Source: Endomicrobiaceae bacterium (GTDB lineage: Bacteria > Elusimicrobiota > Endomicrobiia > Endomicrobiales > Endomicrobiaceae). Taken from it: a stretch of DNA of 64,000 bases. Below, one piece after another: positions 1 through 64,000 of the stretch (the first letter of the stretch is position 1; every line of letters begins with the position of its first letter). The notes beneath the pieces are model-generated. The model worked only from the letters and a program-made list of their open reading frames with translations, had not been told where the DNA came from and ran no database searches. The translations under genes were made by a program, and so were the position numbers. Where the stretch lies: assembly GCA_963666965.1 (NCBI GenBank), contig OY762939.1, forward strand, positions 1,235,287-1,299,286, read 5' to 3'.

Positions 1-121
1 CGGATGAATTATATACTCCGCCTTTCAATTTGCCGTAAAATCAAAAAAAATATATAATCTTGCGATAGAAAAATCCTTCAATTGAGAAGTTTTATCTATA
101 AATAAAATCCAAAAAATTATT

Positions 122-1309
122 ATGAACAAACGAAATTCTGCTTACTTTATTTTTATTATGCTTGGCATGCTGACTGCTTTCGGGCCGTTTGTGACGGATA
201 TGTATTTGCCGAGTCTGCCTTCTATGACTGAGCATTTTGATACAAGTATTCCCATGGTTCAGCTCGGGCTTACGTTTTCAATGTTCGGTATGGCTTTCGG
301 ACAGCTTGTTTTCGGGCCTTTAAGCGACAAATACGGAAGAAGGCGTCCGCTGTTAACGGCAATGATTTTATTTTTAATATCGACGTTTGCATGTATTTTT
401 TCTCCAAGTATAGAAATTTTTGTTTTTTTAAGGCTGATTCAGGGTATAGCTGCGGCCGGCGGAATTGTTATTGCCCGTTCGATAGCCGCGGATAAATTTA
501 AAGGCAGAAATCTTGCAAAGGCTTTTTCAATAGTCGGAGCGATAAACGGAATGGCTCCGGTTGTTGCGCCTATTACAGGCGGCCTAGCTCTGGGAATTAC
601 AGGCTGGCAGGGTATTTTTGTAATACTGTTTTTCTGGGGCATTTTGCTTACGATCGTATCTTCAAACTTTAAAGAATCGCTTTCAAAAACAAGAAGAACA
701 AAAGAAAAACTTTCAAAATCGTTTAATTTATTCAGAAATGTTTTTAAAAATAAAATGTTTGTTTATTCGACTTTTCAAATGGCATTTACCATGGCGATTT
801 TATTTGCGTATATATCGGCGTCGCCTTTTATAATCCAGACGCATTACGGTTTTTCGCCTTTTGCATTCAGTTTGTTTTTTGCGGCAAATGCAACTGCCAT
901 AGGAGTGGGAGCAGCTATATCGTCAAGATTTAAAAATCAGGAATTTATATTGAAAATAAGCAATATCGGCATGATTATATGCAGTATTCTGCTTTTAATA
1001 TTTCTGGCGGATAATATGACGATCGTTTTTTTTGAAAGCGCTTTGTTCGCTTTGTGTTTTATGATGGGTATGACTTTTCCCGTCACTGTAGCATTTGCTC
1101 TTAATTCGGCAAGAAAACAGGCCGGTACGGCTTCCGCCGTGCTTGGAGCTTCTGGTTTTTTGTCGGGCAGTATTGTTTCTCCTATAGTAGGCATAGGAAA
1201 TATTTTAGTTACTGCCGGAATTATATTTACAGTAAGTTCAATTTCAGCTGCGTTGTTTGCGTTTTTAGCCGCGCAATACAGAAAAGAACATGTTGATGCG
1301 TCAAAATAG
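122..1309 (+). CDS. MFS transporter, Bcr/CflA-type drug:H+ antiporter-like
   Basis: 395-aa ORF that is hydrophobic throughout (about 12 TM). It has the MFS motif-A-like GPLSDKYGRRRPLL between TM2 and TM3. The antisense ORFs inside it are ignored. Confidence 0.8.
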   Translation: MNKRNSAYFIFIMLGMLTAFGPFVTDMYLPSLPSMTEHFDTSIPMVQLGLTFSMFGMAFGQLVFGPLSDKYGRRRPLLTAMILFLISTFACIFSPSIEIFVFLRLIQGIAAAGGIVIARSIAADKFKGRNLAKAFSIVGAINGMAPVVAPITGGLALGITGWQGIFVILFFWGILLTIVSSNFKESLSKTRRTKEKLSKSFNLFRNVFKNKMFVYSTFQMAFTMAILFAYISASPFIIQTHYGFSPFAFSLFFAANATAIGVGAAISSRFKNQEFILKISNIGMIICSILLLIFLADNMTIVFFESALFALCFMMGMTFPVTVAFALNSARKQAGTASAVLGASGFLSGSIVSPIVGIGNILVTAGIIFTVSSISAALFAFLAAQYRKEHVDASK

Positions 1310-1359
1310 TTGCCTTAAAATCTTGTTTAAACTACAATAACACAGTTGCAATATAAATT

Positions 1360-2022
1360 TTGGAGATAAAAGTGATAGAAACTTTCATTGATTTAATATT
1401 TCATTTTGATAATCATTTAAATTTTTTAGTTCAAAATTTCGGATTATGGACCTATCTGATTATTTTTTTAGTTATATTCGTTGAAACCGGCCTTGTAGTT
1501 ATGCCTTTTCTTCCGGGAGATTCTTTGTTATTTGCATTGGGCGCTCTTGCTTCCAAGGATATTCTTGATATATGGAGTCTTCTTATTCTATTATCAGTCG
1601 CAGCAATAATAGGAGACAGCGTAAATTATTTAATAGGTAAATATTTCAGCCATAAAATTTTGGGAAGCAAAATGCTGGGAAGATTTGTCAAAAAAGAATA
1701 TCTTGAAAAAACTCATAATTTTTATGAAAAATACGGAGGAAAAACGATAATCATCGCAAGATTTATCCCAATTATAAGAACGTTTGCTCCTTTTGTTGCC
1801 GGCATCGGCAGTATGAATTATTCTAAGTTTATCGCATATAATATTTTAGGCGGTATTTTATGGGTGGTAACGATGGTTTCAGCCGGTTATTTTTTCGGCA
1901 ATATACCGTTTATAAAGAATAATTTTACAATTGTGGTTCTTGCAATTATTTTTATTTCGATACTTCCGGGAATTATAGCTTTTATACGTATTCAGGTTAA
2001 CAAATACGGACGTGCTGAATAA
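1360..2022 (+). CDS. DedA/SNARE-associated family membrane protein
   Basis: Characteristic DedA segment VETGLVVMPFLPGDSLLFALGALA and ...YGGKTIIIARFIPIIRTFAPFVAG. The track start is TTG; a GTG at 1372 is an alternative start. Confidence 0.8.
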   Translation: MEIKVIETFIDLIFHFDNHLNFLVQNFGLWTYLIIFLVIFVETGLVVMPFLPGDSLLFALGALASKDILDIWSLLILLSVAAIIGDSVNYLIGKYFSHKILGSKMLGRFVKKEYLEKTHNFYEKYGGKTIIIARFIPIIRTFAPFVAGIGSMNYSKFIAYNILGGILWVVTMVSAGYFFGNIPFIKNNFTIVVLAIIFISILPGIIAFIRIQVNKYGRAE

Positions 2023-2023
2023 A

Positions 2024-2716
2024 TCAAAATAGTTGCTTGCCGGCTTCCGAGTTTTTAATATCCGTTATTATGTAACAGCGCATGTACTGTTGTGAATCGT
2101 CAAAAACTATTTTTAATACTTCGATATTGTCCGACAGATACGGATTTCTTCCCGGACCTGTTATATAATCTATACTGTCTGTTTCAATGCCGTCGGGTGC
2201 GCCGAGAAGATTGATTATTTCATCTTTGTTTTTATCGGGTAGAATATTTTGAACAATATCTTTGAGCATATACTGTCTCAGTTTCGAATTATTTTTTTTA
2301 TTGTTTAATTTCCATTCATCCGCATTGAACGGTTTGTAATTTGAACCAGCAGGCAGATCGCTTAATATAACTTTATTGATAACAGCCGTTGCAGCAGTCA
2401 TTGTTATCAATAAAATGAAAGACAGAAAACCTGTCATAAATATTTTTTTTACTAAATATTTATTTTTTACAAACAGAGTTAAAAATCCGCCCGTAAATGT
2501 TGCCGCGGCCGATAAAACAATAAACAAAAAAAACAGAGGATAATAAAGAGGGTTTTCAGTTAGAGGAAAATAAAAAAAACAGCTTAAAAAACTTGGTATT
2601 GTAAAAAGAAAAAGAAATGATAAAATCAGTGCAATAAATCTCATTGGCATTATTTTAGTATATTTTTTTGAATATTCAAATAAGATAAAAAAGAGGCTGT
2701 TGACATTTTGATTCAA
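2024..2716 (-). CDS. hypothetical integral membrane protein
   Basis: 230-aa ORF with several N-terminal TM helices and a soluble C-terminal domain. No family recognised. The start is uncertain (Met23 or Met25 are possible). Confidence 0.4.
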   Translation of the reverse strand: MNQNVNSLFFILFEYSKKYTKIMPMRFIALILSFLFLFTIPSFLSCFFYFPLTENPLYYPLFFLFIVLSAAATFTGGFLTLFVKNKYLVKKIFMTGFLSFILLITMTAATAVINKVILSDLPAGSNYKPFNADEWKLNNKKNNSKLRQYMLKDIVQNILPDKNKDEIINLLGAPDGIETDSIDYITGPGRNPYLSDNIEVLKIVFDDSQQYMRCYIITDIKNSEAGKQLF

Positions 2717-2770
2717 AAGATGGAGAATACCTGAGTAAGCAAGAAATACTTATATTACAAGGAGAGAGAA

Positions 2771-3229
2771 ATGAAGAAGAATCTTGTTTTAGCTTTGTTG
2801 GCAGTGGCGGTTTGTTCATTAGCTGTTTATGCCGAAGACGTAAAAATAAAGACTGAGGCTCAAAATGCAGCAGCAAGCATCGAAAAAAAAGTTGATAATG
2901 CAAATGCTACAGCAGAAAGTGTAAGAAGCAAAGGTAAGGAAAAATCAAATGCAGAAATAAAAAAAGCTGAAGCAGAAGTAAAATCAGAAGCAAAAAAAGC
3001 CGAAGCTAAAGCAAAGTCAGAAGCAAAGAAAGCTGAAGCTAAAGCAAAAGCTGAAGCAAAAAAAGCGAAAGACAAAGTTAAGATAAAAACTGAAAAAATA
3101 AAACAACAAGTTGCTGTTCCTGCAGATAATTCAGTCGCTGTTTCAACAGTTGCAAGTCCTGTTGTTTTATCAACAACAGCGGTTGTAAATGAAATTGTTC
3201 TTTCAACGCATCCGTCTGTATTAAAATAA
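2771..3229 (+). CDS. secreted Lys/Ala/Glu-rich repeat protein
   Basis: Has an RBS (ggagag) and the signal peptide MKKNLVLALLAVAVCSLAVYA. The core is degenerate tandem repeats, KAEAEVKSEAKKAEAKAKSEAKKAEAKAKAEAKKAK, also visible as a DNA periodicity at about 2955-3070. Confidence 0.6.
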   Translation: MKKNLVLALLAVAVCSLAVYAEDVKIKTEAQNAAASIEKKVDNANATAESVRSKGKEKSNAEIKKAEAEVKSEAKKAEAKAKSEAKKAEAKAKAEAKKAKDKVKIKTEKIKQQVAVPADNSVAVSTVASPVVLSTTAVVNEIVLSTHPSVLK

Positions 3230-3244
3230 CCGTTTAAATAAAAA

Positions 3245-3278
3245 ACTCTGTCTTATGCAAAATTAGTTAAGACAGAGT
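3245..3278. terminator. bidirectional intrinsic terminator between convergent genes
   Basis: 11-bp stem actctgtctta/taagacagagt with a 12-nt loop, preceded by an A-run and followed by a T-run. Confidence 0.7.
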
Positions 3279-3293
3279 TTTTTTTATTTAAAA

Positions 3294-4358
3294 TTATTTT
3301 ACCGGAACTCTTCTTATCGGATGATGGGAACATCTGAATCCGCCGCCCATCTGAGACAGAGCATCAAAAGGGACTTTTATAACCGTAACACCTCTTTTTT
3401 TAAGCTCATTTTCAAGATAAGAATATCTTTCGTCAATAATTACTTTATTTTTTTTAAGAATAAAGATGTTTGCCGCCAGATTATTTGCATCTTCAACAGG
3501 AACTTCAATGAAGTCCCATTTTTTCAGAGAATCGGGAAGTTCTCCGGTAAAAGCTTCTTTTACTATGATGCCGAGCCCCGGCCTTATAAGCGACATTACG
3601 CAGTCAAGATGCTGAAAATTTTTTATATTTATCTGATGAACTTTATAAGAAGGACCGAGATATCGCTGCAGCCAATTGATCCCTTCAACGCTTGTAGCGT
3701 TTCCTGAAAAACCGACATAGATTTCCTTGCCGTTTAACAAAACATCTCCGCCTTCAATATAAATTTCTTCATTTTTAAAACTTGGTGAGACCGAAGGTGT
3801 TGCTATATATTGAATATTTTTATCGTTTTCAAGAAAAGGTTTGAAAATTTTTCTTATTATAAATTTTTCTCTTGCTCTCATCGGAATTTTTAAAGATGTT
3901 TCGATAACTTTATCGCCTATTACCAAAACAGGATCTCTGGGATAAAGGAAGTTAAATCCTTTTTCAAGATTTTGCATGTAATCAAGTTCTTCTTTTGAAA
4001 GCATATCAGGATCAAGTCTGTGTACGGCAACTCCGTTTTCTTTAAGCACTTTTTCAAGATTATTAGATTGAAATACGAGTTTATCATAAAAGGCTTTATC
4101 TGCGGTTTCTATCGGAGTTCCTCCGTAGTCTTCCATCCATTTTTTATTGTCTTTAGAATAATTAAAACCAAACTCCACAGTAGGATAATAACCGGGAACG
4201 GTCAACATTTTTGGAGAACCTAAAATAACTTCTTCTAATTTATCCCATTCATATGCGACATAGACATTGCTTTTTTTATTTGCCTGTGCGCAAACGGCAA
4301 CAGTTGTTAAAATCGTAATTAAACCCAAAACAAGAAACATAACGGCAGTATCTTTCAT
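3294..4358 (-). CDS. exported amidinotransferase-fold (GME superfamily) enzyme
   Basis: The C-terminal GGGFRCSHHPIRR closely resembles the catalytic-Cys motif GGGFHCWTCDVRR of glycine/inosamine amidinotransferases. The N-terminus, MKDTAVMFLVLGLITILTTVAVCAQA, looks like a signal or lipoprotein peptide. Confidence 0.6.
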   Translation of the reverse strand: MKDTAVMFLVLGLITILTTVAVCAQANKKSNVYVAYEWDKLEEVILGSPKMLTVPGYYPTVEFGFNYSKDNKKWMEDYGGTPIETADKAFYDKLVFQSNNLEKVLKENGVAVHRLDPDMLSKEELDYMQNLEKGFNFLYPRDPVLVIGDKVIETSLKIPMRAREKFIIRKIFKPFLENDKNIQYIATPSVSPSFKNEEIYIEGGDVLLNGKEIYVGFSGNATSVEGINWLQRYLGPSYKVHQINIKNFQHLDCVMSLIRPGLGIIVKEAFTGELPDSLKKWDFIEVPVEDANNLAANIFILKKNKVIIDERYSYLENELKKRGVTVIKVPFDALSQMGGGFRCSHHPIRRVPVK

Positions 4359-4380
4359 CTATAGCCTCCAAATTCGCTTA

Positions 4381-4485
4381 TTTTTTTTGATCATAAATTT
4401 ATTATATTATAATACATCGTGTAAAATTTACAATGTTTAAATTAATTTAACTGCTCTTTTTTATCATAAAATAAAATGATAAAAT
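4381..4485. repeat. direct repeat copy 1 (flanks the radical SAM cassette); contains the inverted repeat TTATCAT-N8-ATGATAA
   Basis: The core 4431-4485 matches 11201-11255 at 50 of 55 positions with no gaps. Weaker similarity extends back to 4381. The internal palindrome lies at 4461-4482. Confidence 0.75.
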
Positions 4486-4572
4486 AGCTGGTAAACGGAA
4501 TAAGTCTTTTTAGTTTTTTTAACTTAAATATATATTTATTTGTGTGTCTGTAAAATTTAAAAGGATTTTTGA

Positions 4573-6177
4573 ATGACTGGTTCAAATAATTACATAGCTG
4601 AAGCAGAAATATGTTTTAACAACAAAGATTATTCAAATGCAAGAATAAATCTTCATAGAGTGTTGGCGGCGAATTTAAATGATGATCACTCAAGATATCT
4701 GTTGGCCGAATGTGCCGCAAAACTGTTTTTGCACAGAGAAGCGATATTTAATTTTAAAAAATTAATAGATAAAAACTACGGTATATTACACAGCCACTGG
4801 CTTTCGCTTTATAATATATATAACGACTTATGCAATTTTTCACAGGCCGTATACTCTCTTAATGAATCTAAAAAAAACGGACTTAGCGATGATATGTACG
4901 AAAAATATATATTTGAAATTTGCTACAAGGCAATAAGATATGTTCATGAATATAATTTAAGCAGAGATTATACAAAAGCATCCGAGATCTCTTCCGAAAT
5001 GATTAAAGTTTTGCCTCAAAAGTATAAAAAATACTGCAATGCGTTTTTATCCGAAAAGGAACTTGCCGATAAAAAAATTATTTTGGAATCAAAACCAAGA
5101 GTTATAACCGCAGTATTAACTACAAAATGCAATGTTAAATGTTTAATGTGCGATTTGCACAAGAAAAAACAATATGAACTGCCGGAGAAAACAAAAGACG
5201 AATTATTGAAAGCCATTCCGTATTTGGAAAGAATTGTGCTTTTGGGCGGAGAGATTTTTCTCTATTCTCATTTTGAAGAAATTATTGATGTGGCAATGAA
5301 ATATCCCGTTAATATCGACATTATAACCAACGGAACGCTTTTGACTCCGAATATTGTTGAAAAACTTGTTCAATGCAACGGAGATATTGCGATTTCTGTA
5401 GACGGCACAACAAAAGAAATTCATGAACGTATAAGAAAAGGAATTGATTTTGACAAAGTAGTTGAAAATATAAAATTAATAAATGCTATGAGAAAAAAAT
5501 ACAATTCTAAAATAACATTAAAATTGTACGTTACTATAATGAAAAGCAACTATCGCCAATTGGAAGATTTTATTGAATTTGCACATGACTACAGTTTTGA
5601 TTTTATATTTATAAATTCGGTCAATTACAGAAATAGTGACGAAGATATTTTTTATACTAATTTTATTCCTGAAGCGATAGAATTTATATCTGATAAAAAA
5701 AGCATAGTTGCAGAAAAAGCAAAAAAATATAATATCACTTTAATGGAAACTCTGCCTGATAAGAGAATGTATTTGGAATGGTTAAGGCCTTTAATGGAAC
5801 AATATTTAAAAGAAGGCAAAAACACTGAAATCATAAAAAAATATTTGGAATATATAAACAAAGACAGCGATGCAACGGCGCGTCAAGAACAGCAAGACGG
5901 TTCGGTAAAAAAAGAAATTAATTGTTATGTCCCGTGGCGGAAATTATATCTGGATTTTGACGGTACTATCAGGCCTGACTGTTATTGTTGGAATCATTTC
6001 GGAGATAACAGGAATGTTATCGGCAATGTTATGGAAAATTCTATTGAAGAAATTTGGAATTCAGAAGCTATGCAGAATTACAGAAGAAAGATTTTGGAAT
6101 GCAATAATGATTCCATATGCAGTAATGAATGTTTGTGCGGCAAGGTGCCGGATCATAATTTAAGGAAAATATATTAA
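4573..6177 (+). CDS. TPR-like N-terminal domain + radical SAM + 7-Cys SPASM-like domain protein (paralog 1)
   Basis: RBS aagga. The motif ESKPRVITAVLTTKCNVKCLMC contains CX3CX2C (Cys codons at 5128, 5140, 5149). There is a GGEIFL SAM motif. The C-terminus is CYVPW...G..C-Y-C...CNNDSICSNECLC. Confidence 0.8.
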   Translation: MTGSNNYIAEAEICFNNKDYSNARINLHRVLAANLNDDHSRYLLAECAAKLFLHREAIFNFKKLIDKNYGILHSHWLSLYNIYNDLCNFSQAVYSLNESKKNGLSDDMYEKYIFEICYKAIRYVHEYNLSRDYTKASEISSEMIKVLPQKYKKYCNAFLSEKELADKKIILESKPRVITAVLTTKCNVKCLMCDLHKKKQYELPEKTKDELLKAIPYLERIVLLGGEIFLYSHFEEIIDVAMKYPVNIDIITNGTLLTPNIVEKLVQCNGDIAISVDGTTKEIHERIRKGIDFDKVVENIKLINAMRKKYNSKITLKLYVTIMKSNYRQLEDFIEFAHDYSFDFIFINSVNYRNSDEDIFYTNFIPEAIEFISDKKSIVAEKAKKYNITLMETLPDKRMYLEWLRPLMEQYLKEGKNTEIIKKYLEYINKDSDATARQEQQDGSVKKEINCYVPWRKLYLDFDGTIRPDCYCWNHFGDNRNVIGNVMENSIEEIWNSEAMQNYRRKILECNNDSICSNECLCGKVPDHNLRKIY

Positions 6178-8571
6178 GTGAATATTCAACTGAAATATGA
6201 AGCAGAATTAAACGACGGATTAGATTTTATAAGAAGGTCTATAGACGATTCGCAGTTTGCAGCCGCGATCAGAAAATCTTTGGATATGCTTAAAGTTTAT
6301 GTAGATAACGAAACTATACTTCTTGAGCTTGCAAAAGCTTATTTTTTTTCCGGCAATTACCAGCAGTCCAAAGATATATTTGGCAGTCTTTTAAAATCAC
6401 AAAACAAACATGCCTATGTTTTTCTGGCGATGATTGCAAAATCCGAAAACAACTTTACGGATGCCCAAAAATATCTTGAACAAGTAAATTCTTTGTTTCC
6501 GGAAGATACTGAAATAATAGTTAATTTAATCGATGTATATAAGCTTCTGGGAAAAACAGAAGAGGCTGAAAAAATTATTCATAATATCAATATACAATCG
6601 GTAATAGGCGAACCGAACATAAATCATATGTTGATTAGAACTTTCAGAATAATGAATCTGGTAAGTTCGGCAAATAAAATAGGCGAAGAAATATTGGCAA
6701 AAGATCCCGGCAACATCAGGGTCATTATAGAGCTTGCATATAATAATATCCATATAAAACGTTTTGAAAAAGCTGAATATTTATTGAAAAAAATAAACAC
6801 AGACAATATGGATGCATTATTTGCCTGGTCGGAATTATATAAAGCAAAAAATGATATCGGTAAATATAAAAAAATAACAAAGAAAATTTTAAGAAAAGAT
6901 AAATATCATATCGGGCTGGAGCTTTCTTTGGCCAATATGTATTCTCTCAATAAACAATATAAAAAATCGATCACAATATTAAAATATCTTATAAAAAAAT
7001 ATCCTCAGGAAAAACATACTATACAATCCATACTTTGCCAGCAGTACAGAGAAAGCGGCAACAAAAAAGAACTGCTCTCTTTAAGTATGCAAATTTTTGA
7101 AACGAACAATAATGATAAAGGTTTATTTTTGGAAATAATAGATATATGCATGCAGTCGGATAAATTTATTGAAGCTTTGAAAACCATATTTAATTTCAGA
7201 AATGACGATAATATCGAGCTTGAACAAATTAAAGATAGAGTATACGCAAAACTGCTTGAATATATTCATGATAAAAATATCAAAGGTTATAAAGTTGAAG
7301 TTTATATGCTTGCCGCTAAATGCTGCAAAATCATTCCCGTAAATGAAATAAAAATCAGAAATGCTTTGATGAATGAGAAAGAGATAACGGCAGACAGAAT
7401 CTTTCTTCATTCAAAACCCAGAAGAATGCAGGTGATACTTACAAATAAATGCAATCTTCAATGCATAATGTGCAATGTTCATGAAACAGAATGGTCTTTT
7501 TCGGAGCAAAAAGCAAAAGAGTTAAAAGAATTGATGCCTTATTTGGAGCATCTTGTCTGGCAGGGCGGAGAAGTTTTTTTGCATAAAGATTTTGGAGACT
7601 TGCTGGAAACAGCATTTAAAAATAAAGTAAATCAAACCATAATTACAAACGGTTTGTTGATTACCGATGAAATTGCCGAACGACTTGTTAAATACGGAGT
7701 TAAATTGGCAGTTTCAATAGATTATATTGAAAAAGAAGGATATGAAAAAATAAGAAGAAACGGCAGTTTTGAACAACTGGTTACTAATTTAAAAACATTA
7801 AATAAAATGCAAGACAGATATCGTAATAAAGATTTTGATATGAAAATGTCCGTTGTAGTAATGAAATCCAATTATGATAAACTGTATGACATATTGGAAT
7901 TTGCAAGAAAATATAAATTTAACAGCATAGAGTTAAATCCTATTCAATTGAGAACAGCCAATACTGAAGAACAAATGTTTTTCATAAATATTGACTATCC
8001 GAAAATCAGACATCTGAATATGTTAATTCCGGAATTAACGGAACAAGCCAGGAAATACGGTATAAAAATAATTTCGGCGATCCCTTCGGAAAGCGTTGCT
8101 GAAAATATGCTTCAGGAAACAAAACAATTTAATATAACAAAAGCTCAAATAAACGAATATATTGTCGGCGGCAAAAAAAATATTAATCCTCTGCTTGCAA
8201 ATAAAATTAAAATACCGAATCAAAAATATGTGCCGTTTAAAGAAGGTATAAATAAAACACTTTTGCTGCAGTTGTTTGTGAAGCAATTTTTGTATTTTAT
8301 CAGAAGTAAATTTTATAAAAAAACTCCGGGAAAATACTGTTTTGTCCCTTGGGAGTCCATGTTTGTGGATTTAAACGGATACATAATGCCGGGCTGTAAT
8401 TGTTTTTTATATTATTACGATACTATCAAAAATAATTCTATTTTGGATATTTGGAATTCAAAAAGTATGCAGATATACAGAGCAAATATAGTCAATAAAG
8501 AATATAAAAATATATGCACGCAGCAATGCATACACGGCACAATTACCGTTGACAAAAGGTTATATTTATAG
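6178..8571 (+). CDS. long TPR array (~400 aa) + radical SAM + 5-Cys twitch/SPASM-like domain protein (paralog 2)
   Basis: GTG start directly after the paralog 1 stop. Clear TPR-like repeats (e.g. LELAKAYFFSGNYQQSKDIFGSLLK). HSKPRRMQVILTNKCNLQCIMC has Cys codons at 7450, 7462, 7471. GGEVFL is present. The C-terminus is CFVPW...G....CNC...CTQQC. Confidence 0.8.
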   Translation: MNIQLKYEAELNDGLDFIRRSIDDSQFAAAIRKSLDMLKVYVDNETILLELAKAYFFSGNYQQSKDIFGSLLKSQNKHAYVFLAMIAKSENNFTDAQKYLEQVNSLFPEDTEIIVNLIDVYKLLGKTEEAEKIIHNINIQSVIGEPNINHMLIRTFRIMNLVSSANKIGEEILAKDPGNIRVIIELAYNNIHIKRFEKAEYLLKKINTDNMDALFAWSELYKAKNDIGKYKKITKKILRKDKYHIGLELSLANMYSLNKQYKKSITILKYLIKKYPQEKHTIQSILCQQYRESGNKKELLSLSMQIFETNNNDKGLFLEIIDICMQSDKFIEALKTIFNFRNDDNIELEQIKDRVYAKLLEYIHDKNIKGYKVEVYMLAAKCCKIIPVNEIKIRNALMNEKEITADRIFLHSKPRRMQVILTNKCNLQCIMCNVHETEWSFSEQKAKELKELMPYLEHLVWQGGEVFLHKDFGDLLETAFKNKVNQTIITNGLLITDEIAERLVKYGVKLAVSIDYIEKEGYEKIRRNGSFEQLVTNLKTLNKMQDRYRNKDFDMKMSVVVMKSNYDKLYDILEFARKYKFNSIELNPIQLRTANTEEQMFFINIDYPKIRHLNMLIPELTEQARKYGIKIISAIPSESVAENMLQETKQFNITKAQINEYIVGGKKNINPLLANKIKIPNQKYVPFKEGINKTLLLQLFVKQFLYFIRSKFYKKTPGKYCFVPWESMFVDLNGYIMPGCNCFLYYYDTIKNNSILDIWNSKSMQIYRANIVNKEYKNICTQQCIHGTITVDKRLYL

Positions 8572-10115
8572 TGGACAAATTAAAATCTTTTATTGATAAA
8601 AAACAATATTCGCAAGCGTATAAATTAATAACCGGTAATCCCGGTTTATTAGATGATAAAGATTTGCATAAATATATTTTTACCGTATATTGTCATAACA
8701 GGCACTTTGATAAAGCCAAAGAGTTTTTTTTTAATATCCTGCAAAAAGACGTTCAATCCGAATGTGAAATGATGAATCTGCTTGTGAAAATAGCCGCAGA
8801 TATGGAGTATGAGAATGAGATTTTAGAATTATATTTTTCAATATTGGCAGTTTCGTCCAAAGAATCCGGAATCCTTGAAATAGGCGACGCTTTTATTAAT
8901 TCTAAAAATTATGTTAAAGCAGCAGAATTCTATAAAAAAATTCTTAATATCCGTCCTGATAATATAATTGCTCTCAAACATGCAGCTCAACTTTCAAATT
9001 TTACCGGAGATTTTAAAACAACGCAAACAATCTTAAACGCATCAGTACTGAACAAACATAAAAATAACGAATTTTTATACAACATTCTCCTTAATGAATT
9101 AGAAATTGCCCAAGGGAAAGTATTTATTGAATCCAAGCCGAGGACACTGCTGGTTGCCGTAACCACAAAATGTAATATAAAATGCTTAATGTGCACAAGA
9201 GACAGGATTTGGGATATTCCTGAACATATAAAAAATGAAATTATATCAATGTTTAAATATTTAGAAGTCGTAGTCTGGCAGGGCGGGGAAGTTTTTTTGT
9301 ATAAATATTTTTTTGAGCTGCTGGCCCTTTCAAAATGTAACGCCCAACTAAGGCATATAATAATCACAAACGGGCTTTTTTTTACAGATAAATGGATAGA
9401 TCTGCTTCTGTCTATAAAAAATTTGGATTTGACCGTATCAGTAGACGGGACTACGAAAGAAGTTTATGAGAAAATAAGAGCCGGTGCAAATTTTGAAAGA
9501 TTAAACGATAATTTAAAAAGATTGGCAGATAAGAAAAAACAAACAGGAAATAATATGCTTCTCACACTCAGATGCGCTGTTATGAAAAGCAATCACACTC
9601 AAATTGTTGACTTTGTTAAATTTGCGATTAAATATGATTTTAAAATTGTCATATTGGCTCCCGTTCAAAATTTACACGATGAAGAAAATATTTGGAACGA
9701 TTTGGATGAGGGTATAAATAATTATATCGCGCAACAATACGAAATCGCCTCCGGTTTGGCTAAAGAACATAATATTGAACTTGTAAGCTGGCTGCCGTTA
9801 AAGAGAAAAACAACACATATTGATACAAACAACAATCATACTGTCCCCGTAGATGATAAAATAAACAACGGTTTATTATGTTTTAGACCCTGGAAACAAA
9901 TTACATTAAATGTTGACGGATTTATAATGCCGGAATGCTTATGTCAAAAACAAATATCAACAGTCGATAAAGTAACATCATTTGCCGACGTTTGGAATTC
10001 TGACATTATGATGGAATACAGAAAACATATATTGAATTTTGATTATTCATGGTGTAATAAAGATTGTATCGCAGGGGCTGTTTCGGAAGAACATTTGAAA
10101 TTTTTAAGCAGATAA
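8571..10115 (+). CDS. TPR + radical SAM + 5-Cys twitch/SPASM-like domain protein (paralog 3)
   Basis: GTG start overlapping the previous stop by 1 nt (TAGTG). TPR-like GDAFINSKNYVKAAEFYKKILNIRPDN. ESKPRTLLVAVTTKCNIKCLMC has Cys codons at 9171, 9183, 9192. GGEVFL is present. The C-terminus is CFRPW...G....CLC...CNKDC. Confidence 0.8.
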   Translation: MDKLKSFIDKKQYSQAYKLITGNPGLLDDKDLHKYIFTVYCHNRHFDKAKEFFFNILQKDVQSECEMMNLLVKIAADMEYENEILELYFSILAVSSKESGILEIGDAFINSKNYVKAAEFYKKILNIRPDNIIALKHAAQLSNFTGDFKTTQTILNASVLNKHKNNEFLYNILLNELEIAQGKVFIESKPRTLLVAVTTKCNIKCLMCTRDRIWDIPEHIKNEIISMFKYLEVVVWQGGEVFLYKYFFELLALSKCNAQLRHIIITNGLFFTDKWIDLLLSIKNLDLTVSVDGTTKEVYEKIRAGANFERLNDNLKRLADKKKQTGNNMLLTLRCAVMKSNHTQIVDFVKFAIKYDFKIVILAPVQNLHDEENIWNDLDEGINNYIAQQYEIASGLAKEHNIELVSWLPLKRKTTHIDTNNNHTVPVDDKINNGLLCFRPWKQITLNVDGFIMPECLCQKQISTVDKVTSFADVWNSDIMMEYRKHILNFDYSWCNKDCIAGAVSEEHLKFLSR

Positions 10116-10116
10116 A

Positions 10117-11058
10117 ATGAAAAGAACAACTCTTTTTAAGTTTTTAAGCATAACAGTTGCACTGATTTTTTCCTTGGGTATATCTGTTATAATTTTATGG
10201 AAATTTAATTATAAGAATGCAGATTCCCGGCAGTTAAAAGGAGAATATGTTGATAAAAAAAATCATATTCATGACCCTGACTTTGAATATCCGTTATTAA
10301 AACCTAATAAATCATATAGCTGTTTTTGTTTTATCGGCAATCAACTAATCTATAATGTAAAGTATGGCATCGACGAAAATTCCTTCAGAAAAGTAAAATA
10401 CGATACTGCAGGCACGGAAATGTTTATATTTGCCGGATGTTCTTGTATGTTCGGTGAAGGATTGGAAGACGATCAAACTATTCCTTACTGTTTTTCTGAG
10501 ATGAATTCCTATAAAAATAAAATTATAAATATGGGATATCCGGCAACCGGAACTCATCATGTTTTAAAATGGTTAGAATCTGAGAAAATGAAGAAACTGT
10601 CCTGGGTTAAACCAAAGTATATAATATATCTTTTTATGGATGATCATATTTTCCGAGCATACGAACAACAGAAAATTTTTACCGTTTTTTATGAAGAAAA
10701 CGGTAAAATTTTTGAAAGAAAAAAAACAAAAGAAGAACCATGGTCAGGAGACTATTTAAATTCAAATATAAAGTCCTCAAGGATAATATATAAAGATAAG
10801 GCAAAAGATTTTACAATAAAATTAATAGCTGAAATAGATAAAATAGCAAAAATGGAATATAAGTCTAAATTTCTTCTGGTTTTATGGCCCGGAGAACTCT
10901 CGGACAGCATTTATGCCAAATGCTCTGAACAAAATATAGATGCTTTAAAACTTAAATTCGATGATATTACAAAATATATAATACCTGATGACGGCCATCC
11001 TAACGCAACAGGAGCTCAAGAAACAGCAAGGCAAATATATGAATATATTTCAAAATAA
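10117..11058 (+). CDS. membrane-anchored SGNH/GDSL-like hydrolase or acyltransferase (tentative)
   Basis: The ATG is 1 nt after the paralog 3 stop. N-terminal TM helix. Candidate block I is FAGCSCMFGEG, block II is NMGYPATG and block V is DDGHPN (DxxH). Confidence 0.45.
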   Translation: MKRTTLFKFLSITVALIFSLGISVIILWKFNYKNADSRQLKGEYVDKKNHIHDPDFEYPLLKPNKSYSCFCFIGNQLIYNVKYGIDENSFRKVKYDTAGTEMFIFAGCSCMFGEGLEDDQTIPYCFSEMNSYKNKIINMGYPATGTHHVLKWLESEKMKKLSWVKPKYIIYLFMDDHIFRAYEQQKIFTVFYEENGKIFERKKTKEEPWSGDYLNSNIKSSRIIYKDKAKDFTIKLIAEIDKIAKMEYKSKFLLVLWPGELSDSIYAKCSEQNIDALKLKFDDITKYIIPDDGHPNATGAQETARQIYEYISK

Positions 11059-11134
11059 ATACTTATAAAAATTAAGATAGCTTTTATCCCGTTTGTTTTT
11101 TGGGGGGATTAAAGTCCTTCTGATTTAGTTGTTT

Positions 11135-11255
11135 TTTATTTGATAGTTAAGAAAGAAAATTTTAAAATTTGTTATATTATGCTATGTTGTATCAGATTTG
11201 CAATGTTAAAATTAATTTAACGGTACTTTTTTATAATAAAATAAAATGATAAAAT
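11135..11255. repeat. direct repeat copy 2 (downstream flank of the radical SAM cassette)
   Basis: See copy 1. The core is 11201-11255. The -10-like hexamer tataat (11232-11237) replaces tatcat of copy 1. There is a ~20-nt insertion relative to copy 1 in the left part. Confidence 0.75.
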
Positions 11256-11293
11256 CTCAGTTGCCAGGTTAAGATGAGTTATGCGGAGTTGTA

Positions 11294-11806
11294 ATGTTTA
11301 CATTAAAACTATTTAAAAAAATTATTGTTTTGTTTCAGTCTGATATTTCACCTGATCAGATAGCATGGGGATTTGCGCTGGGAGCTATTTTAGGTCTTGT
11401 GCCGGGCGTATTTATGAAAATGATTTTGTTTATCGTTATTATGATATTCAGAGTAAATTTGAGTTCTGCTTTTCTGGCCGCTGCATTATTTGCAATTATC
11501 GGGTTAGCTATAGATCCGCTGCTTGATAAAATCGGATATGTCTTTTTGGTCAATTTCGGCTTTTTAAACTCAATTTATACATGGTTGTATAATCTGCCGG
11601 TGGTTCCGTTTACAAAATTTAACAATACAATAGTTATGGGAAGTCTTATAACCGGTATTGTTTTAATAATTCCGAACGGAATTTTGGCAAAAAAACTGCT
11701 TGTTTATTACAGGCAGAATTATAAAGATAAAGTTGCAAATTTAAAGATAATAAAATTTATTGATGCCGTCATGGGCATAACGACTGTTATAAATAAAACA
11801 AAATGA
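11294..11806 (+). CDS. DUF2062-like small integral membrane protein (TIGR03546-like, from memory)
   Basis: 170 aa. Contains SPDQIAWGFALGAILGLVPG, typical of DUF2062-type proteins. Its stop overlaps the start of the next gene. Confidence 0.55.
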   Translation: MFTLKLFKKIIVLFQSDISPDQIAWGFALGAILGLVPGVFMKMILFIVIMIFRVNLSSAFLAAALFAIIGLAIDPLLDKIGYVFLVNFGFLNSIYTWLYNLPVVPFTKFNNTIVMGSLITGIVLIIPNGILAKKLLVYYRQNYKDKVANLKIIKFIDAVMGITTVINKTK

Positions 11807-13620
11807 AAATCATAAGATTAAATTTCATACTTCCTGCGGTAATAGTAATAGCGCTTATAACGGCTTTTAATATACTGTTTTTTGACGTTATTTTGAAAAA
11901 AGCGTTTATTGCAACGGGGGAAATGATTTTCGGCGCAAAAGTTGAGGTAGCTTCTCTTAAAACCAGTTTTATTCATTTATCGCTTGAAATGACAGGTTTA
12001 AAATGTGCAGACAGGAATGATTATTTTAAAAATTTAATAGATATAGACCAAATAAAATTTCAGGCAAAATTTGCTCCGCTTCTTAGAAAAAAAATAGTTA
12101 TAGACGAAATGTCTGTCGCAGGCTTAAAATGGGGAACGGAAAGAACAACTTCAGGAAAACTACCTCCTAAGAAAGAAAAGAAATTTGAAAAGAAAAAGAA
12201 AAAAGACGGAATGTTTTCAAAGTTGTTTGACGGCGCTAAAAATAAAGCTGAGGCGGAATTTAACAATCTGCCGGCCGTTGACGCTTTTGCAAAAATAGAA
12301 GACCAGACGAAAAATTTTGACGTCAACAATCTTATAGCTGCCGCCGATTTGCAGTCGCTTAACGAGATAAACAGGCTTTCTGCCGAAACGGAAGCAAAAT
12401 ATAACAGTTATAAAGAAAAGATATCAGGATACAAAATAGAAGAAAAAATAGAAGAAACAAAAAACCTGATTAACGATATTTCAAAAACTAAATCTTTCGG
12501 ATTAAGCGATATTTCAGAATCTGCAAAAAAGATAGAAAAACTGAAAGAGAATAAGAAAGAACTTGAAGGTATGCTTAGAGATTTGAACAATGCGAAAAAA
12601 GATTTGACCGATACCGCAAACTTTACAAAGCAGATTCAGGGCATGATAAATAAAGATATCGATAATCTCTCTTCAAAAGTTGCTTTACCAGGACTTGATA
12701 CAAAAAATATTTCAAGAATACTTTTCGGACAGCAGTGGATTAACAGGACAGATAAAATAATTTATTATATGTCGCTCATAAAGAAATACATGCCTGAGAA
12801 AAAAGCAAAAGAAGAAGTGAAAGAACGCAGTAAAGGAAGAGATATAATATTTAAGCAAAAATTATATCCCGATCTGCTTATTTCTAAAGTCAGCATAACA
12901 GGCACAACTGCAAAAAATACAAAGACGCAGGGCATAGAATTTTCAGGTTTTATAAAAAATATCTGTTCTTCACAGGATATGATTGGTGCGCCAACGACTC
13001 TTGAAATCAAAGGGAACGACGGAAGCCGGTCAATTTTTATAGAAGGTCTTTTTGATTACAGAGCAGGCGCATCGGATAATATAATTAAGATTACGCTGAA
13101 AGGTTTGTCAGGGGGGATTTTAAATATTCCGGAAAACAATTATCTGCCGCTTGTTAATACGGCGGATATGGATTTCAGCGGCACATTCAGTTTAAAAGGC
13201 GATAGATTTTTATGTTCAGCCGATATGAAATTTGACGGTATTAAGGAAAAACAGCTCCCCGAAGATTCTGCGATGAAATATATTGTAAAAATAACAAATT
13301 CAATAAAATCCTTTTCTGTTGCGGCAAAAGCCGGAGTTAACGATCAAAATGAATCTGAATTTAACATTACATCCGATATAGATAAAAAAATATCAGATGC
13401 GGTTTCTCAGTTGTTTTCTGCTCAGATTGCAGAAGTTAAAGAAAAAGCAAAAAATGAAATTAATAAAATGATACAAGAGAAGCAGAAACAGCTTGGAGAG
13501 AAATTGGGTGCGGATAAAGATTCGTTGTTAAAGGATATTAACTTAAAGACTAAATCCATATCTGATATAACGGAATCGGTAAATAAAGCCGTTTCTAAAC
13601 CATTCGGAAAACTGTTTTAA
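11803..13620 (+). CDS. large membrane-anchored, coiled-coil-rich protein (TIGR03545/AsmA-like partner, from memory)
   Basis: 605 aa with an N-terminal TM helix and Lys/Glu-rich central helices. Translationally coupled (ATGA) to the preceding small membrane protein. Confidence 0.45.
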   Translation: MKIIRLNFILPAVIVIALITAFNILFFDVILKKAFIATGEMIFGAKVEVASLKTSFIHLSLEMTGLKCADRNDYFKNLIDIDQIKFQAKFAPLLRKKIVIDEMSVAGLKWGTERTTSGKLPPKKEKKFEKKKKKDGMFSKLFDGAKNKAEAEFNNLPAVDAFAKIEDQTKNFDVNNLIAAADLQSLNEINRLSAETEAKYNSYKEKISGYKIEEKIEETKNLINDISKTKSFGLSDISESAKKIEKLKENKKELEGMLRDLNNAKKDLTDTANFTKQIQGMINKDIDNLSSKVALPGLDTKNISRILFGQQWINRTDKIIYYMSLIKKYMPEKKAKEEVKERSKGRDIIFKQKLYPDLLISKVSITGTTAKNTKTQGIEFSGFIKNICSSQDMIGAPTTLEIKGNDGSRSIFIEGLFDYRAGASDNIIKITLKGLSGGILNIPENNYLPLVNTADMDFSGTFSLKGDRFLCSADMKFDGIKEKQLPEDSAMKYIVKITNSIKSFSVAAKAGVNDQNESEFNITSDIDKKISDAVSQLFSAQIAEVKEKAKNEINKMIQEKQKQLGEKLGADKDSLLKDINLKTKSISDITESVNKAVSKPFGKLF

Positions 13621-13655
13621 ATCTGCCGGAAATCTCTTAATCTTAAATAAAAATA

Positions 13656-14036
13656 ATGAAACCAATCAAAGTAATATTATCACTTTTTTTTATAATAGGT
13701 CTTAATTTCGGATGCCAGGCGGCAGTTAAGACGTTAAATATAAATTTTCCTGCTCCGTTAATAGGCATGATATGTTTAAGCGTTTTAATGTATTTTAAAA
13801 TTATTCCTCTTGATTTTGTGGAAAGCGGGGCAAAACTTCTTTTAGATCATATAGGGCTTTTTTTTGTGGCGCTTCTTGTAGGGGCATTCGGCTATCTGCT
13901 TATTATAAAAGACAGGCTTGTCATAATTTTTGAAATTTTTGCCATTACCTCGGTGCTTTTGATAATAGTTACCGGACTTTTGACGCAGTATCTTTTGGCT
14001 CAGAGAGTTTGTAAAAAAAGGAAATTGAAAAGGTAA
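13656..14036 (+). CDS. lrgA: CidA/LrgA family holin-like protein
   Basis: 126 aa, 4 TM. Size, hydrophobic pattern and pairing with an LrgB-like gene 3 nt downstream support the call. Confidence 0.7.
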   Translation: MKPIKVILSLFFIIGLNFGCQAAVKTLNINFPAPLIGMICLSVLMYFKIIPLDFVESGAKLLLDHIGLFFVALLVGAFGYLLIIKDRLVIIFEIFAITSVLLIIVTGLLTQYLLAQRVCKKRKLKR

Positions 14037-14039
14037 TAT

Positions 14040-14729
14040 ATGGAAAATTTGTTTTTTCAAATACTGATAATAATAACAACAATTGCGATATACGCTTTGA
14101 GTCTTAACTTCAAAAAAGTTAAGTATATAAAAGCTGTTCCTCCAAGCATTTTATGCGCGTTGATAATTTATATTCTCCTCGGCGTTTTAAAAATAGATTT
14201 CCATGTTTATAATGAAGGCGGCCAATTTTTTACATTTTTGCTAGGGCCTGCTATAGTCGCTTTATCGGTGCCGCTTATAAAAAACATAAAAGTACTTGAA
14301 AAAAATTATCAGGTAATATTAACGGCGGTTTGTATTTCCAGCTTGTTTGCAATATTATCCGTTATAGGCGTGGCAGTTATTCTAAAAGCAAATAAAGATA
14401 TTCTTTTATCAATGGTGGCAAAGTCCGTAACTACTGCGGTTGCAATTGAAATTACGGATATGTTGGGCGGCAAGATTGAAATAATCGTTCTGATAACGGC
14501 TTTGTCAGGAATGTTCGGCGCCATATTCGGACACTGGATATTAAAAGCCATAAATATAAAAAATAATTTCTCGATAGGCGTGGCTATAGGATCTGTCAGT
14601 CATGTTTTGGGGACTGCAAAATGTTATGAAGTAAACCAGCTTCAGGCAGGAGTCAGCAGCGTTACTCTTGTTTTATCATGCATAACTACGGCAATTTTTG
14701 CTCCTCTTATAATAAAACTGATATTTTAA
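14040..14729 (+). CDS. lrgB: LrgB/CidB family membrane protein
   Basis: 229 aa polytopic protein. LrgB-like segments SVTTAVAIEIT and GSVSHVLGTA. Confidence 0.7.
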   Translation: MENLFFQILIIITTIAIYALSLNFKKVKYIKAVPPSILCALIIYILLGVLKIDFHVYNEGGQFFTFLLGPAIVALSVPLIKNIKVLEKNYQVILTAVCISSLFAILSVIGVAVILKANKDILLSMVAKSVTTAVAIEITDMLGGKIEIIVLITALSGMFGAIFGHWILKAINIKNNFSIGVAIGSVSHVLGTAKCYEVNQLQAGVSSVTLVLSCITTAIFAPLIIKLIF

Positions 14730-14743
14730 AAGGAATTGAATAT

Positions 14744-15508
14744 ATGAATGAGGTTATTTCAATTAAAAATATTTCCGTACAGCGCGGCGGAAAACAAATA
14801 TTAAAAAATATCAATTGGACAACGCATATCGGTGAAAATTGGTTTTTGATGGGGGAAAACGGCTCGGGAAAAACTACTCTTATCGAAATACTTGTCGGTT
14901 ATTTGTGGGCACAAGAAGGCAACGTTTCAATAATGGGCGAAAAATTCGGGCATACAAATTTACGAGACTTGAGAGCAAAAGTCGGTTATGTTTCATCCTG
15001 GATTATGAAAAGAATACCTAATTATGTTCTTGTTGAAGATGTCATTGCTTCCGGAACTGACGCATCAATAGGGAGTTTCAGAGAGAAACCCGAAAATCTT
15101 ATAAATGCCGTAAAAAATAAACTTGAATTCTTTAAATGTTCTGAACTTATCGGCCGCAAATTCGGCACGCTGTCATCAGGCCAGCAGTTAAAATGCATTC
15201 TGGCAAGAGCAATGATAAACGAACCGAAACTTTTGATTTTAGATGAGCCTTTTTCTCTTCTTGATGTCGGTTCCAGAATAGATATGTATGAGCATATAAC
15301 AGAGCTCAGCAAAAATGTATCAGCGCCCCAGATAGTTATGGTTACTCATCATAAAGAAGATATAATACCGGTATTTACGCACGGAATTATAATTAAAAAC
15401 GGTAAAACTGGCGTTCAGGGTTTTAGAGAAGATGTTTTAAATCCGTCTGTTTTTGCAAAAATGTTCGGAATAACCGCAAATAATTTTGAAAAATATTTCT
15501 CAAAATAA
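14744..15508 (+). CDS. orphan ABC transporter ATP-binding protein
   Basis: Walker A GENGSGKTT, signature LSSGQQ, Walker B LLILDEP. I moved the start to the ATG at 14744 (MNEVISIKN), because the track ORF start overlaps lrgB. Confidence 0.75.
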   Translation: MNEVISIKNISVQRGGKQILKNINWTTHIGENWFLMGENGSGKTTLIEILVGYLWAQEGNVSIMGEKFGHTNLRDLRAKVGYVSSWIMKRIPNYVLVEDVIASGTDASIGSFREKPENLINAVKNKLEFFKCSELIGRKFGTLSSGQQLKCILARAMINEPKLLILDEPFSLLDVGSRIDMYEHITELSKNVSAPQIVMVTHHKEDIIPVFTHGIIIKNGKTGVQGFREDVLNPSVFAKMFGITANNFEKYFSK

Positions 15509-15522
15509 AAAGGGTAAAAAGC

Positions 15523-16092
15523 ATGTTTAAAAAAATTATCAAACTGATTGTTGTTTTTTTAACAGGCTTAATTATTATTACAGGTTTATATTTTTCATAT
15601 AACTGGATTACTGGCAATTTCCATACTGTTAGCGCAAAACAAGCATACAGATCAAAGCAACTAAGTAAGAAACAGTTGGAGCATTACATAAAAAAATATG
15701 ATATTAAAAGTGTTCTAAATCTGCGTGGAGCCGAACCTGGAATCAAGTGGTACGAAGATGAAACAGCCATAGGTAAAGCATATGGAGTAGAGTATTATGA
15801 TGTGGGAATATCCGCTATGGTTTTACCGGAAGATAAAAATATGTCCGAAATAATAAATATTTTGAAATCAGCGCCAAGACCCATTCTTATTCATTGTCTT
15901 GGAGGCGCAGATCGAACAGGACTTGTTTCTGCGATATGGAAAATTGTGATAGACAAAGAATCAAAAGAAGAAGCTTCAAAACAACTTTCTGTATTTTACG
16001 GACATATGCCGTTCGGAAAAGCAAGAGCCATGGACAGATGGCTTGCTACACACAATATAAATTCCGATACAGATGAAATTACAAAATTTTAA
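15523..16092 (+). CDS. membrane-anchored Cys-based protein phosphatase (CX5R)
   Basis: N-terminal TM helix. Active-site motif HCLGGADRTG (HCX5R-T/S). Confidence 0.65.
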   Translation: MFKKIIKLIVVFLTGLIIITGLYFSYNWITGNFHTVSAKQAYRSKQLSKKQLEHYIKKYDIKSVLNLRGAEPGIKWYEDETAIGKAYGVEYYDVGISAMVLPEDKNMSEIINILKSAPRPILIHCLGGADRTGLVSAIWKIVIDKESKEEASKQLSVFYGHMPFGKARAMDRWLATHNINSDTDEITKF

Positions 16093-16163
16093 AACAACTG
16101 CAAATCACGCCGGAAGTTTTTAATAATAAATACCGGAATAAAAATATTGTTTTTTATAAAAGG

Positions 16164-16192
16164 TTGATAATGTTTTTCTCATTTGCTAAAAT
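16164..16192 (+). promoter_or_regulatory. sigma70-like promoter candidate for ablAB
   Basis: TTGATA (16164-16169), a 17-nt spacer, then TAAAAT (16187-16192), about 100 nt upstream of the ablA start. Confidence 0.4.
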
Positions 16193-16292
16193 ATCGTCGC
16201 AGGTTCAAATAAATATCTGAAAAAGATTCTGGCGAAATAATATATACAGTCTCTGAATTAAAAAAAACTTACCAAAGTAAGAGGGAGGTCTT

Positions 16293-17603
16293 TTGATTTT
16301 TACTACAAATCAAGAAAAAATAACAAAAAGAATTAAAAAAACAAAATGGGAAGATTGGACGTGGCAAATAAAACACACTATCAAAACTCTTAAACAATTT
16401 GAAGAACTTACAGGTATCAAATTTGCAGAAGAAGAAAAAAACATTCTTGAAGAAACAATCAGAAAATTTCCGCTCAGTATTACGCCTTATTATTTATCAT
16501 TAATAGATTTAAATAATTATAAAAATGATCCGGTTTATTTACAATCGTTTCCGTCTCCTAAAGAAATGGATATTTGTCCTCATGAAATGAGTGATCCTCT
16601 TTCTGAAGATAAAGATTCTCCTGCGCCTTATCTTACGCACAGATATCCGGACAGAGTTCTTCTGCATGTCAGTAATTTATGTTCAATGTATTGCAGACAC
16701 TGTACAAGAAAAAGAAAAGTCGGTGACAGAGATTCTATTCCCGGTTTTGAAGAACTTGAGAAAGCTTTTAACTATATAGAAAGTAACAGTAAAGTTAGAG
16801 ATGTTCTTCTGTCAGGAGGAGATCCTTTAATGCTTTCCGATGATTATTTGGATAAGATATTGAACAGAATATCTCAAATTCCGCATGTTGAAGTTATCAG
16901 AATCGGAACGAGAATGCCGGTCGTTCTCCCGTATAGAATTACAACAAAGCTTATAAAAGTTTTAAAAAAGTATCAGCCTCTTTATATCAATACTCATTTC
17001 AATCATCCGAGAGAAATGACTTTTTCTGCCAGAAAAGCATTATCAATGCTTTCAAACGCAGGAATAGTTCTTGGCAATCAGTCGGTGTTATTATCGGGCG
17101 TAAATGACTGCCCAAGGATAATAAAAACTTTATGCCAAAAGCTTGTACAAAACAGAGTGCGTCCTTATTATCTGTATCAATGTGATTTATCCGAGGGGCT
17201 GACTCATTTTAGAACTCCGATAAATAAGGGAATTGAAATTCTTGAAAGTCTGATAGGTCATACTTCGGGCTTTGCAAGACCGACATACGTTATTGATGCT
17301 CCGGGCGGAGGGGGAAAAATACCGGTTGAACCTAATTATGTAATTTCGCACGGAACTAACAAAGTAATATTACGCAATTATGAAGGAATTATCACAACTT
17401 ACAAAGAGCCTGATTCGTATGAAGCAACTTTTTGCGACAGAGACTGCATTAATTGCAAACTTCAGTTAAATCTTGAGGAAGCAAATAAATTTTCCACTAT
17501 AGGTATAGAAAAATTGTTATCGGATACCGATAAGACAATATCTCTTATTCCGAGTATTAACCAGAGAATAAAGAGAAGGAAACAAATTAAAAAAGATCAA
17601 TGA
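16293..17603 (+). CDS. ablA: lysine 2,3-aminomutase (radical SAM, PLP)
   Basis: RBS gagggagg followed by a TTG start. The [11 protein letters not shown] cluster motif and full-length (436 aa) KamA architecture are present, with YYLYQCD and GGGGK motifs. Confidence 0.85.
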
Positions 17604-18436
17604 AACAGGATATAGTAGAAACTATCTGCAATTCAATTGTTCAGCACGGAAAAAACAGCGACCGTGTGTATATAATGAAAATCGGCACTAAAAATACGGC
17701 CGGTTTAATAAAAACAGTTAACGAATTGGCGGAAAAAAATAATTATTCAAAAATATTTGCAAAAATTCCATCTGCAATGCTTGATGAGTTTTTAAAAGAC
17801 GGATATGTCAGGGAAGCTTTTATAAAAGGATACTACAACGGAAAAGAGGATGCTTTTTTACTCGGCAAGTATTTACACAAAGAACGTTCAGTACTAAAAA
17901 ATAAGTTTGAAATAGAATCAATTATTTCAACGGCAAACAGTAAAAAAAATACTTTGCCTTCACAGATTAATAAACAATATAAAATTATTATATGTTCTAA
18001 GAAACATTCACGGGAAATGGCGGATATATATAAATTAGTTTTTAAAAGTTACCCTTTTCCTATACATGATCCGAAATACATAGAACAAACAATGGATGAT
18101 AATATAATATATTTCGGGGCCGTGTACAATGACAAAATTATAGCATTATCTTCTTCGGAAATGGATAAACAGGCGCAAAGCGTTGAAATGACTGATTTTG
18201 CCACAGTTCCGGAATATTTAGGAAAAGCGACTGCTCTGCACTTATTAAAAGAAATGGAAAAACATATGATTGGTAATAAAATTATTACATCATATACGAT
18301 TGTGCGTTCGGAATCTGCCGGAATGAATATTACTTTTGCCCGAAACGGCTATGAATACTCGGGAACACTGATAAACAATACCAACATTGCAGGCAAAATT
18401 GAAAGTATGAATGTGTGGTATAAAACTCTTAAATAA
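17600..18436 (+). CDS. ablB: beta-lysine N6-acetyltransferase-like GNAT
   Basis: ATGA overlap with ablA. 278 aa with a C-terminal GNAT fold. The N-terminal [15 protein letters not shown] resembles the AblB family. Confidence 0.65.
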
Positions 18437-18438
18437 GA

Positions 18439-19962
18439 CTATATTTTATTATCTTTAAGCAAATTAATATCTTCAAATTTTATTCCGTATTTTTTTGATA
18501 TTATATTTGAAGCAATCCTGCCCGATTCGTAAATTGTCGGAAGTCCGCTTCCCGGATGTGTTCCACCGCCCACAAGATATGTATTATCAAGTTCTTCAAA
18601 TTTATTGTGTGGTCTGAAAAAGAGCATTTGTCCGAGATTATGCCCCAGATTAAATGTGGCGCCGTAATAAACGGCATAATCCGACTCCCAGTCAGAAGGT
18701 GTTATGATTTTTTCCGCTTTTATATGCTGTCTTATATCTTTTAACTCTGTTCTTCTTTCCAATTCTTTCAATATTTTCTCACGGTATAAATTTTTATTTA
18801 CAGACCAGTCTATTTCAAATGAATTATTAGGAACAGGAACAAGAATATAAATTGCCGAACATCCTTGCGGAGCTAAAGATGAATCTGTTATTGATGCATT
18901 TTGTATATAAAAAGACATTTCGTCTGTCAGTTTGCCGGTATTAAAAATATTTTCAATATTGGTTTTATAATCTTTTGCAAAAAATATATTATGGTGGGGT
19001 ATGTCGTACTTTTTATCAACCGCCAGATACATCATAAAAGTTGAACAGGAATATTTTTTATTTTTTAATTTTTTGCTTGAATATTTTTTTAGAGTTCCGC
19101 CGGGAACAACGGTAGACATCGCATGAGCGAAATCGGCATTGATTATAACTTCATCGGCATATATTTTTTCTCCGTTTTCAAGCTCTATTCCTTTTGTTTT
19201 TTTGCCGTCAAGAATCAGAGATTTGACTTTTGTGTTGAAGTGTATTTTTCCGCCTTTTTCTTCAAGAATTTTCTGCATTGCCGATGAAATTTTATGCAGC
19301 CCGCCCTCAACGTGATAAATTCCGAATTTATGTTCGACGTAGGGTATCATTGTGAAAGCTGCCGGACATTCCCATGCCGACATTCCGAGATATTTAGACT
19401 GAAAAGTAAAAGATAAAATAAGTTTTTCATCTGAAAAATATCTTGCAAGGTTGCTGTAAAGCGTTTTGCCAAGATCCATAACGGGAATTGCTTTTAAAAG
19501 ATGTGAATTAAACATTTTAAAGATTGAGGAATAGTCAATTTTTAAACATGAATACATTTTTTGAAATTTATTTTTTTCACGTTTTAGAAACTTTTCATAG
19601 CCATCTTCGTTTCCGGGGAAAATATTTTTTATTGTTTCTTTCATTTTTTCTTTATTATCGCTGACTAGGACGGTTCTGTCGTCAAATACAAGCCTGTACA
19701 TAGGATCAAGTCTTTTTATTTTTACGTAATCTTCAAGCTTCTTGCCGGCAAGCAAAAATATTTCTTCAAGCACAAAAGCCATCATAAGAAAGGTGGGGCC
19801 TGTATCAAAAGTATAATCTCCTATTTTTATCGGAGCATTTCTTCCGCCTGATTCTGATTCTTTCTCATATATTGAAACTTTAAAACCTCGGGTTGCCAAA
19901 ATAATTGCAGCGGAAAGACCGCCCGGGCCTGCGCCTATGATTGCAATATGTTTCTGTTGCAC
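18439..19962 (-). CDS. phytoene desaturase (CrtI)-family FAD-dependent oxidoreductase
   Basis: Dinucleotide motif IIGAGPGGLSAAI. I place the start at GTG 19960-19962, preceded by aaaggag at a 6-nt spacing. The 52-aa N-terminal extension in the track has no support. Confidence 0.7.
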   Translation of the reverse strand: MQQKHIAIIGAGPGGLSAAIILATRGFKVSIYEKESESGGRNAPIKIGDYTFDTGPTFLMMAFVLEEIFLLAGKKLEDYVKIKRLDPMYRLVFDDRTVLVSDNKEKMKETIKNIFPGNEDGYEKFLKREKNKFQKMYSCLKIDYSSIFKMFNSHLLKAIPVMDLGKTLYSNLARYFSDEKLILSFTFQSKYLGMSAWECPAAFTMIPYVEHKFGIYHVEGGLHKISSAMQKILEEKGGKIHFNTKVKSLILDGKKTKGIELENGEKIYADEVIINADFAHAMSTVVPGGTLKKYSSKKLKNKKYSCSTFMMYLAVDKKYDIPHHNIFFAKDYKTNIENIFNTGKLTDEMSFYIQNASITDSSLAPQGCSAIYILVPVPNNSFEIDWSVNKNLYREKILKELERRTELKDIRQHIKAEKIITPSDWESDYAVYYGATFNLGHNLGQMLFFRPHNKFEELDNTYLVGGGTHPGSGLPTIYESGRIASNIISKKYGIKFEDINLLKDNKI

Positions 19963-20080
19963 GGCTGGCTCCTTTACATATTTAGTGGAATGCAGTTGTA
20001 TATTATAAAAAAATAATTTATAATTCAATTGAAAATTGGGTTGCTTTCTTGATTTTTGTATCAAAAACAAGAGAACCTGA

Positions 20081-20536
20081 ATGCTTAAAACAATGAAATC
20101 AAAAATTCTAAAAGTATTCATTATGTTTTTATTGTTAGTGCCTGTTAAAAATTATTCCGTGCAGAATGCACAAATCATAATAAATGCGTCGAATTTTAGA
20201 AACAGCAACGGAATCGCGCATTTTAGTTTATTTAATCAGTCAAAAGGATTTCCCGACAAACACAAATTTGCTCATGTTACAGCGTCAGTTCCCATAATCG
20301 ATAATCAGGCTTCGGTAACATTTGAAAATGTATCGTTCGGAGAATATGCCGTAAGCGTTTTGCATGATGAAAACAATAATTATAAAATGGATGTTAATTT
20401 TGTAGGCATACCAAAAGAAGGTTTTGGTATCTCAAATAATTATAAAAGTGAAAAAAATAAGCCGGAATACAACAAAGCCAAAATAAGTTTGCGCGGAAAT
20501 ATGACTGTTGATATAAGAATGGTTTATTTTGATTGA
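20081..20536 (+). CDS. DUF2141 family secreted protein
   Basis: Signal peptide, plus the DUF2141-like motif NFVGIPKEGFGISNN. An alternative start lies at 20093. Confidence 0.6.
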   Translation: MLKTMKSKILKVFIMFLLLVPVKNYSVQNAQIIINASNFRNSNGIAHFSLFNQSKGFPDKHKFAHVTASVPIIDNQASVTFENVSFGEYAVSVLHDENNNYKMDVNFVGIPKEGFGISNNYKSEKNKPEYNKAKISLRGNMTVDIRMVYFD

Positions 20537-20554
20537 AAATTTAAAGGGGGACAT

Positions 20555-21016
20555 ATGAAGAAATTGATGTGTTTATTTATGTCTTGTATTGCCGTTGTTG
20601 TTTTTTGCAGTTCTGTTTTATTTGCCCATTGTCAGATTCCGTGCGGGATATACGATGATCAGCTCCGTTTTGAAAGTATCTATGAGGATGTAGCGACAAT
20701 TGAAAAAGCGGTTACTGAAATTATCAGACTTTCAGACCAGAGCAATAACTACAATCAAATTGTCAGATGGATTAATGCAAAAGAAGATCATGCAAATAAC
20801 ATAATGAAAATAGCCGGTGATTATTTTTTAGCCCAAAGAATTGAAGTTCAGGAAAACAGCGATAAAAAAGATAAAAATTATTATCATAAAATATCGCTTT
20901 TGCATAAAATTATAGTCTGTGCAATGAAAACAAAACAGTCGGCTGATCTGGCAAATGTCGAAAAATTGAAAATTCTTGTTTCTGATTTTCAAAAAATTTA
21001 TTTTGACGGAAAGTAA
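20555..21016 (+). CDS. sodN: nickel superoxide dismutase with Sec-type leader
   Basis: RBS aaggggga. The Ni-hook HCQIPCGIYDD (His codon at 20627) can be aligned with the Streptomyces SodN HCDLPCGVYDP. It is preceded by a 24-aa hydrophobic leader ending LFA. Confidence 0.8.
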   Translation: MKKLMCLFMSCIAVVVFCSSVLFAHCQIPCGIYDDQLRFESIYEDVATIEKAVTEIIRLSDQSNNYNQIVRWINAKEDHANNIMKIAGDYFLAQRIEVQENSDKKDKNYYHKISLLHKIIVCAMKTKQSADLANVEKLKILVSDFQKIYFDGK

Positions 21017-21107
21017 AAAATATACGGCTGTAAAATTTTAATATTAAAGATAAGAAATATTTTTTTATCTTGAAAAAAATTATTTTTTTTTGTAGAATCA
21101 TTCAATC

Positions 21108-21410
21108 ATGATATTTTATTATATGGTAGTTACATTACATTTTATAGTCTGCATAGCTTTGATAGCTATCGTTCTCCTTCAGGCCGGAAAAGGCGGGGGA
21201 ATGGCCGGTATTTTCGGCGGCGGCGGATCTGATCAGATTTTCAGTGCTCCTTCAGGAATGGCTTTCATAAAGAAGGTTACTGTTGTTTGTGCCGTTGTAT
21301 TTATGTTGACTTCACTTACGTTAACGATGTTGTCTTCAAAAATAAGTATGGCATCCGTAATTAATCAGATTCAAAATATTCCGGCAGCTGCTCCTCAACA
21401 GCCTAAATAA
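21108..21410 (+). CDS. secG: preprotein translocase subunit SecG
   Basis: 100 aa, 2 TM. Contains LLQAGKGGGMAGIFGGGGS, typical of SecG. Confidence 0.8.
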   Translation: MIFYYMVVTLHFIVCIALIAIVLLQAGKGGGMAGIFGGGGSDQIFSAPSGMAFIKKVTVVCAVVFMLTSLTLTMLSSKISMASVINQIQNIPAAAPQQPK

Positions 21411-21424
21411 CAGTGAGGATGATT

Positions 21425-21506
21425 GCTGGGGTGGCGGAACTGGCATACGCGCACGCTTGAGGTGCGTGTCCTTAACCGGATACGGGTTCAACTCCCGTCC
21501 CCAGCA
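21425..21506 (+). tRNA. tRNA-Leu(GAG), type II with long variable arm
   Basis: Acceptor gctgggg/ccccagc. Anticodon stem cacgc/gcgtg with loop ttGAGgt. T-arm gggttcaactccc. Confidence 0.85.
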
Positions 21507-21522
21507 TAAGTTTGAAAGTTTT

Positions 21523-21594
21523 GCGGGCGTAGCTCAGTGGTAGAGCGTCTCGTTGCCAACGAGAATGTCGTGGGTTCAAGTCCCATCGCCCGCT
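21523..21594 (+). tRNA. tRNA-Gly(GCC)
   Basis: Acceptor gcgggcg/cgcccgc, anticodon loop ttGCCaa, T-loop gggttcaagtccc. Confidence 0.9.
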
Positions 21595-21696
21595 TATGAT
21601 ATATTTAATATTCCCGACGATAAAAGCAAAACAATTGCCTTTCACGTCGGTTTTTTAATTCTAAGACTGCTGTATGGTTTATCTGTTGTTTCAAAA

Positions 21697-21769
21697 GGGG
21701 CTGTAGCTCAGCTGGGAGAGCGCTTCGTTCGCAACGAAGAGGCCGTCGGTTCAATCCCGATCAGCTCCA
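21697..21769 (+). tRNA. tRNA-Ala(CGC)
   Basis: Acceptor ggggctg/cagctcc with the G3:U70 identity pair. Anticodon loop ttCGCaa. Confidence 0.9.
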
Positions 21770-22036
21770 TTTTTTCTTCGACTTTTGAATTTTTGCTTCC
21801 TTATGCTCCGGCTCATTTATATTTCGTCTGAACATTGCAGTCGCAAGCGTCGCAAAAATGTCAAAATCCTTTAAAAAAATCTTCAGAAAATTATTCCTAA
21901 TTATGATACTCCTTGTCAAAAAATAATAAAAAATAACTTCGGTTTATAAACACAGTTGATAAACCCGCCCAACATCCTAAAATATTTCGCAAAATGTACA
22001 TCTTAGAAAAATATGGATTTGCTTTAAATAAAAAAA

Positions 22037-22061
22037 CGGAAGGACATATTTTGTCCTTCCG
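22037..22061. terminator. bidirectional intrinsic terminator
   Basis: 10-bp stem cggaaggaca/tgtccttccg, with an A-run upstream and a T-run downstream. It lies just past the stop of the minus-strand receptor gene. Confidence 0.7.
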
Positions 22062-22088
22062 TTTTTATTTGTAATTAAATATTGATTA

Positions 22089-23909
22089 TTAAAACTTTAT
22101 GTCTATTCCGCTGTATCCCGTTATTCCTGGCATAGGATAATCGTAACTGAGCTGGTATTTCTCATTTGTTATATTATCGCATTTTGCCCATACTGATATG
22201 TTTTTTGTCAACTGATAATCCACTCTTAAATTTACCGTGCAGTAATCATTCAGATAATTTCTGTATTCATCGAGAGTTGTCGCCACATACGATATATCGG
22301 CATTTACTTTTATATGCTTTAACGGAAGCGCAGTAACTGTGTAATTAATTTTATGCATAGGTTTATATGTTAAATCTTTATTGGTTTTTTTATCTTCCGC
22401 TCTTAAGTATGTATAATTCAATTTATGTTTTAAAAATTTATACATATTGTATCCTATTTCAACTTCGTATCCGTATTGTTTTGTTTCTCCGATATTTTGA
22501 GCCTGATACTGATAATATACAGGATCAACAAGAATATTTTGTATCAAATTATTGGTATCGATATAAAAACCGGTGACTGCTGCCGTAAAATCTTTTATAG
22601 AGTATTCAATACCGATATCGCTAGATGTTCCCTTTTCGGGTTTTAAATCATTGTTCGGTATATACCATGTTCCGTCTCCGTATATCTGTCCGAAGGTGGG
22701 GGCATTCCAGACTTTGCTTATGTTGCCTGAAATTTTTATACATTCGCTTGCTTTAAATATAATAGACAAAGCAGGAGTTGCAACGTCAGAGTAATCGGTA
22801 TTCATGTCTGCTCTGATGACAGGTATTAAAGTGAGTTTATCAATGTTTAATACAGACTGCATATAAAAAGCGGCATTTTCTCTGTTGCGGTTTATTTGTT
22901 CGGCGCCGAACATGTTGTCTAACTGTTTGTAAGTTGTTTTTTCCCATTCAACACCGGTAAAAATAAAGCCCTTATAGCTAAAAAGAGATTTGAGTCCGAC
23001 TGTATCGGTATAATATGTGTTATCGTAATAATTCGGAATATCATAGGCGTTTCTTTTATTCTGAGAATTGTATGCCGACATTTGCATCTCAAAATTTTCA
23101 TATTGTGTCATGTAATCAAGTTTTGAGTAGTTATTATTCTCGAATTGTTTTGCAGTTTCCGACGCATATTGTAAAGAACCCGGATTTCCAAGATCGGCGT
23201 CATAAACCTGTCCTGAAAAAGCTATTTCTGAATTGTCAGTCGGTTTTACGGCAAAGTTGCCGAATATGTTTTTTGAATTATAGAAAGAATTTTTTCTGTA
23301 TCCGTCGCTTGATAATACTGACGGAGTTACAAGCAAAGAAATATTTTCATCGGCATAAGCTCCGGTAATTGCGGCATTGATTGTATTAAACGTTCCGTAC
23401 GAAAAATATGGATTTATCTTTGGAGTGAAAATATCGGCTTTTTTTGTTATTACGTTAATTACTCCTCCAAAAGCTCCTGTGCCGTACATTGCGCTTCCGG
23501 ATCCGCGTATTATTTCTATTTTTTCTATCATAGTTGCCGGTATTGAAGTAAAATCGGCGGCTCCGCCTGTTCCTATTTCATTTACTCTTCTGCCGTCAAC
23601 TAAAACGAGTGTCTGGCCGGCAGAGGCTCCTCTTATTGAAATTGAGACAGCCTGTCCCAAAGGGCCGAAACTTTTAAAAGATATTCCCGGTTCATCTTCT
23701 AGAATGTCTCCCAAAGTCTTTGCATTTTTTTCTTCGATATTTTTACGAGTTATTACCGTTAAATTTGTTCCCAGATCTTTTAACGGTTCGGCATATTTTG
23801 TAATTGAAAGGAATATTTCTTCATTGTCTTTTTCAGTCATATTTTTCTGAGATGCGAAAACTTGCGAGCATAAAACCATAGCAACGGCAAAAAAAATAAT
23901 TTTTTTCAT
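22089..23909 (-). CDS. btuB: TonB-dependent outer-membrane receptor, cobalamin-type by context
   Basis: Signal peptide, plug domain (LTVITRKNIEE...GQTLVLVDGRR), and a beta-barrel ending in a C-terminal F. It is preceded by a cobalamin riboswitch. Confidence 0.7.
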   Translation of the reverse strand: MKKIIFFAVAMVLCSQVFASQKNMTEKDNEEIFLSITKYAEPLKDLGTNLTVITRKNIEEKNAKTLGDILEDEPGISFKSFGPLGQAVSISIRGASAGQTLVLVDGRRVNEIGTGGAADFTSIPATMIEKIEIIRGSGSAMYGTGAFGGVINVITKKADIFTPKINPYFSYGTFNTINAAITGAYADENISLLVTPSVLSSDGYRKNSFYNSKNIFGNFAVKPTDNSEIAFSGQVYDADLGNPGSLQYASETAKQFENNNYSKLDYMTQYENFEMQMSAYNSQNKRNAYDIPNYYDNTYYTDTVGLKSLFSYKGFIFTGVEWEKTTYKQLDNMFGAEQINRNRENAAFYMQSVLNIDKLTLIPVIRADMNTDYSDVATPALSIIFKASECIKISGNISKVWNAPTFGQIYGDGTWYIPNNDLKPEKGTSSDIGIEYSIKDFTAAVTGFYIDTNNLIQNILVDPVYYQYQAQNIGETKQYGYEVEIGYNMYKFLKHKLNYTYLRAEDKKTNKDLTYKPMHKINYTVTALPLKHIKVNADISYVATTLDEYRNYLNDYCTVNLRVDYQLTKNISVWAKCDNITNEKYQLSYDYPMPGITGYSGIDIKF

Positions 23910-23984
23910 AATTTAACTTAATCCTTTTTAATAATTTTTCACTGCGGTAAATTCTGTATTTGAGAAGTGTATTAAGTGTTAAAA

Positions 23985-24152
23985 GTCATAATGCGTACCT
24001 CCGAGGGTTTTTAAATTTAACGATCGGTCTCCTGACTCAGAGCTTTGAATTTCAGATAAACCCTTCCCGCTTTGGCAGTGGGAGTATCTTCCTTGCATAC
24101 GCTCATTACAGTAGCTGGACTGTATCCGGTTTTCACGGATTTCCCGTTCATC
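23985..24152 (-). promoter_or_regulatory. cobalamin riboswitch (canonical)
   Basis: The minus strand reads GGGAAatccGTGAaaaCCGGatacaGTCCaGCTACTGTAA, followed by a B12 box GAGTCAGGAGACCGATCG (plus-strand coordinates 24021-24038). Confidence 0.8.
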
Positions 24153-24157
24153 GTTAT

Positions 24158-24937
24158 TTATTTTTCACTGAAAACAGGTATCACGACCGGCTTGTTGGAG
24201 ACAGGGTTTGTCTTTACAACAACAGTCGTATTATATACCGTTTCAATATCTTTGTAATTTAGCACTTCAGTTGCGGTGCCGCTGCTGAAAATAATTCCAT
24301 TGTTCATCAGAATCAAATCCGAACAAAATTCTCCGGCTGCATTCAAATCATGAATAGTCGTAATTATAGTTTTGCCGTGTTTTAAATTTAAAGTTCGTAA
24401 AAGCCTGAAAATTGCCGACTGGCTTCCTATATCAAGATGAGATGTAGGTTCGTCAAAAGCGATGATATCGGTTTCCTGGGCAAGAGTCTGCGCGATTAAA
24501 ACTTTCTGTCTTTCGCCGCCCGACAATTCAAGTATATTTCTTTCGGCAAAGTTTTTTGTTTCCGTAAAATCCATGATTTCTTCAACTTTCTCATAATCGC
24601 GTTTTGTGGCATATTTAAAAAGATTCATACGGGGGAACCTGCCGAACATTATGAAATCTTTTACGGAAAAAGGAAAATCAATCGGCATATTTTGAGGCAT
24701 GAAAGACAGTTTTTCGGCTAAAATATTTTTTTTCATTTTATAAATATCTGTTTCATGTAACAGTATATTTCCGGCATACGGTTTTAAAAGGCCCGACAGA
24801 GATTTTAGAAGAGTTGTTTTTCCGGCTCCGTTTTTGCCTATGATGCCCGTAAAAGAGCCTTTTTTGATATCAATTGATATGTTTTTTACGACGGATATTT
24901 TATTGTAACCGCATGATAAATTCTTAATTTGTATCAT
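24158..24937 (-). CDS. btuD: FecCD-type ABC importer ATPase
   Basis: Walker A GKNGAGKTT, signature LSGGERQ, Walker B IIAFDEPTSHLD. Confidence 0.7.
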   Translation of the reverse strand: MIQIKNLSCGYNKISVVKNISIDIKKGSFTGIIGKNGAGKTTLLKSLSGLLKPYAGNILLHETDIYKMKKNILAEKLSFMPQNMPIDFPFSVKDFIMFGRFPRMNLFKYATKRDYEKVEEIMDFTETKNFAERNILELSGGERQKVLIAQTLAQETDIIAFDEPTSHLDIGSQSAIFRLLRTLNLKHGKTIITTIHDLNAAGEFCSDLILMNNGIIFSSGTATEVLNYKDIETVYNTTVVVKTNPVSNKPVVIPVFSEK

Positions 24938-25932
24938 AATGAAAATTTTCTTCCCGGCTTTAATAAAAGTATTATAAAGAAAAGCCCTCCGACTATGCTT
25001 GTTATTACGCCTACAGGTATTTCAACCGGCGCAAGCAGTGTTCTGCTTAAAGTGTCGCATACCGGCAGAAAAACTGCGCCTGCAAAAGCCGAAGCCGGTA
25101 TTAATATTCTATGATCGTTTCCAACAAATTTTCTTGTAATATGCGGCATCATAAGCCCTACAAATCCGATTACTCCGCAGCAGCTTACTGCTGAAGCCGT
25201 TATTAAAGAACTTAAAAGGAAAATATATTTGACCGTTCTTGCCGTATTTATGCCCAGAGAAGAAGATTTTTGTTCTCCGAGAGTTATAACATTTATCAAG
25301 TTCCCGAATAAACAAAGAACGGCAATTCCTGCTGTGATTATTATTGTCACAGGCATTAAAAGCCTTTCGTCAAATGATGAAAGATTGCCCATAAGCCACA
25401 TAAAAGCCGAAAACAGCTTATCCGATGAAAGTATCGCAAAAATAAGCATTACGGCAGCCGAAAATATGTAACTTGCAACTACTCCGGAAAGAATCATGCT
25501 GTTTGAATCAAATCCTTTTTTTATGTTTAAGGCATAGACTAAAAATATTGCAAGCATTGCCCCGATAAAAGCAGACAGAGGTATATATATCCAGCATACT
25601 GAGGCAAGGCCGAAAGCAAAAGCAAGCGACGCTCCGAAAGCGCTGCCTCCGGAAATTCCGAGCGTAAAAGGATCCGCAAGCGGGTTTCTCAGTATCCCCT
25701 GAAATATGCAGCCGCTGGCTGCAAGACCTGCTCCTGATACTACCGCAAGAATAAATCTTGGAAGTCTTATATGATTTATTATTATAAAAGTGTTATCGTC
25801 TGTTTTTGAAAAAAGGGCTTTAAAAAGTTCAATTAAAGAAATATCGCCTGCTCCGGACATCATTGAAAATACAAAAGCCGCAACAAAAAGAGCTGCCAAT
25901 ACTGAAAATTTTAAAATAAGATTATTTTTCAT
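24934..25932 (-). CDS. btuC: FecCD-family ABC importer permease
   Basis: 332 aa polytopic protein with typical FecCD segments (RNPLADPFTLGISGG). Overlaps both neighbouring genes. Confidence 0.7.
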   Translation of the reverse strand: MKNNLILKFSVLAALFVAAFVFSMMSGAGDISLIELFKALFSKTDDNTFIIINHIRLPRFILAVVSGAGLAASGCIFQGILRNPLADPFTLGISGGSAFGASLAFAFGLASVCWIYIPLSAFIGAMLAIFLVYALNIKKGFDSNSMILSGVVASYIFSAAVMLIFAILSSDKLFSAFMWLMGNLSSFDERLLMPVTIIITAGIAVLCLFGNLINVITLGEQKSSSLGINTARTVKYIFLLSSLITASAVSCCGVIGFVGLMMPHITRKFVGNDHRILIPASAFAGAVFLPVCDTLSRTLLAPVEIPVGVITSIVGGLFFIILLLKPGRKFSL

Positions 25933-26755
25933 TTACGGGATCCTGAGAAACGGTTTTTAAAATTATTTTAATCCCTTTTAAAAAAGTCAAAGGGGTGGGG
26001 GTAAAAATATCATTTACATCAAGCATATAAATTTTGTTGTTTTTTACGGCATTTATTGTTTTAATTTTTTTCCATCTCTGCATTTCTTCAAAGGTTATGT
26101 CGCCCATGTTTACAAGAAGTATTATGTCAGGATTTTTTATTATTACGGATTCCATAGTTATGTTTGGGTATCTCATATCAATATCGTCAAAAATATTGGT
26201 TGTCCCCAAAAAATTGTTATAGTTGTTTACAAAACTTTTTTTACCTGCCGTAAACAGCGGTTTTGCTCCTACTTCCCAAAATATTTTTTCCGTTTTTTTA
26301 TCTTTTGTTTTTGCGGTGATTTCATTTATCTCTTTCATTACGTTTGATATTATAGTTTCAGCCGTTTCTTTTTTACCTACATAATTTGCGAGATTCTGAA
26401 AGTTTTTACATATCTCGTCGAAACTGCTGACCGTATCCATAACATAAATTTTACATCCGAGCCTTTGCATTTTTTCTATCGCCGATTTATTGTTGCCTTC
26501 TTTTGTAGATATTATAAGGTCTGGGTTTAAAGAAATTATTTTTTCAATATTAGGTTCAAGAAGAGTGCCTATATTTTCTTTTTTTACGGTCCCTTCAGGG
26601 CAGTAAATCGTCACGGCTTTTATGTTTTCCTCAAGTCCGAGCTCATATAAACTTCTTGTTACTGACGGAGCAAGAGATATGATTCTTTTATATTCTCCGT
26701 AGCTGCCTGCGGTAATAAATAAAAAAATAAAAATCAGCAGTAATTTTTTTATCAA
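25922..26755 (-). CDS. btuF: periplasmic substrate-binding protein (BtuF/FecB class)
   Basis: Signal peptide. RIISLAPSVTRSLYELGL ... NPDLIIS is typical of class III binding proteins. Confidence 0.65.
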   Translation of the reverse strand: MIKKLLLIFIFLFITAGSYGEYKRIISLAPSVTRSLYELGLEENIKAVTIYCPEGTVKKENIGTLLEPNIEKIISLNPDLIISTKEGNNKSAIEKMQRLGCKIYVMDTVSSFDEICKNFQNLANYVGKKETAETIISNVMKEINEITAKTKDKKTEKIFWEVGAKPLFTAGKKSFVNNYNNFLGTTNIFDDIDMRYPNITMESVIIKNPDIILLVNMGDITFEEMQRWKKIKTINAVKNNKIYMLDVNDIFTPTPLTFLKGIKIILKTVSQDPVNEK

Positions 26756-27264
26756 AATTCAACTCCTTCTTTTGCCGGTATCCCTTTAGAGTATGGATGT
26801 TTTATTTCTAGAACTTCACTTACTAGATCTGCCGTTTCTATAAGTTTTTGAGACGCTCCTCTTCCTGTTATGATTACGGTTGATTTTTCAGCCAGCCGCT
26901 TTGCGGCTTCGATAAGAGATTCTTCGTCTATAAAGCCGTCTCTGAAGGCTATGTTGAATTCTTCAAGCACTATCAAATCATAACGGTTATCTTTGATTAT
27001 CTCTTCAATTTTACTTAATGCCGTAAAACATTCCTGTCTGACCTGCTGCTTTGAAATGTCTTTGAAACAAAAAGGATGTTTTTTTGCGTATGAATAAAAA
27101 TCGAGGCCTTCAAGTTTCGCAAGTATTTTTTGTTCGCCGTAAAAATTTTCGCCCTTAAAAAGCTGGATAAGACATACTTTTTGGTTATGACCGAGCGCCC
27201 GGATGATTTGTCCTATGGATGAAGTTGTTTTGCCTTTGCCATTGCCTGTTATTACTATGATCAT
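26752..27264 (-). CDS. cobO: cob(I)alamin adenosyltransferase (CobA/CobO/BtuR type)
   Basis: P-loop GNGKGKTTSSIG and LFKG motifs. The ATG start at 27264 is preferred over the TTG at 27267. Confidence 0.75.
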   Translation of the reverse strand: MIIVITGNGKGKTTSSIGQIIRALGHNQKVCLIQLFKGENFYGEQKILAKLEGLDFYSYAKKHPFCFKDISKQQVRQECFTALSKIEEIIKDNRYDLIVLEEFNIAFRDGFIDEESLIEAAKRLAEKSTVIITGRGASQKLIETADLVSEVLEIKHPYSKGIPAKEGVEF

Positions 27265-27318
27265 CAATTTGGCCTGCCTGAATAAATTTCGCAGATAAAA
27301 GAATGTTAAAAATAAAAA

Positions 27319-27344
27319 AACCGTCTTTCAATTGAAAGACGGTT
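27319..27344 (-). terminator. intrinsic terminator/attenuator in the cobO leader
   Basis: 11-bp perfect stem aaccgtctttc/gaaagacggtt with a 4-nt loop, followed on the minus strand by TTTTTTTATTTTT. It lies between the riboswitch-like aptamer and cobO. Confidence 0.65.
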
Positions 27345-27399
27345 TATAAAAAATAGAAATATAAAAGTCTTCCCCTAGAAAGAAACTGCTTAAAAGATA

Positions 27400-27500
27400 A
27401 ATAAATAGACCGGGCTCACAAAAAATGTTTACCGTTGCTGGGCAGCGTCCGAATTAAAAAAAACTTACGGAACTTCCTTTTATTTACCGCTGTTATAAAG
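27400..27500 (-). promoter_or_regulatory. cobalamin riboswitch-like aptamer with degenerate B12 box
   Basis: The minus strand reads aGGAAgttccGTAAg...AATTCggaCGCTGCCCaGCAACgGTAAa, parallel to the canonical copy. The B12 box position reads GAGCCCGGTCTAT, which lacks the GAGA core. Confidence 0.5.
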
Positions 27501-27506
27501 AACTAT

Positions 27507-27580
27507 TGGGCCTGGTAGGACTTGAACCTACGACCATTCGATTATGAGTCGAGTGCTCTAACCAACTGAGCTACAGGCCC
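27507..27580 (-). tRNA. tRNA with CAT anticodon (elongator Met, or Ile2 if lysidine-modified)
   Basis: The reverse complement begins gggcctgtagctcagttggttagagc, has the anticodon loop ctCATaa, and ends ggttcaagtcctaccaggccca. Confidence 0.85.
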
Positions 27581-27650
27581 TTTAAAAACAGTGGAAAGAT
27601 TATACTTAAAACTTTGTTTTAAGTCAAATTTTTGATTATAAAAAGATAAA

Positions 27651-29375
27651 TCAGAAACTTCTTTTCCGACGGAAAAATCGTTTTGCATTTCCGGATTTTG
27701 CAAAACTGCGTTTGTCAAAATGCTGAGTCAGCGTCAATTTTTGCTTCATTCTGGCATTTCTGTCTTTTTCAACAAATAACGGATTCCCGTTTAAATCTTG
27801 TTCGCAATAATACATAAGAGTTGAGTATGTTGAAGGAGCTGGGGTAAAAACCTGAACCTGTTCCGGCGTAAATTTTAAGTGTTTTTTTACAAATTCAAGC
27901 AGATTTTTTATTTCTTTAATTGAACATCCCGGATGATCGGCCATAAAATAACAGGTCATATATTGGTCAAGCCCCTCATTGGCCGCGTTAAACATTTTTA
28001 TAAATTCAATAAAAGTGTCCTGTTTCGGTTTATTCATGTGAGCAAGCACGATATCTTCAGTATGTTCCGGAGCAATTTTTAACTGTCCTGAAATATTGTT
28101 TTCGGATATGTGTTTAAGATATCTTTCTCCGTTAGTTTTGTCTTTTACAATCATGTCGTGTCTTATGCCGGATGAAACAAAAACTTTTTTTATTTTTTCG
28201 TTTTCTTTTATTTTGTTTAAAAGATTTATCTGTATATCGTGTGAAAAAATAAGATTTTCGCATATTTCAGGGTGCAGACATTTTTTGTTTTTGCATACTC
28301 CTGCCGTTTTGTGCAGTTTGCATGACAATCCGTACATGTTTCCGGTAGGTCCGCCAACATCTGATATATAGCCCTTAAAATCCGGCATTTGAGCAAGCTT
28401 TTCTATTTCTTTGACTATAGATTTTTCACTTCTTGAAATTACGGTTTTTCCCTGATGAACGGCGATTGCGCAAAAATTACATTCTCCGCAGCATCCTCTG
28501 TGCGAAATTACGGAAAATTTGATAGTTTCCTGTGATTTTACGGCGCCGGATTTAAGACAGTAAGGGTGAACCTGTCTTGTAAATTCCATATCCGATATTT
28601 CATCCAGTTCTTGCTGAGTCAGAACATCTTGGATTTGATTATGGATCAAGTATCGTGTATCATGCTGCTGAAACATATTTTTGTCCTGATTTTCATAAAA
28701 TAGTTTGAACATTTTTGCAAAAGAATCTTTTGACAATACACATTCTTCATAGGACGGCAGTTCAAGATAATTTTCAGGTTTATCTTTTGAAACATAACAA
28801 ATACCTTTTATATTTTTATAATCAAGATTATTTTTTAATCTGCCGGCAAGTTCCAAAGTTGTTTTCTCGCCCATTCCGTAAACAATAATATCGGCTTTCG
28901 AATCAAATAAAAGAGATCTTCTGAGTTTATTGTCTTTTAGATCAAAATGGGTTATCCTTCTCAGGCTTGCTTCGATGCCGCCCAACACGACAGGTTTTGT
29001 GTTTTTAAAATATCTTCTTATCAAATTTGTATAAACCATACATGCCCTGTCGGGGCGTCTGTTATTTATTCCGCCCGGAGTTAAATCATCGTCGTTTCTG
29101 AATTTTCCTGTTGCCGTATAATTTGCAACTAGAGAATCCATGGCGCCTGCAGTAACCGCCCAGAAAAGTTCGGGTTCTCCGAGCCTCAATATTTCATCAG
29201 AATTTATATCGGGTTGCGCTATAATTGCGACTTTGTAACCGTATTTTGAAAGATAATTTCCTACTACGGCAGCACCGTTAAACGGCGAGTCGACATATGT
29301 GTCACCCGATATGATTATTATGTCCGGTTTTTTCCAGTCAAGTTTAATGAGTTCTTCTTTTGTCGTAGGAAGCAT
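27651..29375 (-). CDS. ygiQ: YgiQ-family radical SAM protein (UPF0313)
   Basis: 574 aa. The N-terminal PDIIIISGDTYVDSPFNGAAVVGNYL and the cluster region HRGCCGECNFC are typical of YgiQ. Confidence 0.75.
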   Translation of the reverse strand: MLPTTKEELIKLDWKKPDIIIISGDTYVDSPFNGAAVVGNYLSKYGYKVAIIAQPDINSDEILRLGEPELFWAVTAGAMDSLVANYTATGKFRNDDDLTPGGINNRRPDRACMVYTNLIRRYFKNTKPVVLGGIEASLRRITHFDLKDNKLRRSLLFDSKADIIVYGMGEKTTLELAGRLKNNLDYKNIKGICYVSKDKPENYLELPSYEECVLSKDSFAKMFKLFYENQDKNMFQQHDTRYLIHNQIQDVLTQQELDEISDMEFTRQVHPYCLKSGAVKSQETIKFSVISHRGCCGECNFCAIAVHQGKTVISRSEKSIVKEIEKLAQMPDFKGYISDVGGPTGNMYGLSCKLHKTAGVCKNKKCLHPEICENLIFSHDIQINLLNKIKENEKIKKVFVSSGIRHDMIVKDKTNGERYLKHISENNISGQLKIAPEHTEDIVLAHMNKPKQDTFIEFIKMFNAANEGLDQYMTCYFMADHPGCSIKEIKNLLEFVKKHLKFTPEQVQVFTPAPSTYSTLMYYCEQDLNGNPLFVEKDRNARMKQKLTLTQHFDKRSFAKSGNAKRFFRRKRSF

Positions 29376-29421
29376 TGTAGGACTATTCTATCAAAAAAAT
29401 ATAATAAGAACTAATAATTAT

Positions 29422-29450
29422 TTGACATAAATACAGATGTATGATATAAT
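29422..29450 (+). promoter_or_regulatory. consensus sigma70-type promoter of lexA with an embedded palindrome
   Basis: TTGACA (29422-29427), a 17-nt spacer, then TATAAT (29445-29450). The spacer contains ATACA-GA-TGTAT (29431-29442). Confidence 0.55.
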
Positions 29451-29486
29451 ACAAAAGAATTAGATTATAAATCTGCGGGGTTCTCT

Positions 29487-30080
29487 ATGAAAGAATTAAC
29501 CGAAAAACAAAAAAAAGTACTTAATTTTATCAGTGAATTTTATGCCGAAAATGCGATGATGCCTACCGTGAGGGAAATAGCGGCTCATTTCAAATTGTCG
29601 ATAGGGTCAATCCAGCAGCATTTAAGCAGTCTTCAGACTAAAGGCTTTTTGACCAAGAGAGATTCGATATCAAGGGGAATAGACTTCCCTAACAGACAGA
29701 ATTTTACTCAGGTTGCTGTTTTGGGAAGCGTTCATGCAGGCACTTTTCTTGAACAGATTGAGGACGCAAACGACTATGTTTATATAAATACAAATGTCAC
29801 AAGAAACAGACAATGTTTTGCTTTAAAAGTAAAAGGGGACAGCATGGAGCCTTCCGGTATATTTGAAGGCGATACGATAGTAGTTTCAAAAGAAGATAAA
29901 CCGTATAACGGAGATGTTGTTGTAGCTCTCGTGGACGGAGAATCGGCAGTAAAATTATTTTTTAAAGAAAACGGCAGAATATTTTTAAAATCTTCAAATC
30001 CTAAATATCCGGTAATAACTTCTGACAATATTGAAATCGTAGGCAAACTTATATATCTTGTAAGAGAATATAAAGAGTGA
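29487..30080 (+). CDS. lexA: LexA repressor (S24 peptidase)
   Basis: N-terminal wHTH (PTVREIAAHFKLSIGSIQQHL), an Ala-Gly cleavage site (VHAGT), the catalytic Ser in VKGDSMEP and the Lys in SAVKLF. Confidence 0.85.
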   Translation: MKELTEKQKKVLNFISEFYAENAMMPTVREIAAHFKLSIGSIQQHLSSLQTKGFLTKRDSISRGIDFPNRQNFTQVAVLGSVHAGTFLEQIEDANDYVYINTNVTRNRQCFALKVKGDSMEPSGIFEGDTIVVSKEDKPYNGDVVVALVDGESAVKLFFKENGRIFLKSSNPKYPVITSDNIEIVGKLIYLVREYKE

Positions 30081-30265
30081 ATATGAATAAATTGTTTTAT
30101 TTTTTATTTGTTGCCGATATTGCAGCCGGCGCGGTTGCGGGTTTTTTTACGAATTTCATATTCGGATTGATTACAGCTTTAGTTTTATTATTTATCAACG
30201 GTGTAACTTTTTATTTTATTATTAAAATCAGAAAAAGGGCGGAATTGACAAATGAAAACAGATGA
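30077..30265 (+). CDS. small 2-TM membrane protein
   Basis: 62 aa. Overlaps the lexA stop (GTGA; an alternative ATG is at 30083). Strongly hydrophobic. Confidence 0.4.
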   Translation: MNMNKLFYFLFVADIAAGAVAGFFTNFIFGLITALVLLFINGVTFYFIIKIRKRAELTNENR

Positions 30266-30461
30266 AACTAAGTATAAAAAATACAAATATATTTTTTTAT
30301 TGTCCACATTTGCCGGAGTAGCAGGTCTTTATATCGCTTACAAATTTCATTCCGAAACCGCAAAATACATATCTTATGTGTTATTTGCGATATGGCTTAT
30401 TCTTGCAGTCTTTGTCAGAGTATCCATTATAAAAGACAAAAAAAATCATATTACAAAATAA
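30252..30461 (+). CDS. small 2-TM membrane protein
   Basis: 69 aa. Overlaps the previous small ORF by 14 nt. Confidence 0.4.
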   Translation: MKTDETKYKKYKYIFLLSTFAGVAGLYIAYKFHSETAKYISYVLFAIWLILAVFVRVSIIKDKKNHITK

Positions 30462-30563
30462 ATTCTTTACAGATTTGCCTCAATATAATAAAATTAACAT
30501 TGAAAATGTAATATTTTCAATGTTTTTACGGTCAGTTTATTTTAAATATAACGGGATATCTGT

Positions 30564-33500
30564 ATGAATCTTGCAAGTTTATCAATTAAAAGGCCTACAT
30601 TGGTTTTTTCTGCTTTGGCGGCAATGATAATTGTCGGCCTCATCTTATTTGAAAGAATACCTGTAAGGCTTTTTCCTGATGTGGAAATGCCTTTTATTGT
30701 TGTTGACATAAGATACGACGGAGCAGGTCCGGAAGAAATAGAAAGAAGGGTATCAAGAAGAGTTGAAAACGCCGTAAGTCCGATTTCCGGAATAAAACAT
30801 ATTTCATCAATAAGCCAGGAAGGACAGTCAATGACGACTGTGGAATTTCTTTTGTCAAAAAATCCTGAAACAGCTCTTCAGGAAGTAAAAGATAAAGTGG
30901 CGGAAATAAGAAGATGGTTTCCCGATGAAATAGATGAACCCGTTATTTATAAAATGGATCCTGACTCAGAACCTATAATGACGGTCAGTCTAAATGCAAA
31001 TCTTCCCGCAAAAGATATATATGATCTGGGAGACGAAATATTCAGAAAAGAACTATTCAGAGTAGACGGTGTATCAAAGATACTTATGGTCGGAGGCACA
31101 AGAAGAGAACTTCAGGTAAGAGCCGATCTGGATAAACTTAAACAGTATGATTTGACTCTTACGGATATAACCAGCGCAATCAAATCAAACAGTTCAAATA
31201 TTCCTATCGGAAAATTCTCAAACCAGAGCGAAGATATAACTTACAGAAGCATGGGGGAATTTCGCAGCGTTGATAAAATAAAAGACGTCAATTTGAATTT
31301 TTTGGGGAACGATGTCGCAGTGCCTATAAGCCATGTGGCCGATGTCAGAGATACCGTTGAAGACAGGAAAACCAAAGGAAGAATAACCGTAAGAAACGGC
31401 GGCATGATACAGAAAAAAAATTCACTTCTTCTAAGAATATACAAACAGTCAAAATCAAACGATGTTAAAATATCAGACGGCATAAATAAAAAGATAAGAG
31501 AATTAAATGCCGAGTATTCTCATTCACATGGAAATCCCGTTCTTGAAGTGGTTACAGACAACGCAAAAGCAATAAGAGAAAATATAGAAGATGTAAAAAA
31601 CACAATATTTGAAGGTATTTTCCTTGCAATAATAGTTGTTTACTTCTTTTTGGCAAGCTGGCGTTCAACTTTTATAACAGCTCTTGCTCTGCCTAACAGC
31701 CTTATAGGTTCTTTTATTTTTATGTATTTATTCGGATTCAGCGTAAATATAATTTCTTTGTTGTCTCTGTCTCTTGCAGTGGGACTTTTGATTGATGATG
31801 CAATAGTAGTGAGAGAAAATATTTTCAGACACGTTGAGCAGGGAGAGGACCCTTTGGTTGCCGCACAAAAAGGAACCGATGAAGTTGCGCTTGCTGTAAT
31901 AGCGACTACAAGTTCAGTTATAGCCGTCTTTCTTCCAGTCGGTTTTTTGAGCGGAATGGTGGGGCAGTTTTTTAAGGAATTCGGATTGGTTGTCGTTTTT
32001 GCCATGATGATTTCTCTTATGGATGCCCTTACAATTGCTCCTATGCTTTCGGCATATATGATACAAACCGGTTCAAAAACAAAGAACAATAACCGCTTTG
32101 TTTACACTATTTCCAAAATAATAAGAAAATTAACAGTTGATTGGTTTGAAAAAGTATATTTTTTTATATCTAAAGCTTATGTTTTTAGCATCAGATATAT
32201 TATCGATAATAAAATAAAAACAATAACATTAACCGTCTTGGTTTGTGCCATGTCTTTTATTTTGTTGAAACATATTCCGGTTGCTTTTATATCAAATGCT
32301 GAAATGGGAGAATTTAATATTGCAGTAGAAGCTGCTCCAAAAACTTCAATAGAAAAAATGGATAAATACACGGCCGATATTGAACAAATTGTAATGCAAA
32401 GCAAGGAAGTTTCTTTTGTAGTCAGCGCAATAGGCTCAAGCGTTGAACCGAACACTTCAAATGTTTTTGTAAAACTTATTCCTTCCCAAGAGAGAAATAA
32501 GAAAACAAGCGCCGTAAAAAAAGATATAAGAAATTCTTTAAACAAAGTATTCGGCGGAGAATTAAAATTTTCACTTAATGACAATATGGGTCTTAACAGC
32601 CAGAGACCGTTTTTGCTTCATCTCTATGGCGATGATATCTTACGCCTTACGGAAAGGGCTGATATTCTTATTGAAAAATTTAAAAAAATAAAAGGGCTTG
32701 TTGATTTAAGGACGAATTATGTTTCCGGAAAACCGGAAATACAGATCAGGCTTGATTCCGAAAAAATGAAAGAGTTCGGAGTTAACTCTGTAGATGCGGG
32801 AAATGAACTCAGGGCCATGGTTGAAGGAACCAAGCCGGCTGTCTACAGACAGGATACGCTTGAATACGATATAAGAGTCAGACTTAATGAATCACAAAGA
32901 GACCTTAGAAAAGCCTATCATAAACTTTATGTTAAAAACAGAAACGGGAAACTTGTAAAATTGAATAATATTGCTTCTTTTGACGAAGCGGAAGGTCCTA
33001 ATAAAATTTTCAGAAGAGACAGATCGAGATATATTTCAATTGAAGGAAATCTTGAGCCCGAAGTGACAATTACTCAAGTTCAGAAAGCCACCAAACAAAT
33101 TGTTGAGCAAAACATTAAGGAAGAAAAAGAAAAATGGAATAAAATAAGATACGTTTACGCCGGAAATTCTGAAGATATGAAAGATTTGTTCAGCAATATG
33201 ATAATGGCCGGAATACTTTCTTTGATATTTATATATATGGTTCTTGCAAGTTTGTATGAATCAGTTATTACTCCTTTTACGATTATGGTTGCATTGCCTC
33301 TTTCAATAACAGGCGGACTTGCGGCTTTGTTTTTGACAGGAGAAACAATAAATATGTTTACAATGATAGGATTTATCATGCTTTTGGGGATAGTTGCAAA
33401 AAATTCAATTTTACTTGTTGATTATATACAGCAGCTCATAAGACGCGGTAAATCGGTGAAAGACGCAATTGTTGAAGGGGGAAGAATAAGATTGAGGCCT

Positions 33501-33740
33501 ATACTTATGACTTCATTTGCGCTTTCGGCAGGTATGCTTCCTACTGCCGTCGGATTAACCGAGGCCGGCTCTTTCAGAAAGGGGATGGGGATAGTAGTTA
33601 TAGGCGGAATAATAAGTTCAACGGTATTGACTTTACTTATTATTCCTGCTATTTTTGAATATATGATGACTTTTAGAATGTGGCTTAGAAAAATACTCGG
33701 AAGGCCGCCTCTGAGAACTATTGATAAAATAAATCAATGA
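30564..33740 (+). CDS. RND efflux transporter permease (AcrB/HAE1-like)
   Basis: 1058 aa with 12-TM and two-large-loop organisation. N-terminal SIKRPTLVFSALAAMIIVGL and conserved TM4 region SLAVGLLIDDAIVVREN. Confidence 0.85.
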   Translation: MNLASLSIKRPTLVFSALAAMIIVGLILFERIPVRLFPDVEMPFIVVDIRYDGAGPEEIERRVSRRVENAVSPISGIKHISSISQEGQSMTTVEFLLSKNPETALQEVKDKVAEIRRWFPDEIDEPVIYKMDPDSEPIMTVSLNANLPAKDIYDLGDEIFRKELFRVDGVSKILMVGGTRRELQVRADLDKLKQYDLTLTDITSAIKSNSSNIPIGKFSNQSEDITYRSMGEFRSVDKIKDVNLNFLGNDVAVPISHVADVRDTVEDRKTKGRITVRNGGMIQKKNSLLLRIYKQSKSNDVKISDGINKKIRELNAEYSHSHGNPVLEVVTDNAKAIRENIEDVKNTIFEGIFLAIIVVYFFLASWRSTFITALALPNSLIGSFIFMYLFGFSVNIISLLSLSLAVGLLIDDAIVVRENIFRHVEQGEDPLVAAQKGTDEVALAVIATTSSVIAVFLPVGFLSGMVGQFFKEFGLVVVFAMMISLMDALTIAPMLSAYMIQTGSKTKNNNRFVYTISKIIRKLTVDWFEKVYFFISKAYVFSIRYIIDNKIKTITLTVLVCAMSFILLKHIPVAFISNAEMGEFNIAVEAAPKTSIEKMDKYTADIEQIVMQSKEVSFVVSAIGSSVEPNTSNVFVKLIPSQERNKKTSAVKKDIRNSLNKVFGGELKFSLNDNMGLNSQRPFLLHLYGDDILRLTERADILIEKFKKIKGLVDLRTNYVSGKPEIQIRLDSEKMKEFGVNSVDAGNELRAMVEGTKPAVYRQDTLEYDIRVRLNESQRDLRKAYHKLYVKNRNGKLVKLNNIASFDEAEGPNKIFRRDRSRYISIEGNLEPEVTITQVQKATKQIVEQNIKEEKEKWNKIRYVYAGNSEDMKDLFSNMIMAGILSLIFIYMVLASLYESVITPFTIMVALPLSITGGLAALFLTGETINMFTMIGFIMLLGIVAKNSILLVDYIQQLIRRGKSVKDAIVEGGRIRLRPILMTSFALSAGMLPTAVGLTEAGSFRKGMGIVVIGGIISSTVLTLLIIPAIFEYMMTFRMWLRKILGRPPLRTIDKINQ

Positions 33741-33782
33741 TGCTGATTGTAAAAATTTTTGTATGTTGACACGGAGGTATTT

Positions 33783-33992
33783 ATGTTCGGTTTGGGATTT
33801 CAGGAAATTTTATTGCTTTTTATTCTTGCCTTGTTGCTTTTCGGAGCAAAAAAACTGCCTCAGATAGGAAGAGCTCTCGGGAATTCCATAAAAGAATTCA
33901 AAGATGCTTTTGACGGTAAAAAAAACGAAGAAGACAAAACATCTGAAAAACAAGATGCGTCTGAGAAACAAAATGACAACAACGGAAAATAA
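33783..33992 (+). CDS. tatA: twin-arginine translocase TatA/E
   Basis: RBS ggagg. MFGLGFQEILLLFILALLLFGAKKLPQIGRALG is a canonical TatA N-terminus. The start was moved from 33759. Confidence 0.85.
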   Translation: MFGLGFQEILLLFILALLLFGAKKLPQIGRALGNSIKEFKDAFDGKKNEEDKTSEKQDASEKQNDNNGK

Positions 33993-34740
33993 AAAAACTT
34001 TAATCTCTCATCTTGAGGATTTAAGATTTGTTTTTATACGTTCATTGATTTATCTTATTGCCGCATCAGCGGCGTCTTTCTTTTTTGCCGATAAGATAAT
34101 AGATTTAATAAAACTTCCGTCAAAAGATATAATTACCGGCTTTTATATTCTTAAACCTACAGATTCTGTTGCTATATATTTTAAAACCATAATGTACGGC
34201 GCGTTTGTGGTTGCTTTTTTGCCGGTTATGTATGAAATTGTAAATTTCATAAAACCGGCATTTCAAAAAGAACAATTTTCTTTTATAATAAAATGGACTC
34301 TTTTTTCGATGTTTTTATTTGTTATTGGCACGCTGTTTGTGTATTTTGCGGTTTTGCCGGTATCTGTAAAATTTCTTATAGGACTGGCCAATTCTCTTAC
34401 GCCTACCGGCTCACAGGTTTCTTTTAACGCATATATTTCTTTTGTTTTGATGCTTTTATTATGCGGAGGGATAACCTTTCAAATACCGCTTATATGCGCT
34501 GTTCTTACAATGGTTAATTTAATTACACCTTTCATGCTTTCAAAATTCAGAAAAGAAATATTTTTTGGTTTATGCGTTTTTGCGGCTGTGATTACGCCTA
34601 CTACTGATGTTTTCAGCATGATGTTGTTTGTAGTTCCTATGATAGTTTTGTATGAAATAGGGATAATTATATCTTCAATAATATATAAAAATAAAACTGC
34701 TGAGATTGATAAAATTTATCACGGAGCCGGATATGATTAA
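33973..34740 (+). CDS. tatC: twin-arginine translocase TatC
   Basis: Begins MTTTENKKTLISHLEDLRFVFIRS (the HLxELR-like TatC start) and has 6 TM. Overlaps the end of tatA. Confidence 0.8.
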   Translation: MTTTENKKTLISHLEDLRFVFIRSLIYLIAASAASFFFADKIIDLIKLPSKDIITGFYILKPTDSVAIYFKTIMYGAFVVAFLPVMYEIVNFIKPAFQKEQFSFIIKWTLFSMFLFVIGTLFVYFAVLPVSVKFLIGLANSLTPTGSQVSFNAYISFVLMLLLCGGITFQIPLICAVLTMVNLITPFMLSKFRKEIFFGLCVFAAVITPTTDVFSMMLFVVPMIVLYEIGIIISSIIYKNKTAEIDKIYHGAGYD

Positions 34741-35710
34741 AAAAATTGCTGAATTATTGGAGAACGGTTATACGAGAAAGGGGTTTTTGAAAATACTTTT
34801 TATCGGTTTTGCTGCGGCTTTTTTAGCAACGGTTAAAACGAAAAAATTGTTCGCCTCCGGTACAAAAAAAATACATCCAAGGCGTGTAAGAAAAATATCT
34901 GCCGATTACGATCTTGTTTCCGTTGAAGGTGACAATATAGAAATAATGACAAAAAAACTTATGGATGAACTCGGCGGCATAGAAAAATTTGTTAAAAAAG
35001 GCGACATTGTTGTTGTAAAGCCTAATATAGGCTGGAACAGAGCCCCGGAGTATGCGGCGGATACAAATCCCGAACTTGTTGCCGCGGTTGTAAAAATCTG
35101 TCTTAAGGCCGGAGCAAAAAAAGTGAACGTTTTTGACAACACATGCAATGAAGAAAAAATGTGTTATAAAAATTCAGGTATTGAAGATGCCGTAAAAAAA
35201 GCGGGCGGAAATATTTATTTTATGGATCGTTTTAGATATATTCCCGCTGATTTTCAGTCAGAATCTTCAATGCAGGATTATCCTGTTTATGCCGATGCCG
35301 TAAACTGTGACTGTTTTATAAATATTCCCATAGCAAAAACTCACGGACTTGCCAAACTTACTCTTTCAATTAAAAATCTTATGGGCGTGTGGGGCGGAAA
35401 CCGCTCTACAATGCATTGGGATATAGACAGAAAACTTACAGAAATTCTTGCCTTTATAAAGCCTGATTTAAATATCATTGACGGTTATAGAATTCTTACT
35501 GCAAACGGTCCGCGCGGCGGCAATTTGGCGGATGTAAAAAAAATGTCTACGATAATAGCTTCTACTGATGCTGTTCTTGCCGATTCATATGCCGCAAAAA
35601 AATTATTTAATATAAATCCTTCGGACATTTCACATATAAAAACGGCGTATGAAGCAGGACTTGGCAATATGAATTTTTCTGCCGCAAAAATTAAAAAAAT
35701 AAAAATTTAA
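34733..35710 (+). CDS. DUF362 domain protein with Tat-like (TRKGFLK) signal peptide
   Basis: RBS ggag, with the ATG overlapping the end of tatC. YTRKGFLKILFIGFAAAFLA matches S/T-R-R-x-F-L-K apart from RK in place of RR. The body is DUF362-like (VVVKPNIGW...). Confidence 0.6.
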   Translation: MIKKIAELLENGYTRKGFLKILFIGFAAAFLATVKTKKLFASGTKKIHPRRVRKISADYDLVSVEGDNIEIMTKKLMDELGGIEKFVKKGDIVVVKPNIGWNRAPEYAADTNPELVAAVVKICLKAGAKKVNVFDNTCNEEKMCYKNSGIEDAVKKAGGNIYFMDRFRYIPADFQSESSMQDYPVYADAVNCDCFINIPIAKTHGLAKLTLSIKNLMGVWGGNRSTMHWDIDRKLTEILAFIKPDLNIIDGYRILTANGPRGGNLADVKKMSTIIASTDAVLADSYAAKKLFNINPSDISHIKTAYEAGLGNMNFSAAKIKKIKI

Positions 35711-35711
35711 A

Positions 35712-37193
35712 ATGAAAACGAAAACTTTAAGAATAACGGTTCAAACTTTATTTTTTGTTCTTATATGCGCATCTTTTTGGTATTTAAGATATCCGCTTTC
35801 AGAAAAATTTAATCCGATATATTTTTTTCAGCTTTCCCCGGTAACATTTTTAGTTTCGCATTTTTTCACGGCGGCAATTGTAACTGCGTTATTTTTAATT
35901 TTTCTTACGTTTATATTCGGCAGAGTTTTTTGCGGATGGATGTGCCCTTACGGGACATTGATGGATATTGCGGCTTTTATTGCCGCCCCTTTTAGAAGGT
36001 ACAAAGAAACTCAGCCTTCCTTTATAAAATCAAAATATTTTTTACTTGCTATTCTTACGGCGCTTTTATTTTTAGGTTTTCAAATATTCTATCTGTTTGA
36101 ACCTATTACTATTTTTGCAAGGGGATTTTATTTTACGGTTTATACTGTAAAAAATAACATTCTTGTTGATATTTTTTATAAAATCATGTCGGGAAACCCC
36201 GGCGTTATAATAGAAAGCATATACAGTTTTTTTAAAAGTTCCGTAATAGAAAACAGACATGTTGTCTTTAACAATAATTTTATAACATTTATCTTTTTTG
36301 TCGTTCCTATAAGTTTTGTTTTCATAAAAAGAAGATTTTGGTGCAGATATATATGCCCGCTCGGAACGTCTCTTGCCGTCATAGCAACAATTTCTTTATT
36401 AAAAAGAAAGAATATATCATGTTCCGATAAATGTTCAAGATGCGTCAGTCAGTGCAGAATGAATGCGGTAAAAAACGATAATTCATACGTGCCTCAGGAA
36501 TGTATATTATGCGGAGATTGTATAGGCGGCGGGCCATGCGGAAAAAAATCTGAGTTTGCTTTTTCGATACCGTTTAAAAAACAACAAAATTTAAATGAAA
36601 AGAACGGGATTACCAGAAAAGATTTCATACTGTGGTCGCTTACCGGCTTAATTTTATTTTTCGGATGGAAAAAGATAAAAAGCGGAAACAGAAACGTAAT
36701 ACGTCCTCCAGGTGCCGAAGACGAGGAATCATTCAAGATAAAATGCGTCCGTTGCGGCAATTGTATGAAAGTTTGTGTTACTAACGGTTTACAGCCTGTT
36801 TTGCTGGAAAGCGGATTTGACGGAATATGGACGCCTAAACTTGATCCGAACACTGGATATTGTGAATATGAATGCGTTTTGTGCACAAAAGTGTGCCCAA
36901 CAGGAGCAATAAGAAAACTTTCAGAAAATGAAAAAACATATACCAAAATAGGCATAGCAAAAATACAGAAAGATGTATGTGCGCCTTGGAAAGACGGGCT
37001 TGAATGTCTTGTGTGCGAAGAACACTGTCCTGTTGCTTCAAAAGCCATAAAACTGCAAAAAATAACAGTAAACGGAAATGAAGTACAAGCGCCTTATATT
37101 GAAGAAGAATTGTGCGTAGGATGTTCTATATGCGAAAATAAATGCCCCGCATTTGAAAATAACAAAAAAGGAATAATAGTAGAACCTATTTGA
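35712..37193 (+). CDS. membrane-bound polyferredoxin (NapH/MauN-like N-terminus + 4x 4Fe-4S C-terminus)
   Basis: CGWMCPYGT and CRYICPLGT (CxxCP) lie between TM helices. The C-terminal Fe-S motifs are CVRCGNCMKVC, CVLCTKVCP, CLVCEEHCP and CVGCSICENKCP. Confidence 0.7.
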   Translation: MKTKTLRITVQTLFFVLICASFWYLRYPLSEKFNPIYFFQLSPVTFLVSHFFTAAIVTALFLIFLTFIFGRVFCGWMCPYGTLMDIAAFIAAPFRRYKETQPSFIKSKYFLLAILTALLFLGFQIFYLFEPITIFARGFYFTVYTVKNNILVDIFYKIMSGNPGVIIESIYSFFKSSVIENRHVVFNNNFITFIFFVVPISFVFIKRRFWCRYICPLGTSLAVIATISLLKRKNISCSDKCSRCVSQCRMNAVKNDNSYVPQECILCGDCIGGGPCGKKSEFAFSIPFKKQQNLNEKNGITRKDFILWSLTGLILFFGWKKIKSGNRNVIRPPGAEDEESFKIKCVRCGNCMKVCVTNGLQPVLLESGFDGIWTPKLDPNTGYCEYECVLCTKVCPTGAIRKLSENEKTYTKIGIAKIQKDVCAPWKDGLECLVCEEHCPVASKAIKLQKITVNGNEVQAPYIEEELCVGCSICENKCPAFENNKKGIIVEPI

Positions 37194-37294
37194 CATTGAT
37201 ATATTAACTGTCTATAATTATGAAGTCGCGGCAATAGTTGTTGGAGATTATTGCCTTTTTTTTGTTAAAATATCAAGAAAACAGGGAATAAATT

Positions 37295-38254
37295 ATGATA
37301 ATACTTACAGGCGGTGCAGGTTTTATAGGAAGTTGTTTTCTTTGGAAGCTTAACCAAGAAAAAATTGACGATATTTTAGTTGTTGATCATCTTGATGAAA
37401 GCGAAAAATGGAAAAATCTTGTAGGTAAAAAGTATAAAGATTATATGCAAAAACAGGCTTTCATTGATGCCGTAAAAGAAGGAAAAATCGAAAAACCCGA
37501 AGCGATTATTCATCTTGGAGCATGCAGCTCTACCACGCTTACTGACGCCAATTATTATATTTACAACAATTTTGAATATTCAAAAACTCTTGCCTTATGG
37601 GCTATAGAATTGAAAATTCCTTTTATATACGCTTCATCAGCCGCAACTTACGGAGAAGGAGAAAACGGATACGACGATAAGTCAGATCTTGATAAACTTG
37701 CTCCGCTAAATATGTACGGCTATTCAAAACATATGTTTGATTTGTGGCTTTTAAGAAATAAACATATTGATAAAACGACGGGAATAAAATTTTTTAACGT
37801 GTTCGGACCTAACGAATATCACAAAGGTTCAATGAAAAGCGTAATATGCAAAAGTTATGATGATGTATCGGTCAAAGGTCTTATGAAACTTTTCAAATCT
37901 TATAAAAAAGAATATTCGCACGGAGATCAAAAAAGGGATTTTATTTATATAAAAGATGCTGTTGAAGTAATGTGGTTTTTACTTAATAATCCTAAAAAAA
38001 CGGGTATTTATAATCTGGGAACAGGAAAGGCAAGAAGCTGGAATGATATCGCAAACTCAATGTTTGCCGCTGTCGGCAAACCGGCAAATATCGAATACAT
38101 AGAAATGCCCGAAATTTTACAGGCAAAATACCAGTATTTTACTCAGGCCTCAATGTCAAAAATAGAAGAAGCAGGCTGCAGACATAAATTTATGCCGCTT
38201 GAAGAGTCTGTAAAAGACTATTGTTCTTATTTAAAAAATAAATCATATTTATAA
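37295..38254 (+). CDS. hldD: ADP-L-glycero-D-manno-heptose 6-epimerase
   Basis: MIILTGGAGFIGS Rossmann start. Length and motifs (YGYSK) are typical of RfaD/HldD. Confidence 0.8.
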   Translation: MIILTGGAGFIGSCFLWKLNQEKIDDILVVDHLDESEKWKNLVGKKYKDYMQKQAFIDAVKEGKIEKPEAIIHLGACSSTTLTDANYYIYNNFEYSKTLALWAIELKIPFIYASSAATYGEGENGYDDKSDLDKLAPLNMYGYSKHMFDLWLLRNKHIDKTTGIKFFNVFGPNEYHKGSMKSVICKSYDDVSVKGLMKLFKSYKKEYSHGDQKRDFIYIKDAVEVMWFLLNNPKKTGIYNLGTGKARSWNDIANSMFAAVGKPANIEYIEMPEILQAKYQYFTQASMSKIEEAGCRHKFMPLEESVKDYCSYLKNKSYL

Positions 38255-38290
38255 AATTGATTTTTGTCTATACCAGTACAGGAGAATTAC

Positions 38291-39283
38291 ATGCAGACTA
38301 AATTATTATCAATGATTCCAAAAATCAAGAAACAGTCAATACTTGTTATCGGCGATACTATGGTTGATAAATTTATATGGGGAAAAGTTTCAAGAATTTC
38401 TCCCGAGGCTCCTGTCCCAGTTGTTGAGGTTTCAAAGGATACTGAAACTCTCGGAGGAGCCGGAAACGTTGCAAGCAATATTACGTCTCTCGGAGCTACG
38501 GCATATCTTGTCACGGTAATAGGCGATGATATAAACGGCGCAACTATGAAAAACATGCTTGATGAAAAAAATATAAATTATGATTATGTCGTTGTTGATA
38601 AAAACAGGCCTACAACCATTAAAACAAGAATTATTGCTTCTCATCAGCAGGTTGTAAGAGTTGACAGAGAAGTTAAGGGAACTTTTGCTCCTTCAACTGA
38701 AGATATGATTATAAAAAACATAGAAACAGTAATTTCCAAAGTAGACGGCATTATAATTTCAGATTATGCAAAAGGAATAGTTGTTCCAAGAGTACTCAAG
38801 AAAATATTATCCCTTGCGAAAAAGAGAAATATACCTGTAACCGTAGATCCCAAAGTTGAAAATTTTAAACTTTACAAAAATATAACCTGCATGACTCCCA
38901 ATACAAAAGAAGCGACCGAGGGTATGAATGCTAAAAACATCACCACAGATAAAGATATAGCTGCTTTGGGCAGCAGAATTTTAAAGTTTTTGCATTCGGA
39001 ATCAGTGCTTATAACCAGAGGCGAAAAGGGAATGACTCTTATTGAAAAAAATAATAAGATAACTCATATACCTACAAGAGCCAAAGAAGTTTACGATGTT
39101 ACAGGAGCCGGAGATACTGTAATTGCCACCATGACGCTTGCATTATCGGCAAAATTTGATTTGGTTTCTTCTGCCGAGATAGCGAATTTCGCAGCCGGTC
39201 TTGTTGTTGCAAAAGTCGGAACAGCGACTATTACTTCTGAAGAACTTGAAGAAACTATAAAGGATTTTTACAGAACAAAATGA
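38291..39283 (+). CDS. hldA: D-glycero-beta-D-manno-heptose 7-phosphate kinase (RfaE domain I only)
   Basis: RBS ggaga followed by ATG 38291. ILVIGDTMVDKFIWGKVSRISPEAPVPVV and the C-terminal DVTGAGDT PfkB motif are present. There is no adenylyltransferase domain. Confidence 0.8.
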   Translation: MQTKLLSMIPKIKKQSILVIGDTMVDKFIWGKVSRISPEAPVPVVEVSKDTETLGGAGNVASNITSLGATAYLVTVIGDDINGATMKNMLDEKNINYDYVVVDKNRPTTIKTRIIASHQQVVRVDREVKGTFAPSTEDMIIKNIETVISKVDGIIISDYAKGIVVPRVLKKILSLAKKRNIPVTVDPKVENFKLYKNITCMTPNTKEATEGMNAKNITTDKDIAALGSRILKFLHSESVLITRGEKGMTLIEKNNKITHIPTRAKEVYDVTGAGDTVIATMTLALSAKFDLVSSAEIANFAAGLVVAKVGTATITSEELEETIKDFYRTK

Positions 39284-40011
39284 AAACTGCGGTAATAATT
39301 CCTGCAAGATATGCTTCAACACGGTTTCCGGGCAAGCCTTTGGCTTTAATTAAAGGCAAACCTTTGATTCTCCATGTCGTTGAAAAAGTCGCAAAGTGTA
39401 AAGGTATTGATTTTGTTGCCGTTGCTACTGATGATAAAAGAATTTTCGATACGGTTAAAAAAGCGGGATTTAATGTATATATGACGCCGGCTGCTTTAAA
39501 AAGCGGAACGGACAGAGTCGCTTTTGCGGCAAAAAAATATTTAAAAAATTTTGATATTTTTATCAATGTTCAGGGTGATGAGCCTCTCATTGATAAGAAA
39601 CTTGTAGAAAAAATGGCATTAACGTTCAAAAAAGATAAAACTGTGGAATATCTTACTGCTGCTTATAAAATGAGTCCGTCTGATGATTATAAAAATCCAA
39701 ATACCGTAAAAATAATTTTTGACAAAAATATGCATGCTATTTATTTTTCAAGATTTCCTGTTCCGTATCTTAGAGATGAAAATCTGAAAATTGATCACTA
39801 TAAACATATAGGGGTATACGGATACAGACGCGATTTTGTTATTTGGTTTTCAAAAACAAAACAAACATCGCTTGAGCGGGCAGAATCTTTGGAGCAGCTA
39901 AGGGCTTTGGAAAACGGCAAAAAAATAAAAATAATAATTACTGACAAAGATTTTAAAGATGTTAATGTTCCGGCTGATGTTTCCGGAGTTGAAAAACTGC
40001 TTAATAAGTAA
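39280..40011 (+). CDS. kdsB: 3-deoxy-manno-octulosonate cytidylyltransferase
   Basis: IIPARYASTRFPGKPL and NVQGDEP motifs. ATGA overlap with hldA. Confidence 0.85.
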   Translation: MKTAVIIPARYASTRFPGKPLALIKGKPLILHVVEKVAKCKGIDFVAVATDDKRIFDTVKKAGFNVYMTPAALKSGTDRVAFAAKKYLKNFDIFINVQGDEPLIDKKLVEKMALTFKKDKTVEYLTAAYKMSPSDDYKNPNTVKIIFDKNMHAIYFSRFPVPYLRDENLKIDHYKHIGVYGYRRDFVIWFSKTKQTSLERAESLEQLRALENGKKIKIIITDKDFKDVNVPADVSGVEKLLNK

Positions 40012-40053
40012 TGATTTGTTGTAAAAAATACGTCATATTTGTATAATAAAAAA

Positions 40054-40881
40054 ATGAATAAAAATATTAAAATAAAAATAAACGATTCAATATCTCTTGC
40101 AAATGATTTGCCGGTTTCAGTGATTGCCGGGCCTTGCGTTATTGAAAGCAGAGAACATACTCTTGAAATTGCAAAAAAAATAAAAGATGTATGTTTGCAA
40201 AAAGGAATAAATTTAATTTTTAAAGCTTCCTATGATAAAGCAAACAGATCTTCAATAACCTCTTTCAGAGGTCCCGGGATTAAGGAAGGTCTTGAAATAC
40301 TTGCCGAAGTAAAAGATGTTCTAAAACTTCCGGTCTTGACAGATGTTCACTGCGTAACCGAAGTTGAGGCTGCCGCAAAAGTTGCCGATATTCTACAAAT
40401 TCCCGCTTTTTTATGCAGACAGACAGACTTGATTGTTGAATGCGCTAAAACAGGACTTCCTATAAATATTAAGAAAGGTCAGTTTCTTGCTCCTGAAGAT
40501 ATGATTCATGTAATAAAAAAAGCCAGTATGTCAGGCAATGATAAGCTGACTCTTACGGAAAGAGGCGCAACTTTTGGCTATCATAATCTTGTTGTTGATT
40601 TCAGATCTGTTGAAATTATGAAATCGTTCGGATATCCGATTGTTTTTGACGCAACTCACAGCGTTCAGAAACCCGGAGGTTTGGGAGATAAAAGCGGAGG
40701 AGACAGACAGTTTGTTCTTCCTCTTGCAAAAGCGGCCGCTGCAGTCGGGATTGCCGCAATTTTTGTAGAGGTGCATGAAAATCCGCAGAAGGCTTTATCT
40801 GACGGAGCAAACAGTGTTGATTTGAAAATGTTTGAAGAATTATTAAAAATAACCGCTGAAATAGATAAAATCGTAAAATAG
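40054..40881 (+). CDS. kdsA: 3-deoxy-8-phosphooctulonate (Kdo-8-P) synthase
   Basis: VIAGPCVIES, FKASYDKANRSS and FDATHSVQ motifs. The ATG at 40054 is preferred to the TTG at 40039. Confidence 0.85.
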   Translation: MNKNIKIKINDSISLANDLPVSVIAGPCVIESREHTLEIAKKIKDVCLQKGINLIFKASYDKANRSSITSFRGPGIKEGLEILAEVKDVLKLPVLTDVHCVTEVEAAAKVADILQIPAFLCRQTDLIVECAKTGLPINIKKGQFLAPEDMIHVIKKASMSGNDKLTLTERGATFGYHNLVVDFRSVEIMKSFGYPIVFDATHSVQKPGGLGDKSGGDRQFVLPLAKAAAAVGIAAIFVEVHENPQKALSDGANSVDLKMFEELLKITAEIDKIVK

Positions 40882-40897
40882 AATACGGAGTAAGAAC

Positions 40898-41110
40898 GTG
40901 GTAAAACAAGCCGCCGAAGAAAATGAAAAATATACCTGGAAACCCGATATAAAATGGCTGTTTAAAGTTCTTGCCGCAGTTTATGTATCAATTATAATTT
41001 TATTTTTAATTGCAAGTTTTGTGCTGAAGCCTGCCGTAAGACATATTCCTTCAGAGATAACTCCGTGGCTTGATAAAAATCATGCCGAAAAGATTGGAGA
41101 TATAAAATGA
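40898..41110 (+). CDS. small single-TM protein embedded in the kds/lpt operon
   Basis: 70 aa, GTG start, one TM helix (VLAAVYVSIIILFLIASFVL). Its stop overlaps the kdsC start (ATGA). Confidence 0.4.
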   Translation: MVKQAAEENEKYTWKPDIKWLFKVLAAVYVSIIILFLIASFVLKPAVRHIPSEITPWLDKNHAEKIGDIK

Positions 41111-41646
41111 AAAAATATTCTTCAAAAATCTTATCGTCCGCAAAAAACATAAAACTTATTGCAACAGATATTGACGGTGTTCTTACTTCGGGAGAAGTTA
41201 TAATTCTTGAAAAAGGCGAAGAAATAAAAATATGGAATGTTAAAGACGGAGCAGGCATAGCATATATAAAAAAATACTTGCCCGAAGTTAAAATTGCATG
41301 GATTTCCGGAAGATCTTCAAAACAGGTTCAGATAAGAGCAAAGGAATTGAGAATTGACTATCTTTTTCAGTCCTGCGGAGATAAGGTAAAAGCTGTTTCA
41401 GAAATAGCCGCCAAACTTAATATTGATATGTCGAATGTTGCCTATATAGGCGATGACATCATAGACATAGGGGTTTTAAAAAAAGCAGGTTTTTCAGTTT
41501 GCCCTTCGGATTGCGCAGATGATGTAAAAAAATATGTTTCGTATGTCTCAAAATATTCAGGCGGGAAAGGCGTTTTAAGAGAAGTATGCGAGATTATATT
41601 AAAATCAAGAGCCGTTTGGGATAAGGTTTTAAAAAGTTATTTATGA
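41107..41646 (+). CDS. kdsC: Kdo-8-phosphate phosphatase (HAD)
   Basis: HAD motif I LIATDIDGVLT and motif GDDIIDIGV. The size (179 aa) fits. Confidence 0.8.
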   Translation: MKKYSSKILSSAKNIKLIATDIDGVLTSGEVIILEKGEEIKIWNVKDGAGIAYIKKYLPEVKIAWISGRSSKQVQIRAKELRIDYLFQSCGDKVKAVSEIAAKLNIDMSNVAYIGDDIIDIGVLKKAGFSVCPSDCADDVKKYVSYVSKYSGGKGVLREVCEIILKSRAVWDKVLKSYL

Positions 41647-42164
41647 AAAAAAATATTTTTTGTTTAGCTTTTATTTTTTGCACGTTCTTTTTTTTAGCAG
41701 CTTGCGATAAAGAAGAATCAATAATAGAAGAAACTCCTCCGACAACCGAACAGACCATCGAAAAATTTGTTGTGACAGAAACCGAATCGGGGAAAATAAA
41801 GACAATTCTTGAGGCAGAATCGGCTCTTATCGCAGATAATGAAAAAAAGGCCTATCTTACGCTTCCTAAAATAAAGTTTTATGAAAATGGCAAATATACT
41901 TCAATTCTTGCCGCCGAATCCGGAGAAGTCGACTTGGAAACAAACGACGTAAAGGCTTTGGGAAAATGTACCGTTGATACAGTAAAAAACGAATATTTGC
42001 AGACAAGGGATATTTCATATAACGCAGCAAAAAAACTTATATCTTCAAACAGCGATATAAAGATAACAAGAGGCAAACAGGTAATATACGGAAGCGGATT
42101 TACTTCCGATATTGATTTAAACAATATTACTGTCAGAAAACAGAGGGTTATAATTGATAAATAA
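41643..42164 (+). CDS. lptC: LptC-like periplasmic LPS transport protein (lipoprotein-anchored)
   Basis: Lipobox FFLAAC. The 173-aa beta-rich body and the position between kdsC and lptA support the call. Confidence 0.55.
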   Translation: MKKNIFCLAFIFCTFFFLAACDKEESIIEETPPTTEQTIEKFVVTETESGKIKTILEAESALIADNEKKAYLTLPKIKFYENGKYTSILAAESGEVDLETNDVKALGKCTVDTVKNEYLQTRDISYNAAKKLISSNSDIKITRGKQVIYGSGFTSDIDLNNITVRKQRVIIDK

Positions 42165-42831
42165 AGTTTGTGCTGCCGCGGTCTTACTTTTAATTTTTAA
42201 TTTTTTGTATGCCCAGCAAAAGCAGCAGACTATAATTACGGGCGATGAAATGCTTATTCGAAAAATCGAAGGCATAACGGTAGTAAAAGGAAACGGGCAG
42301 GTTTTAAGAGGAAGCCAGACAATAAAAGCTGATACTATCACATATTCTGAAAATCAGAACAATATAGATGCAAGCGGTAAAGTAAGTTTTTTTGATAGAT
42401 ATGATGACGGAAGTTTAATCAAGGCTTTTTCAGAAAATGCTTCATATAATACTGAAAATTCTTCCGGTAAACTGTGGGGCGGAAATCCGGTAATAGAATA
42501 TAATTTAAAAAAATCAACAGATGTCGTTTATTTATATGCCGATACTTTTTATCTTGATAAAGGTTTTGATTCGGCTAGAGCGGAAGCAAATGTAAAAATT
42601 ATATCTTCGTCAGGAACTATAACTTCTGACAATGCAAAACTTGATAAAAAAACAAATACATTGTTTATGCAGAAAGATAAAAACAGGCCTAAAATTACGG
42701 CATACCAGCAGGATAAATATGCCGAATTTGAATCAGACGAACTTTATTTGTTTTATGACACGAAAACCGTAAAAATGGATAAGGATGTGAAAGGCAAATT
42801 TATAATGAAAGATTCACAGGGGAAACAATAA
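42154..42831 (+). CDS. lptA: LptA/OstA-like periplasmic LPS transport protein
   Basis: Signal peptide, an OstA-like repeated beta pattern (ITGDEMLIRK...VKGNGQV), and its position immediately before lptB. Confidence 0.6.
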   Translation: MINKVCAAAVLLLIFNFLYAQQKQQTIITGDEMLIRKIEGITVVKGNGQVLRGSQTIKADTITYSENQNNIDASGKVSFFDRYDDGSLIKAFSENASYNTENSSGKLWGGNPVIEYNLKKSTDVVYLYADTFYLDKGFDSARAEANVKIISSSGTITSDNAKLDKKTNTLFMQKDKNRPKITAYQQDKYAEFESDELYLFYDTKTVKMDKDVKGKFIMKDSQGKQ

Positions 42832-43550
42832 TGATATTATCTGCTCATGCGCTTCATAAAAAATATAAACACAGAATGGTAGTAAATTCTGTAAATATAA
42901 AAGTTGCGCAGGGGGAAATAGTCGGTCTTTTGGGCCCTAACGGAGCCGGCAAAACAACTACTTTTTACATGACGGTCGGACTTATAGAACCTTACGACGG
43001 CAATGTCTATCTTGATGATCGTGATATAACGAACGAACCGATGTATAAAAGGGCAAGAGCCGGCATCGGATATCTGCCTCAGGAATCTTCGATTTTCAGA
43101 GGATTGACGGTTGAAGAAAATATTATGGCAATTGCTGAAACTCTTCCGATATCTAAAAAAGAGATGCAAAAAAAAGTAGATATGCTCCTTAGTGATTTTG
43201 GACTTACAAAGTTAAGAAAACAAATCAGCACGACTTTATCCGGCGGAGAGAGAAGAAGATGTGAAATTGCAAGAGCATTGGTAAACGATCCTAAATTTTT
43301 ATTATTGGACGAGCCTTTTGTGGGAATAGATCCCATTACAGTCGCAGATATACAGCAGATAATTTCAAAATTGAAAGATAAAGGTCTTGGTATTTTGATA
43401 ACCGATCATAATGTTCGTGAAACTCTTGAAATAATCGACAGGGCGTATATTATTTATGACGGAAAAATATTGCTTGAAGGAAACGCGCAGGAACTTATCA
43501 GCAGTCCTGAAGCCAGAAAAGTATATCTTGGCGAAAATTTTAAAATGTAG
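42831..43550 (+). CDS. lptB: LPS export ABC transporter ATPase
   Basis: GPNGAGKTTTFYM, LSGGERRR, LLLDEPF. GIGYLPQESSIFR is typical of LptB. Confidence 0.85.
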   Translation: MILSAHALHKKYKHRMVVNSVNIKVAQGEIVGLLGPNGAGKTTTFYMTVGLIEPYDGNVYLDDRDITNEPMYKRARAGIGYLPQESSIFRGLTVEENIMAIAETLPISKKEMQKKVDMLLSDFGLTKLRKQISTTLSGGERRRCEIARALVNDPKFLLLDEPFVGIDPITVADIQQIISKLKDKGLGILITDHNVRETLEIIDRAYIIYDGKILLEGNAQELISSPEARKVYLGENFKM

Positions 43551-43583
43551 TTTCAAAAATCTCTTGCCGTCAGGTCTTGCAAA

Positions 43584-44504
43584 ATGCAAAAACAAACAAT
43601 AATTATTTCGGGTCCGACAGCTTCCGGTAAAACCGCCGTTGCCGTTGAGCTTTGCAAAAAAATAAACGGTGAAATAATATCAGCTGATTCTCGCCAGATT
43701 TATAAATATCTTGATATAGGAACAAATAAAGACGGTATTCTCTCTGAAAATGGAATAAGATATGTTTCATCGGTGCCTCAGCATCTTACCGATATCATAG
43801 AACCCGATAAAAGATACAGCACAAAAAAATTTGAGACAGACAGCGAACAGATAGAAAAAGATTTGATTCTGAAAGGCAAAGTCCCGGTTATTGCCGGAGG
43901 CACGGGTTTATATATAAAGTCTTTTTTATACGGTCTTGACGAACTTCCGGACGCAGATGAAACGATGCGCTCTGAAATACAAAAAGAAATTGAAGAAAAA
44001 GGGCTTGAGTCGGTTTATCAAAAACTTTTAAATGCAGATCCCATATCAGCTGAAAAAAATAAAGGCAATACGCAAAGAATCGTAAGAGCTTTTGAAATAT
44101 ATAAGCTTACCGGTAAAACAATGACAGAATTCTTAAATAAAAAAACAAAAAAGAACAGGAATTTTAGGCATTTTGTCATATTTAAAGACAGAGAAATTCT
44201 GTATAGAGACATAAATAACAGATGCAAACTTATGGTCAATTCGGGCATGATAGAAGAAACTGAAAAGGTTTTGGAAATGGGTTTTAAAAAAGATTCACCG
44301 GCTCTTACCGGAGTTGGGTATAAAAATATTATTTCTTATCTTGAGAATAAAATTACAAAAAAGGAACTTATTGATATTTTTTCGGCAGAAACAAGGCAGT
44401 ATGCAAAAAGGCAGATAACATGGTTTAAATCACAGCCTGACACTATTGTTCTTGACGGTTCTAAAAAATGGCTTGTTGACGACATATTAAAGCATATTTC
44501 TTGA
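43584..44504 (+). CDS. miaA: tRNA dimethylallyltransferase
   Basis: IIISGPTASGKTAVAVEL ... ISADSRQIYKYLDIGTNK. Confidence 0.85.
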   Translation: MQKQTIIISGPTASGKTAVAVELCKKINGEIISADSRQIYKYLDIGTNKDGILSENGIRYVSSVPQHLTDIIEPDKRYSTKKFETDSEQIEKDLILKGKVPVIAGGTGLYIKSFLYGLDELPDADETMRSEIQKEIEEKGLESVYQKLLNADPISAEKNKGNTQRIVRAFEIYKLTGKTMTEFLNKKTKKNRNFRHFVIFKDREILYRDINNRCKLMVNSGMIEETEKVLEMGFKKDSPALTGVGYKNIISYLENKITKKELIDIFSAETRQYAKRQITWFKSQPDTIVLDGSKKWLVDDILKHIS

Positions 44505-44541
44505 CTTACTGACGTAAAAGATATAAAATAAGGGTAATATT

Positions 44542-44745
44542 ATGGCTAAAATAACAGTTAACAACGACAGATGTAAAGGATGCGGGTTATGCGTAGATGC
44601 TTGCCCTAAAAAATGCATTTCTTTTTCACAAAATCTTAACAAAATAGGTTATCATTATGCCGTTCTTAAGAATGAAAAAGACTGTATAGGATGCGGGTTT
44701 TGTTATCAGGTATGCCCGGATGTATGCATTGAGGTTTATAAATAA
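44542..44745 (+). CDS. 2-oxoacid:ferredoxin oxidoreductase delta subunit (2x4Fe-4S ferredoxin)
   Basis: 67 aa with CKGCGLCVDACP and CIGCGFCYQVCP. It is the first gene of a D-A-B-C order like oorDABC. Confidence 0.8.
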   Translation: MAKITVNNDRCKGCGLCVDACPKKCISFSQNLNKIGYHYAVLKNEKDCIGCGFCYQVCPDVCIEVYK

Positions 44746-45794
44746 TGGATAAACATTTAATTAAAGGAAACATAGCTTTATGCGAGGGAGCGATAACTGC
44801 AGGGTTAAGCGCCTATTTCGGTTATCCTATAACTCCGCAGAATGAAGTTCCTGCTTATATGTCCAATAAAATGGTTAAGCTGGGAAGAGTTTTTGTTCAG
44901 GCAGAATCTGAACTTTCGGCTGCCAATATGGTTATGGGCGCATATGCCACCGGAAAAAGAGCGATGACTTCATCTTCTTCTCCGGGGATATCATTAAAAC
45001 AGGAAGCGATTTCATATTTGGCCGGAATGGAAGTTCCGGGCGTCATAGTGAACGTTCAAAGAGGCGGGCCGGGACTTGGCAATATTTCCGGTTCTCAGGC
45101 TGATTATTTTCAAGCTACAAAAGGTGGCGGACACGGTGATTATCATACGATAGTTCTTGCTCCTAACAGCGCTCAGGAAATGTATGAAATGGCTTACGAT
45201 TCTTTTGATCTGTCCGAGAAATACAGAACTCCGGTTATGATTTTAGCAGACGGAATTATAGGACAGATGATGGAACCTGTTGAATTTAACAGAAAAGAAA
45301 AAACAGAATTTAAAAAAAATGACTGGGCTTTGGACGGATGTGCCGGAAGAGAGCCGCGGTCTTTGCAGTCTCTTCTTATGAAAGACGGAGCCCTTGAACA
45401 GCATAATCTCGATTTGCAGAAAAAATATGAAGAAATAAAGAAAAATGAAGTAAAGTACGATATGTATGAAACCAAAGATGCTGAAATAATAATAGTTGCT
45501 TACGGAATATCTTCGAGAATTGCAAAAAATGCTTTAAAACTTGCAAGACAGCAGGGAATAAAAGCAGGAATGATAAGACCTAAAACATTATGGCCTTTCC
45601 CTTATGAAATTATAAATCAACATGCAGGACAAGGCGTAAAATTTTTAACTGTTGAACTTTCTATGGGGCAGATGGTTGAAGACGTAAAACTTGCCGTAAA
45701 CGGAAAGTCTCCGGTTGAATTTATAGGAAGAGCCGGTGGCGGAGTAATCACCGTGCAGGCTGTTTTAAATAAAATTATGGAATTAAAAAAATAA
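44745..45794 (+). CDS. 2-oxoacid:ferredoxin oxidoreductase alpha subunit
   Basis: GNIALCEGAITAGLSAYFGYPITPQNE, typical of the OFOR alpha N-terminus. Confidence 0.8.
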   Translation: MDKHLIKGNIALCEGAITAGLSAYFGYPITPQNEVPAYMSNKMVKLGRVFVQAESELSAANMVMGAYATGKRAMTSSSSPGISLKQEAISYLAGMEVPGVIVNVQRGGPGLGNISGSQADYFQATKGGGHGDYHTIVLAPNSAQEMYEMAYDSFDLSEKYRTPVMILADGIIGQMMEPVEFNRKEKTEFKKNDWALDGCAGREPRSLQSLLMKDGALEQHNLDLQKKYEEIKKNEVKYDMYETKDAEIIIVAYGISSRIAKNALKLARQQGIKAGMIRPKTLWPFPYEIINQHAGQGVKFLTVELSMGQMVEDVKLAVNGKSPVEFIGRAGGGVITVQAVLNKIMELKK

Positions 45795-45795
45795 A

Positions 45796-46536
45796 ATGGA
45801 AAAAATACTATCAAGACCAAAAGCGCTTAAAGATAATCCTTTGTCTTACTGTCCGGGATGCGGACACGGAGTAATACACAGGCTCATAGCAGAATCAATC
45901 GACGAACTCGGCATAAGAGAAAAGACAATTGCCGTAGCTCCCGTCGGATGCGCAGTTTTTGCGTATGATTATTTTAATTTTGATACTACCGAAGCACCGC
46001 ACGGAAGACCTCCGGCTGTTGCAACAGGAATTAAAAGGACTAATCCTGATAAAATAGTTTTTACATATCAGGGAGACGGTGATTTGGCTGCGATAGGTAC
46101 TGCCGAGACAATCCACTGCGCAAACAGAGGCGAGAATATAACTGTAATTTTTGTAAATAACGCCAATTACGGTATGACAGGCGGACAGATGGCGCCTACG
46201 ACTTTAGTAGGACAGGTAACTGAAACCACTCCTTTCGGAAGAGATCCGTTAAGAGAAGGTTATCCGATAAAAGTTGCAGAACTTTTGGCGAATCTTCAGG
46301 GAACAAAATACATAGAGAGAGTAACTGTTTTTAACGCCCTTCATATAATCAAGGCTAAAAAAGCTATCAAAAAAGCTTTTCAAAACCAAGTTGAAGGCAA
46401 AGGGTATTCTTTTATTGAAGTTATATCTCACTGTCCTGTTGACTGGGGAAAAACTCCTCAGGAATCAGTAAAATGGGTTGAAGACGTATTTTTAAAAACA
46501 TTTCCCTTGGGCGTAATAAAGGATGAAACTAAATAA
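45796..46536 (+). CDS. 2-oxoacid:ferredoxin oxidoreductase beta (TPP-binding) subunit
   Basis: YCPGCGHG and the GDGD...NNANYGMTGGQ TPP motif. Confidence 0.8.
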   Translation: MEKILSRPKALKDNPLSYCPGCGHGVIHRLIAESIDELGIREKTIAVAPVGCAVFAYDYFNFDTTEAPHGRPPAVATGIKRTNPDKIVFTYQGDGDLAAIGTAETIHCANRGENITVIFVNNANYGMTGGQMAPTTLVGQVTETTPFGRDPLREGYPIKVAELLANLQGTKYIERVTVFNALHIIKAKKAIKKAFQNQVEGKGYSFIEVISHCPVDWGKTPQESVKWVEDVFLKTFPLGVIKDETK

Positions 46537-47075
46537 TGAAAACATATAATGAAATAATCATTGCAGGATTCGGCGGACAGGGAGTTTTGCTTGCCGGCAC
46601 TATTTTGGCTCAAAGCGCAATGGAAGAAGGTTTAAATACGACATGGTTTCCTTCTTACGGTGCAGAAATGAGAGGCGGAACGGCAAATTCAACGGTTATT
46701 ATTTCAGATGATGAAATAGGATCCCCGATAGCTTTTAACCCGTCCGGACTTGTAGCTCTTAATGCTTTGTCTCTTGATAAGTTTTTGCCCAGAATGTCTG
46801 AAAATGCGGTTATAATAGCTAATTCATCAATTATAAATAAAGATGATTATAAAAATAAGAACATACTATTTATTCCGATTTCAGAAATAGCAGACAAAGA
46901 AATAGGAAATATTAAAGCCGCCAATATGGTTGCAGTAGGCGCGTTGGTAAAAGCATTAAATGTTCCTGCATTGGACAATGTGCTTAATGCAGTTAAGAAC
47001 GCTTTTGCAAAAAAAGAAGGGCTTTCGGAATTGAATGTAAAAGCCGTAAAAGCCGGATATGATTATAAAATCTAA
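46536..47075 (+). CDS. 2-oxoacid:ferredoxin oxidoreductase gamma subunit
   Basis: IIAGFGGQGVLLAG ... GAEMRGGTANS. Confidence 0.8.
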   Translation: MKTYNEIIIAGFGGQGVLLAGTILAQSAMEEGLNTTWFPSYGAEMRGGTANSTVIISDDEIGSPIAFNPSGLVALNALSLDKFLPRMSENAVIIANSSIINKDDYKNKNILFIPISEIADKEIGNIKAANMVAVGALVKALNVPALDNVLNAVKNAFAKKEGLSELNVKAVKAGYDYKI

Positions 47076-47088
47076 GAAAGGAGAGAAA

Positions 47089-47568
47089 ATGAAGATAAGG
47101 CATGCCAAAGTATCGGATGTTAAGGCAATACATACTCTTGTTGAGTATTATGCAAACAACAAGGAAATGCTTCATAGATCTCTCAATTCAATATATGAAA
47201 ACATACAGGAATATATGGTAGCAGAAGAAAAGGGCGAGATTATAGGCTGCGGAGCTTTACACGTTTCGTGGGATAATCTTGCAGAAATTAAAGCTTTGGC
47301 AGTTTCAAAAAATCACATGGGGACCGGCATAGGAAGGAAAATAGTCTCGGAACTAGAAAAAAATGCTCTTAAACTTGACGTATTCACTACATTTGCGTTA
47401 AGTTTTAAACCAGGTTTCTTTCAGAAACTCGGATATGAAATAATATCAAAAGAAGTATTGCCTCAAAAAATCTGGAGCGAATGTATCAATTGTCATTTAT
47501 TTCCTGACTGCGGTGAAATTCCGTTGATAAAAGATTTAAAACATACCAAAAAGAAAAACAAAGCTTAA
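47089..47568 (+). CDS. GNAT N-acetyltransferase (short ArgA-like)
   Basis: RBS ggagag followed by an ATG. The GNAT motif A region is LAVSKNHMGTGIGRKIV. Confidence 0.65.
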   Translation: MKIRHAKVSDVKAIHTLVEYYANNKEMLHRSLNSIYENIQEYMVAEEKGEIIGCGALHVSWDNLAEIKALAVSKNHMGTGIGRKIVSELEKNALKLDVFTTFALSFKPGFFQKLGYEIISKEVLPQKIWSECINCHLFPDCGEIPLIKDLKHTKKKNKA

Positions 47569-47764
47569 GTATAGTTTATTTATACCTTAAATAGTTTACT
47601 TTATAATAATCTAATTTCTTAGTTCTATTTACAGGTATTATTTTTATAATATATCCTTTGTGGTATACATTAAAACACATATACCTTTAAAGATATATAA
47701 ATGATATGTTTTGAAAAATTATTATATTAAAGATGATATATTATTGAGTTTTATTGGAGGAGTA

Positions 47765-48715
47765 ATGTTAAAACCAAAAGTTTCAATTATAGGATGCGGT
47801 AATGTAGGTATGAGATATGCCTACGCTTTAATGATAAACGGGACTGCAAGGGAAATAACGCTTGTTGATTATGATATAAAAAAGGCAGAAGGCGAGGCCA
47901 TGGACTTATCACACGGAGCTCCATATACTAACCCTGTTAATGTTGTTGCCGGCACCTATAGGGATATAAGCGGTTCTGATTTAGTTGTAATCACAGCCGG
48001 CAAGAAACAAAAACCCGGTCAGACAAGGGTAGACCTTCTTAAAGATAATATAGATTTGTTTAAAAGCATAATTCCTGAAATTATAAAGTATGCTCCGGAT
48101 GCAATTTTAATAATAGCTTCAAATCCGGTTGATATTCTTACTTATGCTGCCTATAAAATATCCGGTAAAAAATCTTCAAAAATTATAGGGTCAGGAACTC
48201 TTTTGGATTCTGCCAGATTTAGATATGAAATAGCCAGACACTGCAATATTGATTCAAGAAGCATACATGCTTATATTTTGGGAGAACACGGCGACAGTGA
48301 ATTTCCCGTATGGAGCAAAGCTACTTTAGGCGGAGTAAATATAGACAGTTACTGCATGCTATGCAACAACAAATCAGACTGCGATCATAAAGCTAAACTT
48401 GACGAAATATTTACCAACGTAAAAAACTCGGCCTATAAGATAATAGAAAAAAAAGGCGAAACTTCGTACGGAATAGGCCTTGCTCTTGTAAGAATCACAC
48501 AGGCAATCCTTCAGAATGAAAACGCTGTTCTTCCCGTATCTGTTTTAATTGAAGATTTTTGCGCAGTAGAAGATGTTTATTTGAGTCTTCCCGCAGTTAT
48601 TAACGCGGAAGGAATAAGACAGGTGCAAAAAATTGAATTTAACGATATAGAAAAAAAATCATTTGTTGAATCTGCAACCGTTCTAAAACAGTTATTGAAA
48701 GAAGTCGGTTTCTAG
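47765..48715 (+). CDS. ldh: L-lactate dehydrogenase (Gln at specificity position 102)
   Basis: RBS ggagga. GCGNVGMRYA Rossmann motif. AGKKQKPGQTRVDL has the Q codon CAA at 48008-48010. LDSARFR and GEHGDS (catalytic His) are present. Confidence 0.8.
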   Translation: MLKPKVSIIGCGNVGMRYAYALMINGTAREITLVDYDIKKAEGEAMDLSHGAPYTNPVNVVAGTYRDISGSDLVVITAGKKQKPGQTRVDLLKDNIDLFKSIIPEIIKYAPDAILIIASNPVDILTYAAYKISGKKSSKIIGSGTLLDSARFRYEIARHCNIDSRSIHAYILGEHGDSEFPVWSKATLGGVNIDSYCMLCNNKSDCDHKAKLDEIFTNVKNSAYKIIEKKGETSYGIGLALVRITQAILQNENAVLPVSVLIEDFCAVEDVYLSLPAVINAEGIRQVQKIEFNDIEKKSFVESATVLKQLLKEVGF

Positions 48716-48717
48716 TT

Positions 48718-49671
48718 ATGGAGAATATATTAAAACCAAAAGTTTCAATTATAGGCTGCGGCAGTGTTGGTATGCGGTATGCTTATGCCTTAATGATAAA
48801 AGGGATAGCCAGAGAAATCACGCTTGTTGACGTTGATATGAAAAAAGCAGAAGGCGAGGCTATGGATTTATCCCACGGCTTGCCTTATACAGATCCTGTT
48901 AATATTGTTGCAGGAGAATATAAAGATACAGCCGGTTCAGATTTAGTTGTTGTGACAGCCGGAAAAAAGCGAAAGGCCGGTCAAACAAGAGTAGATTTAT
49001 TAAAAGATAATATAGATTTATTTAAGACAATAATTCCGGAAATTATGAAATATGCGCCGGATGCAATTTTGCTGATAGTATCCAATCCTGTAGATCTGTT
49101 AACTTACATTACTTATAAAATATCCGGCAAAAAATCTTCTAAAATTATAGGTTCAGGAACTCTTTTAGACACTGCAAGACTTAAAAATGAAATATCAAAA
49201 AACTGCAATATAGATTCAAGAAGTATACATGCTTATATATTAGGGGAACACGGCGACAGCGGATTTCCTGTTTGGAGCAAAGCTGCGGTCGGCGGTATAA
49301 ATATAGAGAAATATTGTCTTCTATGTGATAATAAATGTCAATATAAAAAGAAATTGGAAGAAATATTTAATAATGTCAAAACTTCAGGTTCTGCAATTAT
49401 TGCAAGAAAAGGTGAAACTTCATACGGAATAGGTCTTGCTCTTTTAAAAATTACACAGGCCATTCTTAAGAACGAAAACGCTGTTCTTCCGGTATCCGTA
49501 TTAATTGAAAATATTTACGGTATAAATGATGTGTATTTAAGTTTACCGGCTGTAATTAATTCAGACGGAGTAAGGCAGGTACAAAACATTGAATTGAATG
49601 ACACGGAAAAGCAGGCATTTTTAAAATCGGCAAATGTTTTAAAACAGTTATTGAAAGAAGTGGGATTTTAA
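48718..49671 (+). CDS. LDH paralog with Arg at position 102: predicted malate (oxaloacetate) dehydrogenase specificity
   Basis: Well over 70% identical by eye to the upstream ldh. AGKKRKAGQTRVDL has the R codon CGA at 48970-48972. LDTARLK (Arg173 is replaced by Lys). GEHGDS is conserved. Confidence 0.6.
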   Translation: MENILKPKVSIIGCGSVGMRYAYALMIKGIAREITLVDVDMKKAEGEAMDLSHGLPYTDPVNIVAGEYKDTAGSDLVVVTAGKKRKAGQTRVDLLKDNIDLFKTIIPEIMKYAPDAILLIVSNPVDLLTYITYKISGKKSSKIIGSGTLLDTARLKNEISKNCNIDSRSIHAYILGEHGDSGFPVWSKAAVGGINIEKYCLLCDNKCQYKKKLEEIFNNVKTSGSAIIARKGETSYGIGLALLKITQAILKNENAVLPVSVLIENIYGINDVYLSLPAVINSDGVRQVQNIELNDTEKQAFLKSANVLKQLLKEVGF

Positions 49672-49686
49672 ATACGGAGTTTAATA

Positions 49687-50106
49687 ATGAAAACTTTCAG
49701 AAAAGAACTTACATTCAACACGTCAAAACGAATAGAATTTATAAACATAACCGAGCAGGTTCAGGATGCAATAAACGAAAGCGGCATTAAAGAAGGAATT
49801 TGTCTTGTTAATGCAATGCATATAACGGCAAGCGTTTTTATAAATGATAACGAATACGGACTTCACAGCGATTTTGAAAAATGGCTTGAAAAACTTGCTC
49901 CGCACCAGCCTATAAATTATTACCGTCACAATAATACAGGCGAGGATAACGCCGATTCACATCTTAAAAGACAAATAATGGGAAGAGAAGTTACAGTTGC
50001 AGTTACAAACGGCAGGCTGGATTTTGGTCCTTGGGAACAGATATTTTACGGCGAATTTGACGGAATGAGAAGAAAAAGAGTTTTAATAAAAATAATCGGC
50101 GGTTAA
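49687..50106 (+). CDS. yjbQ: YjbQ/UPF0047 family protein
   Basis: 139 aa. [12 protein letters not shown] ... DNADSHLK ... [18 protein letters not shown] is typical of YjbQ. Confidence 0.75.
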
Positions 50107-50110
50107 GAAA

Positions 50111-51091
50111 TTATAAATTGCCGCTTCCTATCGTTACTTCGCCTGATTCAACAGTTTCAAACTTCCCGTTTGAAGTTTTTACGATAAGATTTCCTTTTTC
50201 GTTGATATCAGTTACATTTCCTTCTTTTTTTAATCCGTTGATAACATATGATATATTCTTATTTAAAATAATTGAATGTTTTTTATATTCCTGTATCAAA
50301 TTTTTATTTTTTAAATCGCCGTATAAAATATTAAGATTATTTGCTATTTCCGCAATCAAAATATTTCTGCTTAAATTATCGCAATAAAGAGAAGTCGCAT
50401 TTTTTTTCATTTCTTTCGGGAAATCTTCGGTTTTTATATTTACGCCTATTCCGACGATAACGCTTTCAGCTGTCTGACTTTCAAAATCTATTGTGGCTTC
50501 CGTTAGAATACCGCATATTTTTTTTCCGTTTAAAAACACATCATTTACCCATTTAATATCTGTATCAATGCCTGTCAGTTTTTTAACTGCTCTTACTACC
50601 GATACAGCCGCAGCTATAGTTATGAGCTGAGTATCTGCAGCATTTTTGTTTGGCTTAAAAACAACGGTCATATAAATGCCTGTTTTTGCGGGGGAAAAAA
50701 ACTTTCTGTCAAATCTTCCTCTTCCGGCAGTTTGTTCATCGGCTGTTATGATTGTTCCGTGTTCTGCCGTTCCTTCGGCGACCATCTTTTTAGCCTGATT
50801 ATTTGTGGAATCAATAGTTTTATAAACGTATATTGCAAAGTGTTTGTTTTCAGGCGACAGATAAAGACGTATTCCTTCTGAGGAAAGAATATCGGAATTT
50901 GCGGAAAGAATATAACCGTTGTTCGTTGACGCTTTTATGGGATAGCCTTCTTTTTTTAATGCATTTACCGCCTTCCACACAGCTGTCCTTGAAACGGAAA
51001 GTTTACCGGCAAGTTCCTGTCCCGAAACTGTTTTTTGTTTGTTTTTTTCAAGAATAGATATTATTTCATTTTTTAAAGACACTTTTATCAC
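50111..51091 (-). CDS. birA: bifunctional biotin-[acetyl-CoA-carboxylase] ligase / biotin operon repressor
   Basis: N-terminal HTH (SGQELAGKLSVSRTAVWKAVNALK), catalytic GRGRFDRKFFSP and KWVNDV motifs, and a C-terminal SH3-like tail. Confidence 0.85.
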   Translation of the reverse strand: MIKVSLKNEIISILEKNKQKTVSGQELAGKLSVSRTAVWKAVNALKKEGYPIKASTNNGYILSANSDILSSEGIRLYLSPENKHFAIYVYKTIDSTNNQAKKMVAEGTAEHGTIITADEQTAGRGRFDRKFFSPAKTGIYMTVVFKPNKNAADTQLITIAAAVSVVRAVKKLTGIDTDIKWVNDVFLNGKKICGILTEATIDFESQTAESVIVGIGVNIKTEDFPKEMKKNATSLYCDNLSRNILIAEIANNLNILYGDLKNKNLIQEYKKHSIILNKNISYVINGLKKEGNVTDINEKGNLIVKTSNGKFETVESGEVTIGSGNL

Positions 51092-51121
51092 CTTTTATTA
51101 AGTTAACATATTAAAATACAA

Positions 51122-51154
51122 ATTGTCAACTTAAATACAATCAGGGTTAACAAT
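51122..51154. promoter_or_regulatory. candidate BirA operator (bioO)
   Basis: ATTGTCAAC-N15-GTTAACAAT is an inverted repeat with one mismatch, 31-63 nt upstream of birA. It matches the TGT(T/A)AAC-N14-16-GTT(A/T)ACA type BirA signal. Confidence 0.5.
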
Positions 51155-51257
51155 GCTTTTTGAAAACCTAATAAATATGCTCAATAATTTTTGCAAAAAA
51201 TATAACAAAAAGATAGAATTGACTGGTATATATATTATTTAAAGGAATTTATATAAA

Positions 51258-53045
51258 ATGGATAAAAAATACGATGTAATTATAATAGGCGCCGGAAATG
51301 CGGGCTGCGAGGCTGCTCTTGCATGTGCAAGAATAGGCGTAAAAACTCTTCTTATGACGCAAAATATGGATAGCGTGGCTAATATGCCGTGCAACCCTGC
51401 CATAGGCGGAATTGCAAAAGGACAGATGGTAAGAGAAATCGACGCTCTGGGCGGAGAAATGGGATGGATAACTGACCAGGCCGGCATAATGTTTAAAGTT
51501 TTAAATAAATCAAGAGGACCGGCAGTATGGTCTCCGAGAGCGCAGTGCGATAAAAAACTTTATTCGGCGTATATGCTCAATTCAATTATCAATCAGAAAA
51601 ATCTTCACATAGTTCAGATGCAAGCGGAAAGAATTATAGTAAAAAATAATAAAGTCTGCTCCGTTGTCACAAAGCTCGGAGACATTGTTGAAACATCGGA
51701 AATAATAGTTACAACCGGAACTTTTTTAAACGGAAAAATATTCGTCGGAAAAACTTTTTTTGACGGAGGCAGATTTAACGAGACATCTTCCGTGAGCCTT
51801 TCTGATTCGCTAAAAAATGACTGCGGACTTGAAATAGACAGATTTACGACTTGTACTCCTCCGAGAATAAACGGATGTTCCGTTGATTATTCTAAAATGG
51901 AGATACAGCCCGGCGATAATCCTCCGATACCCTTTTCTCATTTTACAGATACTGTAAACTGGCAGAAGACAAAAAAGCAGGTGCCGTGCCACATGGTGTA
52001 TACAAATGAAAAAACTCATAAAATAATAGCAGCCAATATTCAGGATTCTTCTCTTTACAACGGGCTTGCCGATGCGCACGGACCGAGATACTGTCCTTCA
52101 ATTGAAGATAAAATAGTCAGGTATGCTCACAGAGAAAGACATCAGTTATTTCTTGAACCGGAAAATCTTGCCACAAAAGAAATTTATATTAACGGTCTTT
52201 TTACCGGCCTTGGCGAAGAAGTCCAGAAACAAATGCTTTGTTCAATAGAAGGTATGGAAAATGTAGTCGTTACGCGTTACGGATACGCAATAGAATATGA
52301 TTATGTTCCTCCGACTCAGCTAAAGCCTACTCTTGAAACAAAAAAAATAGAAAATCTTTTCCTTGCCGGTCAAATTAACGGAACAACAGGATATGAAGAA
52401 GCCGCGGCTCAGGGCATTATAGCCGGAATAAACGCCGCCATGAAATTTATCGGACAGGAACAGGTTGTTTTGACAAGACAGGATGCTTACATTGGTATTT
52501 TAATTGACGATTTAGTGACAAAAGGCGTTGATGAACCTTACAGAATGTTTACTTCAAGAGCAGAATACAGATTAAGCATAAGAAGCGATAACGCAGATCT
52601 TCGTCTTATGGATATAGGAAGAAGAGTAGGGCTTATATCTGATGCAATGTATAAAAGATTTGAGCTTTACAGACAGACGCTTGTTAATATTTATGATAAA
52701 GTAAGTCAGGAAATGCCGTCTGATGAAGAATTATTTCCATGGTCTCAGGCAAAAGTTCAGGATGAAATGGCCATAACGCTTAAGTACGACGGCTATATAC
52801 AAAGACAAAAAAGCAACGCGCTTAAAATATCCAAGTATGAAAATAAAAGAATTCCAAACGACCTGGATTTTAACGTAATTTCGTCTCTTTCAAGAGAAAC
52901 AAAAGAAAAGTTTGCAAAAATAAAACCGGAAACTCTCGGACAGGCGCACAGAATTCCGGGAGTAACTCCTACAGATATAGTATTTTTATATATAGCCATT
53001 GAAAAAATGGCAAGGAGCAAAAAATATGAAAGTCAGAGAATCTGA
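51258..53045 (+). CDS. mnmG: tRNA uridine 5-carboxymethylaminomethyl modification enzyme MnmG (GidA)
   Basis: YDVIIIGAGNAGCEAALACAR ... PSIEDKIVRY ... AGQINGTTGYEEAAAQG. Confidence 0.9.
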   Translation: MDKKYDVIIIGAGNAGCEAALACARIGVKTLLMTQNMDSVANMPCNPAIGGIAKGQMVREIDALGGEMGWITDQAGIMFKVLNKSRGPAVWSPRAQCDKKLYSAYMLNSIINQKNLHIVQMQAERIIVKNNKVCSVVTKLGDIVETSEIIVTTGTFLNGKIFVGKTFFDGGRFNETSSVSLSDSLKNDCGLEIDRFTTCTPPRINGCSVDYSKMEIQPGDNPPIPFSHFTDTVNWQKTKKQVPCHMVYTNEKTHKIIAANIQDSSLYNGLADAHGPRYCPSIEDKIVRYAHRERHQLFLEPENLATKEIYINGLFTGLGEEVQKQMLCSIEGMENVVVTRYGYAIEYDYVPPTQLKPTLETKKIENLFLAGQINGTTGYEEAAAQGIIAGINAAMKFIGQEQVVLTRQDAYIGILIDDLVTKGVDEPYRMFTSRAEYRLSIRSDNADLRLMDIGRRVGLISDAMYKRFELYRQTLVNIYDKVSQEMPSDEELFPWSQAKVQDEMAITLKYDGYIQRQKSNALKISKYENKRIPNDLDFNVISSLSRETKEKFAKIKPETLGQAHRIPGVTPTDIVFLYIAIEKMARSKKYESQRI

Positions 53046-53820
53046 TATTTATGTTTTTTCAGGCACAGGCAACACACTTACAATAGCTAAAAAAATAGCC
53101 GAAGTTTTTAATGCAGGCGGTATTAAAGCCGGAGTTCACAGAATTGAAGCGACAGCGCCTGACAGTATAAATTTGAAGGCAACAATCGGAATAGGCACTA
53201 CAGTAGCCTGCTGGAATACGTATCCTATGGTAAAAAAGTGGATAAAATCTTTGCCTAAAGCCGACGGAACGGAAGTTTTTTTATTTGACACTATGGGTGA
53301 CAGTTCTCTGCGCATGCTGGCTTCAATCGGAAAAGAACTTGAAAAAAAAGGTTATAAAATAATAGGATCAAAAGATTTTATAATGCCAAATAATTTTTTG
53401 CTTGTTGAAACTGAAAATAAAAAACAGGAAAAATTAAATAAGACCATCCCTCTTGTTGAGGAGTTTGCAAGTTCAATTATTGCAGATAAAGCCGATATTG
53501 TAAAAGGCGGACTGGTTTATTCATTGTTTTTTGCGTTTACCTCATTTCTCGTAAACACGTGGCGGTGGAAATTGTCGCAGAAAATATTCGGTTTTAAAAT
53601 AAATAATAAAATTTGCACAAAATGCGGTTTGTGCGTGCAGATTTGTCCGAAAAATAATATTACAATGAACGGTTACCCTGTTTTTAAAGGCAATTGCGAA
53701 CTTTGTTTAAGATGCGTTTCTTATTGTCCTGCAAAAGCAATATCATGCAGACTTCTTTATAAAAACAAAACTCATACCGGCATAGGGGTTCAGGAGATAA
53801 AATGGAGAAGTTTTATATAG
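53026..53820 (+). CDS. flavodoxin-like domain fused to 2x4Fe-4S ferredoxin (EFR1-like)
   Basis: RBS aggag followed by an ATG. The N-terminal YVFSGTGNT is flavodoxin-like. CTKCGLCVQICP and CELCLRCVSYCP are present. The track start at 52999 was rejected. Confidence 0.65.
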   Translation: MKVRESDIYVFSGTGNTLTIAKKIAEVFNAGGIKAGVHRIEATAPDSINLKATIGIGTTVACWNTYPMVKKWIKSLPKADGTEVFLFDTMGDSSLRMLASIGKELEKKGYKIIGSKDFIMPNNFLLVETENKKQEKLNKTIPLVEEFASSIIADKADIVKGGLVYSLFFAFTSFLVNTWRWKLSQKIFGFKINNKICTKCGLCVQICPKNNITMNGYPVFKGNCELCLRCVSYCPAKAISCRLLYKNKTHTGIGVQEIKWRSFI

Positions 53821-54068
53821 ATATTCTCGGATATTTCGCGGCCTCTTTAACCACGATCGCATTTATCCCTCAGGTTTTAAAAACTTTAAAAACAAAATCG
53901 GCAAAAGATGTTTCAACCGGTATGTTTGTTTCTTTTACGATAGGCGTTTTTTTATGGATAATGTACGGAATAGCAAATAATAATAAACCTATTTGGATTT
54001 CCAATTTGATAATTTTTTGTCTTGCCGTAACGCAGATTGTATTGAAATTTAAATACGATAGAAAATAA
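53802..54068 (+). CDS. SemiSWEET (PQ-loop, 3-TM) transporter
   Basis: 88 aa, three TM helices, PQ motif in TM1 (TTIAFIPQVLKT). Overlaps the upstream gene by 19 nt. Confidence 0.7.
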   Translation: MEKFYIDILGYFAASLTTIAFIPQVLKTLKTKSAKDVSTGMFVSFTIGVFLWIMYGIANNNKPIWISNLIIFCLAVTQIVLKFKYDRK

Positions 54069-54080
54069 ATTTTATTTAAC

Positions 54081-54153
54081 GTGCCCATAGCTCAATCGGA
54101 TAGAGCGCTGGTTTCCGGAGCCAGTGATTCCGGTTCAACTCCGGATGGGCACG
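54081..54153 (+). tRNA. tRNA-Arg(CCG)
   Basis: Acceptor gtgccca/tgggcac, anticodon stem ctggt/gccag with loop ttCCGga, T-arm ccggttcaactccgg. Confidence 0.85.
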
Positions 54154-54170
54154 AATTTATACAGATTCTT

Positions 54171-55043
54171 ATGAACGATAATATAAAAAAACTTTATCAA
54201 CTTACTGAAAAATGCTCTCTTTGTCCTAGAAAATGCGGGGTCAACAGATTAAAAGGCGAGCTTGGTTTTTGCAGATCCCTAAACGAGATAAGAGTTGCAA
54301 GCATTAATATCCATACGGGGGAAGAACCTCCGATATCCGGAACAAAAGGATCCGGAACCGTATTTTTTTCAAACTGTACGCTGTCATGCGTATTCTGCCA
54401 GAATTATCCTATAAGCCAGCTTGGCAACGGCTATCTTTTAACAACGGAGCAGCTTGCCGATAAGATGCTGGAACTGCAGAAAAAAGGCGCACACAATATA
54501 AATTTTGTGACTCCAAGCCATATGTATCATCTTATGGCTGAAAGCGTGTTTATAGCAAAACAGAAAGGTTTGAAAATTCCCATACTGGCAAACTGCAGCG
54601 GTTATGAAAGCGTTGAAACGTTGGAACTTATGGAAGATTTTATAGATATTTATATGCCTGATATGAAATATGCTGATGATAAATTCGCAAAAAAATATTC
54701 AAATGTTTCAGATTATACAAAAGTGAACAAAGCGGCAATAAAGGAAATGTTCAGACAGAAAGGCAATCTTTTCATTAATGAATCTGAGATTGCAGAAAAG
54801 GGACTTCTAATCAGGCATCTTGTTTTGCCTAACGCAATAGCAGGTTCAAAAGATATTTTTGATTTTATTGCAAATGAAATATCGGTTAATGCATATGTGA
54901 GCGTAATGGCTCAGTATCATACGGCAAATAAATCGGACGAAGTTGAAGAACTTGCAAGAAAAATAACAGAAGAAGAATATGATCAGTCCGTAAATGATTT
55001 TTATGATTCGGGCCTTCACAACGGCTGGGTGCAGGATTTATAA
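54171..55043 (+). CDS. radical SAM protein, PflX-like (putative glycyl-radical-enzyme activase family)
   Basis: CSLCPRKCGVNR N-terminal Cys motif and the cluster FFSNCTLSCVFCQNY. The start was moved to ATG 54171 because the track ORF begins inside tRNA-Arg. Confidence 0.7.
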   Translation: MNDNIKKLYQLTEKCSLCPRKCGVNRLKGELGFCRSLNEIRVASINIHTGEEPPISGTKGSGTVFFSNCTLSCVFCQNYPISQLGNGYLLTTEQLADKMLELQKKGAHNINFVTPSHMYHLMAESVFIAKQKGLKIPILANCSGYESVETLELMEDFIDIYMPDMKYADDKFAKKYSNVSDYTKVNKAAIKEMFRQKGNLFINESEIAEKGLLIRHLVLPNAIAGSKDIFDFIANEISVNAYVSVMAQYHTANKSDEVEELARKITEEEYDQSVNDFYDSGLHNGWVQDL

Positions 55044-55066
55044 TTTTATATAATCGGGGATAAGCT

Positions 55067-55477
55067 ATGTTTGACAAAAAAAAACTTACGGTACTGCTTG
55101 CAGCCGGATTGACTTTACTACTTGGGCCCGGGGCAGGTCATTTGATATTAAGAGAATGGAAAAAAGCAATTTTTTTTATTTTTCTGGCGATGGCTTTATT
55201 TTCAATTATAGCCATTAATTTCATATCAGAGGTCGGAAGAGATGCAATAATGGCCGTAGCAAATATGCAGGGCGTTCCGGAGATGGGGAAGTTTAAAGAA
55301 TTATACTATAAATTTCAGGATGAAAATCCGAAAATGATTCTTTTTTTTGATATTGCTCTTTCAGCTTTATGGGCATATTCGATAGTTGATATTTTTATTA
55401 CGGCTAAAATGAAAGGAATGTTTAAAAAAGACGCTCAGAAAGAAGATGATAACGATGAAAATAATAATGAAAATTAA
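55067..55477 (+). CDS. hypothetical membrane protein with acidic tail
   Basis: 136 aa, 3 TM helices, C-terminal DDNDENNNEN. No family recognised. Confidence 0.4.
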   Translation: MFDKKKLTVLLAAGLTLLLGPGAGHLILREWKKAIFFIFLAMALFSIIAINFISEVGRDAIMAVANMQGVPEMGKFKELYYKFQDENPKMILFFDIALSALWAYSIVDIFITAKMKGMFKKDAQKEDDNDENNNEN

Positions 55478-56765
55478 GAAAATTTTGATAATTTGTCTGT
55501 TGATGTCTGCAGGATATTCTTTGGCGTATTGCGGATATAAAGGGGTTAATTGTATGAAGCTTTCAAACGGTGTTACAGTTGTTATAAAAAAAGATGATTC
55601 CGTGCCTGTTGCGTCGGTAAATGTATGGGTTAAAACAGGATCAATAAATGAAAAGTCTTTTCAGTCCGGTCTGTCTCATTTTATAGAACATCTTATGTTT
55701 AAAGGCAGCAGAAACTATCAGGGCGACCTGATGACAAGAAACGTCGAAAAAATGGGCGGGATTATAAATGCCGCCACTTCAAAAGAATATACGTGTTATT
55801 ATATAGATATCCAGAAAGACGGATGCATTGAGGCGTTAAAAATGCTTGCCGATACCGTTTCAAATCCAATGTTTCCGCCTGAAGAAATAGAACAGGAACG
55901 AAAAGTAGTAGTTGAGGAAATACAAAGGCATAAAGACAGTCCGCAGTCTATGCTTTTTGAATATTTTATGGAAACGCTATATAAAAACAGCGATTACAAA
56001 AATAGCATAATAGGTTCATCAGACGTTATAAAGAATATTTCAAGAGACGAAATCATAAAATATTATAAAATTCATTATGTTCCGCAGAATATTTTTGTAG
56101 CGGTAGTAGGAGATTTTGACAAAGAACAAGTTTTGGCGACAATAGAAGATACGTTTGGAAAATTTGAAAAAGGAACTGCGCCTGCTGAACCTGTTATCAT
56201 AGAAACATCCGACAAAGTTACAGATTTTAACGCAAAGGAGAAAACGGTTCATACATATCTGCTTGCAGGATTTAAAGGCCCCGATATGGCTTCAGACGAT
56301 ATTTATGTCGCAGACGTTGCTTTAAGCATACTTGGTTCCGGAAAATCTTCAAGGCTTTACAGAGTTTTAAAAGAAGAAAAAAATATCGTGTTTTCGATAA
56401 GTTCATCATTTATGACTTTAAGAGGAACCGGCAGCGCTTTTATCTCGGCGGTATTTGAACCTTCAAAATATAAAGAAGCTGTTGAAGCTGTAGAAAACGA
56501 ACTTGATAAATTTACTAAAGAAGGACCTACGGAAGCAGAACTTAAAAAAATTAAAACTAATATAAAATCGTCATGGATTTTCGGTCTTCAGACTTTCAGC
56601 GATCAGGCCGGCCAGCTCGGATACTGGTATTCACAGGGACATCCCGAGAAATTCGAAAATTATCTAAAAAATGTTGACAAGATTACCGTTGATGACGTGA
56701 AAAAATTCATGAATAAATATTATTCGAAAGAAAAAATGTCGAAGGTATCAATATGTCCAAAATAG
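55467..56765 (+). CDS. M16 family zinc peptidase (active subunit)
   Basis: HxxEH zinc motif in SHFIEHLMFKG. Signal-like start MKIKKILIICLLMSAG (the track start at 55446 is also possible). Confidence 0.8.
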   Translation: MKIKKILIICLLMSAGYSLAYCGYKGVNCMKLSNGVTVVIKKDDSVPVASVNVWVKTGSINEKSFQSGLSHFIEHLMFKGSRNYQGDLMTRNVEKMGGIINAATSKEYTCYYIDIQKDGCIEALKMLADTVSNPMFPPEEIEQERKVVVEEIQRHKDSPQSMLFEYFMETLYKNSDYKNSIIGSSDVIKNISRDEIIKYYKIHYVPQNIFVAVVGDFDKEQVLATIEDTFGKFEKGTAPAEPVIIETSDKVTDFNAKEKTVHTYLLAGFKGPDMASDDIYVADVALSILGSGKSSRLYRVLKEEKNIVFSISSSFMTLRGTGSAFISAVFEPSKYKEAVEAVENELDKFTKEGPTEAELKKIKTNIKSSWIFGLQTFSDQAGQLGYWYSQGHPEKFENYLKNVDKITVDDVKKFMNKYYSKEKMSKVSICPK

Positions 56766-58057
56766 CTGCAGGCATTTTATGCGCCGTATTATTTTATGCT
56801 TATGCATTCGGAGGAACTGTGGAATCATTTAACTTAAAAAACGGAATAAAGGTGATATATAAAAAAAGCGGCACATCGGATATAGTCGCTTTAAAAATTT
56901 ATTCTCCCGTATCAGTATTGCATGAAGATGTTTCAAAAGCAGGAGTTACGTCGCTGCTTTATAATGTAATGAATAAATCGACTAAAAACAGAAACGCCGC
57001 CGCTCTTGCGGAAGATATTGAGAATCTAGGTTCTTCAATATCAACTGAGGTTGAATACGATTATTCCGGTTTTTCTCTTGCCTCAATGAGTGAAAACTTT
57101 GACAAGACTGTTGAAATTCTCGCCGATATGATATTAAATCCTGCGTTTGACGAAAAAGAACTTGAAAAAGAAAAGATTTTGAATTCAGAGGTAATAAAAA
57201 GCAGACAGGACAGTATTTCAAAAACAGCCAATGATAAATTTATTTGCGACTTTTACGGTCCGGCTCATCCGTATTCTTATCCGGTTTACGGCAAAATTGA
57301 AACATTAAATTCTGTTACACGCGCAGATCTTATAAAAATGTACGAAAAAATTTATTCAAATAAGGGCATTATAATAACCGTTGTGGGAAATGTTTCAAAA
57401 AAAGAGCTGGTCAAATCTCTAGAGAAATATTTTTTGAATTTGAAATTAACACAGCCTCAGCCTGAAAAAATTAAATTTGCTTATATCAAAAGAAATGATT
57501 CTGAAGTTATTGCCGATTCTAAATTTAATCAGGCTTTTATAACTTATGCTTATGACGCTCCCAACGTTTATGACAAGGATTTTGTCACTTTAAAAGTCAT
57601 AAGTTCAATTTTGGGCGGAAGAATGACAGGCAGGCTTTTTATTGAACTGCGTGAGAAACTCGGTCTCGCATATGAAGTAAATTCAATTTATCCGACAAGA
57701 ATTGACAGAAGTTATTTCGAAATTTATATAGGTTTGGATAAAAAGAACATAGAAACAGCTAAAAAAGGCATAGAGAAAATAACGGCAGATCTGTGCAATA
57801 CAGCAGTAAGCGAAGAAGAATTAAAAGACACCAAAAATTTTATAAAGGGCGTTTATCTGCTTGACCATCAGCCAGTTGAAAGACAGGCTTATTATATGGC
57901 TGTCAGAGAAATTCTGGGTCTGGGTTATGAGTATGATGCACAATACATGTCTGTTTTGGGCAATGTAACGTCTGAAGATATATTGAACGCAGCAAATAAA
58001 TATTTTAAGTCTATTCCGTATAAACTGATAATGACTTCTGAATCCGGAGATAAATAA
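56753..58057 (+). CDS. M16 family peptidase-like protein (HxxEH absent; non-catalytic partner)
   Basis: Same fold and length. The motif position reads VTSLLYNVMNKS. Overlaps the upstream M16 gene. Confidence 0.7.
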   Translation: MSKIAAGILCAVLFYAYAFGGTVESFNLKNGIKVIYKKSGTSDIVALKIYSPVSVLHEDVSKAGVTSLLYNVMNKSTKNRNAAALAEDIENLGSSISTEVEYDYSGFSLASMSENFDKTVEILADMILNPAFDEKELEKEKILNSEVIKSRQDSISKTANDKFICDFYGPAHPYSYPVYGKIETLNSVTRADLIKMYEKIYSNKGIIITVVGNVSKKELVKSLEKYFLNLKLTQPQPEKIKFAYIKRNDSEVIADSKFNQAFITYAYDAPNVYDKDFVTLKVISSILGGRMTGRLFIELREKLGLAYEVNSIYPTRIDRSYFEIYIGLDKKNIETAKKGIEKITADLCNTAVSEEELKDTKNFIKGVYLLDHQPVERQAYYMAVREILGLGYEYDAQYMSVLGNVTSEDILNAANKYFKSIPYKLIMTSESGDK

Positions 58058-59295
58058 TGAATATATATCTTTTAATAATAGTAATATTCATGCTTGTTTC
58101 GTTTTTTATAGATTCAATCGCCGACTATTTAAACATAAAAAACATGTCTGAGGTTTTACCTGAAGAATTCAAAGGATATTACGATGAAGAAAAATATAGA
58201 AAATCACAAAACTATCTTAAGGATAAAACTGTATTTGGTTTTATAAATTCAGCTTTTATTCTGGTTGCACAGTTGATTTTTATAATTGCAGGCGGTTTTA
58301 ATTTAGTTGATAATTTTGCAAGATCTTTCGGATACGGAGAAGTCGTATCGGGTGTTATATTCATAACTGTTCTTATCGTAATTTTTAATGTAATAAAAAT
58401 ACCTTTTTCGGCATATAATATTTTTGTAATTGAAGAAAAATATGGTTTTAACAGAATGACTGTTAAAACTTTTATATCTGATTTAATAAAAAACAACATT
58501 CTGCTTCTTGTAATAGGACTTCCCATATTTGCTGTAATAGTTTGGTTTTTTATGTTTTACGGACAAGAATCTTGGCTTTATGCGGCAATAAGCGTTATAC
58601 TTTTTGAACTTTTGATTATGTTTGTAGCTCCGGTTCTTATAATGCCTCTGTTTAATAAATATGTGCCTGTTGAAGACGGTGATCTGAAAACCGAGCTTGA
58701 AAACTATGCAAAACGCGAAAATTTTAAAATGAAAGGATTGTTTAAAATGGACGGTTCCAAAAGATCAACAAAAACAAATGCGTTTTTTACAGGTTTTGGA
58801 AGGTTTAGAAGAATAGTTTTGTTCGATACTCTCATAGCCAAACATACTGTTTCAGAACTTGTTTCAGTTCTTGCCCATGAAATGGGACATTATAAAAAAG
58901 GACATATTAAAAAATTTATGATTATGTCTTTTGTAAATACGTTTATAATGTTTTTTATTCTTTCGTTTTTTATAGCAAATCCTGATTTATTTGAAGCCTT
59001 TTCAGTTGAAAACATCTCTGTTTACGCATCTTTCGTTTTTTTCGGATTTTTATATACGCCAATATCAATGTTTTTATCGGTAATACAGAATATTATGTCA
59101 AGAAAATACGAATATGAAGCAGACAGATATGCCGTTGAAACTTATAAGAAGCCGGAAGCTATGATTGAAGCGCTTAAAAAACTTTCGGTTGATAATCTGT
59201 CTAATCTCACGCCTCATAAATTTAAAGTTTTTACGGAATATTCGCATCCGCCTGTACTTGAAAGAATAAAAGCGATAAAAAGTATTAAAATATAA
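58057..59295 (+). CDS. M48 (Ste24/HtpX-like) membrane zinc metalloprotease
   Basis: Seven-TM-like profile, HEMGH zinc motif, and a downstream EYEAD. Confidence 0.8.
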   Translation: MNIYLLIIVIFMLVSFFIDSIADYLNIKNMSEVLPEEFKGYYDEEKYRKSQNYLKDKTVFGFINSAFILVAQLIFIIAGGFNLVDNFARSFGYGEVVSGVIFITVLIVIFNVIKIPFSAYNIFVIEEKYGFNRMTVKTFISDLIKNNILLLVIGLPIFAVIVWFFMFYGQESWLYAAISVILFELLIMFVAPVLIMPLFNKYVPVEDGDLKTELENYAKRENFKMKGLFKMDGSKRSTKTNAFFTGFGRFRRIVLFDTLIAKHTVSELVSVLAHEMGHYKKGHIKKFMIMSFVNTFIMFFILSFFIANPDLFEAFSVENISVYASFVFFGFLYTPISMFLSVIQNIMSRKYEYEADRYAVETYKKPEAMIEALKKLSVDNLSNLTPHKFKVFTEYSHPPVLERIKAIKSIKI

Positions 59296-59311
59296 TTAAA
59301 CGGGGGATAAA

Positions 59312-60343
59312 ATGGATAAATTATTAAAAGATTTGCTGAATGCGCCCGGCATATCGGGTTATGAAGAAACTGTTGCCGAAATTATCAAAAAAGAGCTTGA
59401 AAAAAGCTGTGACAGCGTTAAAATAGATAATTTCGGAAATGTCATATCAAAAAAAGGAACCGGCAAAAAAAAGATAATGATTGCTGCCCATATGGATGAA
59501 ATAGGCCTTGCCGTTAAATACATAAATGACCAGGGATATATTTATTTTATAAAAGTCGGCGGAATTTCAGACGGCGTTTTGCCAGGACAGAGAGTAATTA
59601 TAAAGTCTCAAAAGGGAGACGTTTACGGAATAATAGGGACAAAACCGCCGCATCTTCAGACGCCGGATGAAAGAAATAAAGTGGTTTCTTATGATAATAT
59701 GTTTATAGATATCGGATGTTCAAAGAGAGATGAAGTCCTTGAAAAAATTGATATCGGAGACCAGATAATATTTGAACCGAATGCAGGAATTCTTAACGGA
59801 GATATTTATTACGGAAAAGCCGTTGACAACAGAGCCGGCTGCTATGCGATGATAAAAATCATGGAAAAACTTTCAGTAAACGCCGAAGTTTACGGAGTTG
59901 CAACAGCCCAGGAAGAAGTAGGTCTTAAGGGTGCAAAAACGTCTTCTTTTGCCGTAAATCCAGATTTTGCTCTCATAGTAGACACTACAACTGCAGGAGA
60001 TGTTCCGGGAATTGAAGGGAAAGTATCTTCTTTAAAACTCGGTGAAGGCATTGCAATTACTCTTATTGAAGCAAGCGGAAGAGGAACAATAGTAAATAAC
60101 AAAATAAGAAAAATGATGCTTGAGGCAGCAAGAGAAAATAATATAAAACACCAGCTTGACGTAATAGACGGCGGCATGACCGACGGTGCAACTATTTATA
60201 TAAACAGAGAGGGGATTCTTACCGGTATTTTAAGTCTTCCTACAAGATATCTGCATGCTTCAAGTTCGGTTTTTAATATAAAGGATTTGGATTCGGCTGT
60301 TGAGCTTGGCATTAAAGCAATAGAAAAATTCGTGAAGTTATAA
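59312..60343 (+). CDS. M42 family glutamyl aminopeptidase/endoglucanase-like (FrvX/PepA-like)
   Basis: LLNAPGISGYEE start, with HMDEIG, DNRAGC and QEEVGLKGA motifs. Confidence 0.8.
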   Translation: MDKLLKDLLNAPGISGYEETVAEIIKKELEKSCDSVKIDNFGNVISKKGTGKKKIMIAAHMDEIGLAVKYINDQGYIYFIKVGGISDGVLPGQRVIIKSQKGDVYGIIGTKPPHLQTPDERNKVVSYDNMFIDIGCSKRDEVLEKIDIGDQIIFEPNAGILNGDIYYGKAVDNRAGCYAMIKIMEKLSVNAEVYGVATAQEEVGLKGAKTSSFAVNPDFALIVDTTTAGDVPGIEGKVSSLKLGEGIAITLIEASGRGTIVNNKIRKMMLEAARENNIKHQLDVIDGGMTDGATIYINREGILTGILSLPTRYLHASSSVFNIKDLDSAVELGIKAIEKFVKL

Positions 60344-60391
60344 CGATTTCAATTTTTCGCCTGAAAATTAAAAATCTAAAAAAATATAAAA

Positions 60392-60415
60392 AATTCAAAG
60401 GAACCCCTTTGAATT
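60392..60415 (+). terminator. intrinsic terminator after the M42 peptidase gene
   Basis: 10-bp stem aattcaaagg/cctttgaatt with a 4-nt loop, followed by a T-run. Confidence 0.7.
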
Positions 60416-60636
60416 TTTTATTTCCTCTCAAATATTAAAGTTTAAAAAAAGCAGTTTTTGCCGCATTAGAGTATGCCTTTGACTGAAATATTTTTTACTG
60501 CAAAAATTTAAAATTATAAATTTTTAATCGTTGATGTTCGAAGTCATTTCCGTTTCATTATGTTTTAAGGAAATGACAAGTTCAGCGATGACAGTAAAAA
60601 ATATAAAGGAATATACTCTGCGGCGGGTCTTTTTTG

Positions 60637-60906
60637 AGGGCAATCTAACAAATATAAAACATTTGTGCTGCTAAAATTTTTGAAAATCAATTTGTATATT
60701 TTGTGCAGGAGAGTAGTTTTCACTACTTTACAAACAAAATGTGCAAATTTATCAAAAAGTCACGCAGCCCGAAGGGTTAGTGCCCAAACAGCGTTCTGCT
60801 TCGTTAGACTTCCTCGTAATAGACTCGCTATTACTTCGTCACTCTGCCTCGCATATCATCTGTTTTGACAGCTAACACAATTGCTTTATATTTGTTAGAT
60901 TGCCCT
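60637..60906. repeat. 270-bp element bounded by perfect 22-bp inverted repeats (candidate MITE or structured RNA)
   Basis: AGGGCAATCTAACAAATATAAA at 60637-60658 has its exact reverse complement at 60885-60906, with imperfect extension inward. The core at about 60760-60860 is visibly GC-richer and holds local hairpins. Confidence 0.6.
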
Positions 60907-60938
60907 GAACTTTTTAGACTCGTGATAAAAAGTAACTT

Positions 60939-61670
60939 TTATAGTTCAGTGCGGGCGACAGCGGCGACAAATACTTTTTTTGCTCCTGATTTTTTAAGAA
61001 GTTCGGCGCAGACGTTTGCCGTTGCGCATGTCGTTGCAACGTCGTCCACAAGAAGAATAGTTTTACCTTTTAGAATATTTTCATATTTTTTGTTTATTGA
61101 AAAAGAATTTTTAAGATTTTCATTTCTGTCATTTCTGTTCAGCCCGAACTGCGGTTTTGTATATGATTTTCTAACTATGATTTTTTCATTTAAAGGCTTG
61201 TTGATTTCAACTGCTATTTCTCTTGCAAGAAGCGATGTTTGGTTATAACCTCTTAAAAATTTTTTAATAAAATGCAAAGGAACCGGAATTATAATATCGG
61301 CTTGTTTATCCCAATTTTCTTTCAATACCAAATCGGCTACCGGGCCGGCCAAATCTTTTGCAAGAAAAAGACGCTGCGAATATTTAAATTTATGAATAAG
61401 TTTTTTAATGTTGTCTTTATAAATATAAGGTGTTTTTAATAAATTAAAATATATTTTTGAATGTTTGCAGTCGTAACAATGTTCGCCGCCGTCTTTTAGA
61501 GGCATTGAGCAAACAGCACATTTTAATCCGTTGTTTTCTGGAAATGTTTTTAAACATTGCGCGCATACATTGTCTGCGGCAGATAAAGGCATGTTTTTTC
61601 CGCAGCATGAGCATGTTCTCGGGAAAACAAGATACCAGATTAAATTTAATAATTTTTTCAATAAATTCAT
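60939..61670 (-). CDS. comF: ComF family protein (phosphoribosyltransferase domain)
   Basis: N-terminal Cys pairs (CSCC...C..C, C..C...C..C). C-terminal PRTase motif ILLVDDVATTCAT. Confidence 0.75.
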   Translation of the reverse strand: MNLLKKLLNLIWYLVFPRTCSCCGKNMPLSAADNVCAQCLKTFPENNGLKCAVCSMPLKDGGEHCYDCKHSKIYFNLLKTPYIYKDNIKKLIHKFKYSQRLFLAKDLAGPVADLVLKENWDKQADIIIPVPLHFIKKFLRGYNQTSLLAREIAVEINKPLNEKIIVRKSYTKPQFGLNRNDRNENLKNSFSINKKYENILKGKTILLVDDVATTCATANVCAELLKKSGAKKVFVAAVARTEL

Positions 61671-61677
61671 TTTATAT

Positions 61678-64000
61678 TTAAAACTGTATAGTCAGCCTGC
61701 TTCCGAATTCAATAACCGTATAGTTATTGTCCGGAGTATAAGTATATAAATATCTTGAAAGTCCTGCTATAAGAGCGCACCTGAAATTACTTGATATTTC
61801 ATAATCGGCGTTTACCTTAAAACCAAAATTTTGCAGATTATTGCTCTGTATGTTGACTCCTGAACTCTGTGTTTTATAAAACACGTTTGAATCAAATATA
61901 AGCCTGTTTTTTAAAGGAATTACTCCGAAAATAGGCAGTTTGATGCCCGCAGGGAATATGAGGTCTGAGTTTATCTGTCCGATTATTGAATTTGTAAGTA
62001 TCTGAGTTGAAAGTTTTCCTGTTGAATTCCTTGCCCATTCCTGTGAGTTTTCATATTTTAAACTCATTCTCCACTGTTTTACGTTTATTCCGCTTTGCAC
62101 AAGCCATGAAAAAATCTGGCCTTCGCTTATAGGCACATTTTTGGCGATATCGGTTTCGTTTGAATTTGTGTTTGACGCTCCGAAAAGAAGGTCAAGTCTT
62201 TTAAGAAGTTTAAATCTGTAATCGCCTCCGTAAGTTATACTTTCTCCGTAAGAAACTGCTCTTTCCACGACAGTTTTTTTGTTATGCCTGATATTTAACT
62301 GCGTATCGCTCATCCAACTGAATTCGAATAAATTTTCAAATTTGTTCATTCCTATCAGAATATCCGGCCATATTCTTGTATAAGAATCTTTAAATGTTCC
62401 GGTTATGTATGATTCTTCCTGCCCTTCGGTGAAAGTAAAATTTAACGTCATTGTTTTTATAGGCATAAGTTTGCCCTGCAGATTAAAAGTATCAAAAGGA
62501 CTGTATCTTCCTATAACTCTCCTGTCGTCTCTTTTAACGACAGATTTGACTATATAGGATGTTGTTGAAGAAGTTATTTCGTTTATATCTTTGAGCAGAT
62601 TATCTCTTACCCATAATTTATCAAATCCTATAGAATAGAATCCTTTTTCGATATTTGAATAGGCGTCTGAATCCTGCATTCTGTAAGAAGTCGTAAAAGA
62701 CAGCGATTTTAAACAGTTAAGATTTACGACGTCTATTACCTGCAGATTCCATGTAAGTTCCGTTGTTCCGAGTCTTTCAATGTATTTTGTTTGGCCGGGA
62801 TATACAATGGTTGTTGTCTGCGTGCTGTAAGTTAAATCATAAGTTTCTTTTGTGTTTATATGGTAAATAAGGCTCGGCTGAAACCATTTCGTCATCTGAA
62901 AATTTAAACTTGCTCCTACATCCTGGTTTAACGATTTGTCATAATATATTTCATAGGCAAAATATTCTTTGTTTTTTTCGTTTACTTTGCTTAAAATATA
63001 AGTCGGCGAAAAAGTAACGCTGTCAAAAAATTTAAAAGGCGTTTTAACGCCCCATGTTTCTGTTTTTTCAAGAGTTAAAAAATCTTTTATGTCCAAGTAT
63101 TTCTTTGCTGTGTCAAGATCAAGAAAAGAATCGGAATCTGTTATGGTGACGGACGGATACTTTTTATAAGCTGAATTTACAAGTCTGTAATCTCCGTTTA
63201 AATTTGTCGGCAGCAAATCGAATTCTATTGGGTTTGTATATGTCAGGTTTGCATAAATGCTTTCGGCATCTTCAAGCCTTTTAATTTCCTGAGTATCCTT
63301 AAGAGCTCTTGCATATTGCAGAGAAACTCTCGGAAGGTCATTTCCTGCTGACAAAACCGTTTCTGCTTTGCCGTTATATGTAATAACCGTTCCTTCGTCA
63401 AGCAATGATACTTTATCGGATTCATTTGTCTGCGCAGAAGGAGTTATTATTCTTAATTTTGATACCGAAAGATTTAAAGGAAGAACGTCTATCCCGCTTA
63501 CATTTAATCCCTTAAAGCCCAGAGCAGCCGTATCTTCAAGATAATCTCTGTTATAAGTGCCAGGCGCAAAAGACTGGAAATTTTTATCTATGCTTTTTCT
63601 GCTTAAAGAAAGATTGACCGGTCCTATAAGATCAGTTCCTCTCCATCTTAAATTTGTATTGACCTTCCATGCATTTCCGTCTTTAGTTTTTGCTCCGGTC
63701 ACATGTATTTCATTAATCCAGATTTCACCTGCATCAGCCTGATTCGTTTTTATTCCGGTCTGCAGATATGCCACCTTGCTCAGAGACGGATTACCGACTA
63801 TCGTTATTGTGCCGCCGTCCGTGCTTATCCATTTTGAAGCCACGGCGCTGTATTCCTGTTTTATGGTAATAAGAGTCCATTTTCCTTTTAGACTGTCCGT
63901 AACGGGAAGAGAATACTGCAGATAATTATTGTCATCGGCTCCGGCTCTCATTATGATTTCGCTCGGGGTTGCGGCAGTTGTTGAAGATACAAAAACGAAA
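61678..64000 (-). CDS. large outer-membrane beta-barrel protein, C-terminal part (5' end outside the window)
   Basis: The frame stays open upstream of Met 63951 to the window edge. The sequence has an alternating beta-strand pattern, is Tyr/Asn/Thr-rich and ends ...SRLTIQF (C-terminal Phe, an OMP signature). Confidence 0.6.
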   Translation of the reverse strand, partial: FVFVSSTTAATPSEIIMRAGADDNNYLQYSLPVTDSLKGKWTLITIKQEYSAVASKWISTDGGTITIVGNPSLSKVAYLQTGIKTNQADAGEIWINEIHVTGAKTKDGNAWKVNTNLRWRGTDLIGPVNLSLSRKSIDKNFQSFAPGTYNRDYLEDTAALGFKGLNVSGIDVLPLNLSVSKLRIITPSAQTNESDKVSLLDEGTVITYNGKAETVLSAGNDLPRVSLQYARALKDTQEIKRLEDAESIYANLTYTNPIEFDLLPTNLNGDYRLVNSAYKKYPSVTITDSDSFLDLDTAKKYLDIKDFLTLEKTETWGVKTPFKFFDSVTFSPTYILSKVNEKNKEYFAYEIYYDKSLNQDVGASLNFQMTKWFQPSLIYHINTKETYDLTYSTQTTTIVYPGQTKYIERLGTTELTWNLQVIDVVNLNCLKSLSFTTSYRMQDSDAYSNIEKGFYSIGFDKLWVRDNLLKDINEITSSTTSYIVKSVVKRDDRRVIGRYSPFDTFNLQGKLMPIKTMTLNFTFTEGQEESYITGTFKDSYTRIWPDILIGMNKFENLFEFSWMSDTQLNIRHNKKTVVERAVSYGESITYGGDYRFKLLKRLDLLFGASNTNSNETDIAKNVPISEGQIFSWLVQSGINVKQWRMSLKYENSQEWARNSTGKLSTQILTNSIIGQINSDLIFPAGIKLPIFGVIPLKNRLIFDSNVFYKTQSSGVNIQSNNLQNFGFKVNADYEISSNFRCALIAGLSRYLYTYTPDNNYTVIEFGSRLTIQF

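Follow-up and report, generated by a model that had tools for sequence, protein, structure and literature searches.

New chemistry of peptides and cofactors has one of its main sources in the SPASM/twitch radical SAM enzymes, whose discovery has leaned on two signposts, an RRE and a neighbouring precursor gene. The cassette examined here, from the genome of a gut-type member of the Elusimicrobia, encodes three TPR-fused radical SAM proteins belonging to a family that shows neither signpost, yet is large. The locus poses the question of what such enzymes act upon and how they reach it. We address this by following up a preliminary description of the window, by which we mean the whole 64-kb stretch of DNA that was analysed.

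Results

The four ORFs of the cassette (Table 1) are spaced by 0, -1 and +1 nt, and the sole plus-strand terminator-like hairpin outside coding sequence follows paralog 4, where the operon likely ends. The earlier claim that the four packed ORFs form one transcript stands as a prediction: with a shared strand, minimal spacing and one terminator, paralogs 1-4 make up one predicted operon. Gene calls made independently on metagenome contigs of 99% identity reproduced the boundaries of paralogs 1-3. All four reading frames are unbroken across 6.5 kb, and no further members of the family, which we refer to as TPR-rSAM-twitch, were found elsewhere in the 64-kb window. Being compact and fully intact, the window operon is suited to heterologous work.

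Table 1. Features of the cassette and its flanks; positions are those of the window
Feature	Positions	Strand	Residues (aa)	Remarks
Left copy of 91-nt direct repeat	4395..4485	+		Ends 88 nt 5' of paralog 1 start codon
Paralog 1	4573..6177	+	534 in all	TPR-like, radical SAM and SPASM/twitch-type domains; profiles, motifs, AF2, Foldseek
Paralog 1, TPR-like solenoid	4573..5067	+	1-165	
Paralog 1, radical SAM core	5116..5583	+	182-337	CX3CX2C at aa 186-193
Paralog 1, helical insert			397-439	
Paralog 1, SPASM/twitch-type domain	5923..6132	+	451-520	
Paralog 2	6178..8571	+	797 in all	GTG start; profiles, motifs
Paralog 2, long TPR array			about 39-330	
Paralog 2, radical SAM	7432..7902	+	419-575	
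Paralog 2, SPASM/twitch-type domain	8338..8529	+	721-784	
Paralog 3	8571..10115	+	514 in all	GTG start; 1-nt overlap with paralog 2 stop; profiles, motifs
Paralog 3, TPR-like N-terminus			1-185	
Paralog 3, radical SAM	9159..9560	+	197-330	
Paralog 3, SPASM/twitch-type domain	9879..10067	+	437-499	
Paralog 4 (P4)	10117..11058	+	313 in all	N-terminal TM anchor and predicted SGNH/GDSL-fold domain; motifs, Foldseek
Paralog 4, block I			107-109	GCS
Paralog 4, block V			291-295	DGHPN
Poly-A tract within paralog 4	10255..10262	+		A8 (window) in frame; A7 (four metagenome contigs) breaks frame
Terminator-like hairpin	11100..11123	+		42 nt past paralog 4 stop; followed by T-rich tail
Right copy of 91-nt direct repeat	11165..11255	+		Upstream of TIGR03546/TIGR03545 gene pair

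Paralogs 1-3 were thought to share a TPR region, a radical SAM core and a Cys-rich C-terminal domain, and profile searches agree: PF04055 (Radical_SAM) scored 72.3, 69.6 and 57.7 bits against paralogs 1, 2 and 3, respectively (Pfam cut-off 29.5), and PF13186 (SPASM) 43.5, 33.3 and 24.6 bits (Pfam cut-off 21.5), above cut-off in all three. The TPR part of the claim holds by profile for paralog 2 (TPR_19, 74.6 bits; Pfam cut-off 25) and by structure for paralog 1, whose AlphaFold model (AF2; pLDDT 86.6) shows residues 3-165 as nine antiparallel helices with pLDDT >90; at the sequence level, paralogs 1 and 3 match Pfam TPR models only below threshold. The motifs listed earlier, namely (E/H)SKPR, T(T/N)KCNxxCxMC (which contains CX3CX2C), GGE(I/V)FL and C(Y/F)xPW...C-x-C, were found in all three paralogs, with the GGE SAM-binding motif invariant, and the core identity among paralogs 1-3, put at about 40% by eye, was computed as 36%. 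Hydrophobic segments are missing from the TPR-rSAM-twitch proteins and their insert is hydrophilic; they are soluble, and paralogs 1-3 are read as cytoplasmic enzymes. Foldseek matches of the paralog 1 model were headed by SkfB and included SuiB, CteB and anSME (similar in overall fold, E about 1e-10 to 1e-9), DesII and BlsE, and also viperin and MoaA, the best target-normalised TM score being that of BlsE (0.72); the sequence identity of paralog 1 to solved structures is 13-17%.

The preliminary description correctly counted seven, five and five C-terminal Cys in paralogs 1, 2 and 3, and suggested that paralog 1 might carry extra auxiliary clusters. The latter idea is weak, because the family does not conserve C510 and C522 of paralog 1, which are N/G and S/K in most relatives. 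Conservation of the other C-terminal Cys, on which that description had made its reading depend, is high: among 122 family representatives C451 is kept in 121, C470 in 104, C472 in 120, C516 in 119 and C520 in 116, that is, four in at least 95% and the fifth in 85%. All five are present in paralogs 1-3 together with all catalytic motifs, the modal C-terminal count is five (61/122), and each of the three Cys of CX3CX2C is kept in 120-122 representatives. The resulting family signature, C-x18-C-x-C...C-x3-C, is compatible with a twitch domain and unlike the 7-Cys SPASM motif. A twitch domain, a shortened form of the SPASM domain, has one auxiliary cluster by definition, and such clusters accept electrons (PMC9012708). 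Five conserved, twitch-like Cys imply one putative auxiliary cluster in each TPR-rSAM-twitch enzyme. A full SPASM domain, with about 7-8 Cys ligating two auxiliary clusters, is not what the five Cys conserved family-wide predict. The twitch model NF033640 (NCBIfam) aligns over positions 98-378 of its 398, covering both core and C-terminal domain, yet scores 85, 68 and 73.5 bits against paralogs 1, 2 and 3, all below its cut-off of 170.

No PqqD/RRE match was returned for paralogs 1-3 by Pfam or NCBIfam profiles, and the AF2 model of paralog 1 shows no winged helix separating TPR region from barrel, the solenoid (3-165) being followed by the barrel strand at 177-183; both results bear out the reported lack of an RRE. 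Nor was an RRE/PqqD-like gene seen in the related arrays examined. As also reported, the spacers 4359-4572 and 11059-11293 contain no plausible precursor ORF of at least 20 aa, and no conserved small ORF, protease or transporter/exporter was found in 17 array loci. Most genes in those loci abut or overlap; a precursor encoded outside the arrays remains compatible with this search. With neither an RRE/PqqD-like domain nor a precursor gene clustered at the loci examined, an RRE-dependent RiPP radical SAM maturase was rejected as an identity for these enzymes. No NCBIfam family cut-off was reached that would place the three proteins in a characterised family: the best matches, TIGR04311 (97, 92 and 72 bits for paralogs 1, 2 and 3) and TIGR04317 (88, 86 and 67 bits), reach roughly a quarter of their cut-offs (380-400).

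Paralog 4 had been described as an SGNH-like membrane protein. Its N-terminal TM helix, its GCS and DGHPN motifs and its Foldseek matches, of which the top 20 are all GDSL/SGNH esterases (TMt up to 0.67, for a model with a pLDDT of only 62.5), support a membrane-anchored protein with a predicted SGNH fold. It has no Pfam domain match, and with NF047474 it reaches 28.9 bits, far short of the required 300. The orthologues P0180 and P0181 are 54% and 53% identical to it, respectively; GCS (S109) is invariant in the three P4 homologues, and DGHPN (D291, H293) is common to P4 and P0180, P0181 being truncated upstream of block V. A distant P4 relative is accompanied by a carbamoyltransferase/SxtJ cassette.

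Paralogs 1-3 belong to a large, uncharacterised, array-forming enzyme family, with 641 representatives (clusters at 50% identity) at E<=1e-30. A domain scan of 89 representatives found Radical_SAM in all, SPASM in 72 and TPR in at least 41, and 82 of 122 are extended at the N-terminus by 100 aa or more. About a third of the family is without TPR, so catalysis cannot depend on it, nor can recognition in every case. MAGs of Elusimicrobiota, Omnitrophota and Planctomycetota contain tandem arrays that range from 2 to at least 15 paralogs; the only recurrent partners in the 17 array loci are further rSAM subfamilies, and paralog order is kept across L019, L025 and L026. Between orthologues the TPR regions diverge faster than the cores (34% vs 46% identity, and 45% vs 69%). 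Individual loci adjoin a variety of envelope enzymes. A P4 orthologue followed by an NAD epimerase/dehydratase stands at the array end in L087, a TM-anchored GDSL+TPR protein lies within the array of L012, and a CE4 deacetylase with a signal peptide shares an operon with a family paralog in L008; neighbours elsewhere are a PMT_2 GT-C enzyme (L014), GT9 and GT4 (L017), an LtaS/EptA-like sulfatase-family protein (L027) and a 12-TM orphan (L023). These envelope-enzyme neighbours are mostly carbohydrate- or lipid-active, and their recurrence is a raw tally of loci.

The direct repeats that had been noticed on either side of the cassette are real, 91 nt long and 84% identical. Both sub-motifs tested occur in the window at these two sites only, the longer one being matched in 0 of 100 shuffles, and the left copy holds the palindrome TTTATCAT-N8-ATGATAAA; the repeat is probably a duplicated promoter/operator region. 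The AT-richness judged by eye is confirmed by windowed GC (0.308 for the cassette vs 0.349 for the rest of the window), and 0 of 186 other 6.5-kb windows fall below 0.334. The GC3 of the cassette genes matches that of other genes (0.24-0.30 vs a mean of 0.293), and since it is normal the low GC alone is no sign of recent foreign origin.

P1-P4 is an old block, seen again in another contig, where it forms the 3' end of a larger array. In L087 the core of the paralog 2 orthologue is 46% and that of the paralog 3 orthologue 70% identical, P1 is cut to its last ~55 codons and P4 contains an in-frame TAA. Paralog 3 is split by a 1-nt deletion at 9195 in three contigs (L001, L003 and L004), and the A7 frameshift of P4 is found in 4/4 related contigs. 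Nonsynonymous to synonymous differences number 13:4 in P1+P2 vs 13:39 in the flanking genes (Fisher p = 3e-4), although the counts are small. The close relative L023 is 92.3% identical from position 11227, inside the right repeat, rightward and carries a different, seven-paralog array to the left. To judge from the frameshifts, nonsense codon, deletion and nonsynonymous excess, the P1-P4 block appears to be decaying. The cassette is a reduced, decaying member of an array-forming family and no one-off, and it may be non-functional in this lineage. We take the module to be a predicted accessory one, in a variable slot upstream of TIGR03546/TIGR03545 and apparently under relaxed or diversifying selection.

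Discussion

Our working hypothesis, to which we give somewhat less than an even chance, is that paralogs 1-3 are TPR-docked radical SAM oxidoreductases whose substrate, reached in trans, is an exported protein or peptide of the envelope. Each paralog would bind SAM on its CX3CX2C cluster, generate a 5'-deoxyadenosyl radical and take an H atom from the substrate; the single Cys-ligated auxiliary [4Fe-4S] cluster would take the second electron, so that the net result would be oxidation by two electrons, crosslinking or some related step (cf. BtrN, SuiB and PqqE). The variable-length TPR domain would dock a protein or long peptide encoded elsewhere, in place of an RRE, and possibly partner paralogs too, each paralog acting at its own site. 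The target would most likely be an exported or envelope component, because the arrays repeatedly adjoin membrane-anchored envelope-modifying enzymes, and the SGNH protein could de-acylate or acyl-transfer on it at the outer face of the inner membrane.

Parts of this scheme are familiar. Like paralogs 1-3, the twitch enzymes BtrN, MoaA and SkfB, and NF033640, combine CX3CX2C with conserved C-terminal Cys that are, by count, too few for two clusters; unlike the family described here, they are not known to carry an N-terminal TPR solenoid or to form multi-paralog arrays. PF13186, the domain of the SPASM maturases (SuiB/StrB, CteB, AlbA, PqqE and anSME), is matched in paralogs 1-3 too, whereas no RRE, adjacent precursor or protease/exporter was found at the family loci examined. 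anSME, too, is without an RRE but acts on sulfatases; no FGly-type sulfatase partner of that sort was seen here. The maturases carry out a two-electron oxidation with an auxiliary cluster as acceptor (PMC9012708), as is likely here. TPR-fused peptide-tailoring enzymes are known in the flavoenzyme BhaC1 of the pearlin pathway (PMC11002830) and in PbsE, a TPR-arginase of a biphenomycin-like pathway (PMC12257519). Both join TPR to a catalytic domain whose target is a residue carried on a peptide, the likeness being one of domain architecture: their catalytic domains are flavin and arginase as opposed to radical SAM, and they are clustered with precursor peptides, whereas the present family is not. 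By such analogy it is a reasonable inference that TPR may stand in for the RRE in substrate recognition. Groundwater Elusimicrobia have been reported to carry 0-13 clustered radical SAM genes, including B12-binding and HemN_C fusions beside nifHDK-like genes (Meheust et al., bioRxiv 10.1101/765248). Those arrays resemble ours, by description, in their phylum and in the variability of their radical SAM clusters, but no nif-like neighbours were present at the loci examined here.

A protein substrate is open to the objections that TPR could mediate paralog assembly instead of substrate capture, that the mostly carbohydrate- or lipid-active neighbours fit a glycan or glycolipid at least as well, and that the structural neighbours include the small-molecule enzymes BlsE, DesII, viperin and MoaA. 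The main rival is accordingly the tailoring of an envelope glycan or glycolipid, in which BtrN/DesII/BlsE-type chemistry would act on intermediates in the making of a variable surface polysaccharide or LPS, whether sugar-nucleotide, undecaprenyl-linked or lipid A/core, TPR would be a scaffold only and the SGNH protein would add or remove O-acyl groups after export. Surface-glycan loci are typically variable between relatives, low in GC and subject to homopolymer switching, and the present locus is wholly different between genomes with a 92%-identical flank, is low in GC and contains a tract whose length (A8/A7) turns P4 on or off. The SGNH, CE4, GT9, GT4, PMT_2 GT-C, LtaS/EptA-like and NAD epimerase/dehydratase neighbours come from independent lineages, the carbamoyltransferase/SxtJ cassette beside the distant P4 relative points the same way, and BlsE, DesII and viperin act on sugars or nucleosides. 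Against this, the arrays are almost purely rSAM, with no flippase, polymerase, sugar-nucleotide synthesis genes or multiple glycosyltransferases; the enzymes have no membrane- or lipid-binding segment and GC3 is normal; and a small-molecule substrate would leave unexplained the TPR solenoids (3 to about 18 repeats) found in over half of the family. On balance we regard glycan or glycolipid tailoring as a serious candidate that is nevertheless somewhat unlikely to be correct.

That the cassette is instead a decaying relic of a once larger array, functionless here and in close relatives and with only transiently intact frames, appears distinctly unlikely to us. The lesions in P3 and P4 of related contigs, the remnant P1 and in-frame TAA of L087, the nonsynonymous excess and the solitary occurrence of the cassette in the window would all be expected of a relic, but four frames have stayed open over 6.5 kb, the catalytic motifs and conserved Cys of paralogs 1-3 are retained, P2, P3 and P4 orthologues persist across lineages only 46-70% identical, and the nonsynonymous excess, with its small counts, also fits diversifying selection. 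An enzyme-maturation role is improbable. Here the paralogs would resemble the tungsten-oxidoreductase maturase, the putative metalloenzyme maturase of TIGR04311, NirJ/Ahb or PqqE, with TPR holding a client enzyme, as the identity of the best NCBIfam matches and the up to 13 radical SAM genes beside novel nitrogenase paralogs in groundwater Elusimicrobia (10.1101/765248) might suggest; yet those matches lie far below cut-off, no client oxidoreductase, nitrogenase-like or tetrapyrrole gene adjoins any array examined, and a dispensable, strain-variable locus would be unusual for cofactor biosynthesis. We give very little credence to an antiviral or conflict system of viperin-like nucleotide-modifying effectors in which TPR senses invader proteins and the arrays diversify in an arms race. 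Viperin-like enzymes are the top PDB sequence matches, PADLOC pVip models match paralogs 1 and 2 (77 and 74 bits), the locus differs from one close relative to another and the TPR regions are fast to diverge. However, the pVip matches cover the generic rSAM core only (model positions 2-203 of 257 for paralog 1, 5-186 for paralog 2) and not the full model with its C-terminal nucleotide-binding extension, do not extend to paralog 3 and are no better than those of MoaA, NirJ or maturase models, while viperin_w_prok (NCBIfam), whose cut-off is 180, reaches 68, 59 and 37 bits. A SPASM-type domain is present in each of the three paralogs, and pVips are not known to have a SPASM/twitch domain; an identity as prokaryotic viperin was rejected on these partial core matches and the SPASM-type domain. 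No known defence genes were found near the arrays examined, the family is absent from viral contigs except for generic rSAM matches, and the order kept in three genomes favours a pathway or complex over an arms-race cassette.

Returning to TPR-docked modification of envelope proteins, it is tempting to speculate on an RRE-independent system of post-translational modification, hitherto unrecognised, although we think it rather unlikely in its full form. The paralogs of an array, up to 15 or more in number, would use TPR to capture the same or related exported envelope proteins, encoded in trans, each paralog installing a different radical crosslink or oxidation. They would thereby write on the cell surface, in Elusimicrobiota, Omnitrophota and Planctomycetota, a 'radical code' that varies with the strain and can be phase-switched. 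What is new here is a large array-forming TPR-rSAM-twitch family, its five-Cys signature, an old decaying P1-P4 block and a swapped array in a 92%-identical relative. Over half of the family members are TPR-fused, their tandem radical SAM arrays are among the longest seen, and the phyla that harbour them have hardly any cultured members. Should TPR be the docking module, it would offer a new route to the substrates of 'orphan' radical SAM enzymes, and it could bring to light novel ways in which gut and groundwater bacteria modify their envelope proteins or glycoconjugates.

Organization of the cassette

The four genes of the cassette encode three enzymes that combine a TPR region, a radical SAM core and a SPASM/twitch-type domain (paralogs P1-P3) and a membrane-anchored SGNH-like protein (P4). 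As the preliminary description had proposed, they are tightly packed and are predicted to make up one operon: all lie on the + strand with intergenic spacings of 0, -1 and +1 nt, and a terminator-like hairpin is located 3' of P4. The direct repeats reported at the flanks were found to be 91 nt long, the copies being 84% identical, and within the window the tested parts of the repeat are confined to these two sites. The left copy resembles a duplicated promoter/operator region. In its conserved 3' part the repeat holds TTTATCAT-N8-ATGATAAA, an 8-bp inverted repeat that has a single mismatch in the right copy and is possibly an operator common to the cassette and to the TIGR03546/TIGR03545 operon beyond the right copy. 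The cassette is indeed richer in AT than its surroundings (GC 0.308 versus 0.349), and is the most AT-rich 6.5-kb stretch within the window. Since GC3 is normal, the skew arises at codon positions 1 and 2, i.e. from amino acid composition and not from foreign codon usage, and recent horizontal transfer was rejected as a reading of the AT-richness. Neither flanking spacer contains a credible small ORF, in line with the earlier failure to see a precursor gene.

Features of the window and of related contigs
Feature	Sequence	Coordinates	Strand	Description
152-aa protein gene	window	2771-3229		Secreted; Ala/Lys/Glu-rich repeats (KAEAKAK...); 21-nt in-frame indel, 7 synonymous and 7 nonsynonymous differences from related strains
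Region holding inverted repeat, left copy	window	4459-4485		Conserved 3' part of 91-nt repeat
P1	window	4573-6177	+	ORF, 534 aa
P2	window	6178-8571	+	ORF, 797 aa
P3	window	8571-10115	+	ORF, 514 aa
P4	window	10117-11058	+	ORF, 313 aa
Poly-A tract	window	10255-10262		Within P4
Region holding inverted repeat, right copy	window	11229-11255		Conserved 3' part of 91-nt repeat
tRNA cluster	window	21425-21769
606-aa protein gene	window	22089-23909	-	Signal-peptide-like N-terminus; adjoins ABC-transporter-like cluster
Cobalamin riboswitch	window	24005-24170	-	Rfam RF00174, 71 bits; upstream of 606-aa protein gene
ABC-transporter-like gene cluster	window	24158-26755
ORF run	window	37295-43550	+	Resembles ADP-heptose, Kdo and Lpt LPS-core genes (by eye, N-terminal sequences only); ~26 kb from cassette, unlinked to it
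Fused paralogs	L005 (L011)	14399-18007 (3555-7163)		One 1202-aa protein of two complete TPR-rSAM-SPASM units, inside Planctomycetes array
Orphan gene	L023	12155-13744		529 aa, ~12 predicted TM segments, ~150-aa soluble loop; array neighbour
Long ORF	L050	9938-17176		2412 aa; Nitrospiraceae MAG; weak family-core match (66 bits)
Distant P4 homolog cassette	L090	7221-11371		P0187 (456 aa) after carbamoyltransferase, SxtJ-family and DUF5989 genes; differs from window's cassette, LA_2486-like SGNH module common to both

Domain architecture and family placement

Radical_SAM and SPASM exceeded the Pfam thresholds in all of P1-P3, and alignment of the cores confirmed the (E/H)SKPR, CX3CX2C, GGE and C(Y/F)xPW...CxC motifs as well as the C-terminal cysteine counts of 7, 5 and 5, respectively. 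The claim of three paralogs sharing one architecture therefore stands, with a pairwise core identity of 36% in place of the ~40% judged by eye. The TPR-like N-termini were borne out for P2, which exceeded the Pfam threshold, and by structural modelling for P1; by Pfam, P1 and P3 gave weak matches. A PDB sequence search with the P2 TPR region returned nothing. In the AlphaFold model of P1 (pLDDT 86.6), a protein with no record in an exact-protein look-up, nine antiparallel helices (residues 3-165) are followed by a partial TIM barrel (177-392) and, after an inserted helical segment (397-439), by a small domain at the C-terminus; no winged-helix RRE was found between these parts, as had been anticipated. 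P1-P3 have all that SAM cleavage requires, and a conserved site that is predicted to bind a single Cys-ligated auxiliary cluster.

No curated family claims P1-P3. NCBIfam gave 32-51 matches per paralog, every one at roughly 5-50% of its cut-off; the best, to TIGR04311 (putative metalloenzyme maturase), TIGR04317 (tungsten-enzyme maturase) and NF033640 (twitch-domain radical SAM), scored a quarter to half of theirs. Searching PDB sequences with the core profile yielded generic core matches only, and Foldseek matches were spread over SkfB, SuiB, CteB, anSME, DesII, BlsE and viperin with no clear winner; neighbours by sequence and fold were of generic SPASM/twitch and viperin types (13-22% identity). 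Placement outside characterized families was thus upheld, and no functional transfer was possible.

We defined the family with a profile of the three cores, which recovered 641 cluster representatives at E<=1e-30; the best identity to this profile among GTDB representatives was 41%. Radical_SAM was recognized in 89/89 scanned representatives, SPASM in 72/89 and TPR in at least 41/89, and N-terminal extensions of 100 aa or more were present in 82 of the 122 that were aligned. The family signature consists of the radical SAM triad and five C-terminal cysteines, namely C451 (conserved in 121 of 122), C470 (104), C472 (120), C516 (119) and C520 (116). With only these five conserved, the family appears twitch-like, a twitch domain being defined in the literature as one with a single auxiliary cluster (PMC9012708). 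P1 has two more cysteines, C510 and C522, which its relatives do not share, so that conservation lends no support to the suggestion that cluster number differs among the paralogs. Hydrophobic segments were absent from the 122 family members, a stretch in P2 being unique to that protein; the enzymes are predicted to be soluble, and a lipid substrate or membrane association was rejected on this ground.

P4 had no match in Pfam. It has an N-terminal TM helix and GCS and DGHPN motifs, and the top of the Foldseek list for its low-confidence model held GDSL/SGNH esterases only, consistent with the SGNH-like membrane protein originally described. It is rare: a set of 5.8 billion proteins contained three close homologs, and a metagenome scan with a P4 alignment gave a single distant, uninformative locus.

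Tandem arrays and their neighbours

Relatives are located in tandem arrays, of at least 12 paralogs on a Planctomycetes MAG contig (L005/L011/L016), 10 in an Omnitrophota MAG (L007/L013), at least 15 consecutive radical SAM genes on an ENA contig (L010) and 7-8 in gut and rumen Elusimicrobia MAGs (L018, L019, L025, L026), with paralog order conserved among L019, L025 and L026; another Elusimicrobia genome (L008) has 2+1 paralogs among housekeeping genes. Most array genes abut or overlap. Beside the arrays there was no conserved small ORF (scans of the window and 17 arrays), protease or transporter, so the arrays examined, too, lack an adjacent conserved precursor; two ORFs of 40 and 53 aa in L087 were dismissed as C-terminal remnants of P1 and P4. 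The sole recurrent partners are more divergent radical SAM subfamilies, some without SPASM and one B12-binding. A second such subfamily accompanies the family in the arrays of 11 contigs (L005, L007, L010, L017, L018 and L024 among them), many members being ~280-330 aa without a SPASM match and some having TPR.

Other neighbours vary by locus, yet envelope enzymes recur among them: a GDSL+TPR protein with a TM anchor inside an array (L012), a signal-peptide CE4 deacetylase in the same operon as a paralog (L008), a PMT_2-type GT-C enzyme (L014), GT9 and GT4 (L017), an LtaS/EptA-like membrane protein (L027), the 12-TM orphan (L023) and an NAD epimerase/dehydratase (L087). The L023 orphan, which matched nothing in Pfam or NCBIfam, stands between the array and TIGR03546, the position taken in the window by the SGNH gene.

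History and apparent decay of the cassette

The window organism is a relative of the Elusimicrobiaceae. From 11227 rightward, across the TIGR03546/TIGR03545 pair, the window shares 92.3% identity with an Elusimicrobiaceae MAG contig (L023), which to the left of that point carries a different, 7-paralog array and the 12-TM orphan. The breakpoint falls within the right-hand 91-nt repeat, and the site upstream of TIGR03546 is accordingly a variable slot. One of the P4 homologs (53% identical) closes the 3' end of an array in L087/L088, where orthologs of P2 (46% core identity) and P3 (70%) lie upstream of it together with a remnant of P1 comprising the final ~55 codons; this marks P1-P4 as an old block.

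This block appears to be undergoing loss in several ways. In L087, P1 is deleted and P4 has an in-frame TAA; of four contigs 99% identical to the window, three have lost 1 nt of P3 at 9195. The P4 poly-A tract is A8, in frame, in the window and A7 in all four of these independent metagenome contigs, where the frameshift leaves 60-aa and 212-aa pieces; phase variation, decay or an assembly error could each account for this difference. In P1+P2, the window and L001 differ by 13 nonsynonymous and 4 synonymous changes, versus 13:39 in flanking genes (p = 3e-4). Such a pattern of substitution and disruption points to relaxed or diversifying selection, and the cassette may be functionless in the window lineage.

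Discussion

The TPR solenoid is the hallmark of this family. Its length spans about 3 to 18 repeats, and between orthologs it changes more quickly than the core; TPR domains are likewise fused to the peptide-tailoring enzymes BhaC1 (PMC11002830) and PbsE (PMC12257519). On these grounds we tentatively favour, at somewhat less than an even chance, a model in which the solenoid docks a trans-encoded protein or long peptide. A 5'-dA radical would abstract hydrogen from this substrate and the auxiliary cluster would then take up an electron, as proposed for BtrN, SuiB and PqqE (PMC9012708), giving a two-electron oxidation or a crosslink. The substrate would probably be envelope-destined, with the SGNH enzyme working on its exported form.

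The main rival is that these enzymes tailor a variable surface glycan or glycolipid, the TPR serving as an assembly scaffold only. We consider this somewhat less likely: the nature of the array neighbours and the variability of the loci speak for it, but the arrays are without the usual glycan-locus genes and TPR is prevalent in the family. An antiviral, pVip-like role is a weak candidate and was set aside as the leading idea, as PADLOC pVip matches were generic and a scan of viral contigs, from which the family is absent, gave only weak radical SAM matches. The case for a cofactor maturase is similarly weak, given that the NCBIfam matches all fall below their cut-offs.

Full-text literature searches returned nothing on TPR-radical SAM fusions or their tandem arrays. 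The closest report describes clustered radical SAM genes in groundwater Elusimicrobia (10.1101/765248); those clusters adjoin nitrogenase-like paralogs, whereas no nif-like genes were found at the array loci examined here. Judged by sequence, and with function predicted only, the docking model included, this SPASM/twitch radical SAM family would be one in which TPR fusion and paralog arrays replace the logic of RRE plus precursor.

Follow-up and report, generated by a model that had tools for sequence, protein, structure and literature searches.

The switch between Gln and Arg at position 102 of lactate dehydrogenase (LDH) and malate dehydrogenase (MDH) is a textbook case of re-engineered enzyme specificity, and natural examples of an LDH evolving from an MDH are well studied. 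Gln102 is a signature of canonical LDHs (PMC10583557, PMC4109310), while Arg102 is found in all known MDHs (PMC4109310), and the substitution Gln102Arg alone turns the LDH of Bacillus stearothermophilus into an MDH, according to the account of Wilks 1988 given in PMC4109310. Apicomplexan enzymes show strong epistasis, such that specificity is not always set by position 102 (PMC4109310). [quoted passage not shown] Copy 2 shares with the engineered Gln102Arg enzyme of B. (Geobacillus) stearothermophilus (Wilks et al. 1988), as far as that enzyme is characterised by its citation in PMC4109310, a canonical bacterial FBP-type scaffold, the same residue reached by a one-base step of the CAA-to-CGA type, and retention of Thr246 and the catalytic residues. 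The engineered enzyme is a laboratory mutant, whereas copy 2 is natural, is fixed across its genus, has extra changes in the substrate pocket (Ala138Val, and Ala-Tyr to Gly-Ser in a helix), and has an MDH preference that is predicted. The P. limnophila MalDH is also a natural MDH-type enzyme, reported to descend from the LDH branch of the superfamily, and copy 2, an Arg102 sequence nested in Gln102 canonical LDHs, would be a protein of the same kind. The P. limnophila enzyme differs in belonging to another phylum and in having R/D/T as its FBP-site signature, and no adjacent, 78%-identical Gln102 parent is reported for it.

The tandem LDH-MDH pair of Cryptosporidium parvum (Madern et al. 2004, as summarised in PMC4109310) is similar in arrangement, with adjacent paralogues that split at the specificity residue and neofunctionalised in tandem, but the change went the opposite way, from MDH to LDH and from Arg102 to Gly, in a eukaryote and within the LDH-like MDH clade. 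The LDH-like (type 3) tetrameric MDHs represented by the NCBIfam model TIGR01763 have in common with copy 2 a tetramer-type LDH/MDH fold, Arg102 and a helix Gly; however, copy 2 scores 208.8 bits against the cut-off of 351.85 and is placed by phylogeny outside the type 3 clade, nested among Gln102 canonical LDHs. The LDH of Thermotoga maritima (1A5Z) shows 45% identity, a TM score of 0.93 to the copy 1 model and a three-Cys motif in the same loop, but it has Gln102, and its Cys loop is shorter and lacks the C-x-H ending seen in copy 1.

A tandem pair split at residue 102

Copy 1 (47765..48715, + strand; 316 aa) starts with an ATG 7 nt past a GGAGGA Shine-Dalgarno sequence, a longer alternative ORF starting with TTG at 47711. 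Copy 2 (48718..49671, + strand; 317 aa), the LDH-derived paralogue and a predicted NAD-dependent malate dehydrogenase (oxaloacetate reductase), follows on the same strand after a gap of 2 nt, the TAG stop of copy 1 being followed by TT and then ATG. The proteins are 78% identical (245/316), as is the DNA, in agreement with an earlier, sequence-only reading of the locus that had noted the 2-nt spacing and estimated the identity by eye at over 70%. The GGAGGA sequence belongs to an AT-rich intergenic region of 196 nt (47569..47764, +), which also holds a promoter-like site, TTTATA-17-TATAAT (47579-47607, +), a consensus match that does not rise above shuffled expectation; a promoter and terminator scan of positions 44000-51400 gave counts at or below shuffled expectation and was uninformative on operon structure. 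Conserved beside the pair within the genus are a GNAT N-acetyltransferase gene of the PRK07757 type upstream (47089..47568, +) and, 15 nt past copy 2, a YjbQ-family gene (49687..50106, +) that is probably co-transcribed with it. A four-subunit 2-oxoacid:ferredoxin oxidoreductase operon lies ~0.7 kb upstream, with the GNAT gene and the 196-nt spacer between it and the pair, and none of these neighbours provides a malate-specific context.

The specificity loop reads TAGKKQKPGQTR in copy 1 and TAGKKRKAGQTR in copy 2. The discriminating residue is encoded by CAA at 48008..48010 (+; residue 82) in copy 1 and by CGA at 48970..48972 (+; residue 85) in copy 2, exactly the codons and coordinates given by the sequence-only reading. 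Its placement of the difference at position 102 is upheld by alignment to characterised enzymes, because the column corresponds to the Gln of TAGAPQKPGETR (L. casei, 2ZQY) and of AAGVPQKPGETR (T. maritima, 1A5Z) in HMMER alignments to solved LDHs, and to the Arg of SAGVARKPG of E. coli K-12 MDH in a MAFFT alignment. Copy 1 has the Gln102 signature of canonical LDHs and copy 2 has Arg in its place, so copy 2 ought not to be classed among functional L-LDHs. In alignment to solved LDHs, both copies have the complete catalytic set Arg109, Asp168, Arg171 and His195, and Thr246 as well. Position 102 is unusually variable across the LDH subfamily (Gln, Arg, Asn, Gly, His, Thr and Ile). Two derived clades, the clade of copy 2 and a second one discussed below, have Arg throughout, and their sister LDHs, 46 and 18 in number, have Gln102 without exception. 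Among copy 2 orthologues the Arg102 codon is CGA, CGG or AGG, a synonymous turnover which implies that Arg itself is under selection.

MDH-like changes in copy 2 extend to a pocket helix and to position 138, neither of which figured in the sequence-only reading. The helix motif is S-A-Y-K-I-I in copy 1, with Ala-Tyr encoded by GCC TAT (48431..48436, +; residues 223-224), and S-G-S-A-I-I in copy 2, with Gly-Ser encoded by GGT TCT (49387..49392, +; residues 224-225), the Gly matching that in A-G-T-E-V-V of E. coli MDH. Residue 138, Ala in copy 1, is Val in copy 2 (GTA, 49078..49080, +). Both Arg clades changed in parallel, from Ala138 to Val, from helix Ala to Gly, and with replacement of the adjacent Tyr (S-A-Y to S-G-x), and their Gln sister proteins are unaltered at these pocket sites in 46/46 and 16-18/18 cases. 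Across 152 family rows, mostly representatives of 50% clusters, Arg102 occurs with a helix Gly in 31/35 and Gln102 with a non-Gly residue in 91/95, and an independent-pairs test of the Arg102-Gly association gave 7.3 pairs in the same direction and 0 in the opposite one (median p = 0.016), the helix Gly being a correlate of MDH derived from the present data and not a curated criterion. By the same kind of test, Ala138Val was not significant as a general correlate of Arg102.

Predicted function of copy 2 and its metabolic setting

The reading favoured here, with a probability of roughly 0.7, is that copy 2 descends from an LDH and acts as an MDH, reducing oxaloacetate. Copy 1 would be the organism's fermentative, FBP-type L-lactate dehydrogenase, and copy 2 a tandem duplicate, born at the root of this Endomicrobiaceae genus or close to it, that may have turned into an NADH-dependent oxaloacetate reductase; the changes from Ala to Gly and from Tyr to Ser in the helix walling the substrate pocket, and from Ala138 to Val, would go along with the switch. 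From this predicted substrate preference we infer a metabolic role, in which copy 2 would connect oxaloacetate to malate, and thereby PEP to pyruvate by way of oxaloacetate and malate (the malate shunt) or to fumarate, because the lineage is without a standard MDH but has GTP-PEPCK, malic enzyme and class I fumarase. The sequence-only proposal of an LDH/MDH pair holds for residue 102 and for the LDH origin of copy 2, and gains from the additional MDH-like changes, whereas its claims of recency and of lost allostery are not supported, and the MDH function is a prediction. Standing against that function, the score of copy 2 as an L-LDH (376 bits, TIGR01771) is far above its score as an MDH, and the protein retains Thr246, His188 and Tyr190.

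Copies 1 and 2 are the only Ldh_1_N (LDH/MDH-family) genes in the 1.84-Mb, 100%-complete genome. No Ldh_2-type gene is present in it, and a protein over the TIGR01763 cut-off, indicating a standard MDH, occurs in none of 61 related genomes of the class that were searched. The sequence-only reading had recommended a search for another mdh, and the genome contains none as judged by Ldh_1_N, Ldh_2 and TIGR01763. Malic enzyme, class I fumarase and GTP-PEPCK are present and universal in the family (GTP-PEPCK in 27/27 genomes), while ATP-PEPCK and pyruvate carboxylase/oxaloacetate decarboxylase are absent from 27/27. The presence of malic enzyme, fumarase and PEPCK does not separate genomes with the Arg copy from those without it, and since sister genera with all three enzymes manage without any MDH, a physiological need for one is not evident. 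Matches to Succ_DH_flav_C in 26/27 genomes are proteins of ~525 aa, a size that makes L-aspartate oxidase more probable than fumarate reductase.

An unlikely alternative is that copy 2 is not a dedicated MDH. Its substrate would then be a different 2-oxo acid, either larger or negatively charged (2-oxoglutarate, hydroxypyruvate and sulfopyruvate are examples), or the enzyme would be a 2-hydroxyacid dehydrogenase of broad specificity. The variability of position 102 within the subfamily suggests repeated changes of substrate, and Gly substitutions in the helix, in work by Wilks et al. from 1990, reportedly widened the substrate range of the B. stearothermophilus LDH. The 2-oxoacid:ferredoxin oxidoreductase ~0.7 kb upstream would also fit such a role, but the GNAT gene and the 196-nt spacer set its operon apart from the pair. 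Furthermore, the helix Gly is the state of E. coli MDH and of 31/35 Arg102 rows, the genome makes and uses oxaloacetate and malate yet is without another MDH, and Arg102 is the universal MDH state (PMC4109310), all of which argue against this alternative.

Duplication history and a second Arg102 clade

The sequence-only reading took the pair for a recent neofunctionalisation, which is contradicted by the occurrence of the pair with the same synteny in at least five genomes of the genus, by a dS of ~1.07 between the paralogs, and by the lack of conversion tracts between copy 1 and copy 2, whose identity is even (63-84% per 30 codons; longest identical run 26 nt). A dS of ~1 points to an old duplication. 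Purifying selection acts on each of the copies, as dN/dS is ~0.05 in the Gln copy and 0.10-0.13 in the Arg copy. A decaying duplicate is ruled out by the dN/dS of 0.10-0.13 together with the intact catalytic residues.

Descent of copy 2 from an LDH within this lineage, as had been suggested, is borne out by phylogeny. The 9 rows of the Arg clade to which copy 2 belongs group with a support of 99/96 and are embedded in a clade of 29 rows (support 100/100) whose other members all have Gln102, and the same nesting is found in a 153-row tree rooted on E. coli MDH. A second Arg102 clade comes from genera g10 and g14, where it sits beside its own Gln copy, and on the evidence of the trees and gene arrangements it is read as a separate duplication in which relatives made the switch independently. 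A third Arg102 lineage (P0186) stands alone beside pgk and is not in tandem.

It is quite improbable that the family ancestor instead underwent a single early duplication and one change from Gln to Arg, and that later gene conversion between the neighbours made the pair of this genus alike, the independence of the two clades being only apparent. In favour of this history, gene conversion readily affects tandem paralogues, both Arg clades have one set of derived states in common, and some members of both share T-A-R-L-x-N around residue 173. Against it stand the even identity along the copies, the absence of conversion tracts, and the gene order, which is Gln-Arg in this genus and Arg-Gln in g10/g14, with spacers of 2 nt versus 43-387 nt. 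The Arg codons are mostly CGN (one AGG) in this genus but AGA in the g10/g14 clade, and the flanking genes of single-copy relatives are unlike those of the pair. The two Arg clades fall inside different clades, with support of 100/100 and 100/99, and a single Arg clade is rejected with a delta lnL of 72.7 and an AU p of 0.0012, a formal p-value that is weakened because the Arg rows were grouped only after the first tree had been inspected.

With two independent switches as the preferred history, the locus presents a parent and a derived enzyme side by side at 78% identity, with orthologues in at least five genomes and what appears to be an independent replicate in sister genera, a natural experiment on the substitutions needed beyond residue 102, on the fate of FBP allostery, and on the repeatability of the path. 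New relative to the sequence-only reading are the pair as sole LDH/MDH genes, the absence of a standard MDH from 61 genomes, the shared old duplication, the second Arg clade, the parallel pocket changes, the uneven loss of the FBP site among Arg copies, and the Cys loop as a feature of a subfamily that includes the Thermotoga enzyme. A broader and tentative proposal, at slightly worse than even odds, is that Endomicrobiaceae re-invented an MDH from a fermentative LDH at least twice, each time via tandem duplication with Gln102Arg, Ala138Val, helix Ala-to-Gly and replacement of the Tyr, and that such reversions are frequent in uncultivated bacteria, given ~13 Arg/Gln changes among the 152 family rows and 'L-LDH' scores for each of the ten Arg102 representatives tested. 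If so, the literature count of one natural case would be a large underestimate, and a considerable fraction of the proteins automatically annotated as 'L-lactate dehydrogenase' would be malate dehydrogenases.

Family models, the FBP site and the Cys loop

On the L-LDH model TIGR01771 (cut-off 303.55 bits) copy 1 scores 380.8 and copy 2 376.2 bits, and on PRK00066 (cut-off 339 bits) they score 392.9 and 391.4. Copy 2 passes the MDH subfamily model NF004863 (cut-off 283 bits) with 292.3, and copy 1 falls below it with 278.7. With TIGR01763 (MalateDH_bact), for which the score of copy 2 is below the equivalog cut-off, the Arg copy scores higher than its Gln partner in 9/9 tandem pairs, by 3 to 21 bits. 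Copy 1 matches L-LDHs in the PDB at E 1e-90, and its AF2 model (pLDDT 92) has TM scores of 0.92-0.95 to solved LDHs, the fold search confirming the canonical LDH fold and nothing further. Every member is publicly annotated as 'L-lactate dehydrogenase'. A survey of the wider family suggests that other Arg102 proteins with L-LDH scores are common. Metabolic reconstructions of Elusimicrobiota score 'malate fermentation' by KEGG orthologue (bioRxiv 10.1101/765248), and because pipelines label all these proteins as L-LDH, such reconstructions would miss the oxaloacetate-malate step.

Arg173, His188 and Tyr190 form the FBP-binding signature of allosteric LDHs (PMC10583557, Table 1), which is complete in copy 1 (R/H/Y) and K/H/Y in copy 2, where AAA at 49183..49185 (+) encodes Lys173. 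The sequence-only reading had correctly reported this change (ARFR to ARLK) and the retention of Arg173 and His188 in copy 1, but the loss of LDH allostery that it attached to copy 2 is not sustained, as the change amounts to Arg173Lys in part of the Arg clade: Arg173 is retained in 4/7 clusters (P0004, P0005, P0007 and P0008) and His188 in 7/7, with R/H/Y kept by other members of the clade. The second Arg clade mostly has V-or-I/Y/P at these positions, and an independent-pairs test across the wider family found no significant association of FBP-site loss with Arg102. That copy 2 is a lactate dehydrogenase isozyme differing only in regulation (for instance by a weaker FBP dependence via Arg173Lys), with Arg102 tolerated, is very improbable, since its top scores on L-LDH models, its Thr246, His188 and Tyr190 and the uniform public annotation are countered by the invariance of Gln102 in 46 + 18 sister LDHs and of Arg in both derived clades, by the parallel pocket changes, by the restriction of Arg173Lys to part of the clade, and by the classical charge-balance explanation, as cited in PMC4109310, under which an Arg102 buried against pyruvate is unfavourable.

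Both copies carry a Cys loop, as the sequence-only reading had stated, in the form CMLCNNKSDCDH (C-x2-C-x6-C-x-H; 48353..48388, +; pLDDT ~71 in the loop) in copy 1 and CLLCDNKCQY (C-x2-C-x3-C-x-Y; 49315..49344, +), with a 2-aa deletion and His replaced by Tyr, in copy 2. It is not unusual, and LDHs are not typically Cys-free in this segment, as had been supposed, because a three-Cys loop occurs in 158/201 homologue clusters and, in the form C-x2-C-x2-C, at the corresponding place in T. maritima LDH; no published statement on metal binding at the T. maritima Cys cluster was found in the literature consulted. The loop is a trait inherited from the ancestor of a large LDH subfamily and is unrelated to the switch at residue 102; copy 2 has a degraded form of it, and the second Arg clade lacks it.

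Two adjoining LDH-type genes and residue 102

Two adjacent genes on the forward strand, copy 1 (47765-48715; 316 aa, its ATG preceded by a GGAGGA ribosome-binding site) and copy 2 (48718-49671; 317 aa, beginning 2 nt past the TAG of copy 1), encode proteins that are 78% identical, and a check of coordinates and reading frames bore out this arrangement as first described in the sequence-only reading. Both proteins contain the Ldh_1_N and Ldh_1_C domains, comfortably exceed the curated thresholds for the L-LDH models TIGR01771 and PRK00066, and have Arg109, Asp168, Arg171, His195 and Thr246. An AlphaFold model of copy 1 (pLDDT 92, pTM 0.90) aligns structurally with bacterial allosteric LDHs at TM 0.92-0.95. 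The two codons said to distinguish the copies, CAA at 48008-48010 (+) in copy 1 and CGA at 48970-48972 (+) in copy 2, are exact. In HMMER alignments to solved LDHs this Gln/Arg column matches the Gln of TAGAPQKPGETR (L. casei) and that of AAGVPQKPGETR (T. maritima), and in an alignment with E. coli K-12 MDH (L057) it matches the Arg of SAGVARKPG; judged by these alignments the column is the classical Gln102, confirming the position first assigned to it. Of the FBP signature Arg173/His188/Tyr190, as listed in PMC10583557, copy 1 has all three residues and copy 2 has Lys173/His188/Tyr190.

The Cys-rich loop of both copies had been called unusual, a description that loses force because a C-x2-C-x(2-9)-C motif, often with a C-x-H end, occurs in 158 of 201 homologue clusters (Elusimicrobiota, Omnitrophota and others), and T. 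maritima LDH (1A5Z) carries C-x2-C-x2-C at the same loop position. The loop of copy 2 has a 2-residue deletion and a His to Tyr change, and the motif is absent from Endomicrobiellum-type LDHs and from the Arg102 copies of genera g10 and g14. A structural metal site here is possible, and no connection with the specificity switch is evident. Confidence in the copy 1 model is lowest in this loop (pLDDT ~71).

History of the pair in the genus

Each of the four near-complete (99-100%) reference genomes of the genus has the pair, as does a further NCBI assembly (GCA_054685455.1, locus L058), with the order GNAT - LDH(Gln) - LDH(Arg) - YjbQ - BirA in 5/5; the single-copy LDHs of sister genera have a different genomic context. 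In a maximum-likelihood tree the Arg102 copies of the genus form one clade (support 99/96) inside the genus clade, and all other rows of the enclosing 29-row clade (100/100) are Gln102, a nesting that agrees with the proposed origin of copy 2 from an LDH of this lineage. Synonymous divergence between the copies (dS ~1.07) falls within that between orthologues of different species (0.1-1.5), so the duplication is old relative to speciation in the genus; together with the conserved order in five genomes, this weakens the suggestion that the neofunctionalisation was recent. Both copies are maintained: the Gln copy has a dN/dS of ~0.05 and the Arg copy one of 0.10-0.13, replacement substitutions accumulating roughly twice as quickly in the latter. 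The Arg102 codon varies among orthologues (CGA, CGG, AGG), as expected under selection for the amino acid; in L004, for example, the two loops read AGKKQRPGQTR and AGKKRKSGQTR, the latter with CGG.

Several features of the locus deserve mention. A four-gene 2-oxoacid:ferredoxin oxidoreductase operon (delta, VorB-like alpha, beta, gamma; 44542-47075) lies immediately upstream of GNAT and the pair, an arrangement also seen in L058. Between the window genome and genome G003 (locus L004), dS is 0.11 for the Arg copy and 0.50 for the adjoining Gln copy, which could mean that a recombined or transferred segment ends inside the pair. The sister-species Arg copy (L058:2929-3000) has no ATG, GTG or TTG ahead of the conserved ILKPKISIIGCG segment; its frame is open since the preceding stop, with GGGAG a few nt ahead of ATT-ATA, so that translation probably begins at one of these rare codons. 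Gene callers begin such copies at an internal Met, losing the GxGxxG dinucleotide-binding motif, as also in P0003, P0005 and P0006 (301 aa).

A second Arg102 clade and parallel substitutions

Two adjoining LDH genes also occur in g10 and g14, genera of the same family; the extra copy reads TAGAGRKPGQ[ST]R and thus has Arg102, encoded by AGA. This copy lies upstream of its Gln partner, not downstream, with spacers of 43-387 nt; it is without the Cys loop, all members checked have Val or Ile in place of Arg173, and nearly all have Tyr in place of His188. About 14 database clusters are of this type, all from Endomicrobia and all annotated L-LDH. In the maximum-likelihood tree these copies (100/100) are sister to the Gln LDHs of g2, g3, g10, g11 and g14, and the clade enclosing them (100/99) is separate from that with the window's pair. 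Constraining all 20 Arg rows to one group changed the log-likelihood by -72.7 units (AU p = 0.0012), for an Arg group defined only after a first tree was seen. A single ancient duplication masked by gene conversion, a question of history separate from function, is improbable beside these values; identity is even along the window's pair, with no conversion tracts between its copies. On the phylogenetic evidence, the g10/g14 copies are an independent replicate of the switch in the window genus. A third Arg102 protein, P0186, stands alone beside pgk on its contigs.

When each Arg clade is compared with its own Gln sisters, the same sites besides Gln102Arg have changed in both. Ala138, present in 46/46 sisters in the clade of the window genus and 16/18 in that of g10/g14, is Val in every Arg copy (9/9 and 11/11), and the Ala of a helix motif S-A-Y-x-I-I, invariant in the sisters (46/46 and 18/18), is Gly in every Arg copy (9/9 and 11/11). 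In place of the Tyr that follows, one clade has Ser or His and the other has Lys or Arg. This Ala-Tyr pair is residues 223-224 of copy 1, ten and nine residues ahead of Thr246 ('237/238' being working column labels), and the helix Gly aligns with the Gly of A-G-T-E-V-V in E. coli MDH. Against the MDH model TIGR01763, the Arg copy outscores its Gln neighbour in every one of the family's nine tandem pairs, by 3 to 21 bits.

Predicted function and the wider family

Homologues of the pair are named Endomicrobiaceae or Elusimicrobiota. The window's genome is complete (1.84 Mb, one contig), and a search for another mdh found copies 1 and 2 as its only LDH/MDH-family genes and no Ldh_2-type dehydrogenase. 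A screen of 61 genomes drawn from the same genus, family, order and class gave no protein that reaches the TIGR01763 (bacterial MDH) cut-off, all hits being LDH-type proteins of the kind studied here. GTP-PEPCK, malic enzyme and class I fumarase are each present in 27/27 family genomes examined, in which ATP-PEPCK and pyruvate carboxylase/oxaloacetate decarboxylase are absent; oxaloacetate is thus made and malate used, and the conventional enzyme joining them is missing. Elsewhere in the genome, ~2 kb separates malic enzyme (~450 aa) from class I fumarase (G000:C1:734421-737484), a proximity shared by most relatives; both are candidates to act with the predicted MDH. Among the 27 genomes only G010 (genus g7) has Ldh_2-type (malate/L-lactate dehydrogenase family 2) genes, in two copies (C33:11034-12014 and C83:16658-17686), and it is without an LDH-type gene. 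An LDH homologue in two pieces with one reported in-frame TAA (G039:C1:243755-244700) is probably a pseudogene.

The most economical reading, to which we give a probability of about 0.7, takes copy 2 to be a malate dehydrogenase derived from an LDH; the proposal of an LDH/MDH pair is strengthened by the parallel Val138 and Gly changes, the MDH-model scores and the lack of another mdh, and the function of copy 2 stays a predicted one. A charge to match the second carboxylate of oxaloacetate would come from Arg102, a mechanism outlined in PMC4109310 after Wilks 1988, and the pocket-helix Gly with the smaller neighbouring residue would make room for a larger substrate. With GTP-PEPCK and malic enzyme, copy 2 would complete a shunt PEP -> oxaloacetate -> malate -> pyruvate, or its malate would feed fumarase. 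That copy 2 instead acts on another acidic or larger 2-oxo acid, or has broad specificity, is unlikely given the helix Gly shared with E. coli MDH. That copy 2 is a mere LDH isozyme fits its L-LDH model scores and is very unlikely in view of the replicated pocket changes.

PMC10583557 records a single documented natural case of an LDH turning towards MDH activity, in Planctopirus limnophila, so the malate dehydrogenase predicted here would make the window's pair a further, cleaner example. The Cryptosporidium tandem LDH/MDH pair is alike in form but changed in the opposite direction, and the Arg copies fall outside the type 3 LDH-like MDH clade. What makes the pair worth attention is chiefly that it offers a natural, replicated counterpart of a classic protein-engineering experiment and a hint of systematic mis-annotation.

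When 1.84 billion cluster representatives (50% identity) were searched exhaustively with HMMER, 30 of the 150 best had Arg102, and 27 of 31 Arg102 rows (these and copy 2) had the helix Gly. Ten Arg102 representatives run on NCBIfam all passed the L-LDH cut-off and none scored as MDH. A quick 153-row tree with E. coli MDH as its root puts some Arg/Gly rows in a basal grade and scatters others within the canonical Gln/Ala clade; parsimony gives 13 Arg/Gln changes, a rough figure because the tree is poorly resolved. Independent pairs linked Arg102 with the helix Gly (7.3 the same way, 0 opposite; median p = 0.016), with the same trend for Tyr replacement (median p = 0.06), and found no significant association of Arg102 with Val/Ile138 or with FBP-site loss. 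The supposed loss of LDH allostery in copy 2, which keeps His188 and Tyr190, is weakened accordingly.

Position 102 is unusually variable in the Cys-loop subfamily of Elusimicrobiota, Omnitrophota and some Lokiarchaeota-labelled MAGs (P0046-P0121, P0176-P0200; L020, L032, L038), where small clades have Asn, Gly, His, Thr or Ile besides Gln and Arg, suggesting repeated substrate changes beyond the LDH/MDH pair. Long family members also occur (P0203, 720 aa; P0244, 684 aa; P0241, 573 aa; P0051, 468 aa; P0201, 462 aa), and in P0203, P0241 and P0244 the LDH query matches two separate stretches, suggesting fused or duplicated LDH domains.
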